DNA from: Haplodiscus bocki
Taxonomy: Eukaryota
Assembly (NCBI GenBank): GCA_965655095.1
Contig: OZ296649.1
Location: 136,276,001 to 136,340,000 of the forward strand
Direction: 5' to 3'
DNA length: 64,000 nucleotides
Shown here: piece by piece, positions 1 to 64,000 of the stretch
Numbering within the stretch: position 1 is the first letter of the stretch
Layout: every line of letters starts with the position of its first letter
Notes under the pieces: model-generated
Database searches by the model: none
Told to the model about the DNA's origin: nothing
What the model saw: only the letters and a program-made list of their open reading frames with translations
Made by a program: the position numbers and the translations under genes

Positions 1-179
1 TTTTTTCCACAAAAAGTCAATTTAATACACGGAATTTTGCCTGAGTTGACTAAAAACTGACAGAACTAGCCAAAGTCATAAACAATCTCGCTAAATGAAT
101 GATGCTGACATACAACATTTACTGGGATTACAAATCGGGAAATCGGCTCGGTGAATTGGACTAAATTCTCGTACATCGA

Positions 180-1100
180 CTGTTCCAAAGAATTTTTTCC
201 ACATTCTTGGTTCTCACAACCGGAACAATCAGAAATAGACGCTTATCACCGGCTTATTGGCTGGCGCACTGGCTCCTGATTTCTTCAGTACGCTTTTTGG
301 TTTAACTGAGTACAGCACAGTTGATCTTCTCACTTTTGCTTTTCCTTCGCAAAAAGTCTAACGAGAACCCCTCTAATACGCAATTTTTGATGACGGCACC
401 AATTTCTGCAGTAGCCATTACAATTATTTTGTCCACTTGATCTGAGCTGAGTCATTAAAGTCACGGAAACCAATATCCAGTTATCTTTGTGCCCGACAAG
501 TGGAGGCAACCTTTTCTTAGCAACAACGGAGACCGCGCTCTCTATCTAAGCAAGTTGCTCCAATGATTTCACTGATTTGACTTCCTTCTACAATCGGGTG
601 CCAGTACAGAAAAACCGGACTGTTGTAATGTTTTCACGTTGGTAACAGTGAGCTGTTGTCTTCTTTAGCATTGTCTTTCAACGTAGTCAACTGTTTACGC
701 GATTATTTTTGGGACCATAGTGATGCTCCCGTCGTCGGGTAAGCTTCTTGGTTCGTTGAAATTTATTCAATGGAATGATTAGACAACGCTGATTTTCTTG
801 CTCAACTCTTGTTTCTGCGACTGATCTATGGTGGAATCAAGCTGCACAGTAATTATGACATAACTCTCGGTTAGTGTTTGTGCTAGATCTACATGTCCTC
901 CTCTATTGTCAACGAAAACAGCCCTGGACAAGTTAACCACTTTATAGTTCTCTATGTCGATGAAACTCTTTATATCAGAGAAACAACGATAGGGGTCAAC
1001 TGACCAACAGGTTGAGGATACTTCGATTATTCTACCAGGCGTCAAGCGGCTTATCTCTGGAACCTCTTTGTTGTCTTGGCCTCCTACTTGAAAGAAAATG
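180..1100 (-). pseudogene. Highly decayed LTR-retrotransposon (Ty3/Gypsy-like) pol fragment
   Basis: Minus-strand scraps resemble the start of RT (AVSVVAKK...FRDFND vs consensus xxVxKKxG...DFRxLN). Many stops and frameshifts; boundaries approximate. Confidence 0.22.
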
Positions 1101-1759
1101 AATTTATGGGGAAAATTTGCCGCGAATTCACCCTTTTTGCATAACTTCCGTGATTGACGGGATCTTCATTAAATGAAACATTCTGATGACGTGTTCGAGA
1201 TGTGGAGAGGTAGTCGTTATGACCAGGTTCATGGTGTTGATGTTCAGTCAAGACGCATTATCAGTGAAGCTTGAGCTGCATGTGAGAAATTAAGAACTCA
1301 CCACTTGTAGACCACTTTCGCTGTATTCCATCTTTGAATTGATTGTTTTTTTTGTATGCACGATTACTCGCAGAACAAACATCAAGCCATTCAAAGCATA
1401 GTTGAAATTCAAAGGTGTGATTGGTTGACAACGAACCAATGTTTTTTTTACTTTGTCCTCGAGCATCTTAACTTTAAAAAGCTGGAAACTCTAGATTTTG
1501 ACCTTTGACAGTTTTTCCAATTGCCATGTTCAAAGTCAGCCGTTGAAACTTTAAATATGAAACTAAACCTAGTCAAAGTTAGAAGAGTGGTCAAAAACAA
1601 TCTAAATTGTTTTCAAAGAAATTACAAACGGAAATGCTTAAAAGTGATCAATGAGTGTTTGACCTTGTTCGACACCAACTTTACTACCTGTTTAGAGAAA
1701 ATTAACCCAGTAAAAAACCCGCTAGATAGTGATAGAGAAGTCATTCGGAGTTAGTAATC

Positions 1760-2225
1760 TGGGTGAAATTTTCCACCAAAAAATAAATTATGGAAAGAAA
1801 ATCATCCATTCAAGTGGACGTACTTTCACCCGATGTTGGGCACTTGATAATGTCCGATGTTTGACGACTAACCTGACAAATTCTGACCGAAAAACTTTTA
1901 TTCACTAATTTGTCTCAAGTTTAACGTAGAATGTTATTAAAATAGTAAATTCTCTCAAAAACATTCAAAATTGGTGTTTTTTTTCGAAAAGGTGTCTTGT
2001 TTGCTATAGAATGCATATGAGTTGAAAATATCTCCCGAAAAAAGTCTTTTCCAACTAAATTTTGAGACTTCCGGGCAAAAATCAGAAATTTTCTTGTCCA
2101 GAGAGAACTGAGAAACTATGATGATGAAGGTAGACAGTATTTTGAAAACGATTTCGGCCTTTGAAATTCCTTCTTTAAAAACTGGATGTGCTGAAAATGG
2201 ACCAGTGGTTGGCGACCGTCATTTT
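1760..2225 (+). repeat. Copy 1 of a dispersed ~0.5-0.7 kb non-autonomous repeat family (Helitron-like 3' end, tentative)
   Basis: Colinear similarity to 21690-22181 (e.g. aatgtccgatgtt, tctcaaaa...ttttttcgaaaa, end gtggttggcgaccgtc vs gatagccagccgtcttgtt). Confidence 0.6.
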
Positions 2226-3599
2226 ACTGGGTTGCAATTGAAACTTTCACTTTGAAGGGATAAATTTCATGACTACAATTGTAAGTTCGATTGGAAATAA
2301 ACCGAAACATACCCTTCATTTCGCACAAAAAAAATCTTGAAGGAAGAGAAATCACTTCAATCCAAAAAACCTTTTCGAAACAAGTTGTGTTTAAAAGGCT
2401 TTTGAAAATTTCAAGCGCGAAATGTTCACTCAAAAGTCTGCCGATCTTATCAGTATGACAATGATACGCAATATACAGAAATCAGTATGACGATGATCTC
2501 GACAGTACCGATACGTGTAAGTCCACCCTGTCTACGGTTTCTGTGTAGAGGGTTTTACTTCTTCTGACTTCAACTCTGATTGCGTACCAGATGCGGAAGT
2601 GAGAAACATGACACTCCAAATGGAATGGTTTCGCTACAACCTCGCTCTTGGGCAACCATCCCAAGCCTGTCATGTGATTGAGGATTGGAAAAATCCAACT
2701 TATCTGGTTGGGGCAACGCCATAAACAAAGCCTAATGGACGACAATCCACCATCTTAAGCAAGCTCGACATGCAATTAAGATGTGCAGAGGTTAGACGCC
2801 GATGTTTGAGTTGTTTGTCTGGCTGACAACCGACACAACGTGTCCACAAGAAGGAACATTTCAGTTCTTACGACCTACTTAGAAATAGCTCACATTAAAA
2901 TTTGCACTCCATCAATTCAATCAGTACGGACTTTCAGAACTTCTCATATCATCAAAGTACCTTCAGATCCCACAAAACATCAAATGTTTGCTATGAGGGA
3001 GGCCGTAGCACCAGGTCATAGACAAGACATTTTCTTCCTCCTTGCAACAGACGGCCGTTCCTGAGGGATCCGTTCGAATTCCCCAAACTATTAGATAGAC
3101 AAATAAAGAAAGAACGCAAAAGCAGTGTCCAGGTTTATCACTAGGGGAAAAGTACGCTGCTGCAAACGATAGAACAATCTATTGCGTTCCATGGTAACTG
3201 AAATTGAGTTTTTTCAGTGCAAGGTGCGTCAACGTAAATTCTCAATTTCCAGGACTAACTTTCGAGAAAACTTTAAAAATTTGGTTGAAATTTTTACTAT
3301 TTCATGAAACCCAGAATCCTAATCCCAAATGCAAAATGAGTTGATACCTGCAGTTTGATGAAGCTGATATTCAAAATACAGCTCATAATTAGAATTGTCG
3401 AAGTTGATTCATCAAAAAGACCAATGTCAACGGATTGTTTTTGTATTTTTTGGACAAAATTTAAACACAAATCTCTTTGGCTGATTGTGTATCTATCTTC
3501 AAAATTTTCTCCAACAACTATGCTAAGATTTGACTGATAATTTTTATATACGTTTAATCGAGGAATGGAATCTTGCCCCTTCGTGACCTGAAACAAGGG

Positions 3600-5200
3600 C
3601 ACATAAAAGAGGGACACTAAAGGAAATATTTCCTTTGATGGAACAAAAAATCGTGGCCTGAGGATTAACTAGTGTGATTACGTTGGTTCTGATACTATTG
3701 ACATTCGAATTTCTTACAATTCATGGCGCAATCAGGTAGATCAGTTAAACAGAGTGATATCAATCTTACTCAATCTGGAGAATAATATAGGGAATCAATC
3801 CCAAAACTAGCTTGAAACTAAATTATCACAACCCCATTCCAAATTACCTGCTAATGAGGGCACAATTCTTTTTTTGCAATACTGTTTGCTTCAAGACTGT
3901 GGTAGTATGAAGATCCATTAGATGCTTTACGAAGACATTTGAATATACAAATAATCTGTAGTTTTGATTGATGAATTGTATAAAAACTTGCAATCGCAAT
4001 GTTGACATTTACTGCAAGATATCCCACCCAAAGGACTGATCATTCAAGTGGAAAATTTTTGAATAGAACGTTATTGAAGTTGCTGAACTTCGTTTAGAGA
4101 ACAGCTCTAAAGAAATTCAGCAGATCATTCCCAGTTGTGATAATAACCCGCAGATTGGTACACTCATCACGTTTACAGAGAAGAATACGTTGATTTTCGA
4201 GCCAGACTTCGGAAGTTTTAAAAAAAGTTAAATACTATTGAACATGATCATTTCCGAAAGTTTTTCGGCTCCAATTATTCCTGAAACTTTACAGATTTGG
4301 CACAGACCCGGCCCTGAAGACGCCAAAAGCAGCCAAAGCTCGAAATACCCATATTGGGTTAAGCCAACAGTTCATCTTAATGAGCGTCTTTTCGCTAAAA
4401 TTTCCAGCTCCAAAACGTTTTATTTTTAAGAGGCCATTTCTGAAAAGCGTTTTTTAACAAAACACTCCGTTAGCTTCCCAAGAAGTCTGCCGGAACTTCT
4501 AAAATTCTTTAAAATGAATTTCCAGGTTGGTGCCAAACACCCAAGACAAGTCTTTCAGGACACCGACTAGGCTTCAAAATTGGTTCGAGAGCAATTTGTG
4601 TGCTTGCTGCTACTTTCGGAACACAAGAAGACAGAGAAACGTTTCGAAAACAGCTAAAGCAGCTGAAGATTGAAGAAAATGGAACGCTCAATAGGACTTT
4701 CATGGTACTTTGTACTATGCTTTAACCGTCAAATAACCGCCACTGGAGCGTTTGGTACTTGGTGGTGTTCAGAAATTCCAAAATAATTCCGGGAAACCCC
4801 ACTTTAAAAATGATTTTTGCTCAAAAAACAGACTTCTCCAGTTGCTACTTTTTTCATTTCAAGTTTTACGGTAGCAATTGAAAGCGAAAGTTCAAACTGA
4901 CTTTTCTCGCCATTAATCAGGTCTTATTCACCCTTCGAGTGTTCTCTATAAAAAGCCGAGGCTACCAATTTCCTTTGGTAACTCGCTAAGGATCAAAAAG
5001 AACCGAAAAAAGCTTGTTCCGGAGCAGTTTTTGTATGCACCAAAAACTCTCAACTGGACATTGAAGGAAAACGATATGTACCCAACCTAGTTTTGGCGTA
5101 TCTTCACAGCGGAACGGACCGTTTCTCTTGATTTTTATTCGGCCTGCCTGCCAAAAATCAAGTAAATCAGATCAAACATAACCAGATTTGACAAACTTCT
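3600..5200 (+). pseudogene. Decayed Gypsy-like gag/integrase remnant
   Basis: FPGWCQ at ~4520 resembles integrase YYWPG. Downstream scraps resemble the SDQGxNF and ERF regions. No intact frame. Confidence 0.28.
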
Positions 5201-6399
5201 CAATGACTTCAGGTACTTCCTAGCGGTGAGATTCTGAAGCTTCTACACAAGAGTGGAGAAAGATAAACGCCTCATAGGACCTTAGCAACCTCACTATCGG
5301 AATTGTTATCAGATTTGATTTGCACTCACTCACATCCTCTGAGATACTCTTGGTAAAATTTGCGAAACAAAAAGTACATTTGAGTTGTACACTTGCAGCC
5401 ATTATTCTGAGATATAAGAGATCGGAGATTGAATCGTTTTCCCCAGTGCACCTTGGGCATTGGTTACTTCAAAAAAAATCAAAGGTCCATCAATATTAGC
5501 TAGTATGGAAAAATTTATAACTTTGCCACCAGTAGGATCAACTTTTTGCAGACAAAATGTTAATTTTAACCAAATTTTGATTGATGAACTGAATTTTGAT
5601 TGATTCAAACTGCGGCGAACAATGTGAGTGAGTTCAGAAACAGATGCCAATCATAACATAATTGTCAGTTTCCAAACACTTGAAACTTCACCTCGGGAAA
5701 GAACGTGTCTTCACATAAAAGCTTAAATTCAATGATTTCTTGACATTTCATCGCACGAACCTCAAAATTACAATGTTGTAACTTGAAGGCCAAATTCTTT
5801 AGCACCCTTAGCTCAGTGGTATAGTAGACGGATCCTGTGTTGAGCAATCGAGGTTGAGACGAAATCTTAATTTTTTCCGAACTGAAATTGGCTTCCAGGA
5901 GAAAGTTAGTTTCTTAACAAAGAAAGTTAGTTTCTTCTCGCCTTCCAGGAACCACTTCTTTCTTGACTTTGACACCCTTCAATTCCTATGCTTCTGAACT
6001 TGTTGTGCTTTTGAAGGTGACAAAAGCCGAGGTGAAACTCAAAACCCTGCAAAATGAAGATCGAGAAGTCATAACTGAACTCACAGAAGAAATTCAACAA
6101 CACTAAATTTCTTGCCAGAAAAAGCTTCGCTAGAGATCAGCCAAGTCTTCGAAGACAAAAACATCTTTTCCATATTTGGAGAGAAAGAAGATTGTGGAAA
6201 TTTGCATTATCTGAAAACTAACAAAATTGGTGACAATTTCTCTTTTTCATTGCCAAACGTACAAAAATCAGCAAACATGAGTTCAAGCGTTTCACAAGTG
6301 GCATGTTCTTGTAAGCCACGAAGTAAACAAATAATCTCGGCAAAGCTCTCGGAAGACAAAGAAATGGTCTCTAAGACGTGGAAGACAATTAAGCACAGT

Positions 6400-8150
6400 T
6401 ACAACTCGCAACAAAGAAACAACTGAACCAACGCAATTAGTCAAAAGGACGCCAAGATGTCGAGGTTGAGAGTCCATGTGATCTTGGTGTTTTAAATAAT
6501 ACTCAACGACGCAACTCAAGCACTTCTTTGGAAGGAAACTCAACGTCTATTGAGATTGCTGAGCCTGAAAGTTATTTCTAGCTCCACCCCGAAACAGTTG
6601 CCGCAGCTGCGGCAATGAAAAGTGATACCAGACGAACGATCCCACGAATGTTCGATGTTACCTTTTGGTTGGTTTTTGTGGTACCTCTCGAGATCTGAAG
6701 CTATTTATATCAACTGGTACTCTTTTGAAGAGTTCATGATGTTTAGCCGCAGTATGGGAATCCTATGGTGCATAGATGATGAGTTGATGCAGCGAGTGGA
6801 CTTTGTCTGCAAAAATGTGTGCGAAGGACAATTCACTAATCAAAACGGAAGTGAAGCCTGGGGTGGACATTTTGAAACTTTGGCAGGCGATGACCGTGAA
6901 AGCAGAAAGGCCAGACCCGATTTTTTCAGCGTCTATTTGATCACTTCTAAGAAACACTCAACACCCTAAATGTCAACGAAACGATTTTAAAAACTTCGGT
7001 CACCCTGATTATTGATCAGAAGAGACGAGTTTTAGAAAGCAAAAGTTCATTTCGAGACGCCGAGTTTAAAAAGAACGAACTCCAGTAGCTATCACGCGTA
7101 GAGAGTTTAATCCCAGGAACACAGAACCCGGAATCAGGGACCAAAGTGTGGCTGCAATGACCTCGGTTCTCAGCTTTCTCAACCCGGAATCTGAAGAGTT
7201 CAGTCATGATCCAAACATGTGTGACGGCTATTCAAAGTGGGACGCAAATTCATTCCGACTCACTGTGGAAAGTAGGAAAGTTGTTAGCTATGAAAGTAAG
7301 ACAACCTTGTCCGAAAACATGAAACTAATGAAAACTCTGAATGATTCTCAAAGTCAATCAGAAAGCACCTTCATCTGGCGAACCAGCCGTCAGACAAGTA
7401 GCAACGCCAGGACCTTGTTGTTTCCTGCAAAAAGTTGAAAATAGAGAAAAAGTCACCATTTCACTAATGATGATGACGTTCATGAAATAGAGATCGTTTT
7501 GAATGATGATGATGCTGCGTAAGGTGAGCTAGACAGATTGTTATTTTTTAGGGCGAATGATTGTGAGAAACATGATGATGCCGGTTCTTTTCTCCAGTTT
7601 TTCTGGTCAAATTCAGCTGAAGTGGATCCACTGTTACGTAGTCTCAAGCCATAACTACTGTGATATTTTGCATTGAAGAAAAACGTCCTTTGTTACCGGG
7701 TTGATAAGCTGCACATTATTGGTCCGGAAGTTGCCACCATCTCTTCCCTAACTCTTCAACCAAAACACCAACTCCATGGTGGACACTGAGGTCAACCAGC
7801 GCAAGTGACAGCTTCTTGCACACCGCAGGAGGAAACCATAAACTGATAGGAAGTTGTTCAGTCTAAAAGGGAGGCCTCAAATTCAAAGTGCGAAATTCAC
7901 AATTTATCCACGAAAAAAACAGCCTATTTAATAAATACCTCAGAAAATGAGTCTGTGCCGTTGCTTCTAGTGCAAACAAAATTATGAAGTCACTTGAGAG
8001 CGAAACCAGAAACCATCAGAGCTAGGATGAAAATATTTGCTCTATATTTCACATTGAGAAAAACAGTGGAAAAGATCCTTCTCACAGGTCTAAATCAAAA
8101 TCTCCAACGGACATCCCATTAATTGCAGCACAACCTTGTAGTGTTTAAAC
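6400..8150 (+). pseudogene. Decayed Ty3/Gypsy pol (RT followed by integrase)
   Basis: Ordered RT remnants: ILNDAT (~6500, cf. YRxLNxxT), MLPFG (~6655), WCIDDE (~6770, cf. YLDD), EFKKNEL (~7065). Integrase-like scraps follow (HDDAG ~7570, CDI ~7660, HIIGP ~7715). Confidence 0.45.
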
Positions 8151-10149
8151 TTATTACCATTGGTATTCAAACAGGCACATAAAGGATCTGCCATCAGCTG
8201 GAAAAAATGTGTTTAGCTGTATCTTAACCGATAAAGGTGGACCAACTCACATTTCTTGTTTCGGATCTGGCGCGCTCAAAAAAAACTGTGAAAACCCTCA
8301 ACCAGCAAAGACACTACTAGATTCATATCCAGTAGTTGGGAAAACATTGGTATGAATGACGTCCATCACTTTCATTCAACCTTGTGAACCTGTTCCAATA
8401 ACAACATAACAGCTACTGTCCAACCCATAGTCCATAATTGTAAAAAAGCAACAAAAAACTCTGCCGGAGGCCATTAACGAACCTCAAGATACCAATTCGA
8501 GAAAAAACATCACGTTGAACAAGAGCAAAAGTGAGACAATTGAGAAACTTAAGTCTGATGAAACAAGAGACCTCATAGATGGTGCGAACCAAAGAAAGCA
8601 CAATTACGCTGAATGATGGAATAATGGGTTTTCACCTCAGGAGACGGATCAGCAGCTAGAAAATTTTCCGATGGATTCTCAGTGAACGAGTTCAGATTCG
8701 GATTGACAAGTTTTTGGACCTCGTAGGCGGCTGTACTTCCTTTCGGTGCGCAACCTTCCGAAGAGGAAAGTGTCATAGTACGCACCCCAACTGAGTTCAA
8801 CCTGGTGATTGTTTCAATTGTTTTGACGGTTCTCACTCCGTTTGATGGCCGCATTTCCTAAACAATAAGCCCCCAAGGCGCTGTAGATTGCAAAAAATCT
8901 AGGAAAAACCTGTCGAAACGCCCCTGAACCACCTATTGAATCGGAAGAGGAGCGCATACGCTGAGAAGTGAACCATCTCTGTAGCCTACACATCTTGCGG
9001 TCCTGGTCTTAATCTTCTTGGGAAAGACTTTTCTTGATTGATTGTCTTTTTAAAAGATCTTGACAGACCAGAAACTGTTGTTACGTGATTGATTCTTTTG
9101 AAAATCAGCAGCACACCTCTTAAAAGCAATCCATCCATTAGCTGGCCTTGATCATAATTAACTTACTGTCACTAAAAATTCCAGTCATCTTGGAATCAAA
9201 CTGAGGTTGCCAAGTGATCAGCATTTCGATTTTTTTGTTGTTTTTTCAGTGTAGTTTTTAACTTATCCAAATGTCTGGGGATGTTCTGTTTTATATGCAA
9301 TTTTTGAATTAGATCTTCGATTCAAAAATGTTTTAGAATTCTTCCGTCACTAACTATAAACCGAACTGAAACAATAACAAGAGTGCAAAAGAGAAAAAAG
9401 GGAAGACAAAAAGAAAAAAAGGTTAGGAAGCAGTTTTTCTCCAAAACGGTAATGTCCTAATGGAACAGATTGCTATAATGGAGTGGAGTCTCAGCCGATA
9501 AAGGAAGTTCATTCCGTTTTCAATGACTGAAACAAAGAGACGGAAACACTTTGCAAAACTCTAAAGAATTACTCATCAAGCCAAACAGGCATCCAATGCT
9601 ATGGAACTTCAATATAGTTTATTGTGGTGTTAGTGGTCAACGGTAGCTTTGAAAATGACTGCTCCAAATCACACCATCGAGTTTGAACTTTGCTTCATTA
9701 TGAAGACCGATGATCTATTCTTTGATTGGGGATGAGCGGAATCAAAACGAAAGAGATATGTAACGCAAACTTTTAAAGCCAGAAATTTTACTTCAGATAA
9801 AACCTCAAAAATTCAAAGACAATTTCTCAGAAGTACCATTTTAAGCCAGGTTATGTTTTTGGGAGGCAACAAGACGTACGAGAAGGAAAGAAAAAGAATT
9901 TAAAAACCACAAAAGAAGACGGCATTGTTACAAATTTGTTACAAACCTGTGCCGGCTTCAGCACAAATTTGATTTCAAACTTGCGGGTCTGTATTTTTTC
10001 ATCTACAACGAAGGCCGTTTCTGTTTTCGTTACAAGGCGATCGTTCTTCAGGTAGGGGTGGGGTCGGAGTAGCAGCTGTGAGGTTAAACATAAATTCAAC
10101 TTAGGCGAAACCTTCTGCTCTTGCGGCTCCAGCTGTGCCCAGTTTGAAG

Positions 10150-11380
10150 GTTCCGGCCTAACTATTCTTGGACATTCACGCGCGAAATGGCCTTTTTCCT
10201 GACCATTGGAACTTTCGGCCTTGGAGTGAGTGAGATTTTTGAAGCCTACGTAACCCATGTGACTGTGTGGGCTGCAGAAGTAAGGTTGCTGTTGGGGAAG
10301 CTGGAGAAACTGCTACGCTTATTGCTGAAACTGCCCACCACCGCCAAACTGCACTCTGCCAATGGCTCCTAGAAATGTTGTGAGGGCGGCCAATGATGCT
10401 ACGATAGCTGCTGATATTGGTCTGGCAATTGATTCAGATTAGTGCTCATCTGATTGAACCCTTGTATCAGGCTGTCTTCCAGATATTTCATCATCTTGAG
10501 ATTGGCCTCACCTTGCTTTGCCACAATGTTATCCAATTTGTCGAGTTTGTTGCCCACTGTACTCATGGGAGTCAGGAGAGCAACGAACTTATCCCCCACT
10601 TGTTTGAGAAAACAATAGAAGGTAGCCCTGACCACATCACAACTGTCTGCGTTCTTTGGCACAAAGTGGACATTTCACCCCAGATTACCTTCTTTTGGCG
10701 TGGCTCAGTCTCTTGGGCATTTTTTTGAAATAGTTGGATTTTTTTTTGCACCGCAAAGAACCTTCGATATGCCGCATCTCCGTATACTTTTTGTTGCAAT
10801 TTAGAGTTATAGAGTCCTAATAAGACCTGATCACGGAGGTCTGTGTCTCGTTCGTGGTGAGTGTTTTCAGAGAATGTCAAATCACCAAGATATCTAACTG
10901 GCTTAAAACACTTTCTCGAGGTTTTATTTTCACCTTGCTTTAAATACACAGCGAGTAACTCCAGGATTTTGGTTCTGCTGCCATTTCAGTTTTTGCACTT
11001 CGAGGAAATTAACAACTTTTGGAGATTTTGTCTCATGGAAAATTTGCGATATACTCGCGTGGATGCGTCTCGAACTCTTCCACAGACCAAAAAGTCAAAG
11101 AAGCTGGCAATGCTGCAATGATTTGCTGGTCACTTCTCCCGTTGGCTTTGGTGACTGATTTGTGATAGTTCACCCATAGCTCCCAGCAGTCGAAGTCTTT
11201 GCTAGTGAATCCTTCGGGTTTAAGGAATGATTTTTCATACCTCGCTTTGCTTCTCTTGCAGCGTTCAACGACAACTTCTGCCAACGAGGCTTGAAGCATG
11301 GATTTATTGCTGCTACAAACATTGTTCGCTTTCAGTCGGTTCAATTCGAACTTTAGCGCCAGCATTTGGTCTTGCAAGTT
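10150..11380 (-). pseudogene. Frameshifted LTR-retrotransposon gag
   Basis: Successive minus ORFs: KDFDCWELWVNYHKSVTKANGRSDQQIIAALPASL (gag N-terminal type), DTDLRDQVLLGL (gag LRDxxxxGL), and a degenerate zinc knuckle GQEKGHFARECP at ~10170-10205. Confidence 0.65.
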
Positions 11381-11573
11381 GAGTATTGTCCTTGCTTTGT
11401 CACATCACCGGTGATTAGAGTACTCTAAGTCGGAGTCCAATAATTTACAAGACTTTTGTTTCGATGGTCTCGGAAAATCATTTCCTTGTTTGTTGCCGCC
11501 TGATTCGGGGTGATCGGTGACTTCGTGAGTAGTGTTGTCCTCTTCCACTATCTTGATATAGTTTGGATTATGA

Positions 11574-12240
11574 TCAAGACACCCGGCTACTACCGGGATA
11601 CTTTGCGCCCTTCGATTCTGTTGGAGATGCCTTTTAGAAGGATGAAAGCCTTTTCTTCTTCAAAATACTCTGTTTTTTCATCATGCTTTACAATTTTTGC
11701 AATCTTATTTCTCATCTGATTTTCAGCCAAAAACCCTCAGCAAAAAGTTGGAAAGACAATTTTATGGAACAATAACATTTGAGATGCATTCTAAAAAAAA
11801 GTTTTACCGCTTAGCGATTTTCAAAACAATCAAGTTTTTTCCGAAAAAAAACATCTAATTTTCCAAAAAACCCGATTTTTTGGATGTTTTGAGACTTTTC
11901 AGGCAATTACGCCATTTGAAACGCATTCTGGACCAAAATTGCCACTTTTAGCGATTTTGAAAAGTTTCAGGTTTTTTTTCAAAATAACTTATCTTTTTTT
12001 GATAGAAACCCAAATTTCGAACAATTTGAGAATTCCTAATATTCCAGTCTGAGTCTACATCAATACACCAAAGTTGCTACAAGTTGGTGAAAAAAACTCA
12101 CGTTCAGAAACTTGAACGAATATCGTTTTAGTGTGAATGCAATTGGCAAACATCGGGTTAAAAAAACGTCGAAGATCTTCTTCTTGAGAAGAAGATTTTG
12201 CTTTGATATTCTAAAAAATACAGCGCAAAAAAAGAAAGCA
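11574..12240 (-). repeat. Copy 2 of the dispersed repeat family (inverted, with internal sub-repeats)
   Basis: Begins caagacacccggctactaccgggatactttgcgccc, the reverse complement of the family end at 22140-22180. Shares caattggcaaacatcggg and ggtgaaaaaaactcacgtt. Confidence 0.65.
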
Positions 12241-12289
12241 GTTTTTTGGCAACAGCTAGAGATAAAGCCAGAGAATTTAGCCCACCCAG

Positions 12290-12640
12290 GAACGCCGCTG
12301 TAGAAAGTAGAAAATTTATGACTTTTCAAACTCCAATTCAAGTAAACCATAGTACCGTTCATCACGAGGCAGGGAATACGACTGAGATTGGCAAAAATTT
12401 AAACACTCAATATCAACGAACGAAGTTGTTAATTGAAGGCGTTAAGGCTCTTCTCCAAAACATTTGCCTCACCGTTTGTTTTACAAATATTTGCTCAACA
12501 ACGCGTCCCGCTGCTGTCTTGTAGAGCTCGTGTATGAATATAGATGACAAAACTGGCTCCGCAACAGGTAAGACTTCAATTAAATTATCTTGAAAATTCT
12601 TTACGGAAATCATGTTTTTCGGGAGAATAAACAGGTTCCA
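12290..12640 (-). pseudogene. BEL/Pao-type integrase zinc-binding region remnant
   Basis: LPVAEPVLSSIFIHELYK...VRQMFWRRALTPSINNFVR matches the BEL/Pao pattern LP..HP..xII.H.H...RQ.FWI...VxxxVR. Confidence 0.45.
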
Positions 12641-14658
12641 AATGACTTAGCGTATAAACCTCAGAAAAGTTAATGAGCAGGATAGATGAAGATGCACAAT
12701 AATTTGTTTCAATCGGGTACAAGGGGTTTTTGAGATGATTTCCCGGACTCACACGTCACCTCCACTACAGTTCTTGATTTGTGATTAGCATTGGATAAGA
12801 CACCAACACTTGTGCCAAAGAAACAAAAATAAACCTCAATCTATTTCACCTAGTACTCAAATCCATTAGGTTACGGATTTTCCTTCTCTGATCATACACA
12901 AAGCTGTTATTTATGGTCGGGGACTACAAACGAAAAAAAGTCGATCGGTAAGAAAGTCGACAATCCCATATTGCCCCGAAGTCTCTAACTTCAGAGTCAA
13001 AATAAGTTAAAAAACAAATTTTTCGGCTCAAGGAAAGTATTGACTGTCCCGCAGTTCAATTCTATAAAGTTTGGCACTTTTCCAACGCGTGCGTGTTGGT
13101 TTCGTTACTGCTATTCGTTTTTTTAATGCTAGGGTTACCAACTTGTAGTCTTTTCGTAAAATCAAGACTTTTCTTCCTGTTCGTCGCCTATTACTAATAG
13201 AATTTTTTTCTTGAAGGCAATTATCTGACTCTCGGTATTCTTCAAATCTTCTCGGTTTATTTTGCCAATATTTGGGAATCAATTTAAAGACAATGACTTC
13301 CTGTGTAGTGGTTATAACCACTAAACATTTTCATTGGAGTCAAGTGACTGTTTATTTTGTTTCGATTCGTGTACGTGCAAACTTTGATTAACAGGTTGTT
13401 TTAGCTGATGTGTCAACCTTCCTATTTATTGAATGTAACAAGTGATCTTAAAAATGAGAGAAAAATAGTGTTTCCTAGCTAGCAACATCATAAAATTATT
13501 GCAAAGGAAATACCCGGTAAAATGTCTGAATGTTGTTGAAACTTCCAATATTTTTTGTATTCATGATAAACGCCAAGCTACGAAACTGAATTTGTCATTA
13601 CGCGCTGTTCTAACGTTTTGTAAAGGCAATAATACCGTTGTTTATTATTTCTTCTGTGTTTGTCGTGGACAAACATGATTATTCGCAAGTAGTTAAATTT
13701 TCTCATCGAAAAAATTGGTTTTTGGTGAGTTTTAGGTCTTTTTTTTGTTCTATGATTTTTTTTTCAGTATGGAGTGGTATTTTTCTGTTAGTAATACTGA
13801 AGGAAATTTATATAACGTAAAAATGAGCTCCCTGGTCTCGACAAAAAACAGTTTTAGGTTTCATGTTTGAGTATTTTTGACGCGACTTTTGGGACATATT
13901 AAAATGAAAATACAAATTTTGTGACGCAGCAGCGTAAATATGTCATAGCTTGTGTGGTGGTGGCCTCGCGTTTTCGAAACTATTTCAGTTTCAGGCAAAT
14001 TCTTTTTCTTTTGTATTCATAGCAGTTTGACTTCACTTCGCTTTCGTTTTTATGCTTTTTTAACGTTGTACCTGAACTAAGAATTCACAACTTCGCTATT
14101 TTCCGGACCTTAATGTTTTTCAATGTTGTTGTTTGGTTAATTCTAGGCTTTCGATTCTGATGAAAATTTTACAGTGTCTTCTACATGAAATGGAGTTTGC
14201 AATAGTCAATTAGATTTTGCTCCACATACAGTGCACTCTGAGAAAAATGCGGTTGAAGTTCGAATTTGAATTAGAGACGTGTGTAAAAGTTTGGCTGCGG
14301 CAGCTTTGCTATGTTAAAGCACATGTGAAGGTCACTCCAAAATAACCAATCTTTGCTGTGCTGCTTGTCCTTATTCGGACATAGTGTTTATTGAATTCAG
14401 TATTCGTTTTTCATGCACTATTCTCACTGCTAAACTGCATATAGTTCACGTGTACTCCCATAGCGTTTACGTTCTTCCAATTATGACAAAAATGATCGGT
14501 TTGGAAACTAATTCTAAGCTCTTAAACTTCTTCGAGTAAATGATTATGTCACTTCTTTTAACAGCAGATGAATGTTCAACAATATAGATGAGGGTTGGAA
14601 TGATAATATTAAAAAAATGTTTAATAGAGTTTTCATCATTGACAACCACGACACATTC

Positions 14659-14872
14659 CGGATCTTTTCTGTTAACTCCCCCCAGCCCACCCACTAGTAG
14701 TAACGAGAATTTTAAGCCCCCCCCCCCCCCACCTAGAAGCGAACTCGTCTCTGATTGGCTAAAAATCCCTCGCGCGTGAGTGGAAGCATTATGCCGCTTA
14801 TTCTTTGGCGTATCCAATATGGTGTGGGGGAGTTAAATCTGTAGGGGGTGGGAAGTTAACAAAAAAGAACCG
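14659..14872. mobile_element. ~214-bp MITE with TIRs CGGATCTTTTCTGTTAACT
   Basis: Left cggatcttttctgttaact, right agttaacaaaaaagaaccg. Internal sequence is homologous to the copies at 15075-15555. Confidence 0.75.
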
Positions 14873-15074
14873 ATAATACTTATCATGTACACATTGACAC
14901 ATCAGCACCATTTGTATTTATTTGTGCAATTAGGTTCAAGTTCTGGCGAGAAAAACGCTCCGTTACTTGAGCGTCTTCATTATTGATATGAATTACACTA
15001 AAATTATGGCCAAATTATGGAAACGAGGTCATAATTTGACCAAATGTAAATAATCAAGTATCTAAACGAATGGT

Positions 15075-15555
15075 AGGATCTTTTCTGTTAATTTCCCCTC
15101 CCGTCCCCCTCACTGATTTAACTCCCTCCCCTACCCCCTAACCCCCCCCCCCCCCCTCACACCATAATCGATATGCGAAATAATAAGCGGCGTAATGTGT
15201 CAACGCGCGAGTGAAATTTAGTCAATCAGAGACGAGTTCGTGGGGGGGGGGGGGGGGGTGGTTAAGTTAAATTTTGAGCTTCTTCTGTGGGGGAGGGAGG
15301 ATCTTTTCTGTTGACTCCCCCCCCCCCCCCCCCCACAGTAGAAGCTCAAAATTTAACTCCCCCCCACGTAGAAGTGAACTCGTCTCTGATTGGCTAAAAT
15401 TAACTCGCGCGTGAGTTAAAACATTACGCCGCTTATTATTTCGCATATCCATTATGGTGTGGGAGGGAGTTAAATCAGTGGGGGGGGGGGGGAGGAGGGG
15501 GGAGGGGGTTGTTAACAGAAAAGATCCGGGGGGAGGAATTAACAGAAAAGATCCC
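15075..15555. mobile_element. Nested pair of the same MITE (inner copy ~15299-15527 in opposite orientation inside the outer copy)
   Basis: Four TIR copies (ggatcttttctgtt at 15076 and 15299; aacagaaaagatcc ending 15527 and 15554). Internal halves are reverse complements. AATGGT lies on both outer flanks. Confidence 0.75.
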
Positions 15556-16699
15556 AATGGTGAATGGTGTGTGTGTGTCGGAGGGGGGAGTTAACAGAAA
15601 ACATTTCATGCCGTTTGCCGTTATGTTAAATTTCAAGGCAATGTTTGCACATGTCGTTGGCTGCATAAGACATGCAGCTATCTCAACATCGCAGTCAATT
15701 CTGCTTTTTTTTCACAATTGGTTTTTGCATTTTTTTCTCATTTCTAATCATGCTGTGCTGCTAGTCGAAGATAAAACAGTTTTGAACATCAAAAAATTTT
15801 GAACAGACTGAAGTTCACTCAAATTTTGTTCACTCATCTTGTAACGCCAATTCATGAACCGACAAATTTGATTGGCTCAACAACTAATCGGCAAAACGAG
15901 TCGCTGTCAACAAAATTGAATTGAACACGAATCATTCAAACATGTTCAAGTATTTGGCTTGTCTTTTTTCTGGTATTTCTCAGAAACCTTCTTTTGCATT
16001 TAGCAACGGAAACTGAAATTTAAACGCTTTCTTTCATACAATGAAACCTGTACTCGACACAATCGCTTTCCAAATTCAACGTTTACAGCGTAGAAAACAG
16101 TCTCCAAAATTAGATATTGTTCTGTTTTGCTATTGAAAAATCAATACCTCTCCCCCTAATTATCTGACTTTCCACCGAAGGTTAGAACTTTTTACATTAG
16201 TAATCAGTGCATGCTCTGCTGTTAGTTAATAATGAAACTAATCAGGGTCTGTTAATGCGCCATTTGCATGACCCGTTCAAGAGTGTGGAGCTTAAGTTTA
16301 TAAACTCGAAATGTTCGATTCAAAGGAGTGTGAAAGGAGTGTGTGGGATGCTCAAGGATGATATTTATTGAAAATAAATTCAAGTCTAGAAATTGAAGAA
16401 TATTTATTTTCTAACGCAACACCTTTTCGGGTCATCTATTTGGAGTGAAAAAAAGCGTCGCACTGTCAATGTTTGAGAAAAACAATTTTCGAAAATCATG
16501 GGAAAGAATTACCTATGTTATCATTTAATGCCAAAAATATGGGAAATTTGAATCACAATCATTGTATATCAAATACATAATACCACTAAACATAAACTTG
16601 ACAAAAGTCTCTTCTAAACACAAAATTATCAATTGTGCTAATAACAACGGCAAAGGGATTTGCAATACTATCAGCATTGAAACCATTGCTTTCGGCACT

Positions 16700-17750
16700 G
16701 TACAAAAATTGGCTTGATTAAGCGTTTGAAATTTCAAGACCGCAGTCTTTCCACTACACCTTCTTCAAACACATCCAAATAAGCGCGTACACACCTCCAA
16801 GACGAGGTAGCAGTGAGGCCGGACGATCCACAAGAAAATTTTATACCTAATAGCTTTGATGTGTCCTTTCTCGTATTGTTGATTGGATTTCAAGCAGTAT
16901 ACGCACTGGGAGATTACCTGAACCAGGCAAGACTTCATTGTTATTGCTTCTGTAATTGCAAAAATCCACTTCTTTCGAAAATGCTGGACAAAAACTCCAA
17001 TTCTTTCCAAAAACTTCCATTAAAACTTCATGTTCCACAATCTTCACAGTTAAATACTGCCTTCAATAAATACTACAGCAAGTGAAACCCGATAACGCAA
17101 TATTCAACAAAAAACTAAGTGTGAACCACATTCTCGTACAAAAACGTTATCTGCTTTCTTTTCATGGCACTGGTTTTTCACACTCTTGGAAATATTTCCA
17201 CAATCCAGATTCAACAGAAGTACCGTTTGCGACTATTTCAAAGATTCTCCATTGGAGCGAGCTCGACAGATCGAAATAATTTCGAAAACGTTTAGCAGCT
17301 CCAGAATTTTGCTTCCTCATACTAGATTTATTTTATCAGTCTGAGAAAAACAACAAACTCAAAAAAACTCAAATATAACTCTTGGTTCCAAAAAAAGGTC
17401 TCTGAATTTCGTGCCCAAAGACAACTGGAACTTTTCCAAGATTGGGCGATTTATTTAACACTTCTATTGAATTTCTTTTATCAATCTCAAAACAATAAAA
17501 AATTGAGTACAGTTAAGAACTAACAAAGGTGGAGCAAACAGACTTTTTTTAAACCCACCGTTCAGTGTCATCTCCCGAAGTTATTCTTTTTTTAGTTTTT
17601 AGGCTCTTCTTTGCGGTTTTTATGCCAACGCATACGTCAAAAACTATTATATCGTGAGCTTCGATCATCCAGATTGTTACGGTTGCATTCATAGAATCAC
17701 TCAACCACGCGTGGGAGTGTCGTTAAGTCGACGGCTTACTCAGAGAGAGC
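16700..17750 (-). pseudogene. Decayed BEL/Pao pol (RNaseH/integrase region)
   Basis: FRKKWIFAITEAITMKSCLVQVISQCVYCLK resembles the BEL/Pao integrase Zn domain (RxxFWI...VIxxCxxC). Upstream scraps (TTLPRV) resemble TIPRLE. Confidence 0.4.
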
Positions 17751-20017
17751 CCTCTACCTCGCAAACTGAATGAGCAAAGTAACAGCCTAATCCATGCAGG
17801 GAAGTAAATCCTTGCTAATCGGGCAAAATTACTCCGAAATCTTATGAAAAAGGAAAACTAATTCGGCTTAGATTGTTTTTCTGGTGTAAAGCATATTAAA
17901 TCTCTGCAACGCTTTTGTTTCATTCTGAGCGCTTGTGTCACTTTTGACACTAAAATTGCTCTTTTTTCCAATCTGATACGCTTACTAGGCTCCAATCTTT
18001 TAATTTAGATCCCCAACAATAGTAAAAGTGTTTTTCATGGTCGTAATACGATTCTGCGATTTTCAATCCAGTTTTGCATTTCTTGCCTGATTAAAAATTC
18101 AAAGAGTTGCAATTGATCTCTGCCCAAAAATATCGCAAAAAGCATGCTACTGCTGCCTAGACTTTCCCATGTCGGAAGACCGATACTCTCTCACTTGAAG
18201 ATCGCAGAGGTATATAGGCTTTAAGGAACCCGGTTTCGCTGTTTTTCTTCTTATACTGACTAACCTCGTTAAAAAACGCCTTGCGGCTCTTCTAAAACAC
18301 CCAGAGTTGTTGGATTTGGCTTTCGGAAAAACTGATACCTGTTCGTGGTTATTGCATGGAATAATTGAGTTTATGGTTGTTTCCTTGTGTTATAGAGCAG
18401 TTTAATCGTTAAAGCTGTTTTTGTCAAAACGTGTTTCGTTTTTTTTTTGGTATTATCGAACTTCAACTGCTTTTTCCTCGAAAAAGAAGACTGATATCAA
18501 AAAATTATTTGACTATTTCTTGGAACGCATCGCTTGGTTTACAGCAGTAACTCCCAAAACGTTAAAGGGGGGAGGGGGATAAAGTCGGAAATAATTTCGG
18601 GAGATTAGGTTTTTTGAGACCTCAGCGAACAATATTTTTCGATTCAGTTTTCTGATCAGAATCATGCTTGGCTTGAGCAAACTTCTCAGTCATTGCTTTA
18701 ATAAAAGTTCTTAACCATCGAAATTGGTCTAGTTCCCGAAAAGATATTACATTATGGAGCTTGGAATTTTTTGAAAAACTGGTACGTTTCTGCCAGAAAA
18801 CACTCCTAAAATCTGTTCTATCAATCCGATTCTCATGAACCCTTCTCTCCAGATTGACCACATTGAAAACTTGATGTTGTGGATTTCTGAGTGTGGATGA
18901 GTCTTTATTCATGAAGTGATCGTACTCTAAAATTTGAAAAGACTTCTTTTTAATTTTAGAAAAAAAATAATACTTCGTCCTTTTCACCAGTTAAAATAAT
19001 TTGCACATGAATGTTTCTAGTATCATTGGAAACGTAGTTGCATCTATTTTTTCATGACATGCTCGTTTGTTTATTTTGACCCTGTAAAGAGAAATAGGAG
19101 TTCTTCTGCTAGAAAACTGGGATTTTCAGCCTCTAAATCTTTTCCGTGGACGTATGTGACTCTGAACAACCGGGGGCGCGTGGTGGTTGTAAGAGCTTAT
19201 CATACACATGCTTGCAAGTTTTTAGGAGGCAGCACAGTCTACGAAGCCGGTGCTATAACAATAAGATCAAATATTTTGCGGTTGAAAACTAACACAAATT
19301 GACAATGTAGCAAAATATGGATTTGAAAGCAAAATTTCCCACAGGCACTTTGAAATTGTCCATTCCGACCGTTCGGCGGCCAGTATATGCGCCCCTTCTT
19401 GGCTCAGAGATACTTACCTTGTAACAATTTTTTGTATGTAAAAAGATTCGCTGCTGACTATGTATATTATAACACAGATACGGGAAAGCACGCATGTAAT
19501 TTTCGGTCAATTAGAACATTTTGTTTGTAAGAGATTTTTTTTTGTATTTATTGAGACTGTTTTTAATTTTACGTTCACTGCACTTATGTCATTTGGGACT
19601 CCAGTAATCAGAACACCGAAGTATCAGATTACGAGTTGTTTTCCTGAATTCCAACGTATTAATCGCATTTATTTTTATTTTCTGAAAAAATAGTATTAGT
19701 CATTATTTTTGAGCATCCCAGATGACAACTTTCATTGATCTAGGGAAGATAATATGCGCCCACATTGTAAAGATATTTCCCTTAAGATTTCTAAGCAGCA
19801 AGGAATGTCTCACGCTAGTGAAATCACTAACTTTAAAGTTCTGTGTTTTCAACAAGTCTTGAAAACTGCAAGAGCGAGTAAAATAAAAGTTTTACATTCT
19901 GTGATGCCAATCTGATAATCGACTCAACACGTTGGGGTTTACATATACTGGAGAAAAAAGTAGCGGAACCATGAAATTTCAATATTCGAAACTAACCTTT
20001 TCACTTTTTATATGTTC

Positions 20018-20807
20018 CCAGGTTGACCTGACATGCAAATAATACTATGCACCATAAACTGCCATACAAAAAAAACAGCCTATGGTAATGCCATTAGTTT
20101 TCTCTTTTTTTTTCTTTGGTCATAGTATGGAAATCTGTCAGCCATAAACTTGTATGGCCAATTAATAACTTTAATGTTATTTTGTATCGTCATCCAATGA
20201 TTTTCATGTTTCTCTTGAAATTTTTTCATCGACAAACGCATTCCAATTTCTTATTCACATAATTACGAGTAATTGAAAGGTCTTGAAAAATTCGAAACCC
20301 AAAGGGAATACCCGTCAGCAACTTTCAGTGTTGAAATTTCTGCGTTTATGCTAGGAAAGAAAGACTTAGTTTGTCGTGGCTTTTCCAACACTACATCACT
20401 GTAGACTATACTTTTCGGGAATGGGATTTCACAAAATCTCAATTTTAAATTTAGGCAACCAAAAATTAATATAGATGGCATTTATTATGTTTCCCAGTCA
20501 TCTTATTGACAGAAATTCTGAACTTCACACTTTAATGTAATGTTCTCCATGAGTATTTTGAGTCAAATTTTTGTTGACTGGAATACGTTATCATAATCTA
20601 ATAAACTTCGCGCATGCTTTTCCATACTTTGGCCATGCTATGGTACAGTGTATGACTTGCATGGAATCATATTATAGTATGGTCTTTTTATGACTTGCAT
20701 ATTACCATAGACTTTTATGGTACTTTCGATGACTTTAATGTTTTCATAGATCACCATATATAACTTTCTATGATTTCCCTGTTTTTTGTTGGTGGTAAAC
20801 CCGGGTA
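20018..20807. mobile_element. Degenerate TIR element with CATG/ATGG-rich internal repeats
   Basis: Ends cccaggttgacc ... ggtaaacccggg are imperfect inverted repeats. Repetitive catg/tatgg tracts at 20030-20200 and 20610-20790. Confidence 0.3.
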
Positions 20808-21689
20808 GGGATGAATCAAAAGCTTCTATGTCCAGCAAGATTTTAATATATGTTTTAGGTAACTCGTACAGGCCTCAACTTCTTGAATTTTTTCATTCGG
20901 CTCCGAGGTAAATTGAACCATGCAAAGATGTTGACTTCATAAAGATTACAAACAATTCCCTGATCGCTTTGTCAAACTGTTCTGCGACGATGTAACACTC
21001 ACAGTCCTGATTTAATATGATGCCATTAGACGTTGATGAAACACCACTTTAAGCAGAAATAACTCCGGAACTATTCATATAAGACAAAGGTAACAGAAGC
21101 AAAATCTTCTTTGGAATTCTAGATAAAAATAAGGGCTGTGGTTTGAAGAATTTCCAAGCAATGTAACGAAAACTAGAAAGTTCGTTTTTTCCATTTTTTT
21201 TCAATTTTTGAAAATTCCGTAACATTGAAAAGTTATTTGAGGAACTTTATTTAAATAATAGATGCCCCTGACTTTTCTGTAACAGCTGATGTCATTTATC
21301 GGTTGAAAATTTCCGAAAACTATTTCGAAATCCATCCTTTTCTTAGTAATCTACTGTTGCATTTTCTACTGTTGCAAAATCCTGTTGCATTTTTTTCCTG
21401 AAAATTCATAGTTTTAAAAAAGTGATACAGATAAACTTTTGTGGAGCAACTAAAACTAACAAGAAATATGATGTTTCTTGCAATTTTGCGTCATTTTCAA
21501 GATTTCTTACGCAAACTGCCAAAATTAGCCCAAATGGTTGTATACATGGTTTATTTGCTCAAATTTGGCAGGCGATTTTCCAAATTTTTGAAACATTTGT
21601 CGCGGCAAAGAAATTAACCATCTGATATTTCATATTTTGAGTTTTTTCAGAGTACTTTTACTCACTGTGATCTGTTATCATTTTCCGCC

Positions 21690-22181
21690 ATTTTTATCAT
21701 ATGGGAGGAAGTCATCTGCTCAACGCGAACTTTTTGTACCCAATGTTTGCCAATTGCGAATGTCCGATGTTCGACTAAATCGGACATTTTCTAAACGTAA
21801 GTTTTTTCACCAAATTGTAGCGAATTTGCCGTGGAATGCGACTGAAATATGAAGATTTCTCAAAACTTTGAAATTTTGTTTTTTTTTTCGAAAAAAATAG
21901 GTAGGTTTTTATTCAAAAAATCTCGATTTTTTCTTCAAAATTGCTAAAATTGGCATTATTTCTATGGGACGCGTATAAAACGGTATTATATCTTGAAAAT
22001 GATCTTTTCGCCCCAATAAAGAGTTTTTTGCCAAGAAATTGGAAAATTTTCAAAGTTGGTAAATTTAAAAAACATGGCGAAGAAAGTGCATTCTCAAAAA
22101 AATGATTTCCTATTTTTGAAAGCCTTCGTTACATAGATAGGAAGGCGCAAATTATGCCAATGATAGCCAGCCGTCTTGTTT
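21690..22181 (+). repeat. Copy 3 of the dispersed repeat family
   Basis: Similar to 1760-2225 and to the reverse complement of 11574-12240; ends gccaatgatagccagccgtcttgttt. Confidence 0.65.
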
Positions 22182-22736
22182 AATTCTCCACTTACGAATT
22201 GGTATATCATGCTAAAATTGCTTAGGTGCAAGTTTTTGTATCATGACTGTTTCAGAACTCTTGCGGTAGTTTTTTCGCAAAATTAGAGCAGCTAGTCGGC
22301 TAGTTCTTGATTTTTGTAAGGATTAACTCCAAATTTGCTTTTTTTTGATGCTACGTTTTCATGCATTTTAATTGCTTGGTGTCGCTCAGAAAACGGCAAC
22401 GATGACGTTGCAAAATGACTTTTGAACGAAAAAGTTTCGTTACCGGTTTCAGGAAAAAATTGATTTTATTTGCAATGCAGACTAGCGTTTTCATTTCTGA
22501 TGACCAAAACTTTCTAAAAGCCTTAGTTACGTTATTTTCTTTGTCCAATGTATACGTGTGTTGCCATGTTCATTTTGTGATTCCCATTGTTTTCTGGAAT
22601 TGTAACGGAAACCTTCGGCAGCCTTTAGCTACTTGAAGTGGAACATTAGGAGACGAAGCACTGAACCACCAAGTGCGGCCCTGAATGCCTACTTTTTTGA
22701 TGGCCCAGTTTCTTTGCAAGTTTTCAAGGGGAACAG

Positions 22737-24025
22737 GAAGGTTACATTGTGAATTCCCATGATCGAACCTTCAGGCTAAGCGAAAAAAGTCACACTTAAT
22801 TATCTTCTTCCATAAAGATTGGAGATGCCTGCTGCTCATGGGGTATGTCACAGTTTTTCTCAAATCAAAAGCAAACTAAGAAATACGTTAAATTCTTCGC
22901 CCGAGATCGCTAAAACGGAACTTTTACAGCACAAAACAACCAAGTTTCAGGTTTGGTGTTCAAACTCTAGCTCCAAGAGCCCTCCATTATGGAGACCAAC
23001 CATTTTCTCTGGTTTTCAGCCTGGAAAATGGGAAATGGGAGAACCCAGTGAAATGGTGCCTAACTACGATCCTCAATTCCTCAGTGTAGCCATGTACTAC
23101 CGTCTTAGTGAGCTCAACTCCGTGTAGAGCTTGCATAAGCTTTCTGCGATATAAACACGAGAAGTTCTATCAATTTGAATTTATAGACCGAAAAATACGT
23201 CTGCTACCTAAGGCAATTTCTGTGTTGCTTGAAATAATCATTATTTGTTAGCTTGTCCCTCAACCCGCTCAGTATTTTTTTGTTGTTTCGGAACAGTTAT
23301 AGAAACGAAACTTGAGGTCGTTACGTCTGGGAACCGATTTGGGCCTCTCTGAAATCTGCTCCGAGATCAGGGGTTTTTTGCTGTTCAGAACTCAAAAATG
23401 TAACTGCAGAATTGCCACCACAATCATTCTAGGGGCTCTGCTAGATGTATGTTGCACGAAATTGATTTTGTCGTGCAGCAAATGTCGTTTTTTTCCGAGG
23501 CCCTGTTATATGGAACTCGTTAGAATTCGGCTTTCTTCTTCTTCTTTTTCTTCTTCTTCTTCTTTTTCTTCTTCTTCTTCTTCGATATTTTGGTCTTTTA
23601 GAGTCAGTTGCACTTGTCGAATTGGATTTTTGCTTCAAGCTTTTGATGATAAATTTCAAGCAAGTTTGAGGTTCCCGATCTCCAGGGTCTTTTAAGGAAA
23701 AGTCTGCTTTCTGATCCTAATTTCGTCAAAATTGTTCAGTTTCTGGTTATAGAAGAGTGAAGGCTACATTGTGAATTCCCAATCTCGAAGGTTCAGGCTG
23801 AGCCAAAGCTCAGGCTGGGTCGAACAAATTTGGAAATGAACGCGTGCGTTCCTTCGAAAAAACTTGGGGCTGCCTGATTCTCAGGCTTTGCTTTTGTTTG
23901 ACTTTACGAACTCCTGAAATCAAAGACAAGCACAGACACCCGTCAAATTCTCCTCTAGAATTCGGTAAAAGAGAACTTAACACCTCAAAATAACACAGTT
24001 TCAATTTTCGTGTCCAAATTTTTGC
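22737..24025 (+). repeat. Two diverged direct copies (~22737-22970 and ~23759-24025) bracketing a (CTT)n microsatellite at ~23533-23583
   Basis: gaaggttacattgtgaattccc...ttcaggctaagc vs gaaggctacattgtgaattccc...ttcaggctgagc, with colinear similarity continuing downstream. Confidence 0.55.
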
Positions 24026-27000
24026 TCGATGACCCAGATACCGAGTCGCAACGTTTTTTCTGCGTTTCACCCTAAGAAAGGGGGAAATGCGCGAATATAG
24101 AGACTCGCATTGCTTTTCGCGCACAGTTTTGGCTGCATGCTACATTTTGATATGCTGCTTCAACAATAGGTGCTCGTTTCACGGTATTCCCCTTCGCCGC
24201 ATCTTTTGGTCACATCTTGTTGGCTCAGAAAACGGAATGAAGCTTCCAATCAGTTTTCAGAGAAATTGTTCTCCAAATTTTGAGAACTCTTCCGAAATGA
24301 ATATTCTGCCCCAAAGGTTTCCATTACATCAATCCTCGATCCAAGTAGATAACGATCGGTCTGCATGATGTAACAGCGTTAAAATGTGATGGTACTTTTT
24401 CGGGGAGTGACTTCAAAAGATACCATTGACCGCTGATCTCAACAAAAACCAAATGCGAAGTTCATTAGAAACAACTAAACTCACACTAATTGATGGTGGT
24501 TTCGGATTAATAAGCAAGTCATCGGAGTTTTGCATAGTGAGTGGACTTTCCTGTTTCATTCATTGCGAGGTTCTCAATTGGCTACATCCTATGAATTTTT
24601 ACTGCTTGGAATCAGTCCTAATTGACCATAATGTCTAACGATACCGCTCGGGAGATAAACGTGTCACTTTTTCTTTTGTCTCTCTTTTTGTGGTTTCTGT
24701 TTGCTTTCATTCTAATGCTTTTTTTGGCACTGCTGAGCAGTAGGCAACTAAATTTTAAAAAAGAGCGTCAGGGAATGGAATCTCAAAAAGCGTGAAGTTG
24801 AAAATATGGGACTTAATACCACATAAGGGATCAGAATGGCTTGACTGGAAGTCTGAGGGACGAAGAGTTGACTCTGTTGGCGGGAAAATCTTGGAAAGAT
24901 TCATTCGGAGAAATCAACAGCCGAAGTTCGAAAGTATCAATCAAAAGACTGCCTGATTTCAGTCGGTCAGGTTATTTTAGAAAGACAATTACACAAAGAT
25001 TTGTGCAATGAGATCACGACCAGGACCGGAAGATGCGTGACGCTTTGAGTGCGGTTTGAGTTCGAGGACGCCCTTCGTATCTCGATTCAAAAATCTACGT
25101 CCCTTGAGAGCTTCTTTCTTAAACATTGGGGTCATGTTTCAGAACTGAAAATTGTACTCAAATTGGTATTTTTTCTTTTTACTGACAGTTGAAATGTCCA
25201 ATTGTCGTATAAATTGTTGCCTAGAGAATTGTGTATTGCTTCATTTACTTGGGTATTTCTGTTCGATCATGTCATACGTAGTTACTGTATAACAATGAAA
25301 GAATTCATACCTAAAAAGGAATCTTCACTCTCGATTAAACGTCACTCGATTATCTGCCAGAATTTTGACACTTGCTGTATTCAGTACATAAATGCAGTAG
25401 CTTCTCCCTGGAAAAGTTTATTTTGCAATTTTTGTACCCAATGGTTCCCTTCTGGAGTTCTGTCTTTGTCTTGTTCTCAAAAGTTGTTGAATCACTTGTG
25501 AGCCTGCAGTCAACCCAGTCGCTGCTATAAGGAGCCTCTTCTGGGTCTGAATCGACTGACTGAGGAGACCGATAGACGGAGGCCCTACTTCAGGACGAGG
25601 ATCATTCTGGTGACGAGCCTCGTTCGGCTCCTGATTTTCCACGCCTGTGTTCCGGGATGTTCCCGGAACTGTTCCGGATTGTTTCCGTACTTACGGGTTC
25701 AAGAGAATTTTGTCTAATTTAGACAGAGCACACAAAACGCGGGAATCCGTCCTGCTGATTTCATGGGTCAATTTTCTTGTGACTTGCTTTCATTCCGCTC
25801 GGAACCCTGAGTTACGTATTCTTCAATGGTTCTGGAAACGGATGTATTTCGTGACTGGCCCTTCCCAGGATGTTTCTCTTGGGTTTCTCTTATAACGGCC
25901 GCCAACTTCCTCTGGTTTCTCAATATTGCCATTTTTGAAGCGAAACTGTTCAGCAGTAGTGAAGATTGAGTTTTTATTTTATTTGTTAATCAATTTGGGA
26001 GAATAACAAGAATGTGATTTTTTGAAATGAGCAACTTGTCGCATTTTGTACAGTCAATTGATAATAAAAATGATAACATTTATCTTAAGTAATAGTACTT
26101 TCGTATCTCTTGTTTGTACATTTTCCTTGGCGGGGAGCATATTTGGTCACACGCCAAGTCAATGTACAATTTATGGGAAAGTACTTTAACCATAAAATTT
26201 ACAAAGAAGAAGTGCCGACTCTTGCGGGAAATAAATACCTTTCCATCCATTTCTTCCCTCATGGGCCGCATCTTTGCCATCATTCCACGGAACATGTACG
26301 GGCCTAATCTGTCAGAAAGGGATATCAAAGTGCTTATTTCCGCGCCGACACAACAAAAATTCCTCGTATCAAGCAATGCGTTCTGGAACGGTCCCGTATT
26401 TGTTTGTTGCACTGCTAATAGCAGTGCTGCTGTAGGAGTGAAATAAGTGAATACGGAACTGTTCAATAATTGACAATTTTGGTACAACATAGTAGCACAG
26501 TAATTAGAATGAATTGTGGATTGAAGTCAGCAGATTGGTAGCGACGTTACACGAACGGAATAAATGTACACTTCTAGAGTCAATTTCGCTTAGCTACAGT
26601 TGCTTTTGAATTTAACAGCATCAGTGCATTAAAAACGTCAATTTGAGTCAATTACCTCATTTAGCACATACAACAAGATAGAGTTACTTTAAAATAAAAA
26701 AATAATATAAATATAGCACCTTCTAAATCACAATGAGCTATTACGTGAATGCGTGTTTGTTCCGTAAATGTTCTGTCCTAATCTCGATCAGTTTACGGGG
26801 GTGATCCGTATATTTACGGATCACTTTACATGCAAGTTAAGTATTGAAATGGTTGAGTGTTTCTAAAGAAAGAACGGCATGTTTTGAGTTTATTCTGTCT
26901 CTCGGGATGTCCTGTCTTCAGGTAGGGGTTGTCCGCAGGCTTCGCAGATGTGCTGCGACAATTGCCTGAGCAACAAACACAACAGTAATTCTGAATTACT

Positions 27001-28449
27001 GTGCAGCAATTAGAATGTGTCTTGATGTGTGCAAGAAAAAATGAAGAGAGTACAAAAACCTCTCAGAATCATGCTGTGTAGTGAACGTTTCGGACCAGAA
27101 TTTCTAGTAAAGTAACTCTCCGATCAGCTACTGACCAGTTTACCTTGTATTCTGGTTTAACTTTCTTGAGGGTTTAAAGTGTAGTTTTGTTTACAAAATA
27201 ACTCAAAATTCTCCCTTAGAGCTGCTTTTGTCTCAGAGGAGCACATAATTCTGGCCTTTTTGATCAAGGATTACATTATCATATGATGCTTCTCGAGTTC
27301 ACCGCCGGAGGCAGGTTGGGTAAACCCTTTGAGTACTTCTCAGGCGGCTCTAACTGCAACTAATATTTGCGATACACTTCAAGTAAACTCCCTGATTTTG
27401 AGTATACCTGAGGTACAAGGTACTTGAATTAAATTTTCAAAGTATCAAACAAAATTTCAATTTTGCGTTATTTTCCAAGAATTCAGTTGTTTGGTTCAGG
27501 TTCTCCTCGTTTTTTAATATGGGGATCTAGTACACACGCATTTCCCCTATCCATTAAAACACGCAGTTTAAAATCTAGGAATATTCGACCTTGAAAGAAA
27601 AGAATGTTCTTAGAGTTCTAGTAAAGTAGATTTATTATACAGCATCATCATGGTGTCGAAAAGCTTGATAGCTATATATTGTTGAGGCAGTAAACAGTAC
27701 ACCAACAACTCCACAAGTGGTCTCTCCCGGCTTACTTTGCCAAAAAATGAACCACTTACCCGACATTTGTTTTATCATAACATGATAACCCCAATAAACC
27801 CATGAGGTTCAAACAAGAAGCTCCACTGACCTAAGGAAAAACTGCTCAATCCACATCCAAATTCTGAATCCTCGACGAAACCGTAACTTTCGAACGAATT
27901 CAGCCACTACTCCAATTGACTGACAATATGTTTGTCATACCAAATTTGTCTCATATATATTTGTACAAACAGGAATTGCTCTGTATCGACATACCAACTC
28001 CGACAACCCAGCGTCAATCAGAAGTCGCTCATAAACCGGCCTACAGCTATTTATATGACAAACCAATCATAAGCAGAGTGTAAAATTGACTACATTCAAA
28101 ACCTTTAACCAGACTTTATTGAAACTTCCCGCTAGTGGGACTTCACGAGCCATATTTTGGGACCCCCAAAATGGTCCCAAAACTTTTCCCGAAATTTTTC
28201 AGAAAGAAAGTTTTCGTGAAAGAGACAGACTGGAGAACCGGCATAAATTGGAGAAACCAGGGTATGAACAAGATGATCGAGAAATGGGAATTTGATTCAG
28301 ACGTATTCCTATACCTTTTGAACAAACATTAATCGACTACCCGCAGCCAAACCGACAGGCTTTCCATGTTAAGCTGTTGTCACCGCCACTACCACGTCAC
28401 CCACCAAAACGTGCTTTTTTGGCCTTTAGTGAACCACAATCTAGTACTT

Positions 28450-28900
28450 GCTTTTCAGGCAAGCGCCAGAGGCTGGTTTCCTGCGAACTTCAATGCTCTT
28501 GCAATTGACGCTCTCGAAGAAACAGGTGCTCTATCAAGTGCAATACCCGAACAAAACGTGAGATGAATCAATGTATTGGCGCCACAAACTTATCGGTGAC
28601 GCTCCTACACTACCATTGCAAATACTTGTAACTACGGGAAAACTAGAAAAACCTGTAGGCAATGTGAAACTCTACATTTAGGTTGGAGATATCACATTCA
28701 GAGCGCTTTTTTGTCCGCAAAGAAATAACGGGTCCCTTTTTTGGCCTAATCGTCCTCCTATGAACAAATACTGTGATGTATTTTCGTTTGAAGTCCTAAA
28801 ATTCACATTCTCAGATCAACTGACAAATGGTGACAATGAGTTGTCCAACTTTCTTCAGCATATCCTCGATCCTATCGAAATAAACATAGCAACACAAGCC
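28450..28900 (+). pseudogene. Ty3/Gypsy aspartic protease remnant
   Basis: LAIDALEETGALSSAI (cf. ALVDSGA.VSAI) followed by GKLEKPVGNVKL...VGDITF; interrupted by stops. Confidence 0.55.
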
Positions 28901-30893
28901 CACGCAAAAATGTAAAAGAAACTGGAGATACATGCGGGACCCAGGGTGTCTCTGGAACTGAACAACCATCTGATCAGATAGATGATTATGAACTCGCCAC
29001 ACTCCTTGCACTTACCACGACACAGCAATGTACATACTGCTTTCCATTCAACAATTTTTCTGAACGACCCTGAAAGTCGAGCTCATTTTGTCAGTTTTAG
29101 GGTTATGATACCAGAACAAGACGAATATCTCAAACCAGTTGATCCTAACATATTGCATCTTCTAATAGGATCATACATGAAAGTAGCTTAGAAATTATTG
29201 TCTAACATCAACAACCCAACTCATCCTCACCCAAATTTTCTCATCAAAAATTTCCTTAAACCCCCCATTATTCTATATTTCATCAATTTCTTCCTCATCT
29301 TTAACGAAATGTACAAAAACAAGAAAAAAATTATCCATATCACAGGGAATTTGGGGAAAATGAGGTGAAAGTATAGGAACATGAGGGGGAAGATGGGGGC
29401 AAATACTAATTGGATGGTTTGTTGGTGTAAGACGTTAACTTCTAGGCTACCGATAGGCAAAAATTTGGGTTGCAGATAGGTGAATTACTCACTATCCGTG
29501 TCCCACCAAGACCATCAGCATGTAAAAAAGCGGATTTTCCATGTTCACCCAAAGTCTTTTCACGTAAAAAGTCATTTTTCCTAATCATCTTATGTTTTTC
29601 CAGTTAAAAATATGAGAAACGTGTCTTCGATTTTTTGGGCAAGACACAGGACGAGTGAAACATTATCTCCAAGGAAATATTCTTGTTGTGTTCAAAATCC
29701 AAGCTTTGATATTGTGTATGATTTTCTTGACTTTTCAATTTAAATTATCTATATTATAAAACGTTTTTTTGCAGTCTTTTTGATGCTTATTACAGAAGAA
29801 AAAACAAGACAAAGAAGTGATGAATATATCCAGAACAAATATTCATATTAAAGTACAAATGAAAACGGATTCGATATTCGCTTTCAAATTTTGGTTTTTT
29901 AATTGCTAAAGAATCATCAATTAAAGACAAATCAATTTATACAACTTTGATTAAAAGAAGATTTCATTTTTTATCTTATTAGTGTTGAACTGAAAAAACT
30001 GAGTATTAATGCTTAATTTTAAGAAAATTGAAACAATCTTATCAAATCAATATAGTAAAATGTACGATGGGATTCTCGAAGAGATCAGTGAGTACCCTAA
30101 AACATTTAAGTTTGAATTTACAAGAAACTCCCTCTACTTTTACTACAGATTCAGGCTATTAAATCGGAAAAACTAAGATTCAAATTCCTCTCTACAACCG
30201 CATAAACAAACTCGGATAACAAAATTCTTAGAAACAAATACAAAGAGAGCCTAACTTAACCCAAAAATTATCAAAAGAACGGGAAATTTTGATTCGAAAA
30301 ATAAAGGATATGCAAGTGACATAAACTTGGACAGTCCATTTAATAGAAGTAACGCCAAAAGCAGAAAATCCCTCAAAATATGTCACGTGACCCAAACCAA
30401 TGTCAAAAGTGGAAAAGCTGAAGATTGTGATGCTATTGATGGAAAGTACTGAGATACAATTTTAGTTGAACAAACTTTGGCAAACAAAGAATATAAAATA
30501 TAATAAACAGAGTTGGCAATACAGCTTGTAACAAATGATAATGTCACGAAAATAACAATACAAGATTCCGAAGATTTTAATTCCCAAGGATTATGAACGC
30601 AAACTAAAAGAGAAGAAGAATTGGTTGTTGCATTGTTACCAGCTATTAGAAAAAGTAAAGATAATGGGAGTTGAGATAATAAAATTACTTACTTAAAATA
30701 ACTTTTTGGGAAAAAAAATAGGTTGAAGTAATGGGTAAAAAACGGTTGAAGAAACAAGAGCGAAACAATTTAAAAAAAAACGAAGATGATGATGAAACAG
30801 CTATTTTTTGTTGCGGAGCGTAACGTAAAGACCTTTTTCAAAAACATAAAAACGAAAAGGAAGAGTTATATGAGGTACGATAGTTTACGGAGA

Positions 30894-31093
30894 NNNNNNN
30901 NNNNNNNNNNNNNNNNNNNNNNNNNNNNNNNNNNNNNNNNNNNNNNNNNNNNNNNNNNNNNNNNNNNNNNNNNNNNNNNNNNNNNNNNNNNNNNNNNNNN
31001 NNNNNNNNNNNNNNNNNNNNNNNNNNNNNNNNNNNNNNNNNNNNNNNNNNNNNNNNNNNNNNNNNNNNNNNNNNNNNNNNNNNNNNNNNNNNN
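30894..31093. other. Assembly/scaffold gap (200 N)
   Basis: Run of exactly 200 N. Confidence 1.
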
Positions 31094-32217
31094 ATACGTA
31101 TATATAAATATGAATAAAGTTTTCACAAATCAATCTTGATTTATCAAAAGTTACAGTCAGTTGCCCTTGAAGTTTTTCTCATTCTACTCTTCGTCTTCTG
31201 TTGAAAGTAATTTAGTCCTTGATAGCTTCATCTATAATAGATCAAATTTACAATTTGGTGTAATGTCATAGAATACTTGTTTTGTAATTTCACCCGAATT
31301 ATCTATGCAGTTGGATGAAACAATGCTTCTATTGGTTTTTCTAGTTCTTTTATCAATCTTTTGTTCTTTTTCAATTTTTTTTAAAAAAGGCTCAAGTTTT
31401 ATACTCTAAAATTTTTTTCACTGGTTGTTTCTTTTGGTTGTTCTGATATTCTTTTTGATTCAGTAAAACGATCATGTGATGAGTTTTTGACTTTTTCAAT
31501 TCTCCTATCTTGTTGTATGTGTTTTTCATTTTTCTGATACATTAATACGAAAATCACTTCTGTCGAACTTATAAAGTAATTTTTTACTCATTTATATGTG
31601 GGGATATGCACGAAATTAGATCACCCACTAGTCGCTTCTTACGAAATATTATTTAAAAACTTAAAACAAAAGTTGTGGTTTTAATGTTAGTTCCTGTTTT
31701 TGTTACTTTTTGAAAATATTTTTTTGTTTTTTCTTAATACTTTTTTTTTAAAATTCTATTCTTCACAAAATCGAGCTAAGTTTTTTCCAATTTCTTTTTT
31801 TCATTTGAAAGTCCTTTTTTTGTTAGCTGAAAAATTGTTTTTTTTATTTCCCAACTCAAATTTTATATCCAAATCTTCAAGGGCTTCTCACATTTTATCT
31901 ATTGCCCCTTCCTATTTTTTTAGTTTATTGCATTTTGTCCTATTTGGGATTGTGTTTCTAATGATTCATTTGAAAATCTTTCAACAATTTGCTTAATATC
32001 TTTCTGTTTTTTTTCCTATAAGTTCAGTCCCATAGTTGATATCAAATCCTGTATCAAATAAATCTTTGCCAGAAAAAGTGTTTTTTCCACATATACCAGC
32101 CTTTGCAGAATGAGTTTGAGTCTCTGCTCCACCTTTAAGGTTGGACGACTTCTCAAAACCTTCTTGGGAACTCATCTTTTTCCTAGTATTCCTTCTGTTA
32201 TAGGGACTATTTATCTT
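31094..32217 (+). repeat. Direct repeat copy A (~1.12 kb) of 34168-35290
   Basis: Starts atacgtatatataaatatgaataaagttttcac, identical to 34168; similarity ends at tagggactatttatctt. Confidence 0.92.
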
Positions 32218-32649
32218 CTTTTTCATTAACTTGCAATTAGGATCCTTTGAATATGTGAGAGCTAATGCAATCTTCTGTTCTTTTTGTAGTCAAGAGGATC
32301 AGTCCAAAAACCCTCGATAAAGAGTGAAAACTTATTAGATTTTCTTGTTTTTTACAAACAGTTCTAAACTTCCAAACCAGTTAAACTTATCAACCATTCG
32401 TCTTGTTCTAAGTTCAGTGGAGTTTCGAAAAAAGGTGTCAGTTTTGTTGCATTCAATTCAAATTCTTAGGTTTCTTGAGGAATTGTATTTGTTTATTCAA
32501 TAACAATATCTGTCTTTTTTTGGATGAAAATATTAATTCACCACAACTTATTTATCAATTGTGTTTTTGAGTAATAATATTGGACAGGTACTTATTTCGC
32601 GGTTGAAAACTCAACAAAACAGATTGCACGCCTGTTGATGAGTTTGTAA

Positions 32650-32930
32650 TCAGATTTTTCTCATTGATAAAATAGTTAGAGTTCTACCATGGAAATTGAC
32701 CTTGTTTTTCTTTTCGGCTTCAAAATAGAACATTATCGTTTTCAGTCTGCATTTATCCCTTTTCCTATGATAAATTTAAACTGGATTTTTTAGATATCCA
32801 AACTGCTGTATATACTCCGGAACTGAATGAGATAGCCTGTCTTTTACCAATTACATCAGTTCTTTTTGTACAATCTCATCTCAAAGGAGTTTATTCTGCT
32901 CCACTAATAAGAACAACTTTCCTACTCGTC
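32650..32930 (-). pseudogene. Putative minor capsid (penton-like) gene C-terminal remnant
   Basis: Minus translation SRKVVLISGAE*TPLR*DC...LKTIMFYFEAEKKNKVNFHGRTLTILSMRKI*. It resembles the Polinton penton C-terminal pattern (I.F.L.D....VDF.G) as recalled, and is homologous to YSGAEKVHLKNC at ~44846. Confidence 0.4.
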
Positions 32931-33869
32931 TAATTTTTATTGGATTTTCGATAACGTTGAATCCTATTTTCGAAATACGGAACGATTTTTCGTCTATCTT
33001 TTTTATTTCACTTTCAACACATTGCACATTTAAAACTACTTCTAATCTAATTTCATCAAAAATAATTGTTTTGGGTGATTGTAAAGTGTAATTATTCTCC
33101 GTTGTTTTTTAAATGCCATGTTAAATTTGTTAAACTTGAAAAGATGGAGTGATGTATTTTGGATCAACTAATTTAACAAATTCACCAAATGTTGCATCCA
33201 ATCTAAAAACTTTGTCTTCAACAATTTAAAAATTTTCTTCTCCTATTCCCATGACAACTTTTCTTCTGGTATCAAAACTAAGATCTGTTAAGTAATTTGA
33301 ATGGCCGTCTTCTATTTTTTTAATCAATTCTGTTTTCAATTTCTTTTGTAATGAGTGATTTTCTTGTTAATGATTTCAGTATTTTTGCAATAATTTTTCT
33401 CAAATTTAACATTTTTTTTCTGTCTGTTATATCAAAATTGGAGTTGGAAGCTTCAAGATTAATTAAACGTAGCAACCACTTACCGCCGGAATCGCGGGTA
33501 TGTTTCTTCGAGGCGACATCTTTTTCAAAATTCATTGGAGTCTTAAAATAGATTGTTTGTTTCGAAGTACACCTTTCAATTTCTGAAGTCTATTAAGCAT
33601 TTGTTTGTGTTTGTTCGTTGGGAGCATCAAGATTTTCAAATTTAGAGGCAAGAGTTCTTTATTCAATTCTATTCAATACTTCTATTTTTTTCCTCATGTC
33701 TTTTTTATCGGTTTTACATTTTCCTGGAATTTTTTTCATTTTTTTTTCACAACCTTTATTCACTCTTTAATTTCGTCTTCACTCCCAACATGTGCTCTTC
33801 CAAGGTCAGGTTCGCTGTCATGTCTCACTTTGTAAACAAATTTTATTTGTCCTCATTGCCTCTATTTTT

Positions 33870-34115
33870 TATTATAAAAAATGTAATACGGCTGTAAAAT
33901 GTGATTATAGTTGTTGTTAGGTAAATTTTATCTAACCAAAAGGCAGGACAGTAATTGAAGTGCCTTTACTCGAACTAATTAATCCGGAAGAACACATATT
34001 AATTTTTTTTATTGGTTTGATATGTCAGCAATTTTGGTGGTGGACATCCAAAAGAATCGAAGTAACTTTCATTTACGTATACAGCCCAATGAGTGCTTTT
34101 CAATGGACACATGTT
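33870..34115 (-). pseudogene. Adenain-type (Polinton/adenovirus-like) cysteine protease pseudogene
   Basis: Minus translation PLKSTHWAVYVNESYFDSFGCPPPKLL carries the catalytic His (HW) and Asp (YFDSFG). After a frameshift, FNYCPAFWLDKIYL supplies the candidate catalytic Cys. Not in the ORF track. Confidence 0.75.
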
Positions 34116-34187
34116 ATATATATATATATATATATATATGTTTATATATAGAAATATATATGTTTATATACGTATATATAAATATGA
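34115..34187. repeat. (TA)n microsatellite, degenerate at right
   Basis: Pure TA run 34115-34139, then interrupted TA repeats. Confidence 0.9.
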
Positions 34188-35290
34188 ATAAAGTTTTCAC
34201 AAATCAATCTTGATTTATCAAAAGTTACAGTCAGTTGCCCTTGAAGTTTTTCTCATTCTACTCTTCGTCTTCTGTTGAAAGTAATTTAGTCCTTGATAGC
34301 TTCATCTATAATAGATCAAATTTACAATTTGGTGTAATGTCATAGAATACTTGTTTTGTAATTTCACCCGAACTATCTATGCAGTTGGATGAAACAATGC
34401 TTCTATTGGTTTTTCTAGTTCTTTTATCAATCTTTTGTTCTTTTTCAATTTTTTTTAAAAAAGGCTCAAGTTTTATACTCTAAAAATTTTTTCACTGGTT
34501 GTTTCTTTTGGTTGTTCTGATATTCTTTTTGATTCAGTAAAACGATCATGTGATGAGTTTTTGACTTTTTTAGTTTTCCTATCTTGTTGTATGTGTTTTT
34601 CATTTTTCTGATACATTAATACGAAAATCACTTCTGTCGAACTTATAAAGTAATTTTTTACTCGTTTATATGTGGGGATATGCACGAAATTAGATCACCC
34701 ACTAGTCGCTTCTTACGAAATATTATTTAAAAACTTAAAACAAAGTTGTGGTTTTAATGTTAGTTCCTGTTTTTGTTACTTTTTGAAAATATTTTTTTGT
34801 TTTTTCTTAATAGTTTTTTTTTAAAATTCTATTCTTCACAAAACCGAGCTAAGTTTTTTTCCAACTTTTTTTTCATTTGAAAGTCCTTTTTTTTGTTAGC
34901 TGAAAAACTGGTTTCTTTATTTTCCAGCTCAAATTTTTTATCCAAATCTTCAAGGGCTTCTCACATTTTATCTATTGCCCCTTTCTTTTTTTTTTTAGTT
35001 TATTGCATTTTGTCCTATTTGGGATTGTGTTTCGATTGATTCATTTGAAAATATTTCAACAGTTTCCTTAATATCTTTCTGTTTTTTTGCTATAAGTTCA
35101 GTCCCTTAGTTAATATCAAATCCTGTATCAAATAGTTCTTTGCCAGAAAAAGTGTTTTTCCACATATACCAGGCTTTGCAGAATGAGTTTAAGTCACTGC
35201 TCCACCATTAAGATTGGACGACCTCTCAAAACCTTCCTGGGAACTCATCTTTTTCCTAGTATTCCTTCTGTTATAGGGACTATTTATCTT
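34168..35290 (+). repeat. Direct repeat copy B of 31094-32217 (offset ~3074 bp)
   Basis: Near-identical for the first several hundred bp, with more substitutions and indels distally. Confidence 0.92.
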
Positions 35291-35919
35291 GTGTATCATT
35301 TGATATCTATATCTTTTAATTGTGGAATAAGAATAACATAATTAGTGTGCTATTTGGTTTCAGGTTAATTTCAGATTTTTAGATTTTTTAACCGCAAGTC
35401 GAAACATCGCATCGACTTTATATTAGCGTTTTATTAAATCAGAATCAAGATTTCCTGTTTTACACATTTGTTCCGAAGAAAAAATAATTTTAATTTGATT
35501 TAGAAGGAACTGGAAATATTAATTTATTAACCTTTTCTCTAAAAATGATTTTCTTCTGAAAACTAAAAGATGGTTTAGTACAATATTAGTGGAAACGACA
35601 ACAAAGAATTGTGTATTAATCATAAATTAAAACGATTTAATCCAAAATGAACAAGTGTTGATACTGAAATTACTCTATAAAATTCGTTCGGAAGAAGATA
35701 TAGAGATTTTAGTTCTTAGGATTCGCGATAAAATTCCAATAAATGTGATAGAAGACGATTTGTCTGAATCCATTTTCTGAGTTTTGAAAAAATATAATGA
35801 GAAAACCACCGCATGTGTGGTTTCTGTAGAACCTATGTAACTAAAGAAAGCACTCATGACTTTTCAAGAAGTGATACTATAAATAAAAAACAAACTCAAA
35901 AAAGTTTTATCAATATCCC

Positions 35920-36065
35920 TATAAAGTATATTGTGATGAGTGCAGGGAAACTATGTAAAAGATGTTTAATACTCTCCTTTCAACAATTGAACATTTATTT
36001 GACTTGAAAAAACAGCTATAGAAATAAATTATTTATTGCAAACATCATCGATCTTTTTTTTAATA
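35920..36065 (-). pseudogene. Remnant of the gene family seen intact at 63023-63511
   Basis: Minus translation NKCSIVERRVLNI then (shifted) FPALI, vs NQPMSMLERRINMIIARNPQLI. Confidence 0.4.
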
Positions 36066-36709
36066 CAATTTCTTGCTACGCAAAAATTTTCATATAAATG
36101 TAGAATTGTGAGTACGTGGGAAAAGACGCAAAAATGAATTTAAAAACGAATAAAAATACTTTTTTACCACGTATAAATTTACATGTAATGTTGTTTTTAT
36201 AATTTTTTAATTTATGTCTTTCAAAATGTCTCGCTTGAAACAATGAAAACAAAAAAAATCGACTTTATGGGTTTTAACTGCTGGTTTATCTCTAATAGTT
36301 ATTAGACAAGCCAGCTTTTCATTAAAAGCGATGAAAAGAACACAGAAAGCTGGTATTATCCTAATTTTTGATTTTCATAATGGTGTTTTGCAAATTATTG
36401 CATTTTGACCTGTTAATGACATCTGAAAGGCCTAGTCAGTCTGTCCCCCGTTCCACTAGCAGAAGGACATGGTGCATTAGCTCAGAGTTAGTGGTATATT
36501 CTATCAGGAGGGGAAAAATGGTATACCGGCGAATATTTGGAAAAACGTACTAATTTACGTTCTTGACCAGGAATGCTCGATAGAGTTGGCCAGTGATTTT
36601 TTTTCATGCAATGAAAAATGTAACCGTGTATATGCTTTCAGTCTTAAATAGGATGTGGTTCTAATGCAGCGGAATTTACTTAGCACTATGCGTGTACATC
36701 TTTTTAGTC

Positions 36710-36985
36710 TTAAACAGGATGTATTTTTTTATGCAGCGAACATATACTTAACACTAATGGTGTATGTGCTTCAAGACTTAGAAGAATGGAATTCTTTTGT
36801 CTAGCAAAAAGAATATCTTCAAAATATACACACCATGAAAGTAAGTTAGAAAACCACGCTTTTACGAAAGAACTCGTTGTGAATGAGGAAAAGGATGGTT
36901 TTTTACTTATTTTCATGATGTGTAATGACTCATCATAACTGACTCTAAACGCCCTTCCTATACTACTAGTAAGCAATAAAGACAA
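36710..36985 (-). pseudogene. Reverse-transcriptase remnant
   Basis: WCVYFEDILFA resembles the RT catalytic CxVYxDDIL motif. Confidence 0.35.
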
Positions 36986-37204
36986 GCTTTTGATTCAATC
37001 AATTAATTGTGATTTTTTTCAGTGCGTGTGCTGGCCGAGGTAGTTTTACACTTAAAAATGCACTTGCTTTGTTTCATGCGTCGTTTTATGTAAGGTTGCG
37101 AGGTAATTTCGTGATCACTGGTCTTCATTTCATTAAGTATTTCGTCATTTGAAATTTCGACTCCTGCTTTGAATATTCAGATAACATTAAAATTTTGAGG
37201 AACA

Positions 37205-37690
37205 TCCCTGGACGGCCGTCGAACAGGATCATATTTTCTGTTCTCCAACTTTGTTAAAAATGCGTTTTAGAAGAAAGATAGCGGTATGTAATTTCTTTTT
37301 AGACAAATGCATCAGCTAATTTGCCACTTTTTTTTTCGCATTTTTACAATTTTGCACTTTGCGAATAGAACCTTAGTTTTGGTGAGAATTGAGCATTTTC
37401 ATGAAATATTACCATTTTATATTCTTTCTACTGCAAATTCGCCCCCTTTTCACGAATTTGGACGAAAAATATTTTTTTTTCAAAAAAAAAACAATTTTTA
37501 AAGGAAAACTCCTATTTTAGTACGTATTTAAGAATTGCTACCACTTCATTTTTTTTCTGCATCACACTTGCTAAATTTTGGTGATGAAGCAAATTCAAAA
37601 TCAAAATTATGCAATTGGCAAGTATGCGTAAAAATGCAACTGGCGAGTGGTTGATTTTCTTTCAATATTTATATGGTCGGGAAATAATAA
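37205..37690 (-). repeat. Copy 4 (old, inverted) of the dispersed repeat family
   Basis: ggacggccg start, aatttgccactttt, ttggtgatgaa, gcaattggcaagta; colinear with 11574-12240. Confidence 0.5.
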
Positions 37691-39152
37691 TTCATGTTAC
37701 GTTTTGAAGTTGAAGCAGACTCAAAATACCAAGCAGTTTCGCATTGAAGATTGATCCAAAAGTGAGGTTCTAAAAAATCAATTATGCTTGAGAATACTTT
37801 CATTTGTTTTTAAAATGTTTGTCCTGCTGTTCTCTACAATGTGCTAAGCATATCCGATAGTTTTGTGTTGTTGATATTATTTTAATATTGAAAAAGCAAA
37901 TATTTCCTTATTAAATGAATTTCAATCAGTGTTTTGCTTTCAAGGTTCAATTTGGCGTAGAGGAATTCATTTTCAAGCTGTGTGTTCTCGGTGGTCTTCG
38001 AGACGAACGAGGAAAACAAATCATTGCCGAGAATAATGTTTTAATTGCCATAGAAATGCTGCAACCTCAAGTTAGTTGATTTGCTAATTATCCTGCTTAT
38101 GCTTTCATTTCCCATCCATGCTGCTCTAGTTAGAAGTCAGTGGAATATCAAACGAGTCTTTGAAACAATCTAGAAATTCAAGAAGAAATCGAAAACTCAG
38201 AGACCGCAGAAATGGAAATTACTGGAAAATGTCAAAACCTATACAGCCAAATCGTCTGTTGCAATCCAAGATTCCAATTCTAAATTGTTCTCAGAAGAAT
38301 ACAACTTTTGAAAAATTTTAAGGATTGCGATGCATTGTGAAAGTGACGGCCAAAACACAGAGAAAACCACATTTTATTTGTGGTTAGGATTTTGTTGACT
38401 GAAGCTCAGATTGTGTATTGAAACCGGTTTATGCACAGTTTTTTTATTCTTTCAAAACTTGCTTTTGTGACGTCATCAGAGACTCGTTGTGGTGCAGTGC
38501 AAATGATCGAAAACCACCTTTTCTGAGGCATTTGGCAGGGGCTGTGTGTCGGTTCCTGTGTTCTGGCAAAAGCTTGATTTTTAAACAATAATCTGGAAAC
38601 TGAACTACTCGTTTGACAATCAATATTCTGAATATGAGACTTTGGCTGGTACTGTTCATTTATGCGTTGTAAAATGTGCACAGTTTTTTGAAATAATGGG
38701 CTCTAAAATGGTATAACCTAAAAAGAAAAGATGAATGGGTGAAAAATATGTTCGAGTATGAGACACTGCGGCAGGTACTTGTTTCATTTCAATTTTTTTG
38801 AACATTTTTTTGATTGACAGGTAGTGTAATAACTATAAAGTGCCAATCTTGTCTTCGATGATGATTTCAAATCTCAAGATTTTTGATGTTAACTGTTTTT
38901 ATCTAATCTCAACTAACAAATCAGAAAGGCCGCGAAATTCCGTTTCGCCTCCGGGTTGAGAAAAATACAAAAATAGGAAGAAACGGCAGAGAATTATAAA
39001 CAGATCAGAACATTCTGTTTTATGTCGGCGCTTAATGAAAGTAAAAATCCGAGTACCACTGACTTGGTTTTTCACACTCGTAACAGGTCCAAAGTGTTCA
39101 AGAAATCATTTATGACCATATGATCAGCTTAAACATATGAGTATTCTTGAGT

Positions 39153-40732
39153 GGTTACATGTAATTTCGTCCTACGCCATTTCAACCGCTGCAATTTCAA
39201 CCGTTTACACTTTCAACCGTTCTCACTTTCAACCGCTGGCCTTTTCGACCGCTTGCAAATTCAACCGCTTGCAAATTCAACCGCCACAAATTCTACCTAT
39301 TTAATTAAGTTCAAGGTTATTCAATTTTTTCAAGACGTTCGAAAACAAGTAAAATAATTATAGAATCAATTAAACGTCATCAATAAGACAGTGTTACGTA
39401 ATTTCCAAAGGTCATATTGGACAAACTACCATATGTACCAAACCTGAAAAGGATGTTTCTGAACGCCATTAGGAAGAAATCAGATGCAATTAGCATCTCA
39501 CTAGGACAACAAACTCGAAAGGACTTTGATTTCTTGTCACCGGCTTTGAACATTTTTCTAAAGGGTTAGCCAGCCCGTAGTCCAAATGTACTTCCGATCT
39601 CACAAGAGACAATGTCTCTTCGATTAAACTGTACAGCCAGTCATGTTAATGTTCTGAGACGCACTCCGGGAGGCTGCAAGGAGGCGTCAAGACAAAAAAT
39701 CAAATATCCCTTCACGTAATGATTGTTTTTCTGCGAAAAAAAAACAAAAACGGAATTTTATTCAGAAGACAAAAAAAGAATAATTACAGATATGCTGATA
39801 TGGCACAGCATTTTCGAACTCATAAGTGCTTCGGATATTTTGTATCTGTTTTTTTTATTTTTTTTTCGTATCGGGGGCGCTTGGAGCATAGGAATCTTGA
39901 ACATATATAAACTTCTGCATTCGGATCTTTTTCGAAGTTCCGTAAGAGCAACCAAATATTCGGCGTAGAACCACTAAAATACGCCTGCAGTCCGTAATGC
40001 CAGCCTTCTACGCTATTTGTTGTCCGGGCTACCCCCTCTCCTGCTGCATCGTACTGGTTCCACATTTCGATTGGAAAAGGCGGTTTCTTATTAACAATTG
40101 GGTTTTCTATATATGTGCTTTTGAAATATATTGCAAGCTCATCCATTTTTTCGACGATATTTTCTTCGAACTGTTCTCTCTCGATAACGTCTGTTATTTC
40201 CTCAATAACAAGCTCAATAGATGCTTTTAGATGGGCGGGCAGAACATTCGCCGGGGTCGCATTCGTGAATATGGGTACCTTTTGAGTGCAATTTTTCCGC
40301 CTCGGTTTGATTCTATAATTTGAACTTGCATTTTGGAACGTCTGATAGGTGCTGCTACTGGAATACTGAATGGCTCAAAATTTTTACACAATTTCGATTA
40401 CGATTAGGTGCAAGATTAGGTGTTAATTTCCTGACATCAGTGTGTAAATTGCTGAATCCGGTAACTACAACGCTTTTATAATCAAACCTTATTTTAATTA
40501 TTACGTTTAAAAAGGATTAATCTTAATTACACTTAGTTACTGTAATTAATTGATTGCTATATAATTGAAGCGGTTGAATTTGCGGCGGTTGAAATTGCAT
40601 GCGGTTGACATGGCACGCGGTTGAAAGTGTGAACGGTTCAAAGTGTGAACGGTTGAAAGTGTGAACGGTTGAAAGTGTGAACGGTTGAAATTGCAGCGGT
40701 TGAAATGGCATAGGACGAAATGTCCTGACACC
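39153..40732 (-). mobile_element. Internally deleted Mutator/MULE DNA transposon with repeat-rich long TIRs and a 10-bp TSD
   Basis: Perfect TSD ATTCTTGAGT at 39143-39152 and 40733-40742. TIRs GGT...atttcgtcctaYgccatttcaaccgctgcaatttcaaccg carry tandem TTCAACCG units (39153-~39295, ~40560-40732). Contains a transposase fragment. Confidence 0.92.
39820..40146 (-). pseudogene. MULE transposase C-terminal fragment
   Basis: YFKSTYI...PPFPIEMWNQY...RTTNSVEGWH...PNIW is the conserved MULE W and RTNNxxEGWH catalytic-Glu region. The DDE N-terminal part is absent. Confidence 0.88.
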
Positions 40733-40895
40733 ATTCTTGAGTGCCCCTTTGGTGTAGATGGTAAAACAGAAGGTTTTCAAGACATATATATGAGTTCAAG
40801 ACCAAGTGATACCAGTTTTTCTCGAAAAAAAAATGTCTCAATTTTTTGTTCGTCTGTACTTTTGCCCCACCCCACAGCATTTTGTCCGTCTGTGG

Positions 40896-41861
40896 TATCA
40901 TTTAGAGTCTTTACTTCCTTCATGCCCAATATTAGTAGACTTATCCCTCTATCAAACTTCTGTTACTTTTCCTGTACATCTTTTGACAAGATTTATCCGT
41001 TTGGACAGATACCCAGAACAAATGTGAATCAAAAAACTTACAGTCGCTTTTTAAACTAGTTCCATCTCATTGTACCTCTAGAACAGATTTAGCACTTCGG
41101 TATTCTACAGCTTATCAAAAGAATAACTACAATCGTTTTCCAAAACGTACTTCACCTTAGGGGCTTGTACAATGAAACCTTTTTCCATCAATAGATTTTT
41201 AGCCTGATGCTGACTAGATTTCACTATTATGCAAAAATGACTATGGGGCCAGCCAGTAAATCTAGAACGGGATGTAGTCAGTATGGTCGAGAACATAAGT
41301 GCAGACAGTAATACTGCGAGTAAGACTTCTAATTCCCAAATCAAATGGCCGTCAATAGTATCAAGTGGAAAATTGAACTCACTTGAATTGTGACATGTGT
41401 CATCGAACTGTATGGATTACCATTTTGTGGTTCGTAATAATAAATCGAATCATACCTTAACCAATTCACACCCTAAAGTCACTAAAGAGGACTTTGGCCA
41501 AATGGCATCAAAAAAATTAGGTTAAGAAACTAAAAATTCCATTTATACTCTTTGCATCACAAAAATGTATTTAGAGAGCTTGTTATAGTGATGTTTCTGA
41601 TATTTTTGTTAGAGCTAATTCAAAATTTTGCTATCGTAGATCCACAGACCATATAAACAAAGTTAATAAACTTAGATCACCCGTTGAAAAAACTGAGATC
41701 GTAAAAAAGAATTAGATCATGAAATGAAAAACACTTTCTAATGAGCATAGACAGTTGCAGTGTTGCTAATGTGTGAAACCCTAAACGTTTTATAATTCGA
41801 TTAACTCCTTGAACCAAAAAGCACACTTGGCAAAAACCTGTTAACTAGCTAACCTAACTCA
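40896..41861. repeat. Diverged outer left arm (inverted homolog of 52403-53434)
   Basis: Reverse complement aligns colinearly with frequent substitutions and indels. Related fragments also at ~43230-43345 and ~53530-53660. Confidence 0.85.
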
Positions 41862-44800
41862 TAGTACTGACAAAACCAAAAATCAGTGCTCTGCAAGAAA
41901 AAAGGTGCTGAAAATGGCTCCCAAAGTCAATTAGGCCGTGTAATTCAAAAGTTCACACTATCATCTACGTCGTGAGTCGCGTCAATTGTTTCCACGAGAG
42001 ACTACAACTTTAACGTTTACAACCCCACATGACCCAAACAGCTCAATTGAATCTGTAGAAAAAATTGTTCGTGCCAAACTTTAAAAAAACGCTTATGGAG
42101 AATCTAGTTAACTTTGTTACCGGTGATGACACTCGACGTCCTTTTCACGTCAATTTTTATCAGAAACGTATGAACGCTTCGTTGAACATTGTAATTCGGT
42201 GCGCTTTGTAAATTGTTTTAGGAAGTTGGCCACTCTTTGCTGTGATGGATCAAACATCCAAACATAGGTTTTTTTTGAATTAGTGACTGGCTGTTGCCCA
42301 TCACGGTGGTTTGACTTCTTTTCTGCGGCATTCAGAACTATATCGGCTATTCATGTTCAAGCACTGTAACTGATAATTCAGAACATGTGTATCGAATCAC
42401 TTCTCACCACGGAGTGGAGATAACTGGTTTTTTCTTCTTCTGAGAGGTCTCTGAAAGTCTTGAGACTTACCTGAAACTAGTCTTGGATTAAGTCAAACGC
42501 TTTCGACTTAAGAACTGATATCGGCATTGTTGTGAATAAATTTTTGGGTTTCATTAGCGAAGTTCCTGTTTGAGTCGCTGCCGTATTTTGCAATGCCTGT
42601 AGAAAACGTTGTCTGTCTGCTGAAGACTACTGTTTGAACGCTATAACTCTGGTTAACTTGTCGGGCGGGTTTTTGTTTTTGTTGGAATTCCAGAAGTTGG
42701 TTTCTTTTGCGATGCCTCCGCATCATGATGAAAGTTTGCACGACAGCAGTGACGAGGATGAATGTTGACAAAATCTTGGTCTCTGGAAGAGATTTGTATG
42801 ATCTTGAAGGAATTGATCCCCACTCTTCTGGATGAAACTGACTTTTCCTTCGTTTCTAGATGACGACATGCAACGTCTGTAAAAACGGTGTTCTATATTT
42901 CTGTTGTCAAAGTTGCTGATGCATGTATAATCTTTTGCACTGGTGACGTAGCAATGTCGATTACTTTACGAGAGACTTCGAAAATAAATTTTCTGATTCC
43001 AGTCAACTATTCATACGAGTTATCACTTTTTGAGTTTTAAAGATAATTGGTGAAGATTTCTTTTAGCGTAAATTGATTTAAAAACCTCTAGATTTCCTTT
43101 TGGAGCCTGAAGCCGACTTTGTGGAAATTTTGATAGCAGGAAAATGGAGTAAGAAATTTTGGATTTTGAGAAGAATACACAAAACGCAGAGCACCCAAAA
43201 AAATCTTCGTAAAACTGACAGCAGTGGCAAAGCATGCAAAATGAAATCACTAGTACGCAAAAGCGATTACGGAGCCACTCAGTACTGTGAAGACTGGATG
43301 TAGTCAGTATGGTGGAGAACATATGTGCAGACAGTATTACCTGAAATGATTTTCCTAATTCTCAAAACAATTGGTTGTCAGTAAAAAAGAGACGAACCCT
43401 GAACTTATTCGAGAAGTAACAATGTATGTGAATGAACTGAATGAATTTTTTAAAGGTTTGAAGTTTAGACACAGTAAGAAATGGAACCATACGATAACCA
43501 ATACACATTTTACAGCAATTAATGAGTAATACTGCCGGTTTTGCAAGCATATCTATTGAAAAGCTTTGGATCAAGAGAACAGTAAATTTAATATGACATT
43601 GTGATGGTTTTGACAATATTTTAAATGCTGCTTCAACATTTTACCATCGTAGGTCTACTGATAAACCTTGTTAAAAGTAGACCAGCCCATCATAAGACTA
43701 TTTAACTAAAGTCAGTTATGTCGAGATTGACAAAATAAATGAGATGGCAAAAGCAAAATTAGACGATGTAGTAAAAAACCAACACGTATATGAATATAGA
43801 TGTCGGTGCTCAATACAGTTTATTGAACAAAACTAAGCGTGGTTCACATTTACTTGAGAAGATAAACAGCAATTTGGAGACATCAATGAAGAAAATGATA
43901 TATGGAATAAACTACATCAGCATGAAGAGGGTGATAAAGTAGTTTTAGAAAGTAAAGGAGGTGAAGAGAAATTTAAGCATATATTTGAGTCCAATTTCCA
44001 AAAGATTGTGCCAATTCTAAAACGTTTATTAACAAACAAACTACACAAGATAGAATTTGCCTCCCAAGGTGTATAATAGCACATTCAGTTTCCGCAAAAG
44101 ACCAAGAATAAACAGTAACTAAGTATAGGGTATGCTTCACTTGGCATAAAAAAAGGTTTTCTTAACTTATCATTTTTACCAAAAAAATGTATGCGAGAGG
44201 AAATGACAAAGTTAAAAAATCATTTAAAGTTAGTAATTTCAATCCCAACCAAGATTTATTATCCTCATAATACGAAATAACTATAGATTCATACGTCACG
44301 AAAATTATATCCAGTTCGGAAAAAAATTAACGGAGAGGGTACAAAATTTCATAGCAATTTTGTAGATGAGGAATTGGAAACATGTTAAGAAAACAATGAA
44401 AATCTTGATGTAACTATTAGTTCTTTTGGGAGAAAAAAAACCAAATTCGCACAACTGAACGACCAAAAGTTGCATTACTCTTTTTTGATGATAAAATATG
44501 TTAGAAAGGCAGACATGAAGGTGTTACATCGGGACTTTTAGCTGGAATATCTGGAACCAAAAACTTAGAAGGAATTATAGAACAAAAATGAAGTCTAAAA
44601 AGGTTGGGATGATTGTTACACAACCTCAATGGAGAATCATCAAGTCAAAAGTAAAAATTTCACAACTACAAAGGATTGTAAAAGAGAACTTATATCATTT
44701 CTGTGAAAGAAAGAAAAGGATAGATAAGTTTGAATATTATAAGCTCACCTTTTTTTCAGAAGCAGTTTGTGGATTTTTTTGACAAACACTAATAACTTCA

Positions 44801-45740
44801 GAGAAAACGAAATAAGTTTACGTCTCCAAAATGACAACTCTTGAATATTCTGGAGCAGAAAAAGTTCATCTCAAAAACTGCTTGAGAAGTTAAAAAAAAT
44901 AAGAAAATAGAAACACGGAGTAATGAGCATGTTTGCTGTCTTGGAAAGAGCCACAATTCAGAAATAAAAGGAAACTAAACTTCTGGTAGAATTCTGTTTT
45001 GATAAAAATAATCGGATCTGGACTTTCCAGCAATGTGGTTGTTTACGATCTTTACACATGGTTCGGAAGACGGTGACTTTTAGTAGCGATATTGGACTGT
45101 TTGAATTACTTCGTTTTTTGAAATAAACTAAAAATATGAAACCTGACCTTAACCAAAATTTTATTACTCCAACAGTTTCTTCATAAACTACGATTAATAA
45201 TTCAAAGCATTGAATTGAGAGCTGAAAAAGCAAAAATAGTCAGAAAAAACGGGAAAGGTTTAGCTATAGGAAATAAAAAACACAATGGAACAGATACGGG
45301 CTTTAGGTTTCAAGGAGGCTTTCCAAAACCTACAAAGACAAGTGTAAAAACTGCCCAAATTGGCCAAAATACGCCAGAGATAGCCAGAACTGTTTCAAAT
45401 TTTGTTGGAATTGATGATGGTAAGGGCGGATGAAACAAGGCAGAAATTCAAAGAACTCTAAACACCCAACTAATTTTCAAACAAAAGGATACAATGAGCA
45501 ATACCGTTGATGTATACCAAAATGAATTTAGAGAAAATCCAATGATTTCTTCAATAATACAAGGACGAATACAACTCCCGATCATTTCAATTTTGAAAAC
45601 TTCTTTAAAAATTGATGAATTTTAAACATAAAGTGGTCCCAAACCGGAGAAAAAAAACAAATGATGTTTTACAAAAACAACGCGAAGAAGTATAATTTGT
45701 TACTAATTGAAACGAAAAATTTTAAAAAATGGTCCTTTAG
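41862..45740 (+). repeat. Left arm of near-perfect ~3.9-kb inverted repeat
   Basis: The ORF track is mirrored (coordinates sum to 94262). Only a handful of differences seen (e.g. GCS/GYS, MST/MSA, several near the inner end). Confidence 0.97.
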
Positions 45741-46140
45741 GCTTTAATTTAGGAGGCAAAATATTCCATTCGAAATCTTTAGAACATAAGAATAGTAAAA
45801 AGTATCACAGTTCGGTAATGTGATATTTGTGATATTGATGTAATTTCTAAAACAATAGTATCTCATCTTAAAACTACTTAACAAATAACCAAATTTATTA
45901 AACCTAGTTCGTACAATCAGACGACTGATGATATCTATGACGTTGTAAGAATGACAAAATGTTAAAGAAAAATGAGATAATGTTTTGAAATGTTTCCACC
46001 ATTATAAAGAAAATGGTTATTATGTAGTCCGATAAATTGAACAACATAAAACACAATTCACAGCACTATTGAGAAGCAAGATCAATTTGAAGAAATCGAT
46101 GCAAAAACTGATCTGAGGATTAAAGGGCATGCCCAAGAAG
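43590..46140 (+). pseudogene. Decayed Polinton/adintovirus-like gene module (Zn-finger family remnant, penton-like remnant, small basic ORF)
   Basis: HCDGFD...EIDKINE...YEYRCRCSIQF resembles the 62241/63023 family. YSGAEKVHLKNC matches the 32.9-kb remnant. Mirrored at 48521-50670. Confidence 0.5.
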
Positions 46141-46163
46141 AGTGTGAAAGACAAACTTGGGAA

Positions 46164-46205
46164 AGAGAGAGAGAGTGAGAGAGAGAGAGAGAAAGAGTGT
46201 GTGTG
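46164..46205. repeat. (GA)n(GT)n microsatellite
   Basis: Directly visible. Confidence 0.9.
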
Positions 46206-46339
46206 CTTGGTTTTAAGAATCTATGACATGCAAGCATTTACTTAAGTTGAACTTTAATTTTGTCTGCGACATTCTGACTAAAACAATATTAGTTTTTTAA
46301 AAACCACCAAGTGTTGTAGATTTATTTTTTAAAGATGAA

Positions 46340-48270
46340 GATAAAATGTAGTAATAGTCAGTTGAAAAGTAAGTTTTTGTTTGGATACTTTTGTAGATGA
46401 AGAGTAATGTGATGGAAAAAGTTGTCGATAGTTGTAATAGTAGTTCTATTAAAAGAAAAGTTATTGTCAGGTTAAACTTGAAACAATTTCGTATGGAAAG
46501 TAAAAGATATTTAGGGATAGATAATTGCCAATCTTGGTGAAAAATTTTTCTTGAAAATTGTTTACAAATAGGTAAATGTTGGCGTTGTCTCGGGATAATT
46601 CATTAAATTAATTTGTCCAAACATGTTAAACAAAAACATTTAATGACGCTTCTGCAGAGACTTCTGCATGCATTTCTGTTGAAACGTGTGTAGGTTGTTC
46701 TCTAGATACTTCTACGTATACAACTGAATGTAATTCGGTGGTTATTCCTGAGGCTTCATCTACGGAATCCTTTGTTGAATCTTCTGCATTTTTTCGTTGG
46801 ATATTTCTGTGGGTACTTCTGTCTAAAGTGCCGTGGATATTTCTTCGGGTACCTTCGTGGATATTTCCATGGACGCTTCTGCTGATATTTCCGGTTACTG
46901 CCACTGAAACTTTTGAGTGTGCTTTTGCGGACATTTCTGCGAAATATTCGGTAGTTACTCCTATGGATACTTCTACATTGTCTTTTCCAGACGACCTTGA
47001 CGAAATATTGGATAGACTATGTCTTTTATTTCCTGAAAACATGAAATATAACAAATCTTTTCTTGCTCTTTTCAATACAGTATTAAAAGGTTTATGTGAA
47101 GCTCATGAAGAACGTGAAAGTGCTGAAGGAAATCTTTCATTGAAGGCTATCCATTTTTTCTTCTGCATGTAACTTCTTTGGGAACACTGTTAGAAAAATT
47201 AAAACAGAAACTTCACGCCCAGAATTGAAAAATTACTTAGATGAAGTTCAATGAAAGAAGTGCAACTTCAAAAGTTTCGTGTTAACTTTCTTCAATATGT
47301 TGTATTTTTTTTTCAAAACGTCTCCTATTTTCTTCCCCCTATTATCTACATTCTTTCTAGTAGCTTTTTCATGAGCTTCAAACGTTTTTCCGTTTGCGGA
47401 ATTTTCTTCCAATTGTTCGTTTACAGTAGAAAATTCCGTCTCTTTGCATTCTTTTCCTGAAACGTCTAATTAACATTTTATTACTTTTAATGTAATTACA
47501 GCATTTTATGTTAGTATTTCAGCTATTTCTCGAGAAGTTTTTGTTTAACCTGAAGAGATAATGAAATTTTTGTCCATCTTTTGCTTGTTTAGACTTAGAA
47601 GTTGACATTTATTTCACAATTAACTTGTTAGACAGTTGTGTACTTCTACTTCAGCAAGTATTTCTATGGATACTTTTACACATAAAGGTTCCAAGTGGTT
47701 GAAAAAAGTTGTCAATTGGAGTAATGAAACTTCAAGTAGAGAAGAATGTTTATGATAATTAGGAAACAAAGTTGTAGAAGATTGTAAAACTTGCTTAGAG
47801 AGTAACAATTTTTTTCCTACAAGGGAAATCTTCATAGAAATTTTTTTAAAACGGAAAAGTTGAATGACGGTATTGTTTTGCTAGCTTTTATTAAACTATA
47901 AAACCTAAACAGTGAAGAAAAAGACAACAGATGCTGTGGTACTGTGGCAGCTAATTCTGCAAAAAAAATTCTGAAGATCCCTCTTTTGATGATTGTGTGG
48001 GCAGTACTGCAATTTTTTCTGTAGTATTTTCAATGGATACTTCTCTGTTTACTTCTATGGATACTTCTGCTTTTAAAAATGTGGTTACTTCTGTGGGCAC
48101 TTCTGTAGTATTTCTTCCAGATGATGTTGACGATTTCGTTGACACAAGACTTTTTTTAAATTCCTGAAAACATAAAAACCAACAAGATGTTATAGCTATT
48201 CTTAAAACGTCAGTAGAACAAGAATGTGTGACTAATGAAAAATGTGAAAAAACTATAGAAAGTCCCATTC
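46340..48270 (-). repeat. Old tandem duplication containing 12-nt-period low-complexity ORF-like tracts
   Basis: ORFs 46626-47075 and 47951-48268 share SSxSSGxxxxEV and EVSxE repeats. Flanks ~46400-46500 and ~47690-47790 are also similar. Confidence 0.5.
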
Positions 48271-48520
48271 AGTACTTGAGCGGAAATATAATTTTGAAGC
48301 AATTAACTTCTTTGTAAAATATATGGATTAAATGAAAACATTAATCCTATATCAAGAATTTAAAAAATTTTTAACGATGAACGAAAAAAAGTACAACTTT
48401 TTACGGTACCTGTTAAACTTTTTAATATTGTGGTTTTATCTAAAGGAAAACCTTTCTTTCCTTTCTCAAAAAATCTAGACTCAGGGCAAAAGCTTTTCCA
48501 TTGCTCTCAAGCGTTCTCGT

Positions 48521-51500
48521 CTAAAGGACCATTTTTTTAAATTTTTCGTTTCAATTAGTAACAAATTATACTTCTTCGCGTTGTTTTTGTAAAACTTCAT
48601 TTGTTTTTTTTTCTCCGGTTTTGGACCACTTTATGTTTAAAATTCATCGATTTTTAAAGAAGTTTTCAAAATTGAAATGATCGGGAGTTGTATTCGTCCT
48701 TGTATTATTGAAGAAATCATTGGATTTTCTCTAAATTCATTTTGGTATACATCAACGGTATTGCTCATTGTATCCTTTTGTTTGAAAATTAGTTGGGTGT
48801 TTAGAGTTCTTTGAATTTCTGCCTTGTTTCATCCGCCCTTACCATCATCAATTCCAACAAAATTTGAAACAGTTCTGGCTATCTCTGGCGTATTTTGGCC
48901 AATTTGGGCAGTTTTTACACTTGTCTTTGTAGGTTTTGGAAAGCCTCCTTGAAACCTAAAGCCCGTATCTGTTCCATTGTGTTTTTTATTTCCTATAGCT
49001 AAACCTTTCCCGTTTTTTCTGACTATTTTTGCTTTTTCAGCTCTCAATTCAATGCTTTGAATTATTAATCGTAGTTTATGAAGAAACTGTTGGAGTAATA
49101 AAATTTTGGTTAAGGTCAGGTTTCATATTTTTAGTTTATTTCAAAAAACGAAGTAATTCAAACAGTCCAATATCGCTACTAAAAGTCACCGTCTTCCGAA
49201 CCATGTGTAAAGATCGTAAACAACCACATTGCTGGAAAGTCCAGATCCGATTATTTTTATCAAAACAGAATTCTACCAGAAGTTTAGTTTCCTTTTATTT
49301 CTGAATTGTGGCTCTTTCCAAGACAGCAAACATGCTCATTACTCCGTGTTTCTATTTTCTTATTTTTTTTAACTTCTCAAGCAGTTTTTGAGATGAACTT
49401 TTTCTGCTCCAGAATATTCAAGAGTTGTCATTTTGGAGACGTAAACTTATTTCGTTTTCTCTGAAGTTATTAGTGTTTGTCAAAAAAATCCACAAACTGC
49501 TTCTGAAAAAAAGGTGAGCTTATAATATTCAAACTTATCTATCCTTTTCTTTCTTTCACAGAAATGATATAAGTTCTCTTTTACAATCCTTTGTAGTTGT
49601 GAAATTTTTACTTTTGACTTGATGATTCTCCATTGAGGTTGTGTAACAATCATCCCAACCTTTTTAGACTTCATTTTTGTTCTATAATTCCTTCTAAGTT
49701 TTTGGTTCCAGATATTCCAGCTAAAAGTCCCGATGTAACACCTTCATGTCTGCCTTTCTAACATATTTTATCATCAAAAAAGAGTAATGCAACTTTTGGT
49801 CGTTCAGTTGTGCGAATTTGGTTTTTTTTCTCCCAAAAGAACTAATAGTTACATCAAGATTTTCATTGTTTTCTTAACATGTTTCCAATTCCTCATCTAC
49901 AAAATTGCTATGAAATTTTGTACCCTCTCCGTTAATTTTTTTCCGAACTGGATATAATTTTCGTGACGTATGAATCTATAGTTATTTCGTATTATGAGGA
50001 TAATAAATCTTGGTTGGGATTGAAATTACTAACTTTAAATGATTTTTTAACTTTGTCATTTCCTCTCGCATACATTTTTTTGGTAAAAATGATAAGTTAA
50101 GAAAACCTTTTTTTATGCCAAGTGAAGCATACCCTATACTTAGTTACTGTTTATTCTTGGTCTTTTGCGGAAACTGAATGTGCTATTATACACCTTGGGA
50201 GGCAAATTCTATCTTGTGTAGTTTGTTTGTTAATAAACGTTTTAGAATTGGCACAATCTTTTGGAAATTGGACTCAAATATATGCTTAAATTTCTCTTCA
50301 CCTCCTTTACTTTCTAAAACTACTTTATCACCCTCTTCATGCTGATGTAGTTTATTCCATATATCATTTTCTTCATTGATGTCTCCAAATTGCTGTTTAT
50401 CTTCTCAAGTAAATGTGAACCACGCTTAGTTTTGTTCAATAAACTGTATTGAGCACCGACATCTATATTCATATACGTGTTGGTTTTTTACTACATCGTC
50501 TAATTTTGCTTTTGCCATCTCATTTATTTTGTCAATCTCGACATAACTGACTTTAGTTAAATAGTCTTATGATGGGCTGGTCTACTTTTAACAAGGTTTA
50601 TCAGTAGACCTACGATGGTAAAATGTTGAAGCAGCATTTAAAATATTGTCAAAACCATCACAATGTCATATTAAATTTACTGTTCTCTTGATCCAAAGCT
50701 TTTCAATAGATATGCTTGCAAAACCGGCAGTATTACTCATTAATTGCTGTAAAATGTGTATTGGTTATCGTATGGTTCCATTTCTTACTGTGTCTAAACT
50801 TCAAACCTTTAAAAAATTCATTCAGTTCATTCACATACATTGTTACTTCTCGAATAAGTTCAGGGTTCGTCTCTTTTTTACTGACAACCAATTGTTTTGA
50901 GAATTAGGAAAATCATTTCAGGTAATACTGTCTGCACATATGTTCTCCACCATACTGACTACATCCAGTCTTCACAGTACTGAGTGGCTCCGTAATCGCT
51001 TTTGCGTACTAGTGATTTCATTTTGCATGCTTTGCCACTGCTGTCAGTTTTACGAAGATTTTTTTGGGTACTCTGCGTTTTGTGTATTCTTCTCAAAATC
51101 CAAAATTTCTTACTCCATTTTCCTGCTATCAAAATTTCCACAAAGTCGGCTTCAGGCTCCAAAAGGAAATCTAGAGGTTTTTAAATCAATTTACGCTAAA
51201 AGAAATCTTCACCAATTATCTTTAAAACTCAAAAAGTGATAACTCGTATGAATAGTTGACTGGAATCAGAAAATTTATTTTCGAAGTCTCTCGTAAAGTA
51301 ATCGACATTGCTACGTCACCAGTGCAAAAGATTATACATGCATCAGCAACTTTGACAACAGAAATATAGAACACCGTTTTTACAGACGTTGCATGTCGTC
51401 ATCTAGAAACGAAGGAAAAGTCAGTTTCATCCAGAAGAGTGGGGATCAATTCCTTCAAGATCATACAAATCTCTTCCAGAGACCAAGATTTTGTCAGCAT

Positions 51501-52402
51501 TCATCCTCGTCACTGCTGTCGTGCAAACTTTCATCATGATGCGGAGGCATCGCAAAAGAAACCAACTTCTGGAATTCCAACAAAAACAAAAACCCGCCCG
51601 ACAAGTTAACCAGAGTTATAGCGTTCAAACAGTAGTCTTCAGCAGACAGACAACGTTTTCTACAGGCATTGCAAAATACGGCAGCGACTCAAACAGGAAC
51701 TTCGCTAATGAAACCCAAAAATTTATTCACAACAATGCCGATATCAGTTCTTAAGTCGAAAGCGTTTGACTTAATCCAAGACTAGTTTCAGGTAAGTCTC
51801 AAGACTTTCAGAGACCTCTCAGAAGAAGAAAAAACCAGTTATCTCCACTCCGTGGTGAGAAGTGATTCGATACACATGTTCTGAATTATCAGTTACAGTG
51901 CTTGAACATGAATAGCCGATATAGTTCTGAATGCCGCAGAAAAGAAGTCAAACCACCGTGATGGGCAACAGCCAGTCACTAATTCAAAAAAAAACCTATG
52001 TTTGGATGTTTGATCCATCACAGCAAAGAGTGGCCAACTTCCTAAAACAATTTACAAAGCGCACCGAATTACAATGTTCAACGAAGCGTTCATACGTTTC
52101 TGATAAAAATTGACGTGAAAAGGACGTCGAGTGTCATCACCGGTAACAAAGTTAACTAGATTCTCCATAAGCGTTTTTTTTAAAGTTTGGCACGAACAAT
52201 TTTTTCTACAGATTCAATTGAGCTGTTTGGGTCATGTGGGGTTGTAAACGTTAAAGTTGTAGTCTCTCGTGGAAACAATTGACGCGACTCACGACGTAGA
52301 TGATAGTGTGAACTTTTGAATTACACGGCCTAATTGACTTTGGGAGCCATTTTCAGCACCTTTTTTCTTGCAGAGCACTGATTTTTGGTTTTGTCAGTAC
52401 TA
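48521..52402 (-). repeat. Right arm of near-perfect ~3.9-kb inverted repeat
   Basis: ctaaaggacc at 48521 is the reverse complement of ggtcctttag ending 45740. Identity drops at 52403. Confidence 0.97.
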
Positions 52403-53434
52403 GGAGTTAGGTTAGCTAGATTACAGGTTTTTGCCAAGTTGTAATTTTTGTTTCAGGGAGTTAATGGAATTTTAAAACGTTTAGGGTTTCACACATTAGC
52501 AACACTGCAACTGTCTATGCTGATTAAAAAGTGTTGTTCATTTCATGATCTAATTCTTTTTTACGATCTTAGTTTTTGTATCAATCTCGGGGTTAACAAC
52601 CCGTTGAGTTTATCAGCTTTTTCAACGGTTGATCTAAGTTTATTAACTTTGTTTATATGGACTGTGGATCTACGATAGCAAATATTTGAATTAAATCTAA
52701 CAAAAATGTCAGAAACATCACTATGACATGGTTTCCAATTATTTTTATACAATCCAAAGTTTTTAAATAGACTTTTCCGTTTCCTAACTTGAATATTTTG
52801 ATGCAATTTGGCAAAAGTCTGCTTTTGTGGTTGTATGGTGTCAATTGGTTAAGGTATTGTTCGATTCATAAATACAGACCACAAAATAATAGTCCGTATA
52901 GTTTATTTACACATTTTGTCACATTTCAAGTGAGTTCAATTTTGCTCTCAATTATACTGATGGCGTTTTAATTTTTTAATTAGGGGTTTCACTCTCAGTA
53001 ATACTATCTGCTTTTTTGTGCTCAACTATACTGACTAAAACCACTGTTGGATGTACTGACTGGACCCGTAGTCATTTTTGCTTAATACTGAAATCTAGTC
53101 AGCATCAGGCTGAAAAATCTATTGAAGGAAAAAAATTTCAGCGTACAGGAACGCAATATGAGGTTCTGTTCTGAAACCGATGGTGTTTAATTTTTAGAAA
53201 AGCTATAGAAAACTGAAGTGCTAAATATATTCTAGAGGTACATTAATTTGGAACTAATTTTCAAAGCGATTGTAATTTTCTTGATTCACATTTTATCTGG
53301 GTATCTGTCCAAACGGATAGATCTTGTGAGTGGAAGATGTACAAGAAATGTAGCAGACCTTTGATAGAAGGATAAGTCTACGAATATTGGGCATGGAGAA
53401 AGTAATTTAGGATGATTGAAGACTCTAAATGATA
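52403..53434. repeat. Diverged outer right arm
   Basis: Inverted homolog of 40896-41861 with an extra ~35-bp segment near 52580-52620. Confidence 0.85.
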
Positions 53435-54099
53435 ACATGAAGGGACATTTCATTTGTTGGAGGAGGAAAAACTTTAGAGGCCAGTTTTAGCACCATTTTT
53501 CATGCCGAACATTGATTTTTGTTATTGGCAGTAGTATGAGTTCAGTGAGCTAGTTTACAGGCTTTTGCCAAATTGTGACAAAATGTTTCGGGGGAGTTAG
53601 TTAAAGTTTAAAACATTTAATGTTTCAGACATTAGCACCACTGCAATCACCTATGCAAATGAAAACTACACTTCTCATCACGTATTTTTGATGCTCAGAT
53701 AGTAACCGTTGGGAGTTTTCTCTATCCTAGTAATACAATAGCTTAAGCACATCAAAATGCAGCTGATTATCGCTTACCTACGTTTTGTCGACGCTGACGT
53801 ATAATTGACGTTTGACTTTTTAACTCGCATGAAACGCAATTACTTAACAATACCAACGGATTTCATTAACAATGCTACAAAATAGCTTTAATAGCAACTT
53901 TTTAAGTTATCGAGATCTTCTCTGAGATGGCGTCTTCTCGTTGTTGTCTTTATGCATGGTTCGCAGTTGGATGTCGTCTTCGACACACCCAGACTTCTGA
54001 CATTCTACGTGGGGCAAGCGTCGTAATACACTTCGTCCTACTATTATTTCTGGGGCGACTGGACTGTTGCATGTTGACTCTGATGACAGGAAAATGTTT

Positions 54100-55480
54100 T
54101 AGCTGAGTGGTTGAAGGGATTTTTTTGTAGAAATCAGATTGGGTATCAAAAACCCACTCATTGCCGGCGTGGATCAGACTCGTCTGCACAATGTTTTTTT
54201 TTGCGATTATGGTCGTGTGCGCCTGTGTCATTTGATCAAGTTTTTTACCTTAACTCCCATAATAAACCATCGGTGTGTACAGTATCTTCTTTTTCCCGTT
54301 CAAAACAAAGCTTCGATTTTGAAATTTTACCTTTTTTGGGCGTTTTTTGGGATAGTAGAATTAAATTCGACATTTTGTGGGATAGTGGTGTCAACAGCAT
54401 GTCTCGGTTTAGGTGGCAACACGTATTCTAATTGTGATCATTCCTCTCCTCTTCTTTGTCTTTGCTGTTATGTTTTTTGATTGACAATGCTTTTGTACAG
54501 GTATTGGAGGATTTAATTGCCAGATAAAATAAATAAATTGACAAGATGGAGAGTCTGAAAGTTCAATGACACACGGTTTGTTGCAATTTTCAGTCATCAA
54601 GTGACAATCACGCGGAACTTCTTTGAACTTTGCTTCATGGCGTGAAAATTTTCGCCGTTTTTGAATTGTGCAATAAAATGGTTATCAATAGAATGAAAAA
54701 GAAGATGATATTGAGTGACAGCTGAACTTATTTCTGAATAAATTATTTGCGTATGGGAATGCTAAGACGTCCCAATTTGTTCAATTCAGGGCAATATCTT
54801 TGATATAGCGAGGTGACTACACCGGTTTTTGTGTTAGTTTTCATCAAGGTGTAGCAAGTTTTTGCTTGAATTCCTTTTGGCGTCAATTTGTTGGTCTTTT
54901 GAGAAATCTTTGTCAAAAGGGTCTAGATAGTAGATTTCAACAAATTAGTGCATTCGAACAATCGGCATAGAGTTCCAGAACATTTCGATGCTGGCGTCCT
55001 TTCTTCGTCTACTTCGGGTTAGCACTGATTTTGATCAATCTTTTCCTCTGGTTGTCATTTCTGAGTCGGAGACCGTATCTTTTTCCGTCACAGTTTTCAA
55101 ACGCTTTTCTGCAGAGTATTCGATTCTCTACAGCAATTATATTGCTTAGAGAATGAGAAGAGAGCTGATAATCCGGAAGTTTTTGATACCCCGAAGATGC
55201 TGGTGTTCCCGAAAATCTTCTGTCGGACTGTGGAGTTGATTGCGACAAGATTTCTATTGATATCCTTTTTTCATCTCAGAGTCCCTATGTTGGTGGTGAG
55301 CAGGTTGTGAATAAACGTTGAGTTGTGACGGTTTGTCCAGAGAACGTGTTTGAGAAGGTAGCTAAAGACACAAGCGGCTTAGGCGACTGACTCTGATGTT
55401 TCGCAGTTGCTTTTTTGCGATAGTTTTGGCTCTTTTCATGACCCCCACACCGTGTCACCAGTTTTGCCGGTGGTATTTCC
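54100..55480 (-). pseudogene. Decayed Gypsy-like gag-protease remnant
   Basis: Minus strand NDTGAH (~54217-54234, aspartic protease DTGA) downstream of a knuckle-like VTRCGGH (~55440-55460). Confidence 0.3.
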
Positions 55481-58399
55481 ATCTTTTTTTGAACGTCACA
55501 TATCCCGGAGTCAGTCCGGCCGCACCTAATGGTTTAGTTTCAAGAGCAGAACAGCAGAATTAGTCTAAGATTTTTCAAGGTGTTAGTCCCTGTGGATCAG
55601 AAATTTGCATCTAACAATTCCGGCAAACTTGATAGTCTTGGGCCCAGCATCTGGGTTACAAAGGAAGCAGCTTCAGAATTCCCTAATTACAGTCGTCGAT
55701 GAATTCAAATCTCGTCCTGGTTTGACTTCCGAACCTAGCTAGAACGTTATGAAAAATGGTCAAACACAAAATTCATAGATTTGTTGGGCTTTATGGTACG
55801 ACGTTGTCGCCACGTCATATAGTTCCACCTGTTCTGTTCAAGGTAAAAAGAAAAAATGATAAAAAAATTTTTGTTCGTCTGTCGTCTTGGAGCCAAAGAA
55901 AAACTTTTGACTATTTTGAGTTGAGAGTGATCATTTTTTATTTTTTTTTTGCGCAGAGATTGTTTTCACAATGTTTCTGCTTCTTATGTGGTTCTGACTT
56001 CAAGCAGCAGAGTCATTATGCGCTCCTCATGTCTGTTACTCCAGCCGTGATTCTGGTTGTAATGACCGTGCGGCATAGACACATTCCTCTACGCTGTTTA
56101 AAAGTCAAGTTTATTCATGGCTTCTGAATATTTGCTCTTCAATCTGGCGTCCATCGGTTGCTTGTCTACTGCCCGTAATGCATTTTTGACCCCGTCGCAG
56201 CTCGTCTTTGTCTCTTCAAATGTCTGGAAATGCAGCTTGAAGCTGACACTGACGAAGGTATTGGAAAAAAGCGTCGCTTAAGGCAAAATCTCCGAATCAT
56301 CAATGGTGGCGAATTTGATTTCCCTGAAAATCATTCTTTCAAGTTTTCAAGTTGGAGTAATTAAAGTCAAACGTGGCTGCTGTTACCCCGTCTCTAGGAT
56401 ACTGGATGTCTATCGTTCTAATTGTTCGCACACCCTCTTGAGAATACTGCGGAGTCACTCCCGAACTACTCTTCCTTGGAGTTCGGAGTTCCTTAGAGAT
56501 CCGGGACGCAAACTGAGGCAATCGCATTTGTTGGACGAGTGAATCGCCTTAGGGTTCCTCCTAAAATCTTTTGTTGGATTACTTTTCAAGGTTTTTTAGT
56601 TTAGACTTCGAGCAGCATCTCATTGAAATGTAATTTCGTAATGCTCGTTTTAGTTGCGTAGCACTAATGAAAAGTAATTGTAAACTGCACTGCTAGTATG
56701 CGAATTACAGACCTTTTTGTCTTTCGGCAAGTTATTGTGAGTGCGTGTTTAACGTTACGTCTTTGGTTCAATGGAGCACTTTCATTTTGCTGAAGAAACA
56801 GATCGTTGGCTGGAAAGCGCAGCGACAAAGCCATGGGTGAAGTGCCTGTTGCTTTTTTAAGGATGGTTCTGTTGAAATTGGAGGGTACTTCGCTCGACAT
56901 TATTTGTTAGTTCGAGTTTCAGCTTCGTCGGCATAAATTAGATAGATTGAGGTAGCGTTTTCGTCATCCTATAGAGCTTTACGTTTGTTTTGACTTCTTG
57001 AGCATCAACGGTTCCTTTTCCCTGCAGACGCACGGCTTCTATGGTCACAACGGTTGGCGAGAAGACGGTGTTTTTGTAATTCGGGTTTTTAATGTCTTTT
57101 TTTATCATTGATGTTTGACATTGGTTGACGTTCCTTAGTTCGATTAATCTTTATTGATTACATCACGCCAATTTTGAGTGTCATTTCGTTGTTTATGGGA
57201 ATTAGGCTGCTCGCTTTTACAGCGGGTTGTGTTACCTCATCTACAGTCATTTTCACAAAATTAGGCTAGTTATTTCTCTTCCTGTGTATGGAGAATGGGA
57301 GAAATAGACGGTCGTTGCCATTTCGTTTTTTGAAGATATAGCAATCGATGAAAGTCTCCACGATAAACTGCTGGTTGCTCCAACTTTCACCTTTGTTTAC
57401 TCAGTTTCATTAATAGGCTTCCACATTGACGTCCATGAATTCTTCAGCGAACTATTGCAACATCTCTGTCTTCCTTCTCGAATGATTCTGAACTTACTAG
57501 TAGTGTTCACAAGGGTGGAGTTTTGACCTTCTCGTTCTCGGAGACAGGGTTTCTGCGTTTTGTGAATTTGACTATACTTTGAACTCTTTGAACTGTCTGT
57601 CTGTTACGTGCTTTCATTCACTTTGATATGAATTTTCTGCTGCTGCTGGGGAAAAGATTCTTTGCACTTGATCTTCTCAACTGTTTGGAAGGTGATGTTA
57701 CTTACTAACGTGAAGATTTCTTGGAATTTCTGTTGTCTCAGGTAACTGCAAAGAGTCGTGCTGCCCTTAGTTTTGGTGTCGTAAGAGTTGCTTCAATATT
57801 CAGTTTTTGGCAGTTTCTTTAACCGTAATTGAAGTTGACTTTGCAAGTGCTATTTGTCTTCCGAAGTTGATGCGTTCAACTTATGTCCGTTGCCGGAGTT
57901 TTGTGTCATCTCGCGCTCACAGTCAGCGATCTCTTTCCACTGCTGATTCTTGCAGCTCTAAGGGAGCTTTGAGTCGCTTGGGGAAATTCGTTCAAATTGC
58001 AGGTTTCTTCCAGCACACAACTTCATCGTGTTCTCCGTTCTCTTCTTTAATTTCAATCGATCCGTCTTGCAAGTTGCGATTCTTGTCACTGCGATTCTTG
58101 ACGGTCGTGAAAATGAGCGTCGTGAGAAAATCGAAGAGACAATGTCAAAACATTTTGATTGAACTTCTATGTTTTGTTCTTTTTTGCTTCAACAAGAACA
58201 GCGTTCTTTTAATGATTTGCCTTCCCCTCCCCTTCAACTTTTGTAGTTGCCGGTCCGTCTTCCTCATCTTGTGCAGCTGCTTGTCCTTCTGTGTCAAGTA
58301 TTGGATGAAATGCCTTCACATGTGCTTCGGTGTCTCAATATCTTGGCTACTTCTTGTTCCCAGTGGATACACACAATTTATGAAACGTACAATACATAA

Positions 58400-58810
58400 C
58401 CGGGTTGACGTCTCAGAGACATTCAGCGCTGATCAGCTCTGATTCAGAATACTTTCAGGTCTGTTTCAGCGCTGTTCATTACCTGAAAATCTCTGAACAG
58501 CGCTGATTCAACTCTGAACAGCGCTGAAAACGCAAATTTTCAGAGGTAAAAATCAGCGCTGAAACAGCGCTGATTTTCTCTGAAACAGAGCTGATTCAGA
58601 GCTGAACAGCGCTGATTTTCTCTGAAACAGCTCTGAAACTGGAAATTTTCAGAGCAAAAAAATCAGCGCTGAATCAGAGCTGTTTCAGTGCTGATTTTCT
58701 CTGAAACAGAGCTGATTTTCTCTGAAACAGCGCTGAAACACCAAATTTTCAGAGCAAAAAATCAGCGCTGAATCAGAGCTGTTTCAGCGCTGATTTTCTC
58801 TGAAACAGAA
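58400..58810. repeat. Minisatellite array of CAGCGCTG/CAGAGCTG-TGAAA units in mixed orientation, probably the inside of a truncated TIR element
   Basis: Repeated aacagcgctgattttctctg, aaaatcagcgctgaatcagagctgtttcag; begins ccgggttgac. Confidence 0.8.
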
Positions 58811-60018
58811 AAACTTAACTTAGTTTTTCGAACGTTATCAGAAGCTTAAGCAATACATGCCAATATTACATGCTACCAATCGACATCTTCTACTCCATAT
58901 TGGTAAAAGAGCAAACCTTTAATCTTAGGGTGAGCCCGGGTCGACCCGCCGGGTGGGACTTGCTAATAACATACCCCTTCTACATGCAACTCGCTATTCC
59001 TGACACGACAGTCTCGGTATGCCATTTCTCAACACAATTCTTGTTCGTCGTTCAGCATCCTAAACCCTGCCTAGAATTTAGTGGCTTCGTGCCGAGAGTT
59101 GCCGGAACTTTTTCGAGTTGGTTACAATTATGCTCAAAATAAATCTCGCTAGTTGCATCATTACATGTTTTACATTAATGTCATGAACTCAGCTAATTGA
59201 AGGTTATTTCAAGCGCTTGTGGAGAAAATGTGAAATCATTCTCAGATGAATATAGAGACTCCTGTTATGACGCCACGATGGGAAGCAGAAAAAACGGCAC
59301 TTTGTAACCAGTATACGACGCTACAAGCAGAACTAAAGCCAATAAGTTAAAACTTAGAGAATTTTTTGGCAATATTTTTCAACAAACCTTCGAAGGAGTG
59401 AAAATACCTGAGGAAATGTTGGTTCGTTTCCGTAATTTCTCCCCCAGCCCTACAGATGAAATTCTTATTTTCTCTAAGATGATTCTGAGCTGCTCAGTAT
59501 GGTTTAAGTTTCTATTCAACGTCAATGGAATTATGTGTTTACTTCAATTAGCTTCAGTAAGCAATCAGCTTTTTGGAAAGTACTTGAGCTTCTTGATTTA
59601 TGTGGACTGTCTACTGACTCGCAAAAGATCTATTCAGTGAACAGACTCGTAGCAGTAACTAAATTTCGACTCGGGGGAGTATCCACGGTGTCGGAAACAA
59701 CGGAAAAGACCCCAAAAGTTTTCATTAATCACGTTGAAATTCAATTGGCAATTTGTAGTAAAAGGTTCCCCTAAGATAATATGCTTTCTGGATATTCAGA
59801 TCTTACTTTCGGCAAAAATTAGACCTCCTTCACTTGGAGCATTTTTTTGGGAAAGCTTTTGATCTAACGCTTTCTGGGATTTTCAAATAACCATGAAATA
59901 ACAGTGCGTACTGAAGCCAGTATTCGTGGGCAAAAACATTATGGAACCCGCGATCAAGCATGGGCAATCAGAAAAAAGGCACCATTACACTGCAACTTGC
60001 AGAGCCTCCTTACAGTGT

Positions 60019-60187
60019 CAGTAGTGTATAAAAAATATATAAATACCCTGTGTAGGGGTCAGGTACGGATTTATTATTATTTTTTTTGTGTCTGCGTTCA
60101 TTTAATCATAAAATTGACCGTAAATTTGGACGAAAAATAGTGAGACCCTTTGCGACTGATGTCATATGCTTTTTTTATATACTACTG
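60019..60187. mobile_element. 169-bp MITE
   Basis: TIRs cagtagtgtataaaaaa ... tttttttatatactactg; no clear TSD. Confidence 0.6.
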
Positions 60188-60586
60188 CTCGCGAAAGTAT
60201 ACGATTATGTTGAAATAGAAATAAAATTGAAATGATATATTCTTAATCTTTGTAATTTTTACAAAAACTCCACTGGCCAAGTTTGATATTATACTTTTTC
60301 AAGCATTTTACAGGGACCATTCCTGGCAGAGTTCCCCATCGATCTAGTCAGTTTTTTCAAGCATCAAGATATAGACAGTTCCTCCATATAGCTTTCGCGC
60401 ATGATGTTGACAAAGACTGGGGGACGTTGGCTAACACAGAACCCCAAACTGTGTGACTACCAATTAAGCATAGTCTTAACTTTAGTCAATGTCACAAATA
60501 CCACTAGGCTATAGGAGGCAATATACAAGGAGAAAAACTAGAATAAATATACAATTTCTTAGTCTCGTACACGTGTATGTTGTAAT

Positions 60587-61090
60587 ATGTCGACATACCT
60601 TAAACATGTGGAGAAAAAAATGATAAAATCAGTATATGTCGACATAGCTTAAACATGTAGAGATTATAAAATTTTGAGCTACAACAATCAGTGATATATC
60701 ATTGGATAGCCTATCAAAAGTTATGAATACCCTGAAAATTTCAACCTTGTATCTATTAGCATTTTCGAGAAAATTGAAAAAATAGGTTTTGTATGTCGAC
60801 ATACCTTAAACATGTACAGATTATAAAATTTTAAGCTAGAACAAAGTGTGATACATCATTGGATAGGTCGTCAAAAGTTATATTTACGCTGAAAATTTCA
60901 ACTCTGTATCTATTATAGTTTTCGAGAAAATTGACAAAAACCCAAAATGTCGACATATCTTAAACATGTAGAGATTACAAAATTTTAAACTACAACAAAG
61001 TGTGATATATCATTGGATAGCTTGCCGAAATATTAGTGTACGCTGAAATTTGCAGCTCTGTATCTATTATAATCTTTGAGAAATTGAGAT
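60587..61090 (+). repeat. Three ~155-bp tandem units plus one truncated unit, each starting with the palindrome ATGTCGACAT
   Basis: Units start at 60587 (partial), 60636, 60793 and 60947; shared ttaaacatgt, tcattggatag, ctgaaa, tgtatctatta. Confidence 0.92.
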
Positions 61091-61135
61091 TGTAAAATTA
61101 TGATAAATTATAAGATTTCTTTTTATATCATTGTT

Positions 61136-61426
61136 TCATTCATCTATATCTCCCTTATTGTTAACTTCAATCATAATATCAATTATCAATTTTCGTAATG
61201 CTCTATATTTTTCATCATCCAGGGATTCATACTCATCTATCATATAATTTATATATTTTAATACATTCATTATTACGATCATATTTTCTATAAATTTCAT
61301 TTCAGACATGTTTATTAAAAAGTTGTGTATTTCTTCTAGTTGTTCTATATTAACAAAGTACTTGGTATGAATTATACTACTATCAATTAAATTTAAACAA
61401 TCTGTCACACTATTAATCTTACTCAT
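61136..61426 (-). CDS. Hypothetical viral protein (96 aa), paralog of 61460-61834
   Basis: Intact ORF with TAAATG start; shares N.V.D.L..ID..I...IHNF..N with its neighbour. Confidence 0.75.
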   Translation of the reverse strand: MSKINSVTDCLNLIDSSIIHTKYFVNIEQLEEIHNFLINMSEMKFIENMIVIMNVLKYINYMIDEYESLDDEKYRALRKLIIDIMIEVNNKGDIDE

Positions 61427-61459
61427 TTATATAGTAAAAACTATTATTATTTGAAATAT

Positions 61460-61834
61460 TTACTCAGAATAATTCTGTCTAAAGATTGAGAGTTTACATT
61501 TGTATTTGTCTTCGTCTTTATTTTCCGATTTTGTTATAAAATAGCGATCATCATCATCTATCTCATTTTTTTCTATAAGACCTGGGACGATTAAGCTCCT
61601 CATCTTGATCCAGTCATCTCTTAACTCGCCATTTTCATAATCAATTAATTTTGTTAGCATTAGATTTGCTTGTTTAAGTACATCATATCTTATACCAAAG
61701 TCGACTCCATACCAATTCAAGAAGAAATTATGAATCATTGATATATATAATATGTAATGATCTTTATTATTATTATCAGTTATACCGATATCAATATAAT
61801 CTAAAACATCTTTCAAATCGTTTACTCCATTCAT
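61460..61834 (-). CDS. Hypothetical viral protein (124 aa)
   Basis: Intact ORF with TAAATG start; ATGA overlap with the upstream ORF stop. Confidence 0.78.
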   Translation of the reverse strand: MNGVNDLKDVLDYIDIGITDNNNKDHYILYISMIHNFFLNWYGVDFGIRYDVLKQANLMLTKLIDYENGELRDDWIKMRSLIVPGLIEKNEIDDDDRYFITKSENKDEDKYKCKLSIFRQNYSE

Positions 61835-62082
61835 TTATATAGAATAAAAATATTTTCTAAGTATTCTATTCTACTAATTTTCATTTTTAATTTCATATCT
61901 AAATCTTTTATCATTACAGACATTATATTTATTAGTTCTTTAAGAATAATATTCTGAATCAAATTATCATATGCTATCTGGATTTTATGATCATAAGTTA
62001 ATCTATTATATCTATCTAACATATTATTTATTTTCATACATACGAATGGATCTTTTTTAATTACATTTACAAAAGCTTCCAT
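61831..62082 (-). CDS. Hypothetical viral protein (83 aa, helical/coiled-coil-like)
   Basis: Intact ORF with TAAATG start; stop overlaps the next start. Confidence 0.72.
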   Translation of the reverse strand: MEAFVNVIKKDPFVCMKINNMLDRYNRLTYDHKIQIAYDNLIQNIILKELINIMSVMIKDLDMKLKMKISRIEYLENIFILYK

Positions 62083-62240
62083 TTAAAATATAGATATTTA
62101 CAATTATACTTATTTTTATACTTGGCATATTTATAAGTATACAAGTAATTATACAATCAAAGAAGTTATCTGACTGTATAATTATATGAGTATTTATACT
62201 TAGGTATACTTACACTTATATATATTTAATTTTCATTTAA
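62083..62240. promoter_or_regulatory. Divergent intergenic region rich in TATAC/GTATA motifs
   Basis: Lies between head-to-head ORFs. GTAATTATAC at 62145 recurs at 63754 and 63844. Confidence 0.5.
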
Positions 62241-62812
62241 ATGAGTAGTCATTTTTATTGTGAGATGTGCGACAAATCGATTAAAATCAGATCTAAAAAG
62301 AGACACATAAATTCTGCAAATCACAAATCATTAAATAGGACTATAATTTCCAAATACTCTGTTGAAAATCCAAGTTTTCTTCATATGGAAGATATATTAA
62401 AAAATATGTTGATGATTATAATAAAAAATTTGTATTATATATAATTATTTGCAAATGGAAAGTACATTTTTCAGATACTATAATTAACGTCAAATCTAAT
62501 AGATTGTATAATATTCATAGACCTGGTTGGAAATTAAGACCATATTTGATATCAAAAATTGAAGATTTTGAGAGTGATGGTCACAAATTCTCTCACATAT
62601 CCGAAATGGATATTATGTTTATATCAAATCTGAGAAATATGACATATGAACACTATCTCCAAATACCAAAATCAATGTTAGAATGGACTATGATTAAAAA
62701 ATTGGCTACTAACCCACAGCTCATAAAAGCATTTAATATAAATTCATATCATCCATTAATCAGAAAATACAGACATATCATCGATAATAGAGAAATTCGT
62801 GATCTTATATAA
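62241..62812 (+). CDS. C2H2 (U1-like) zinc-finger + 'HPLIRKY' domain protein, split by a 1-nt frameshift at the A-run 62399-62404
   Basis: YCEMCDKSIKIRSKKRHINSANH. A -1 shift gives ILKKYVDDYNKKFVLYIIICKW...RLYNIHRP, joining track ORFs 62241-62444 and 62504-62812 and aligning with 63023-63511. Confidence 0.75.
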
Positions 62813-62831
62813 ATCATTCTTATCTTAATAA

Positions 62832-63020
62832 ATGGATAGTGAAAATCAAGTTATTATTTATTGTGAAGATGATAATGAATATCGAGTATATTGCAATATT
62901 TGCGATAGTTTGTGTATCCAACGATTTTATAAAAATCATCTCAAATCACAAACTCATATAAATAATATTCGCAAAATTGAAGAAATAAATAACGCATTTG
63001 AAGCAATATCACTTAATTAA
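62832..63020 (+). CDS. Small C2H2 zinc-finger protein (62 aa)
   Basis: YCNICDSLCIQRFYKNHLKSQTH; TAAATG start. Confidence 0.8.
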   Translation: MDSENQVIIYCEDDNEYRVYCNICDSLCIQRFYKNHLKSQTHINNIRKIEEINNAFEAISLN

Positions 63021-63022
63021 AT

Positions 63023-63511
63023 ATGACTCAACTCTGCTACCATTGCAATAAAAATGATAAATGTTTTTATACAAAATATATCACTAATAACGTCAAAATC
63101 AATGAATTCGATAAAATATTTAACTATTATATCACTACTCATAATAAAAAATTTGATTTTTACTATATTGATTGTGAATTTGAAATACAATTTGATAATA
63201 ATTACAAGGCAAATATAGAAATTAATTATCATAATAATACAGATTATATCAATATAAAGAGTTATTTATTATTTTATATTGATAGTTGCGAAATTAATGG
63301 CTATAAGTTTAAAAATATCAATCATATGATTATCAAAACTATTACTTGTAAATGCAATATGAGTTATAAGCATTATATAAATCAACCAATGTCTATGCTT
63401 GAAAGACGTATAAATATGATTATTGCTAGAAATCCACAATTAATAAATTGTCTTAATCGAAATAAAAACCATCCTCTCATCAGAAAATATTCTCATATTC
63501 CATTATTATAA
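63023..63511 (+). CDS. Hypothetical viral protein (162 aa), paralog of the C-terminal part of 62241-62812
   Basis: Shared NKKF, NMxYxHY, PxSMLE, NPQLI and HPLIRKY motifs. Confidence 0.85.
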   Translation: MTQLCYHCNKNDKCFYTKYITNNVKINEFDKIFNYYITTHNKKFDFYYIDCEFEIQFDNNYKANIEINYHNNTDYINIKSYLLFYIDSCEINGYKFKNINHMIIKTITCKCNMSYKHYINQPMSMLERRINMIIARNPQLINCLNRNKNHPLIRKYSHIPLL

Positions 63512-63706
63512 ATGAATATAATAAATGTTACTGATCTTGATAATATCACAGAATATGATAATACTACAGACGCAAATAATTGTAATATTGATATAATTAT
63601 ACCAGCGTTATTATTTACAATACCATGTGGTCTATCATTTATATGTTTAATATCCCTTATGGTATATACTTTAGTCAAACCTTTGTTCAATAAAAAATCA
63701 AAATAA
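63512..63706 (+). CDS. Small single-pass membrane protein (64 aa)
   Basis: Acidic N-terminus with three NxT sequons, a hydrophobic stretch IIIPALLFTIPCGLSFICLISLMVYTLV and a basic tail. The start abuts the previous stop. Confidence 0.72.
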   Translation: MNIINVTDLDNITEYDNTTDANNCNIDIIIPALLFTIPCGLSFICLISLMVYTLVKPLFNKKSK

Positions 63707-63875
63707 TTACATTTATAATAATATTTATACTTATTATTCATATATGAATACATGTAATTATACCTAATAGTCATATATGAATAGGTGTAATTATTAATAC
63801 AAATATCTGGGTACTTATACAAGGTATAAATACACATATGTAAGTAATTATACAAATTCTATTTGTCAAAAATAA

Positions 63876-64000
63876 ATGGAGAAAATTTTATATCCAAAAC
63901 ATCCAGTTAGGTGTATTATAACAGGTCCCTCGGAATGCGGCAAATCAGTATTTCTAACAAATTTTATATTAAATATTATTAACGAATATGATAAAATATA
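63876..64000 (+). CDS. A32/FtsK-like DNA packaging ATPase, N-terminus (truncated by window end)
   Basis: MEKILYPKHPVRCIITGPSECGKSVFLTNFILNIINEYDKI: HPxR-hydrophobic strand-Walker A (GPSECGKS) right at the N-terminus, typical of Polinton/poxvirus A32-like ATPases. Confidence 0.82.
   Translation, partial: MEKILYPKHPVRCIITGPSECGKSVFLTNFILNIINEYDKI

Follow-up and report, generated by a model that had tools for sequence, protein, structure and literature searches.

The promoters of virophages mirror those of their helper viruses (PMC8547959; 10.1101/2022.07.28.501842). Polinton-like viruses (PLVs) accompany entomopoxviruses and share genes with them, according to excerpts of Barth et al. 2024 (PMC11296320), the main text of which contains no promoter analysis; the word "promoter" is absent from the main text of the adintovirus, coral-polintovirus and PLV-framework papers that were checked. 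Vaccinia late promoters carry TAAAT(G) at the start codon and, ten bases before it, a conserved T with further Ts around it (PMC11980589, in excerpt). No published report of a Polinton with poxvirus late-type promoters was found in the literature.

The window, i.e. the whole stretch of 64,000 nucleotides analysed, contains the left arm of an integrated, high-copy Polinton of 18.8 kb, with the following features:

60014..60019, forward strand: target-site duplication AGTGTC, 6 bp, its twin lying after the right end, 18.8 kb on and outside the window
60020..60237, forward strand: left terminal inverted repeat, which starts AGTAGT and is 93% identical to the right end over 211 nt
60635..61093, forward strand: three tandem units of ~155 bp each, within the element and also found in other copies
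61136..61429, reverse strand: 96-aa gene, TAAATG start, TTT at -11..-9, 33 nt from the upstream gene
61460..61837, reverse strand: 124-aa gene, its TAAATG start lying in the tail of the upstream gene (ATGA overlap), TTT at -11..-9
61831..62085, reverse strand: 83-aa gene, TAAATG start, heading the leftward block, with no upstream gene to pack against
62238..62812, forward strand: C2H2-type zinc-finger gene, TAAATG start, heading the rightward block
62829..63020, forward strand: 62-aa zinc-finger gene, TAAATG start, upstream stop 19 nt before
63018..63511, forward strand: 162-aa gene, TAAATATG start, in which TAAAT is kept and the ATG is shifted by two bases
63509..63706, forward strand: 64-aa gene with a hydrophobic stretch, TAAATG start, the TAA being the upstream stop here and spaced in most other copies
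63873..64000, forward strand: start of the A32-type packaging ATPase (241 aa, continuing beyond the window), TTT at -11..-9 here

The eight genes are real, each having relatives in other copies with the same start residue. The frame of the C2H2-type gene is broken near 62.4 kb, while an unbroken copy encodes 190 aa, and the rear portion of this broken gene is what appears as a ninth ORF (62606). Contigs from four DNA-type runs of one study span 30 of 30 bins of 61100-64000, and the eight starts show no letter difference.

The full element encodes capsids, an A32 ATPase, a putative protease, an integrase and a protein-primed PolB, and its terminal inverted repeats and 6-bp target duplication are those of a Maverick-Polinton. 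The left repeat lacks most of the fold-back outer arm that the right end and the sister copies have. Further hallmarks of the group are found as well: the integrase matches PF00665 (rve, E 5e-12), the A32 ATPase matches PF04665 (E 9e-12) and the double-jelly-roll capsid matches PF21738, the latter being split into two ORFs in the window copy and whole in others. PolB is a 1263-aa ORF, whose own Pfam scan returns an endonuclease VII stretch only, but which aligns over its full length with PF03175-positive relatives; its start is broken in the window copy. The putative adenain-type protease and minor capsid have no Pfam match and are named after their sequence motifs, their position and their resemblance to genes in outside elements. 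The element has 25% GC versus 40% for the host, and thousands of first-look element candidates are present in the genome. Protein searches with the element proteins returned near-identical relatives, and no match to the element was found in phage records.

A sequence-only reading of this DNA had placed TAAATG at 61426(-), 61834(-), 62082(-), 62241, 62832, 63512 and 63876, i.e. at seven of the eight genes, and TAAATATG at the eighth start, 63023; all eight contexts are as it gave them, and the TAA at 63023 is the stop of the 62832 gene. Of the two starts that it took to coincide with an upstream stop, 63512 does so through its TAA, but at 61834 the stop is the TGA of the ATGA overlap. Within 61100-64000, TAA precedes ATG at 7/8 starts versus 8/125 other ATGs (Fisher p 4e-7), and in trinucleotide shuffles of the element it precedes 168 of 2968 first ATGs of ORFs. 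The pattern persists in the rest of the element: of the 22 pattern-defined starts of the window copy, 17 have TAAATG and the other five have TAAAT or TAAAA 1-3 nt earlier. Across family A (11 copies, 27 gene families), TAAATG occupies 169 of 208 starts versus 267 of 6950 other ATGs (3.8%), counts over copies that are related to each other and hence not independent; a further 29 starts have TAAA(T) within 4 nt. The A32-type ATPase has it in 11/11 copies despite a differing spacer before the start. A pattern-free recount, from which copy c03 was dropped as its element ends after 6 kb, and d07 and d10 from the B and C counts, gives TAAATG at 149/198 starts in family A, 56/59 in family B, a second and distant AT-rich Polinton family, and 1/48 in family C, a Polinton family of host GC. 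Inside the coding strands of families A and B the motif is rarer than expected (O/E 0.7). Host genes have TAAATG at 1 of 21 starts, two tubulin pattern matches that are not N-termini (L070 and L091) having been left out, and a purine at -3 at 20 of 21. One host Rab-like gene starts with TAAATG.

The second element of the promoter is a T core. In family A the T fraction at -11/-10/-9 is 0.76/0.78/0.72, compared with 0.33 at the 267 non-start TAAATG, and 25 of 27 gene families exceed their own flanks (window-corrected permutation p 5e-5), the core falling within upstream coding DNA in a few families. At these positions the identity between copies climbs to 0.76-0.81, from about 0.5. Family B repeats both elements, with T fractions of 0.64/0.79/0.66 (p 2e-4), while family C has neither (T core absent, p 0.33). 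In the AT-rich families A and B the promoter pattern has two parts, a T core at -10 and a TAAAT initiator joined directly to the ATG. A poxvirus late promoter is marked by the same two signals, TAAAT(G) at the start codon and a T ten bases before it with further Ts around, and the spacing is that of the vaccinia late class in the excerpted description. Counts of TTTTTNT and of splice words were not informative.

A conserved gene related to that of the poxvirus RNA polymerase subunit Rpo18, as judged from profile matches, is present in many family-A copies: in 3 of the 11 and in at least 150 genomic places, although the window copy and the four family-B copies read lack it. Pfam PF03293 scores over its cut-off in 13/13 aligned copies (best E 2e-23) with no other family near, SHS2_Rpb7-N reaching E 0.02 in one of the 13, and in the PDB vaccinia Rpo18 is the sole match up to E 10 (E 1e-19). 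By these matches the protein is nearer to the poxvirus subunit than to cellular Rpb7. It has 144-151 aa versus 161 in vaccinia, with a match over ~100 residues and the last third unaligned. In a genome scan, 150 of 150 scored matches, out of 456 candidates, are over the cut-off. The 20 best matches all lie amid family-A genes and all have a TAAAT start; among them dN/dS is 0.21, with dN<dS in 187/187 pairs, 3 of the 190 being left out for saturated or zero dS. Among the 20 of 460 publications listed, no earlier Polinton or virophage with an RNA polymerase subunit of its helper was found.

The element proteins scanned include no RNA polymerase large subunit and no VLTF3, so that the small Rpo18-like subunit of some copies is all that they hold of a multisubunit RNA polymerase. 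In the assembly, searches for VLTF3 and NCLDV capsid, both insensitive, were blank. The Rpb2 search returned only host RPB2 and RPC2 and missed host RPA2, and a catalytic-motif pattern picked up the three large subunits of the host along with three unrelated matches, with no helper polymerase. No relative of the ATPase, of the 173-aa gene product or of the Rpo18-like protein turned up when viral contigs were scanned with these proteins.

The chance origin of TAAATG in DNA of 75% A+T, where TAA is common, has a negligible probability and is refuted by controls, namely background ATGs, shuffles and AT-rich outside elements: the background is 3.8-5.7% versus 75-95% at starts, and equally AT-rich outside elements with related PolB (L138, L147, L182, L189) have the motif at only 0-2 of 10-17 starts. 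Among the 108 outside loci with related PolB, 83 of which had at least three ORFs and were scored, only L157 (7/7) passed p<1e-4, and it has no clear T core. It is very improbable that TAAATG is a translation device (stop-start packing, polycistronic reinitiation or an in-frame stop guard) and not a promoter. Such a device would account for the 32 of 169 TAAATG in family A that form stop-start joints, where TAA is the stop of the upstream gene, and for the nine in overlaps, but 128 are spaced from any upstream family gene, the first genes of divergent blocks included, some of those scored as spaced coming after a broken upstream gene. Moreover, the exceptional starts retain TAAAT yet place the ATG in a different frame from the TAA, a device of this kind would leave the -10 T core without a function, and the genes of family C are packed with overlaps without the motif. 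The interpretation given by the sequence-only reading is refuted neither by the host genes nor by the rest of the element, nor by stop-start packing, which it had named as an alternative.

A large cytoplasmic DNA virus other than a poxvirus proper, with late signals of a similar kind, could also be the helper, the promoter being real and viral and the Rpo18-like gene reflecting a separate or older contact, which we consider unlikely. The promoter alone is not poxvirus-specific, since TAAATG occurs at a third of the starts in two AT-rich giant-virus-type contigs (6/16 and 5/15) and a 173-aa accessory gene of families A and B also occurs in giant-virus contigs (relatives in 46/46 motif-found viral loci; 15 named giant-virus MAGs); family B also has the promoter without Rpo18 in the copies read. 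However, the T core of these contigs is weak (0.53-0.56), the spacing of the -10 T is that of vaccinia, and the captured subunit matches poxvirus Rpo18 only. A giant virus had been suggested as possible helper; a helper is likely, and the evidence favours a poxvirus over giant viruses in general. Autonomy, in which host RNA polymerase II reads the pox-like promoter in the nucleus together with element factors (the 172- and 280-aa zinc-ribbon proteins, or the Rpo18-like protein in place of Rpb7), is quite improbable. It would be in line with the VLTF3 of some polintoviruses (PMC11131425, in excerpt), with a weak TFIIB zinc-ribbon score, below cut-off, of the 280-aa protein, and with the thousands of candidates, which are easier to explain helper-free. 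Against it, the element proteins scanned have no VLTF3 match, no relative of the 172- or 280-aa protein was detected in family B, which has the same promoter, and AATAAA is not avoided in the coding strands of A and B (3.4-3.5 per kb; 0.7 in C, 0.2 in the host). The predicted folds of the two proteins (pLDDT 47 and 44) are too poor to judge, and a PDB profile search gave ribosomal L37 only, at E>0.1.

The best explanation is that of an integrated Polinton with two-part promoters of the poxvirus late type. A co-infecting poxvirus probably supplies the RNA polymerase and the late factors that transcribe it, which makes the Polinton a likely virophage of a poxvirus of this animal. A late promoter at nearly every gene and a relative of Rpo18 in many copies together point to dependence on a poxvirus. 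The -10 T core and the Rpo18-like gene also support the earlier proposal of a viral RNA polymerase and a virophage-like integrated element. The mechanism that follows, including where transcripts start, their poly(A) heads and the need for a helper, is inferred from sequence. Transcription would begin inside the AAA of TAAAT, so that the T at -3, avoided by the host, would not be in the mRNA, and through polymerase slippage the mRNA would gain a short poly(A) head at its 5' end, with A at -3. In the nucleus there would be little or no expression of the element, whose copying and packaging would take place in a poxvirus factory. The Rpo18-like protein, as a captured subunit, would redirect or jam the polymerase of the helper. 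We lean slightly towards a wider view, in which both families are endogenous virophages of an undiscovered poxvirus, almost all their promoters rebuilt to the late pattern and one family having captured Rpo18 as a hijacking or jamming tool.

If so, this massively amplified germline element would be a candidate for a heritable defence of an animal against poxviruses, and would preserve a fossil trace of a poxvirus lineage in a host for which no poxvirus is available. Its very large germline copy number needs repeated helper infection or some helper-free activity. A host-like Polinton family and two families resembling poxvirus late genes coexist in one genome. The promoter pattern and the captured polymerase subunit predict the helper, and offer a simple screen of animal genomes for hidden poxvirus hosts.

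In its pPolB, rve integrase, A32 ATPase, double-jelly-roll capsid, and protease-like and minor-capsid-like genes, the element is similar to animal Maverick-Polintons and adintoviruses (Polintoviricetes), and it shares with Maverick-Polintons the inverted ends AGT...ACT, the 6-bp duplication and a size class of 16-19 kb (definition excerpted from 10.64898/2026.06.19.733378). Unlike these, it is far poorer in GC than its host, has a pox-late promoter on nearly every gene, carries Rpo18-like cargo and has fold-back ends of 280-410 nt.

The entomopoxvirus-associated PLVs are likewise of Polinton type and tied to poxviruses, two of their capsids being near the Maverick-Polinton group 2 clade, but they are found in insect occlusion bodies and have tyrosine recombinases or no detectable integrase (PMC11296320, in excerpt). 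Here there is an rve integrase, a very high germline copy number, a promoter match and a polymerase-subunit gene, and the helper is putative. Mavirus and EMALEs with CroV, and Gezel-14T with PgV, are likewise small viruses that integrate, with promoters modelled on those of their giant-virus helpers; they differ in their protist hosts, mimivirus-type helpers and TCTA or AAAATTGA motifs, and their helper dependence is experimentally shown, whereas that of this Polinton is deduced.

The yeast plasmids pGKL1/2 are linear, AT-rich, pPolB-bearing DNAs with a TAAAN initiator, and pGKL has a slippage-made 5' poly(A) (PMC6211774, in excerpt); they differ in having their own polymerase and capping enzyme and an early-type upstream motif, with no capsid and no integration. 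In expression signals the element resembles vaccinia, with TAAAT(G) on the start codon and a T ten bases upstream in the excerpted account, start sites and poly(A) heads here being putative, and with the Rpo18 (D7R) that the Polinton protein matches.

The element that begins at 60020 in the window was read on into the neighbouring stretches:

60020 onward: window element, 18.8 kb, AT-rich, ends AGTAGT...ACTACT

It codes for an A32 ATPase, a double-jelly-roll capsid, an rve integrase and a PolB of 1263 residues, together with protease-like, minor-capsid-like and about 15 small genes, and AGTGTC on both flanks forms a 6-bp target duplication. By this gene set and these ends, the element is a Polinton. 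The copy is damaged in its zinc-finger gene, a 290-aa gene, the capsid, protease and HNH-like genes and the PolB start. Its family, here called A, is large: all 150 scored ATPase matches in the genome are at least 81% identical (from 16,186 first-look candidates, which are not a copy number). The host genome is of 1.5 Gb, with intron-bearing tubulin genes and tandem arrays of histone genes; it is that of an animal, and its histone sequences suggest an invertebrate. Ten additional family-A copies were read (11 in all), 77–89% identical to the window copy; where both ends of a copy were in view, they were 91–99% alike. A decayed second family-A-like Polinton lies 3 kb to the right of the window element (L010 7600 to L012 6000, loci outside the window). 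A 204-aa, two-helix membrane-type family-A protein (L018:8611-9219) has a weak, below-cut-off score to SLATT_1; SLATT genes are reported in viruses of such kind. Elsewhere in the window, 29500-36500 and 43500-51000 are further AT-rich stretches; their skews are mirrored, and there is an N gap near 30900. The segment 42508-43361 is repeated at 50940-51754, and 58410-58824 is a short-unit repeat rich in CAGCGCTG/CTGAAACAG, in direct and inverted copies, with relatives past the element's right end.

A fold-back of 280–410 nt, its first base pairing with an inner copy, opens each inverted repeat, as seen where the window element ends on the right (L009-L010) and at left ends in L017, L019, L021, L025, L027 and L031. 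All six such ends that were folded gave z of about -22, and the arms differ wholly between copies, complementarity being nevertheless kept; the terminal palindromes described for protist PLVs are shorter. In some family-A copies (L029-L030, L033-L034, L259) the protein-primed PolB is a different one, and the two of these read whole also differ in their ends (AATAATAT..., small hairpin); the types of polymerase and of end seem to vary in step. A 19-kb element at L109-L110 (C4 88.366-88.385 Mb) is a single giant inverted repeat with 9-kb arms (98.8%), a PolB at each end, TAAATG starts and a matching 6-bp duplication; no capsid genes were seen in it, a central N gap leaving its middle uncertain.

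The sequence-only reading had claimed that seven of eight viral starts in 61424..63878 are TAAATG, the poxvirus-type late initiator. The eight contexts are as it described, and the observation is real: in 61100-64000 the motif heads 7/8 starts and 8/125 other ATGs (p 4e-7), and shuffled element DNA gives 168/2968. The family as a whole agrees, with TAAATG at 169/208 starts in the 11 copies (start positions taken from the N-terminal residues of orthologues), compared with 267/6950 other ATGs. Since the residue patterns were written after the clusters had been viewed, the starts were recounted without them, giving 149/198. Of the non-TAAATG starts in the first count, 29 have TAAA(T) 1–4 bases earlier, six have TAAAT within 20 bases (five being PolB) and four have neither. 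Stop-start packing accounts for little of the pattern, as the TAA is the upstream stop in only 32/169 cases; nine more lie in overlaps and 128 are spaced, some through a broken upstream gene. In the ATPase, TAAATG is kept in 11/11 copies while the preceding spacer varies. PolB (e.g. L010 near 400) has TAAATAG 13–14 nt 5' of ATG, and the PolB, 62-aa and HNH-like genes share the word CATTTCAA some 20 nt upstream; their upstream regions possibly form a second promoter class.

The promoters share a further feature. With the T of TAAA as anchor and gene families weighted, T frequency at -11/-10/-9 in family A is 0.76, 0.78 and 0.72; this core is seen in 25 of 27 gene families (p 5e-5, window choice allowed for), is the position of highest copy-to-copy identity and has T at 18 of its 24 bases in the window's eight promoters, while the 267 TAAATG outside starts have T at only 0.33. 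In a review of vaccinia gene classes, late promoters are described as TAAAT, typically followed by the G of the start codon, with a conserved T ten bases upstream among less conserved Ts (PMC11980589), a description that the family-A core fits exactly; it fits roughly the T core placed 5–7 bases from TAAAT in PMC5294985.

Two further Polinton families in the same genome, reached through a PolB family search, served as controls. Family B (GC 0.26, gene order unlike A, capsid about 25% identical) has TAAATG at 56/59 starts and a T core of 0.64/0.79/0.66 (p 2e-4). Family C, of host-like GC (0.40), has TAAATG at 1/48 starts and, in the same analysis, no T core. In a small sample of 21 host starts set by comparison with homologues (3 histones, 10 tubulins, 5 Ras-family, 3 polymerase subunits), TAAATG occurs once and a purine stands at -3 in 20. 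AATAAA is not avoided in A and B coding strands, reaching 3.4–3.5 per kb (C, 0.7; 13 host frames, 0.2), a density that follows largely from base composition and thus weighs little.

Beyond these families, 108 outside loci carry a related PolB. Among the 83 scorable, AT-rich loci mostly had 0–2 TAAATG starts, and L157 had 7/7; this 9-kb viral contig (GC 0.38), whose PolB is unrelated to those of A and B, is likely an independent case and also carries a protease-integrase-chromo-like fusion. Nine Polinton loci (L137, L141, L151, L201, L212, L223, L228, L229, L238) have TAAAA 5' of ATG, preceded by Ts at -14..-9 and by a run of A at -21..-16, with TAAA at most 11 nt away in 77/98 ORFs (A run, p 3e-4), a layout resembling that described for vaccinia intermediate promoters (PMC11980589). 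A quick FastTree phylogeny of 47 PolB sequences, rooted at the midpoint, places A and B together, with C and L157 apart, and an ATPase tree (39 sequences) groups A, B, a TAAAA-start clade and a motif-less clade with moderate support. From scores and trees, promoter type differs by lineage, and TAAATG is not a general Polinton trait.

An accessory ORF in one family-A copy (c04) matches the poxvirus RNA polymerase 18-kD subunit (Pfam PF03293, E 1e-17). The gene lies in the left arm of 3/11 family-A copies and is absent from the window copy and from the B and C copies read. Against all PDB sequences, a single copy finds vaccinia Rpo18 alone (E 5e-15), and a profile of 13 finds it at E 1e-19, with no other match up to E 10; all 13 match PF03293. 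The gene occurs at no fewer than 150 genomic places (456 candidates), and the best 20 loci all lie amid family-A genes, have a TAAAT start and give dN/dS of 0.21. In vaccinia, D7R/Rpo18 is a polymerase subunit, the Rpb7-like stalk. Among 40 more accessory proteins scanned, no other pox families were found. Searches of the assembly, limited in sensitivity, turned up no helper genes.

A poxvirus of the same host probably supplies polymerase and late factors to the element, whose RNA would start within AAA; slippage would give this RNA its A head, a process described for vaccinia and for yeast virus-like elements (PMC6211774), and the T at -3, which is not host-like, would then be missing from the RNA. 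The element would then copy its DNA with its own PolB, package itself and re-integrate, and the Rpo18-like protein may act on the helper's polymerase. Less probably, the signal is of giant-virus type rather than specific to poxviruses: TAAATG heads a third of the genes in two AT-rich giant-virus-type contigs, and giant-virus contigs contain relatives of a second accessory gene (173 aa), which is present in A and B. Also less probable is a diverged transcription factor encoded by the element itself, the late factor VLTF3 being known in some polintoviruses (PMC11131425).

Among the matches listed, from a literature collection with few subscription papers, none describes promoters of TAAAT(G) type or an Rpo18 gene in a Polinton; gene tables that the supplements of PMC11296320 and PMC11131425 may hold could bear on the Rpo18 claim. 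Polinton-like viruses are described as travelling with entomopoxviruses (PMC11296320), and inferring a helper from promoters in common is established logic for mavirus/EMALEs (PMC8547959) and Gezel-14T (10.1101/2022.07.28.501842). The promoter mimicry suggested here is like that of these virophages, a known lifestyle; what appears new is the setting, a Polinton of the animal germline whose promoters point to a poxvirus.
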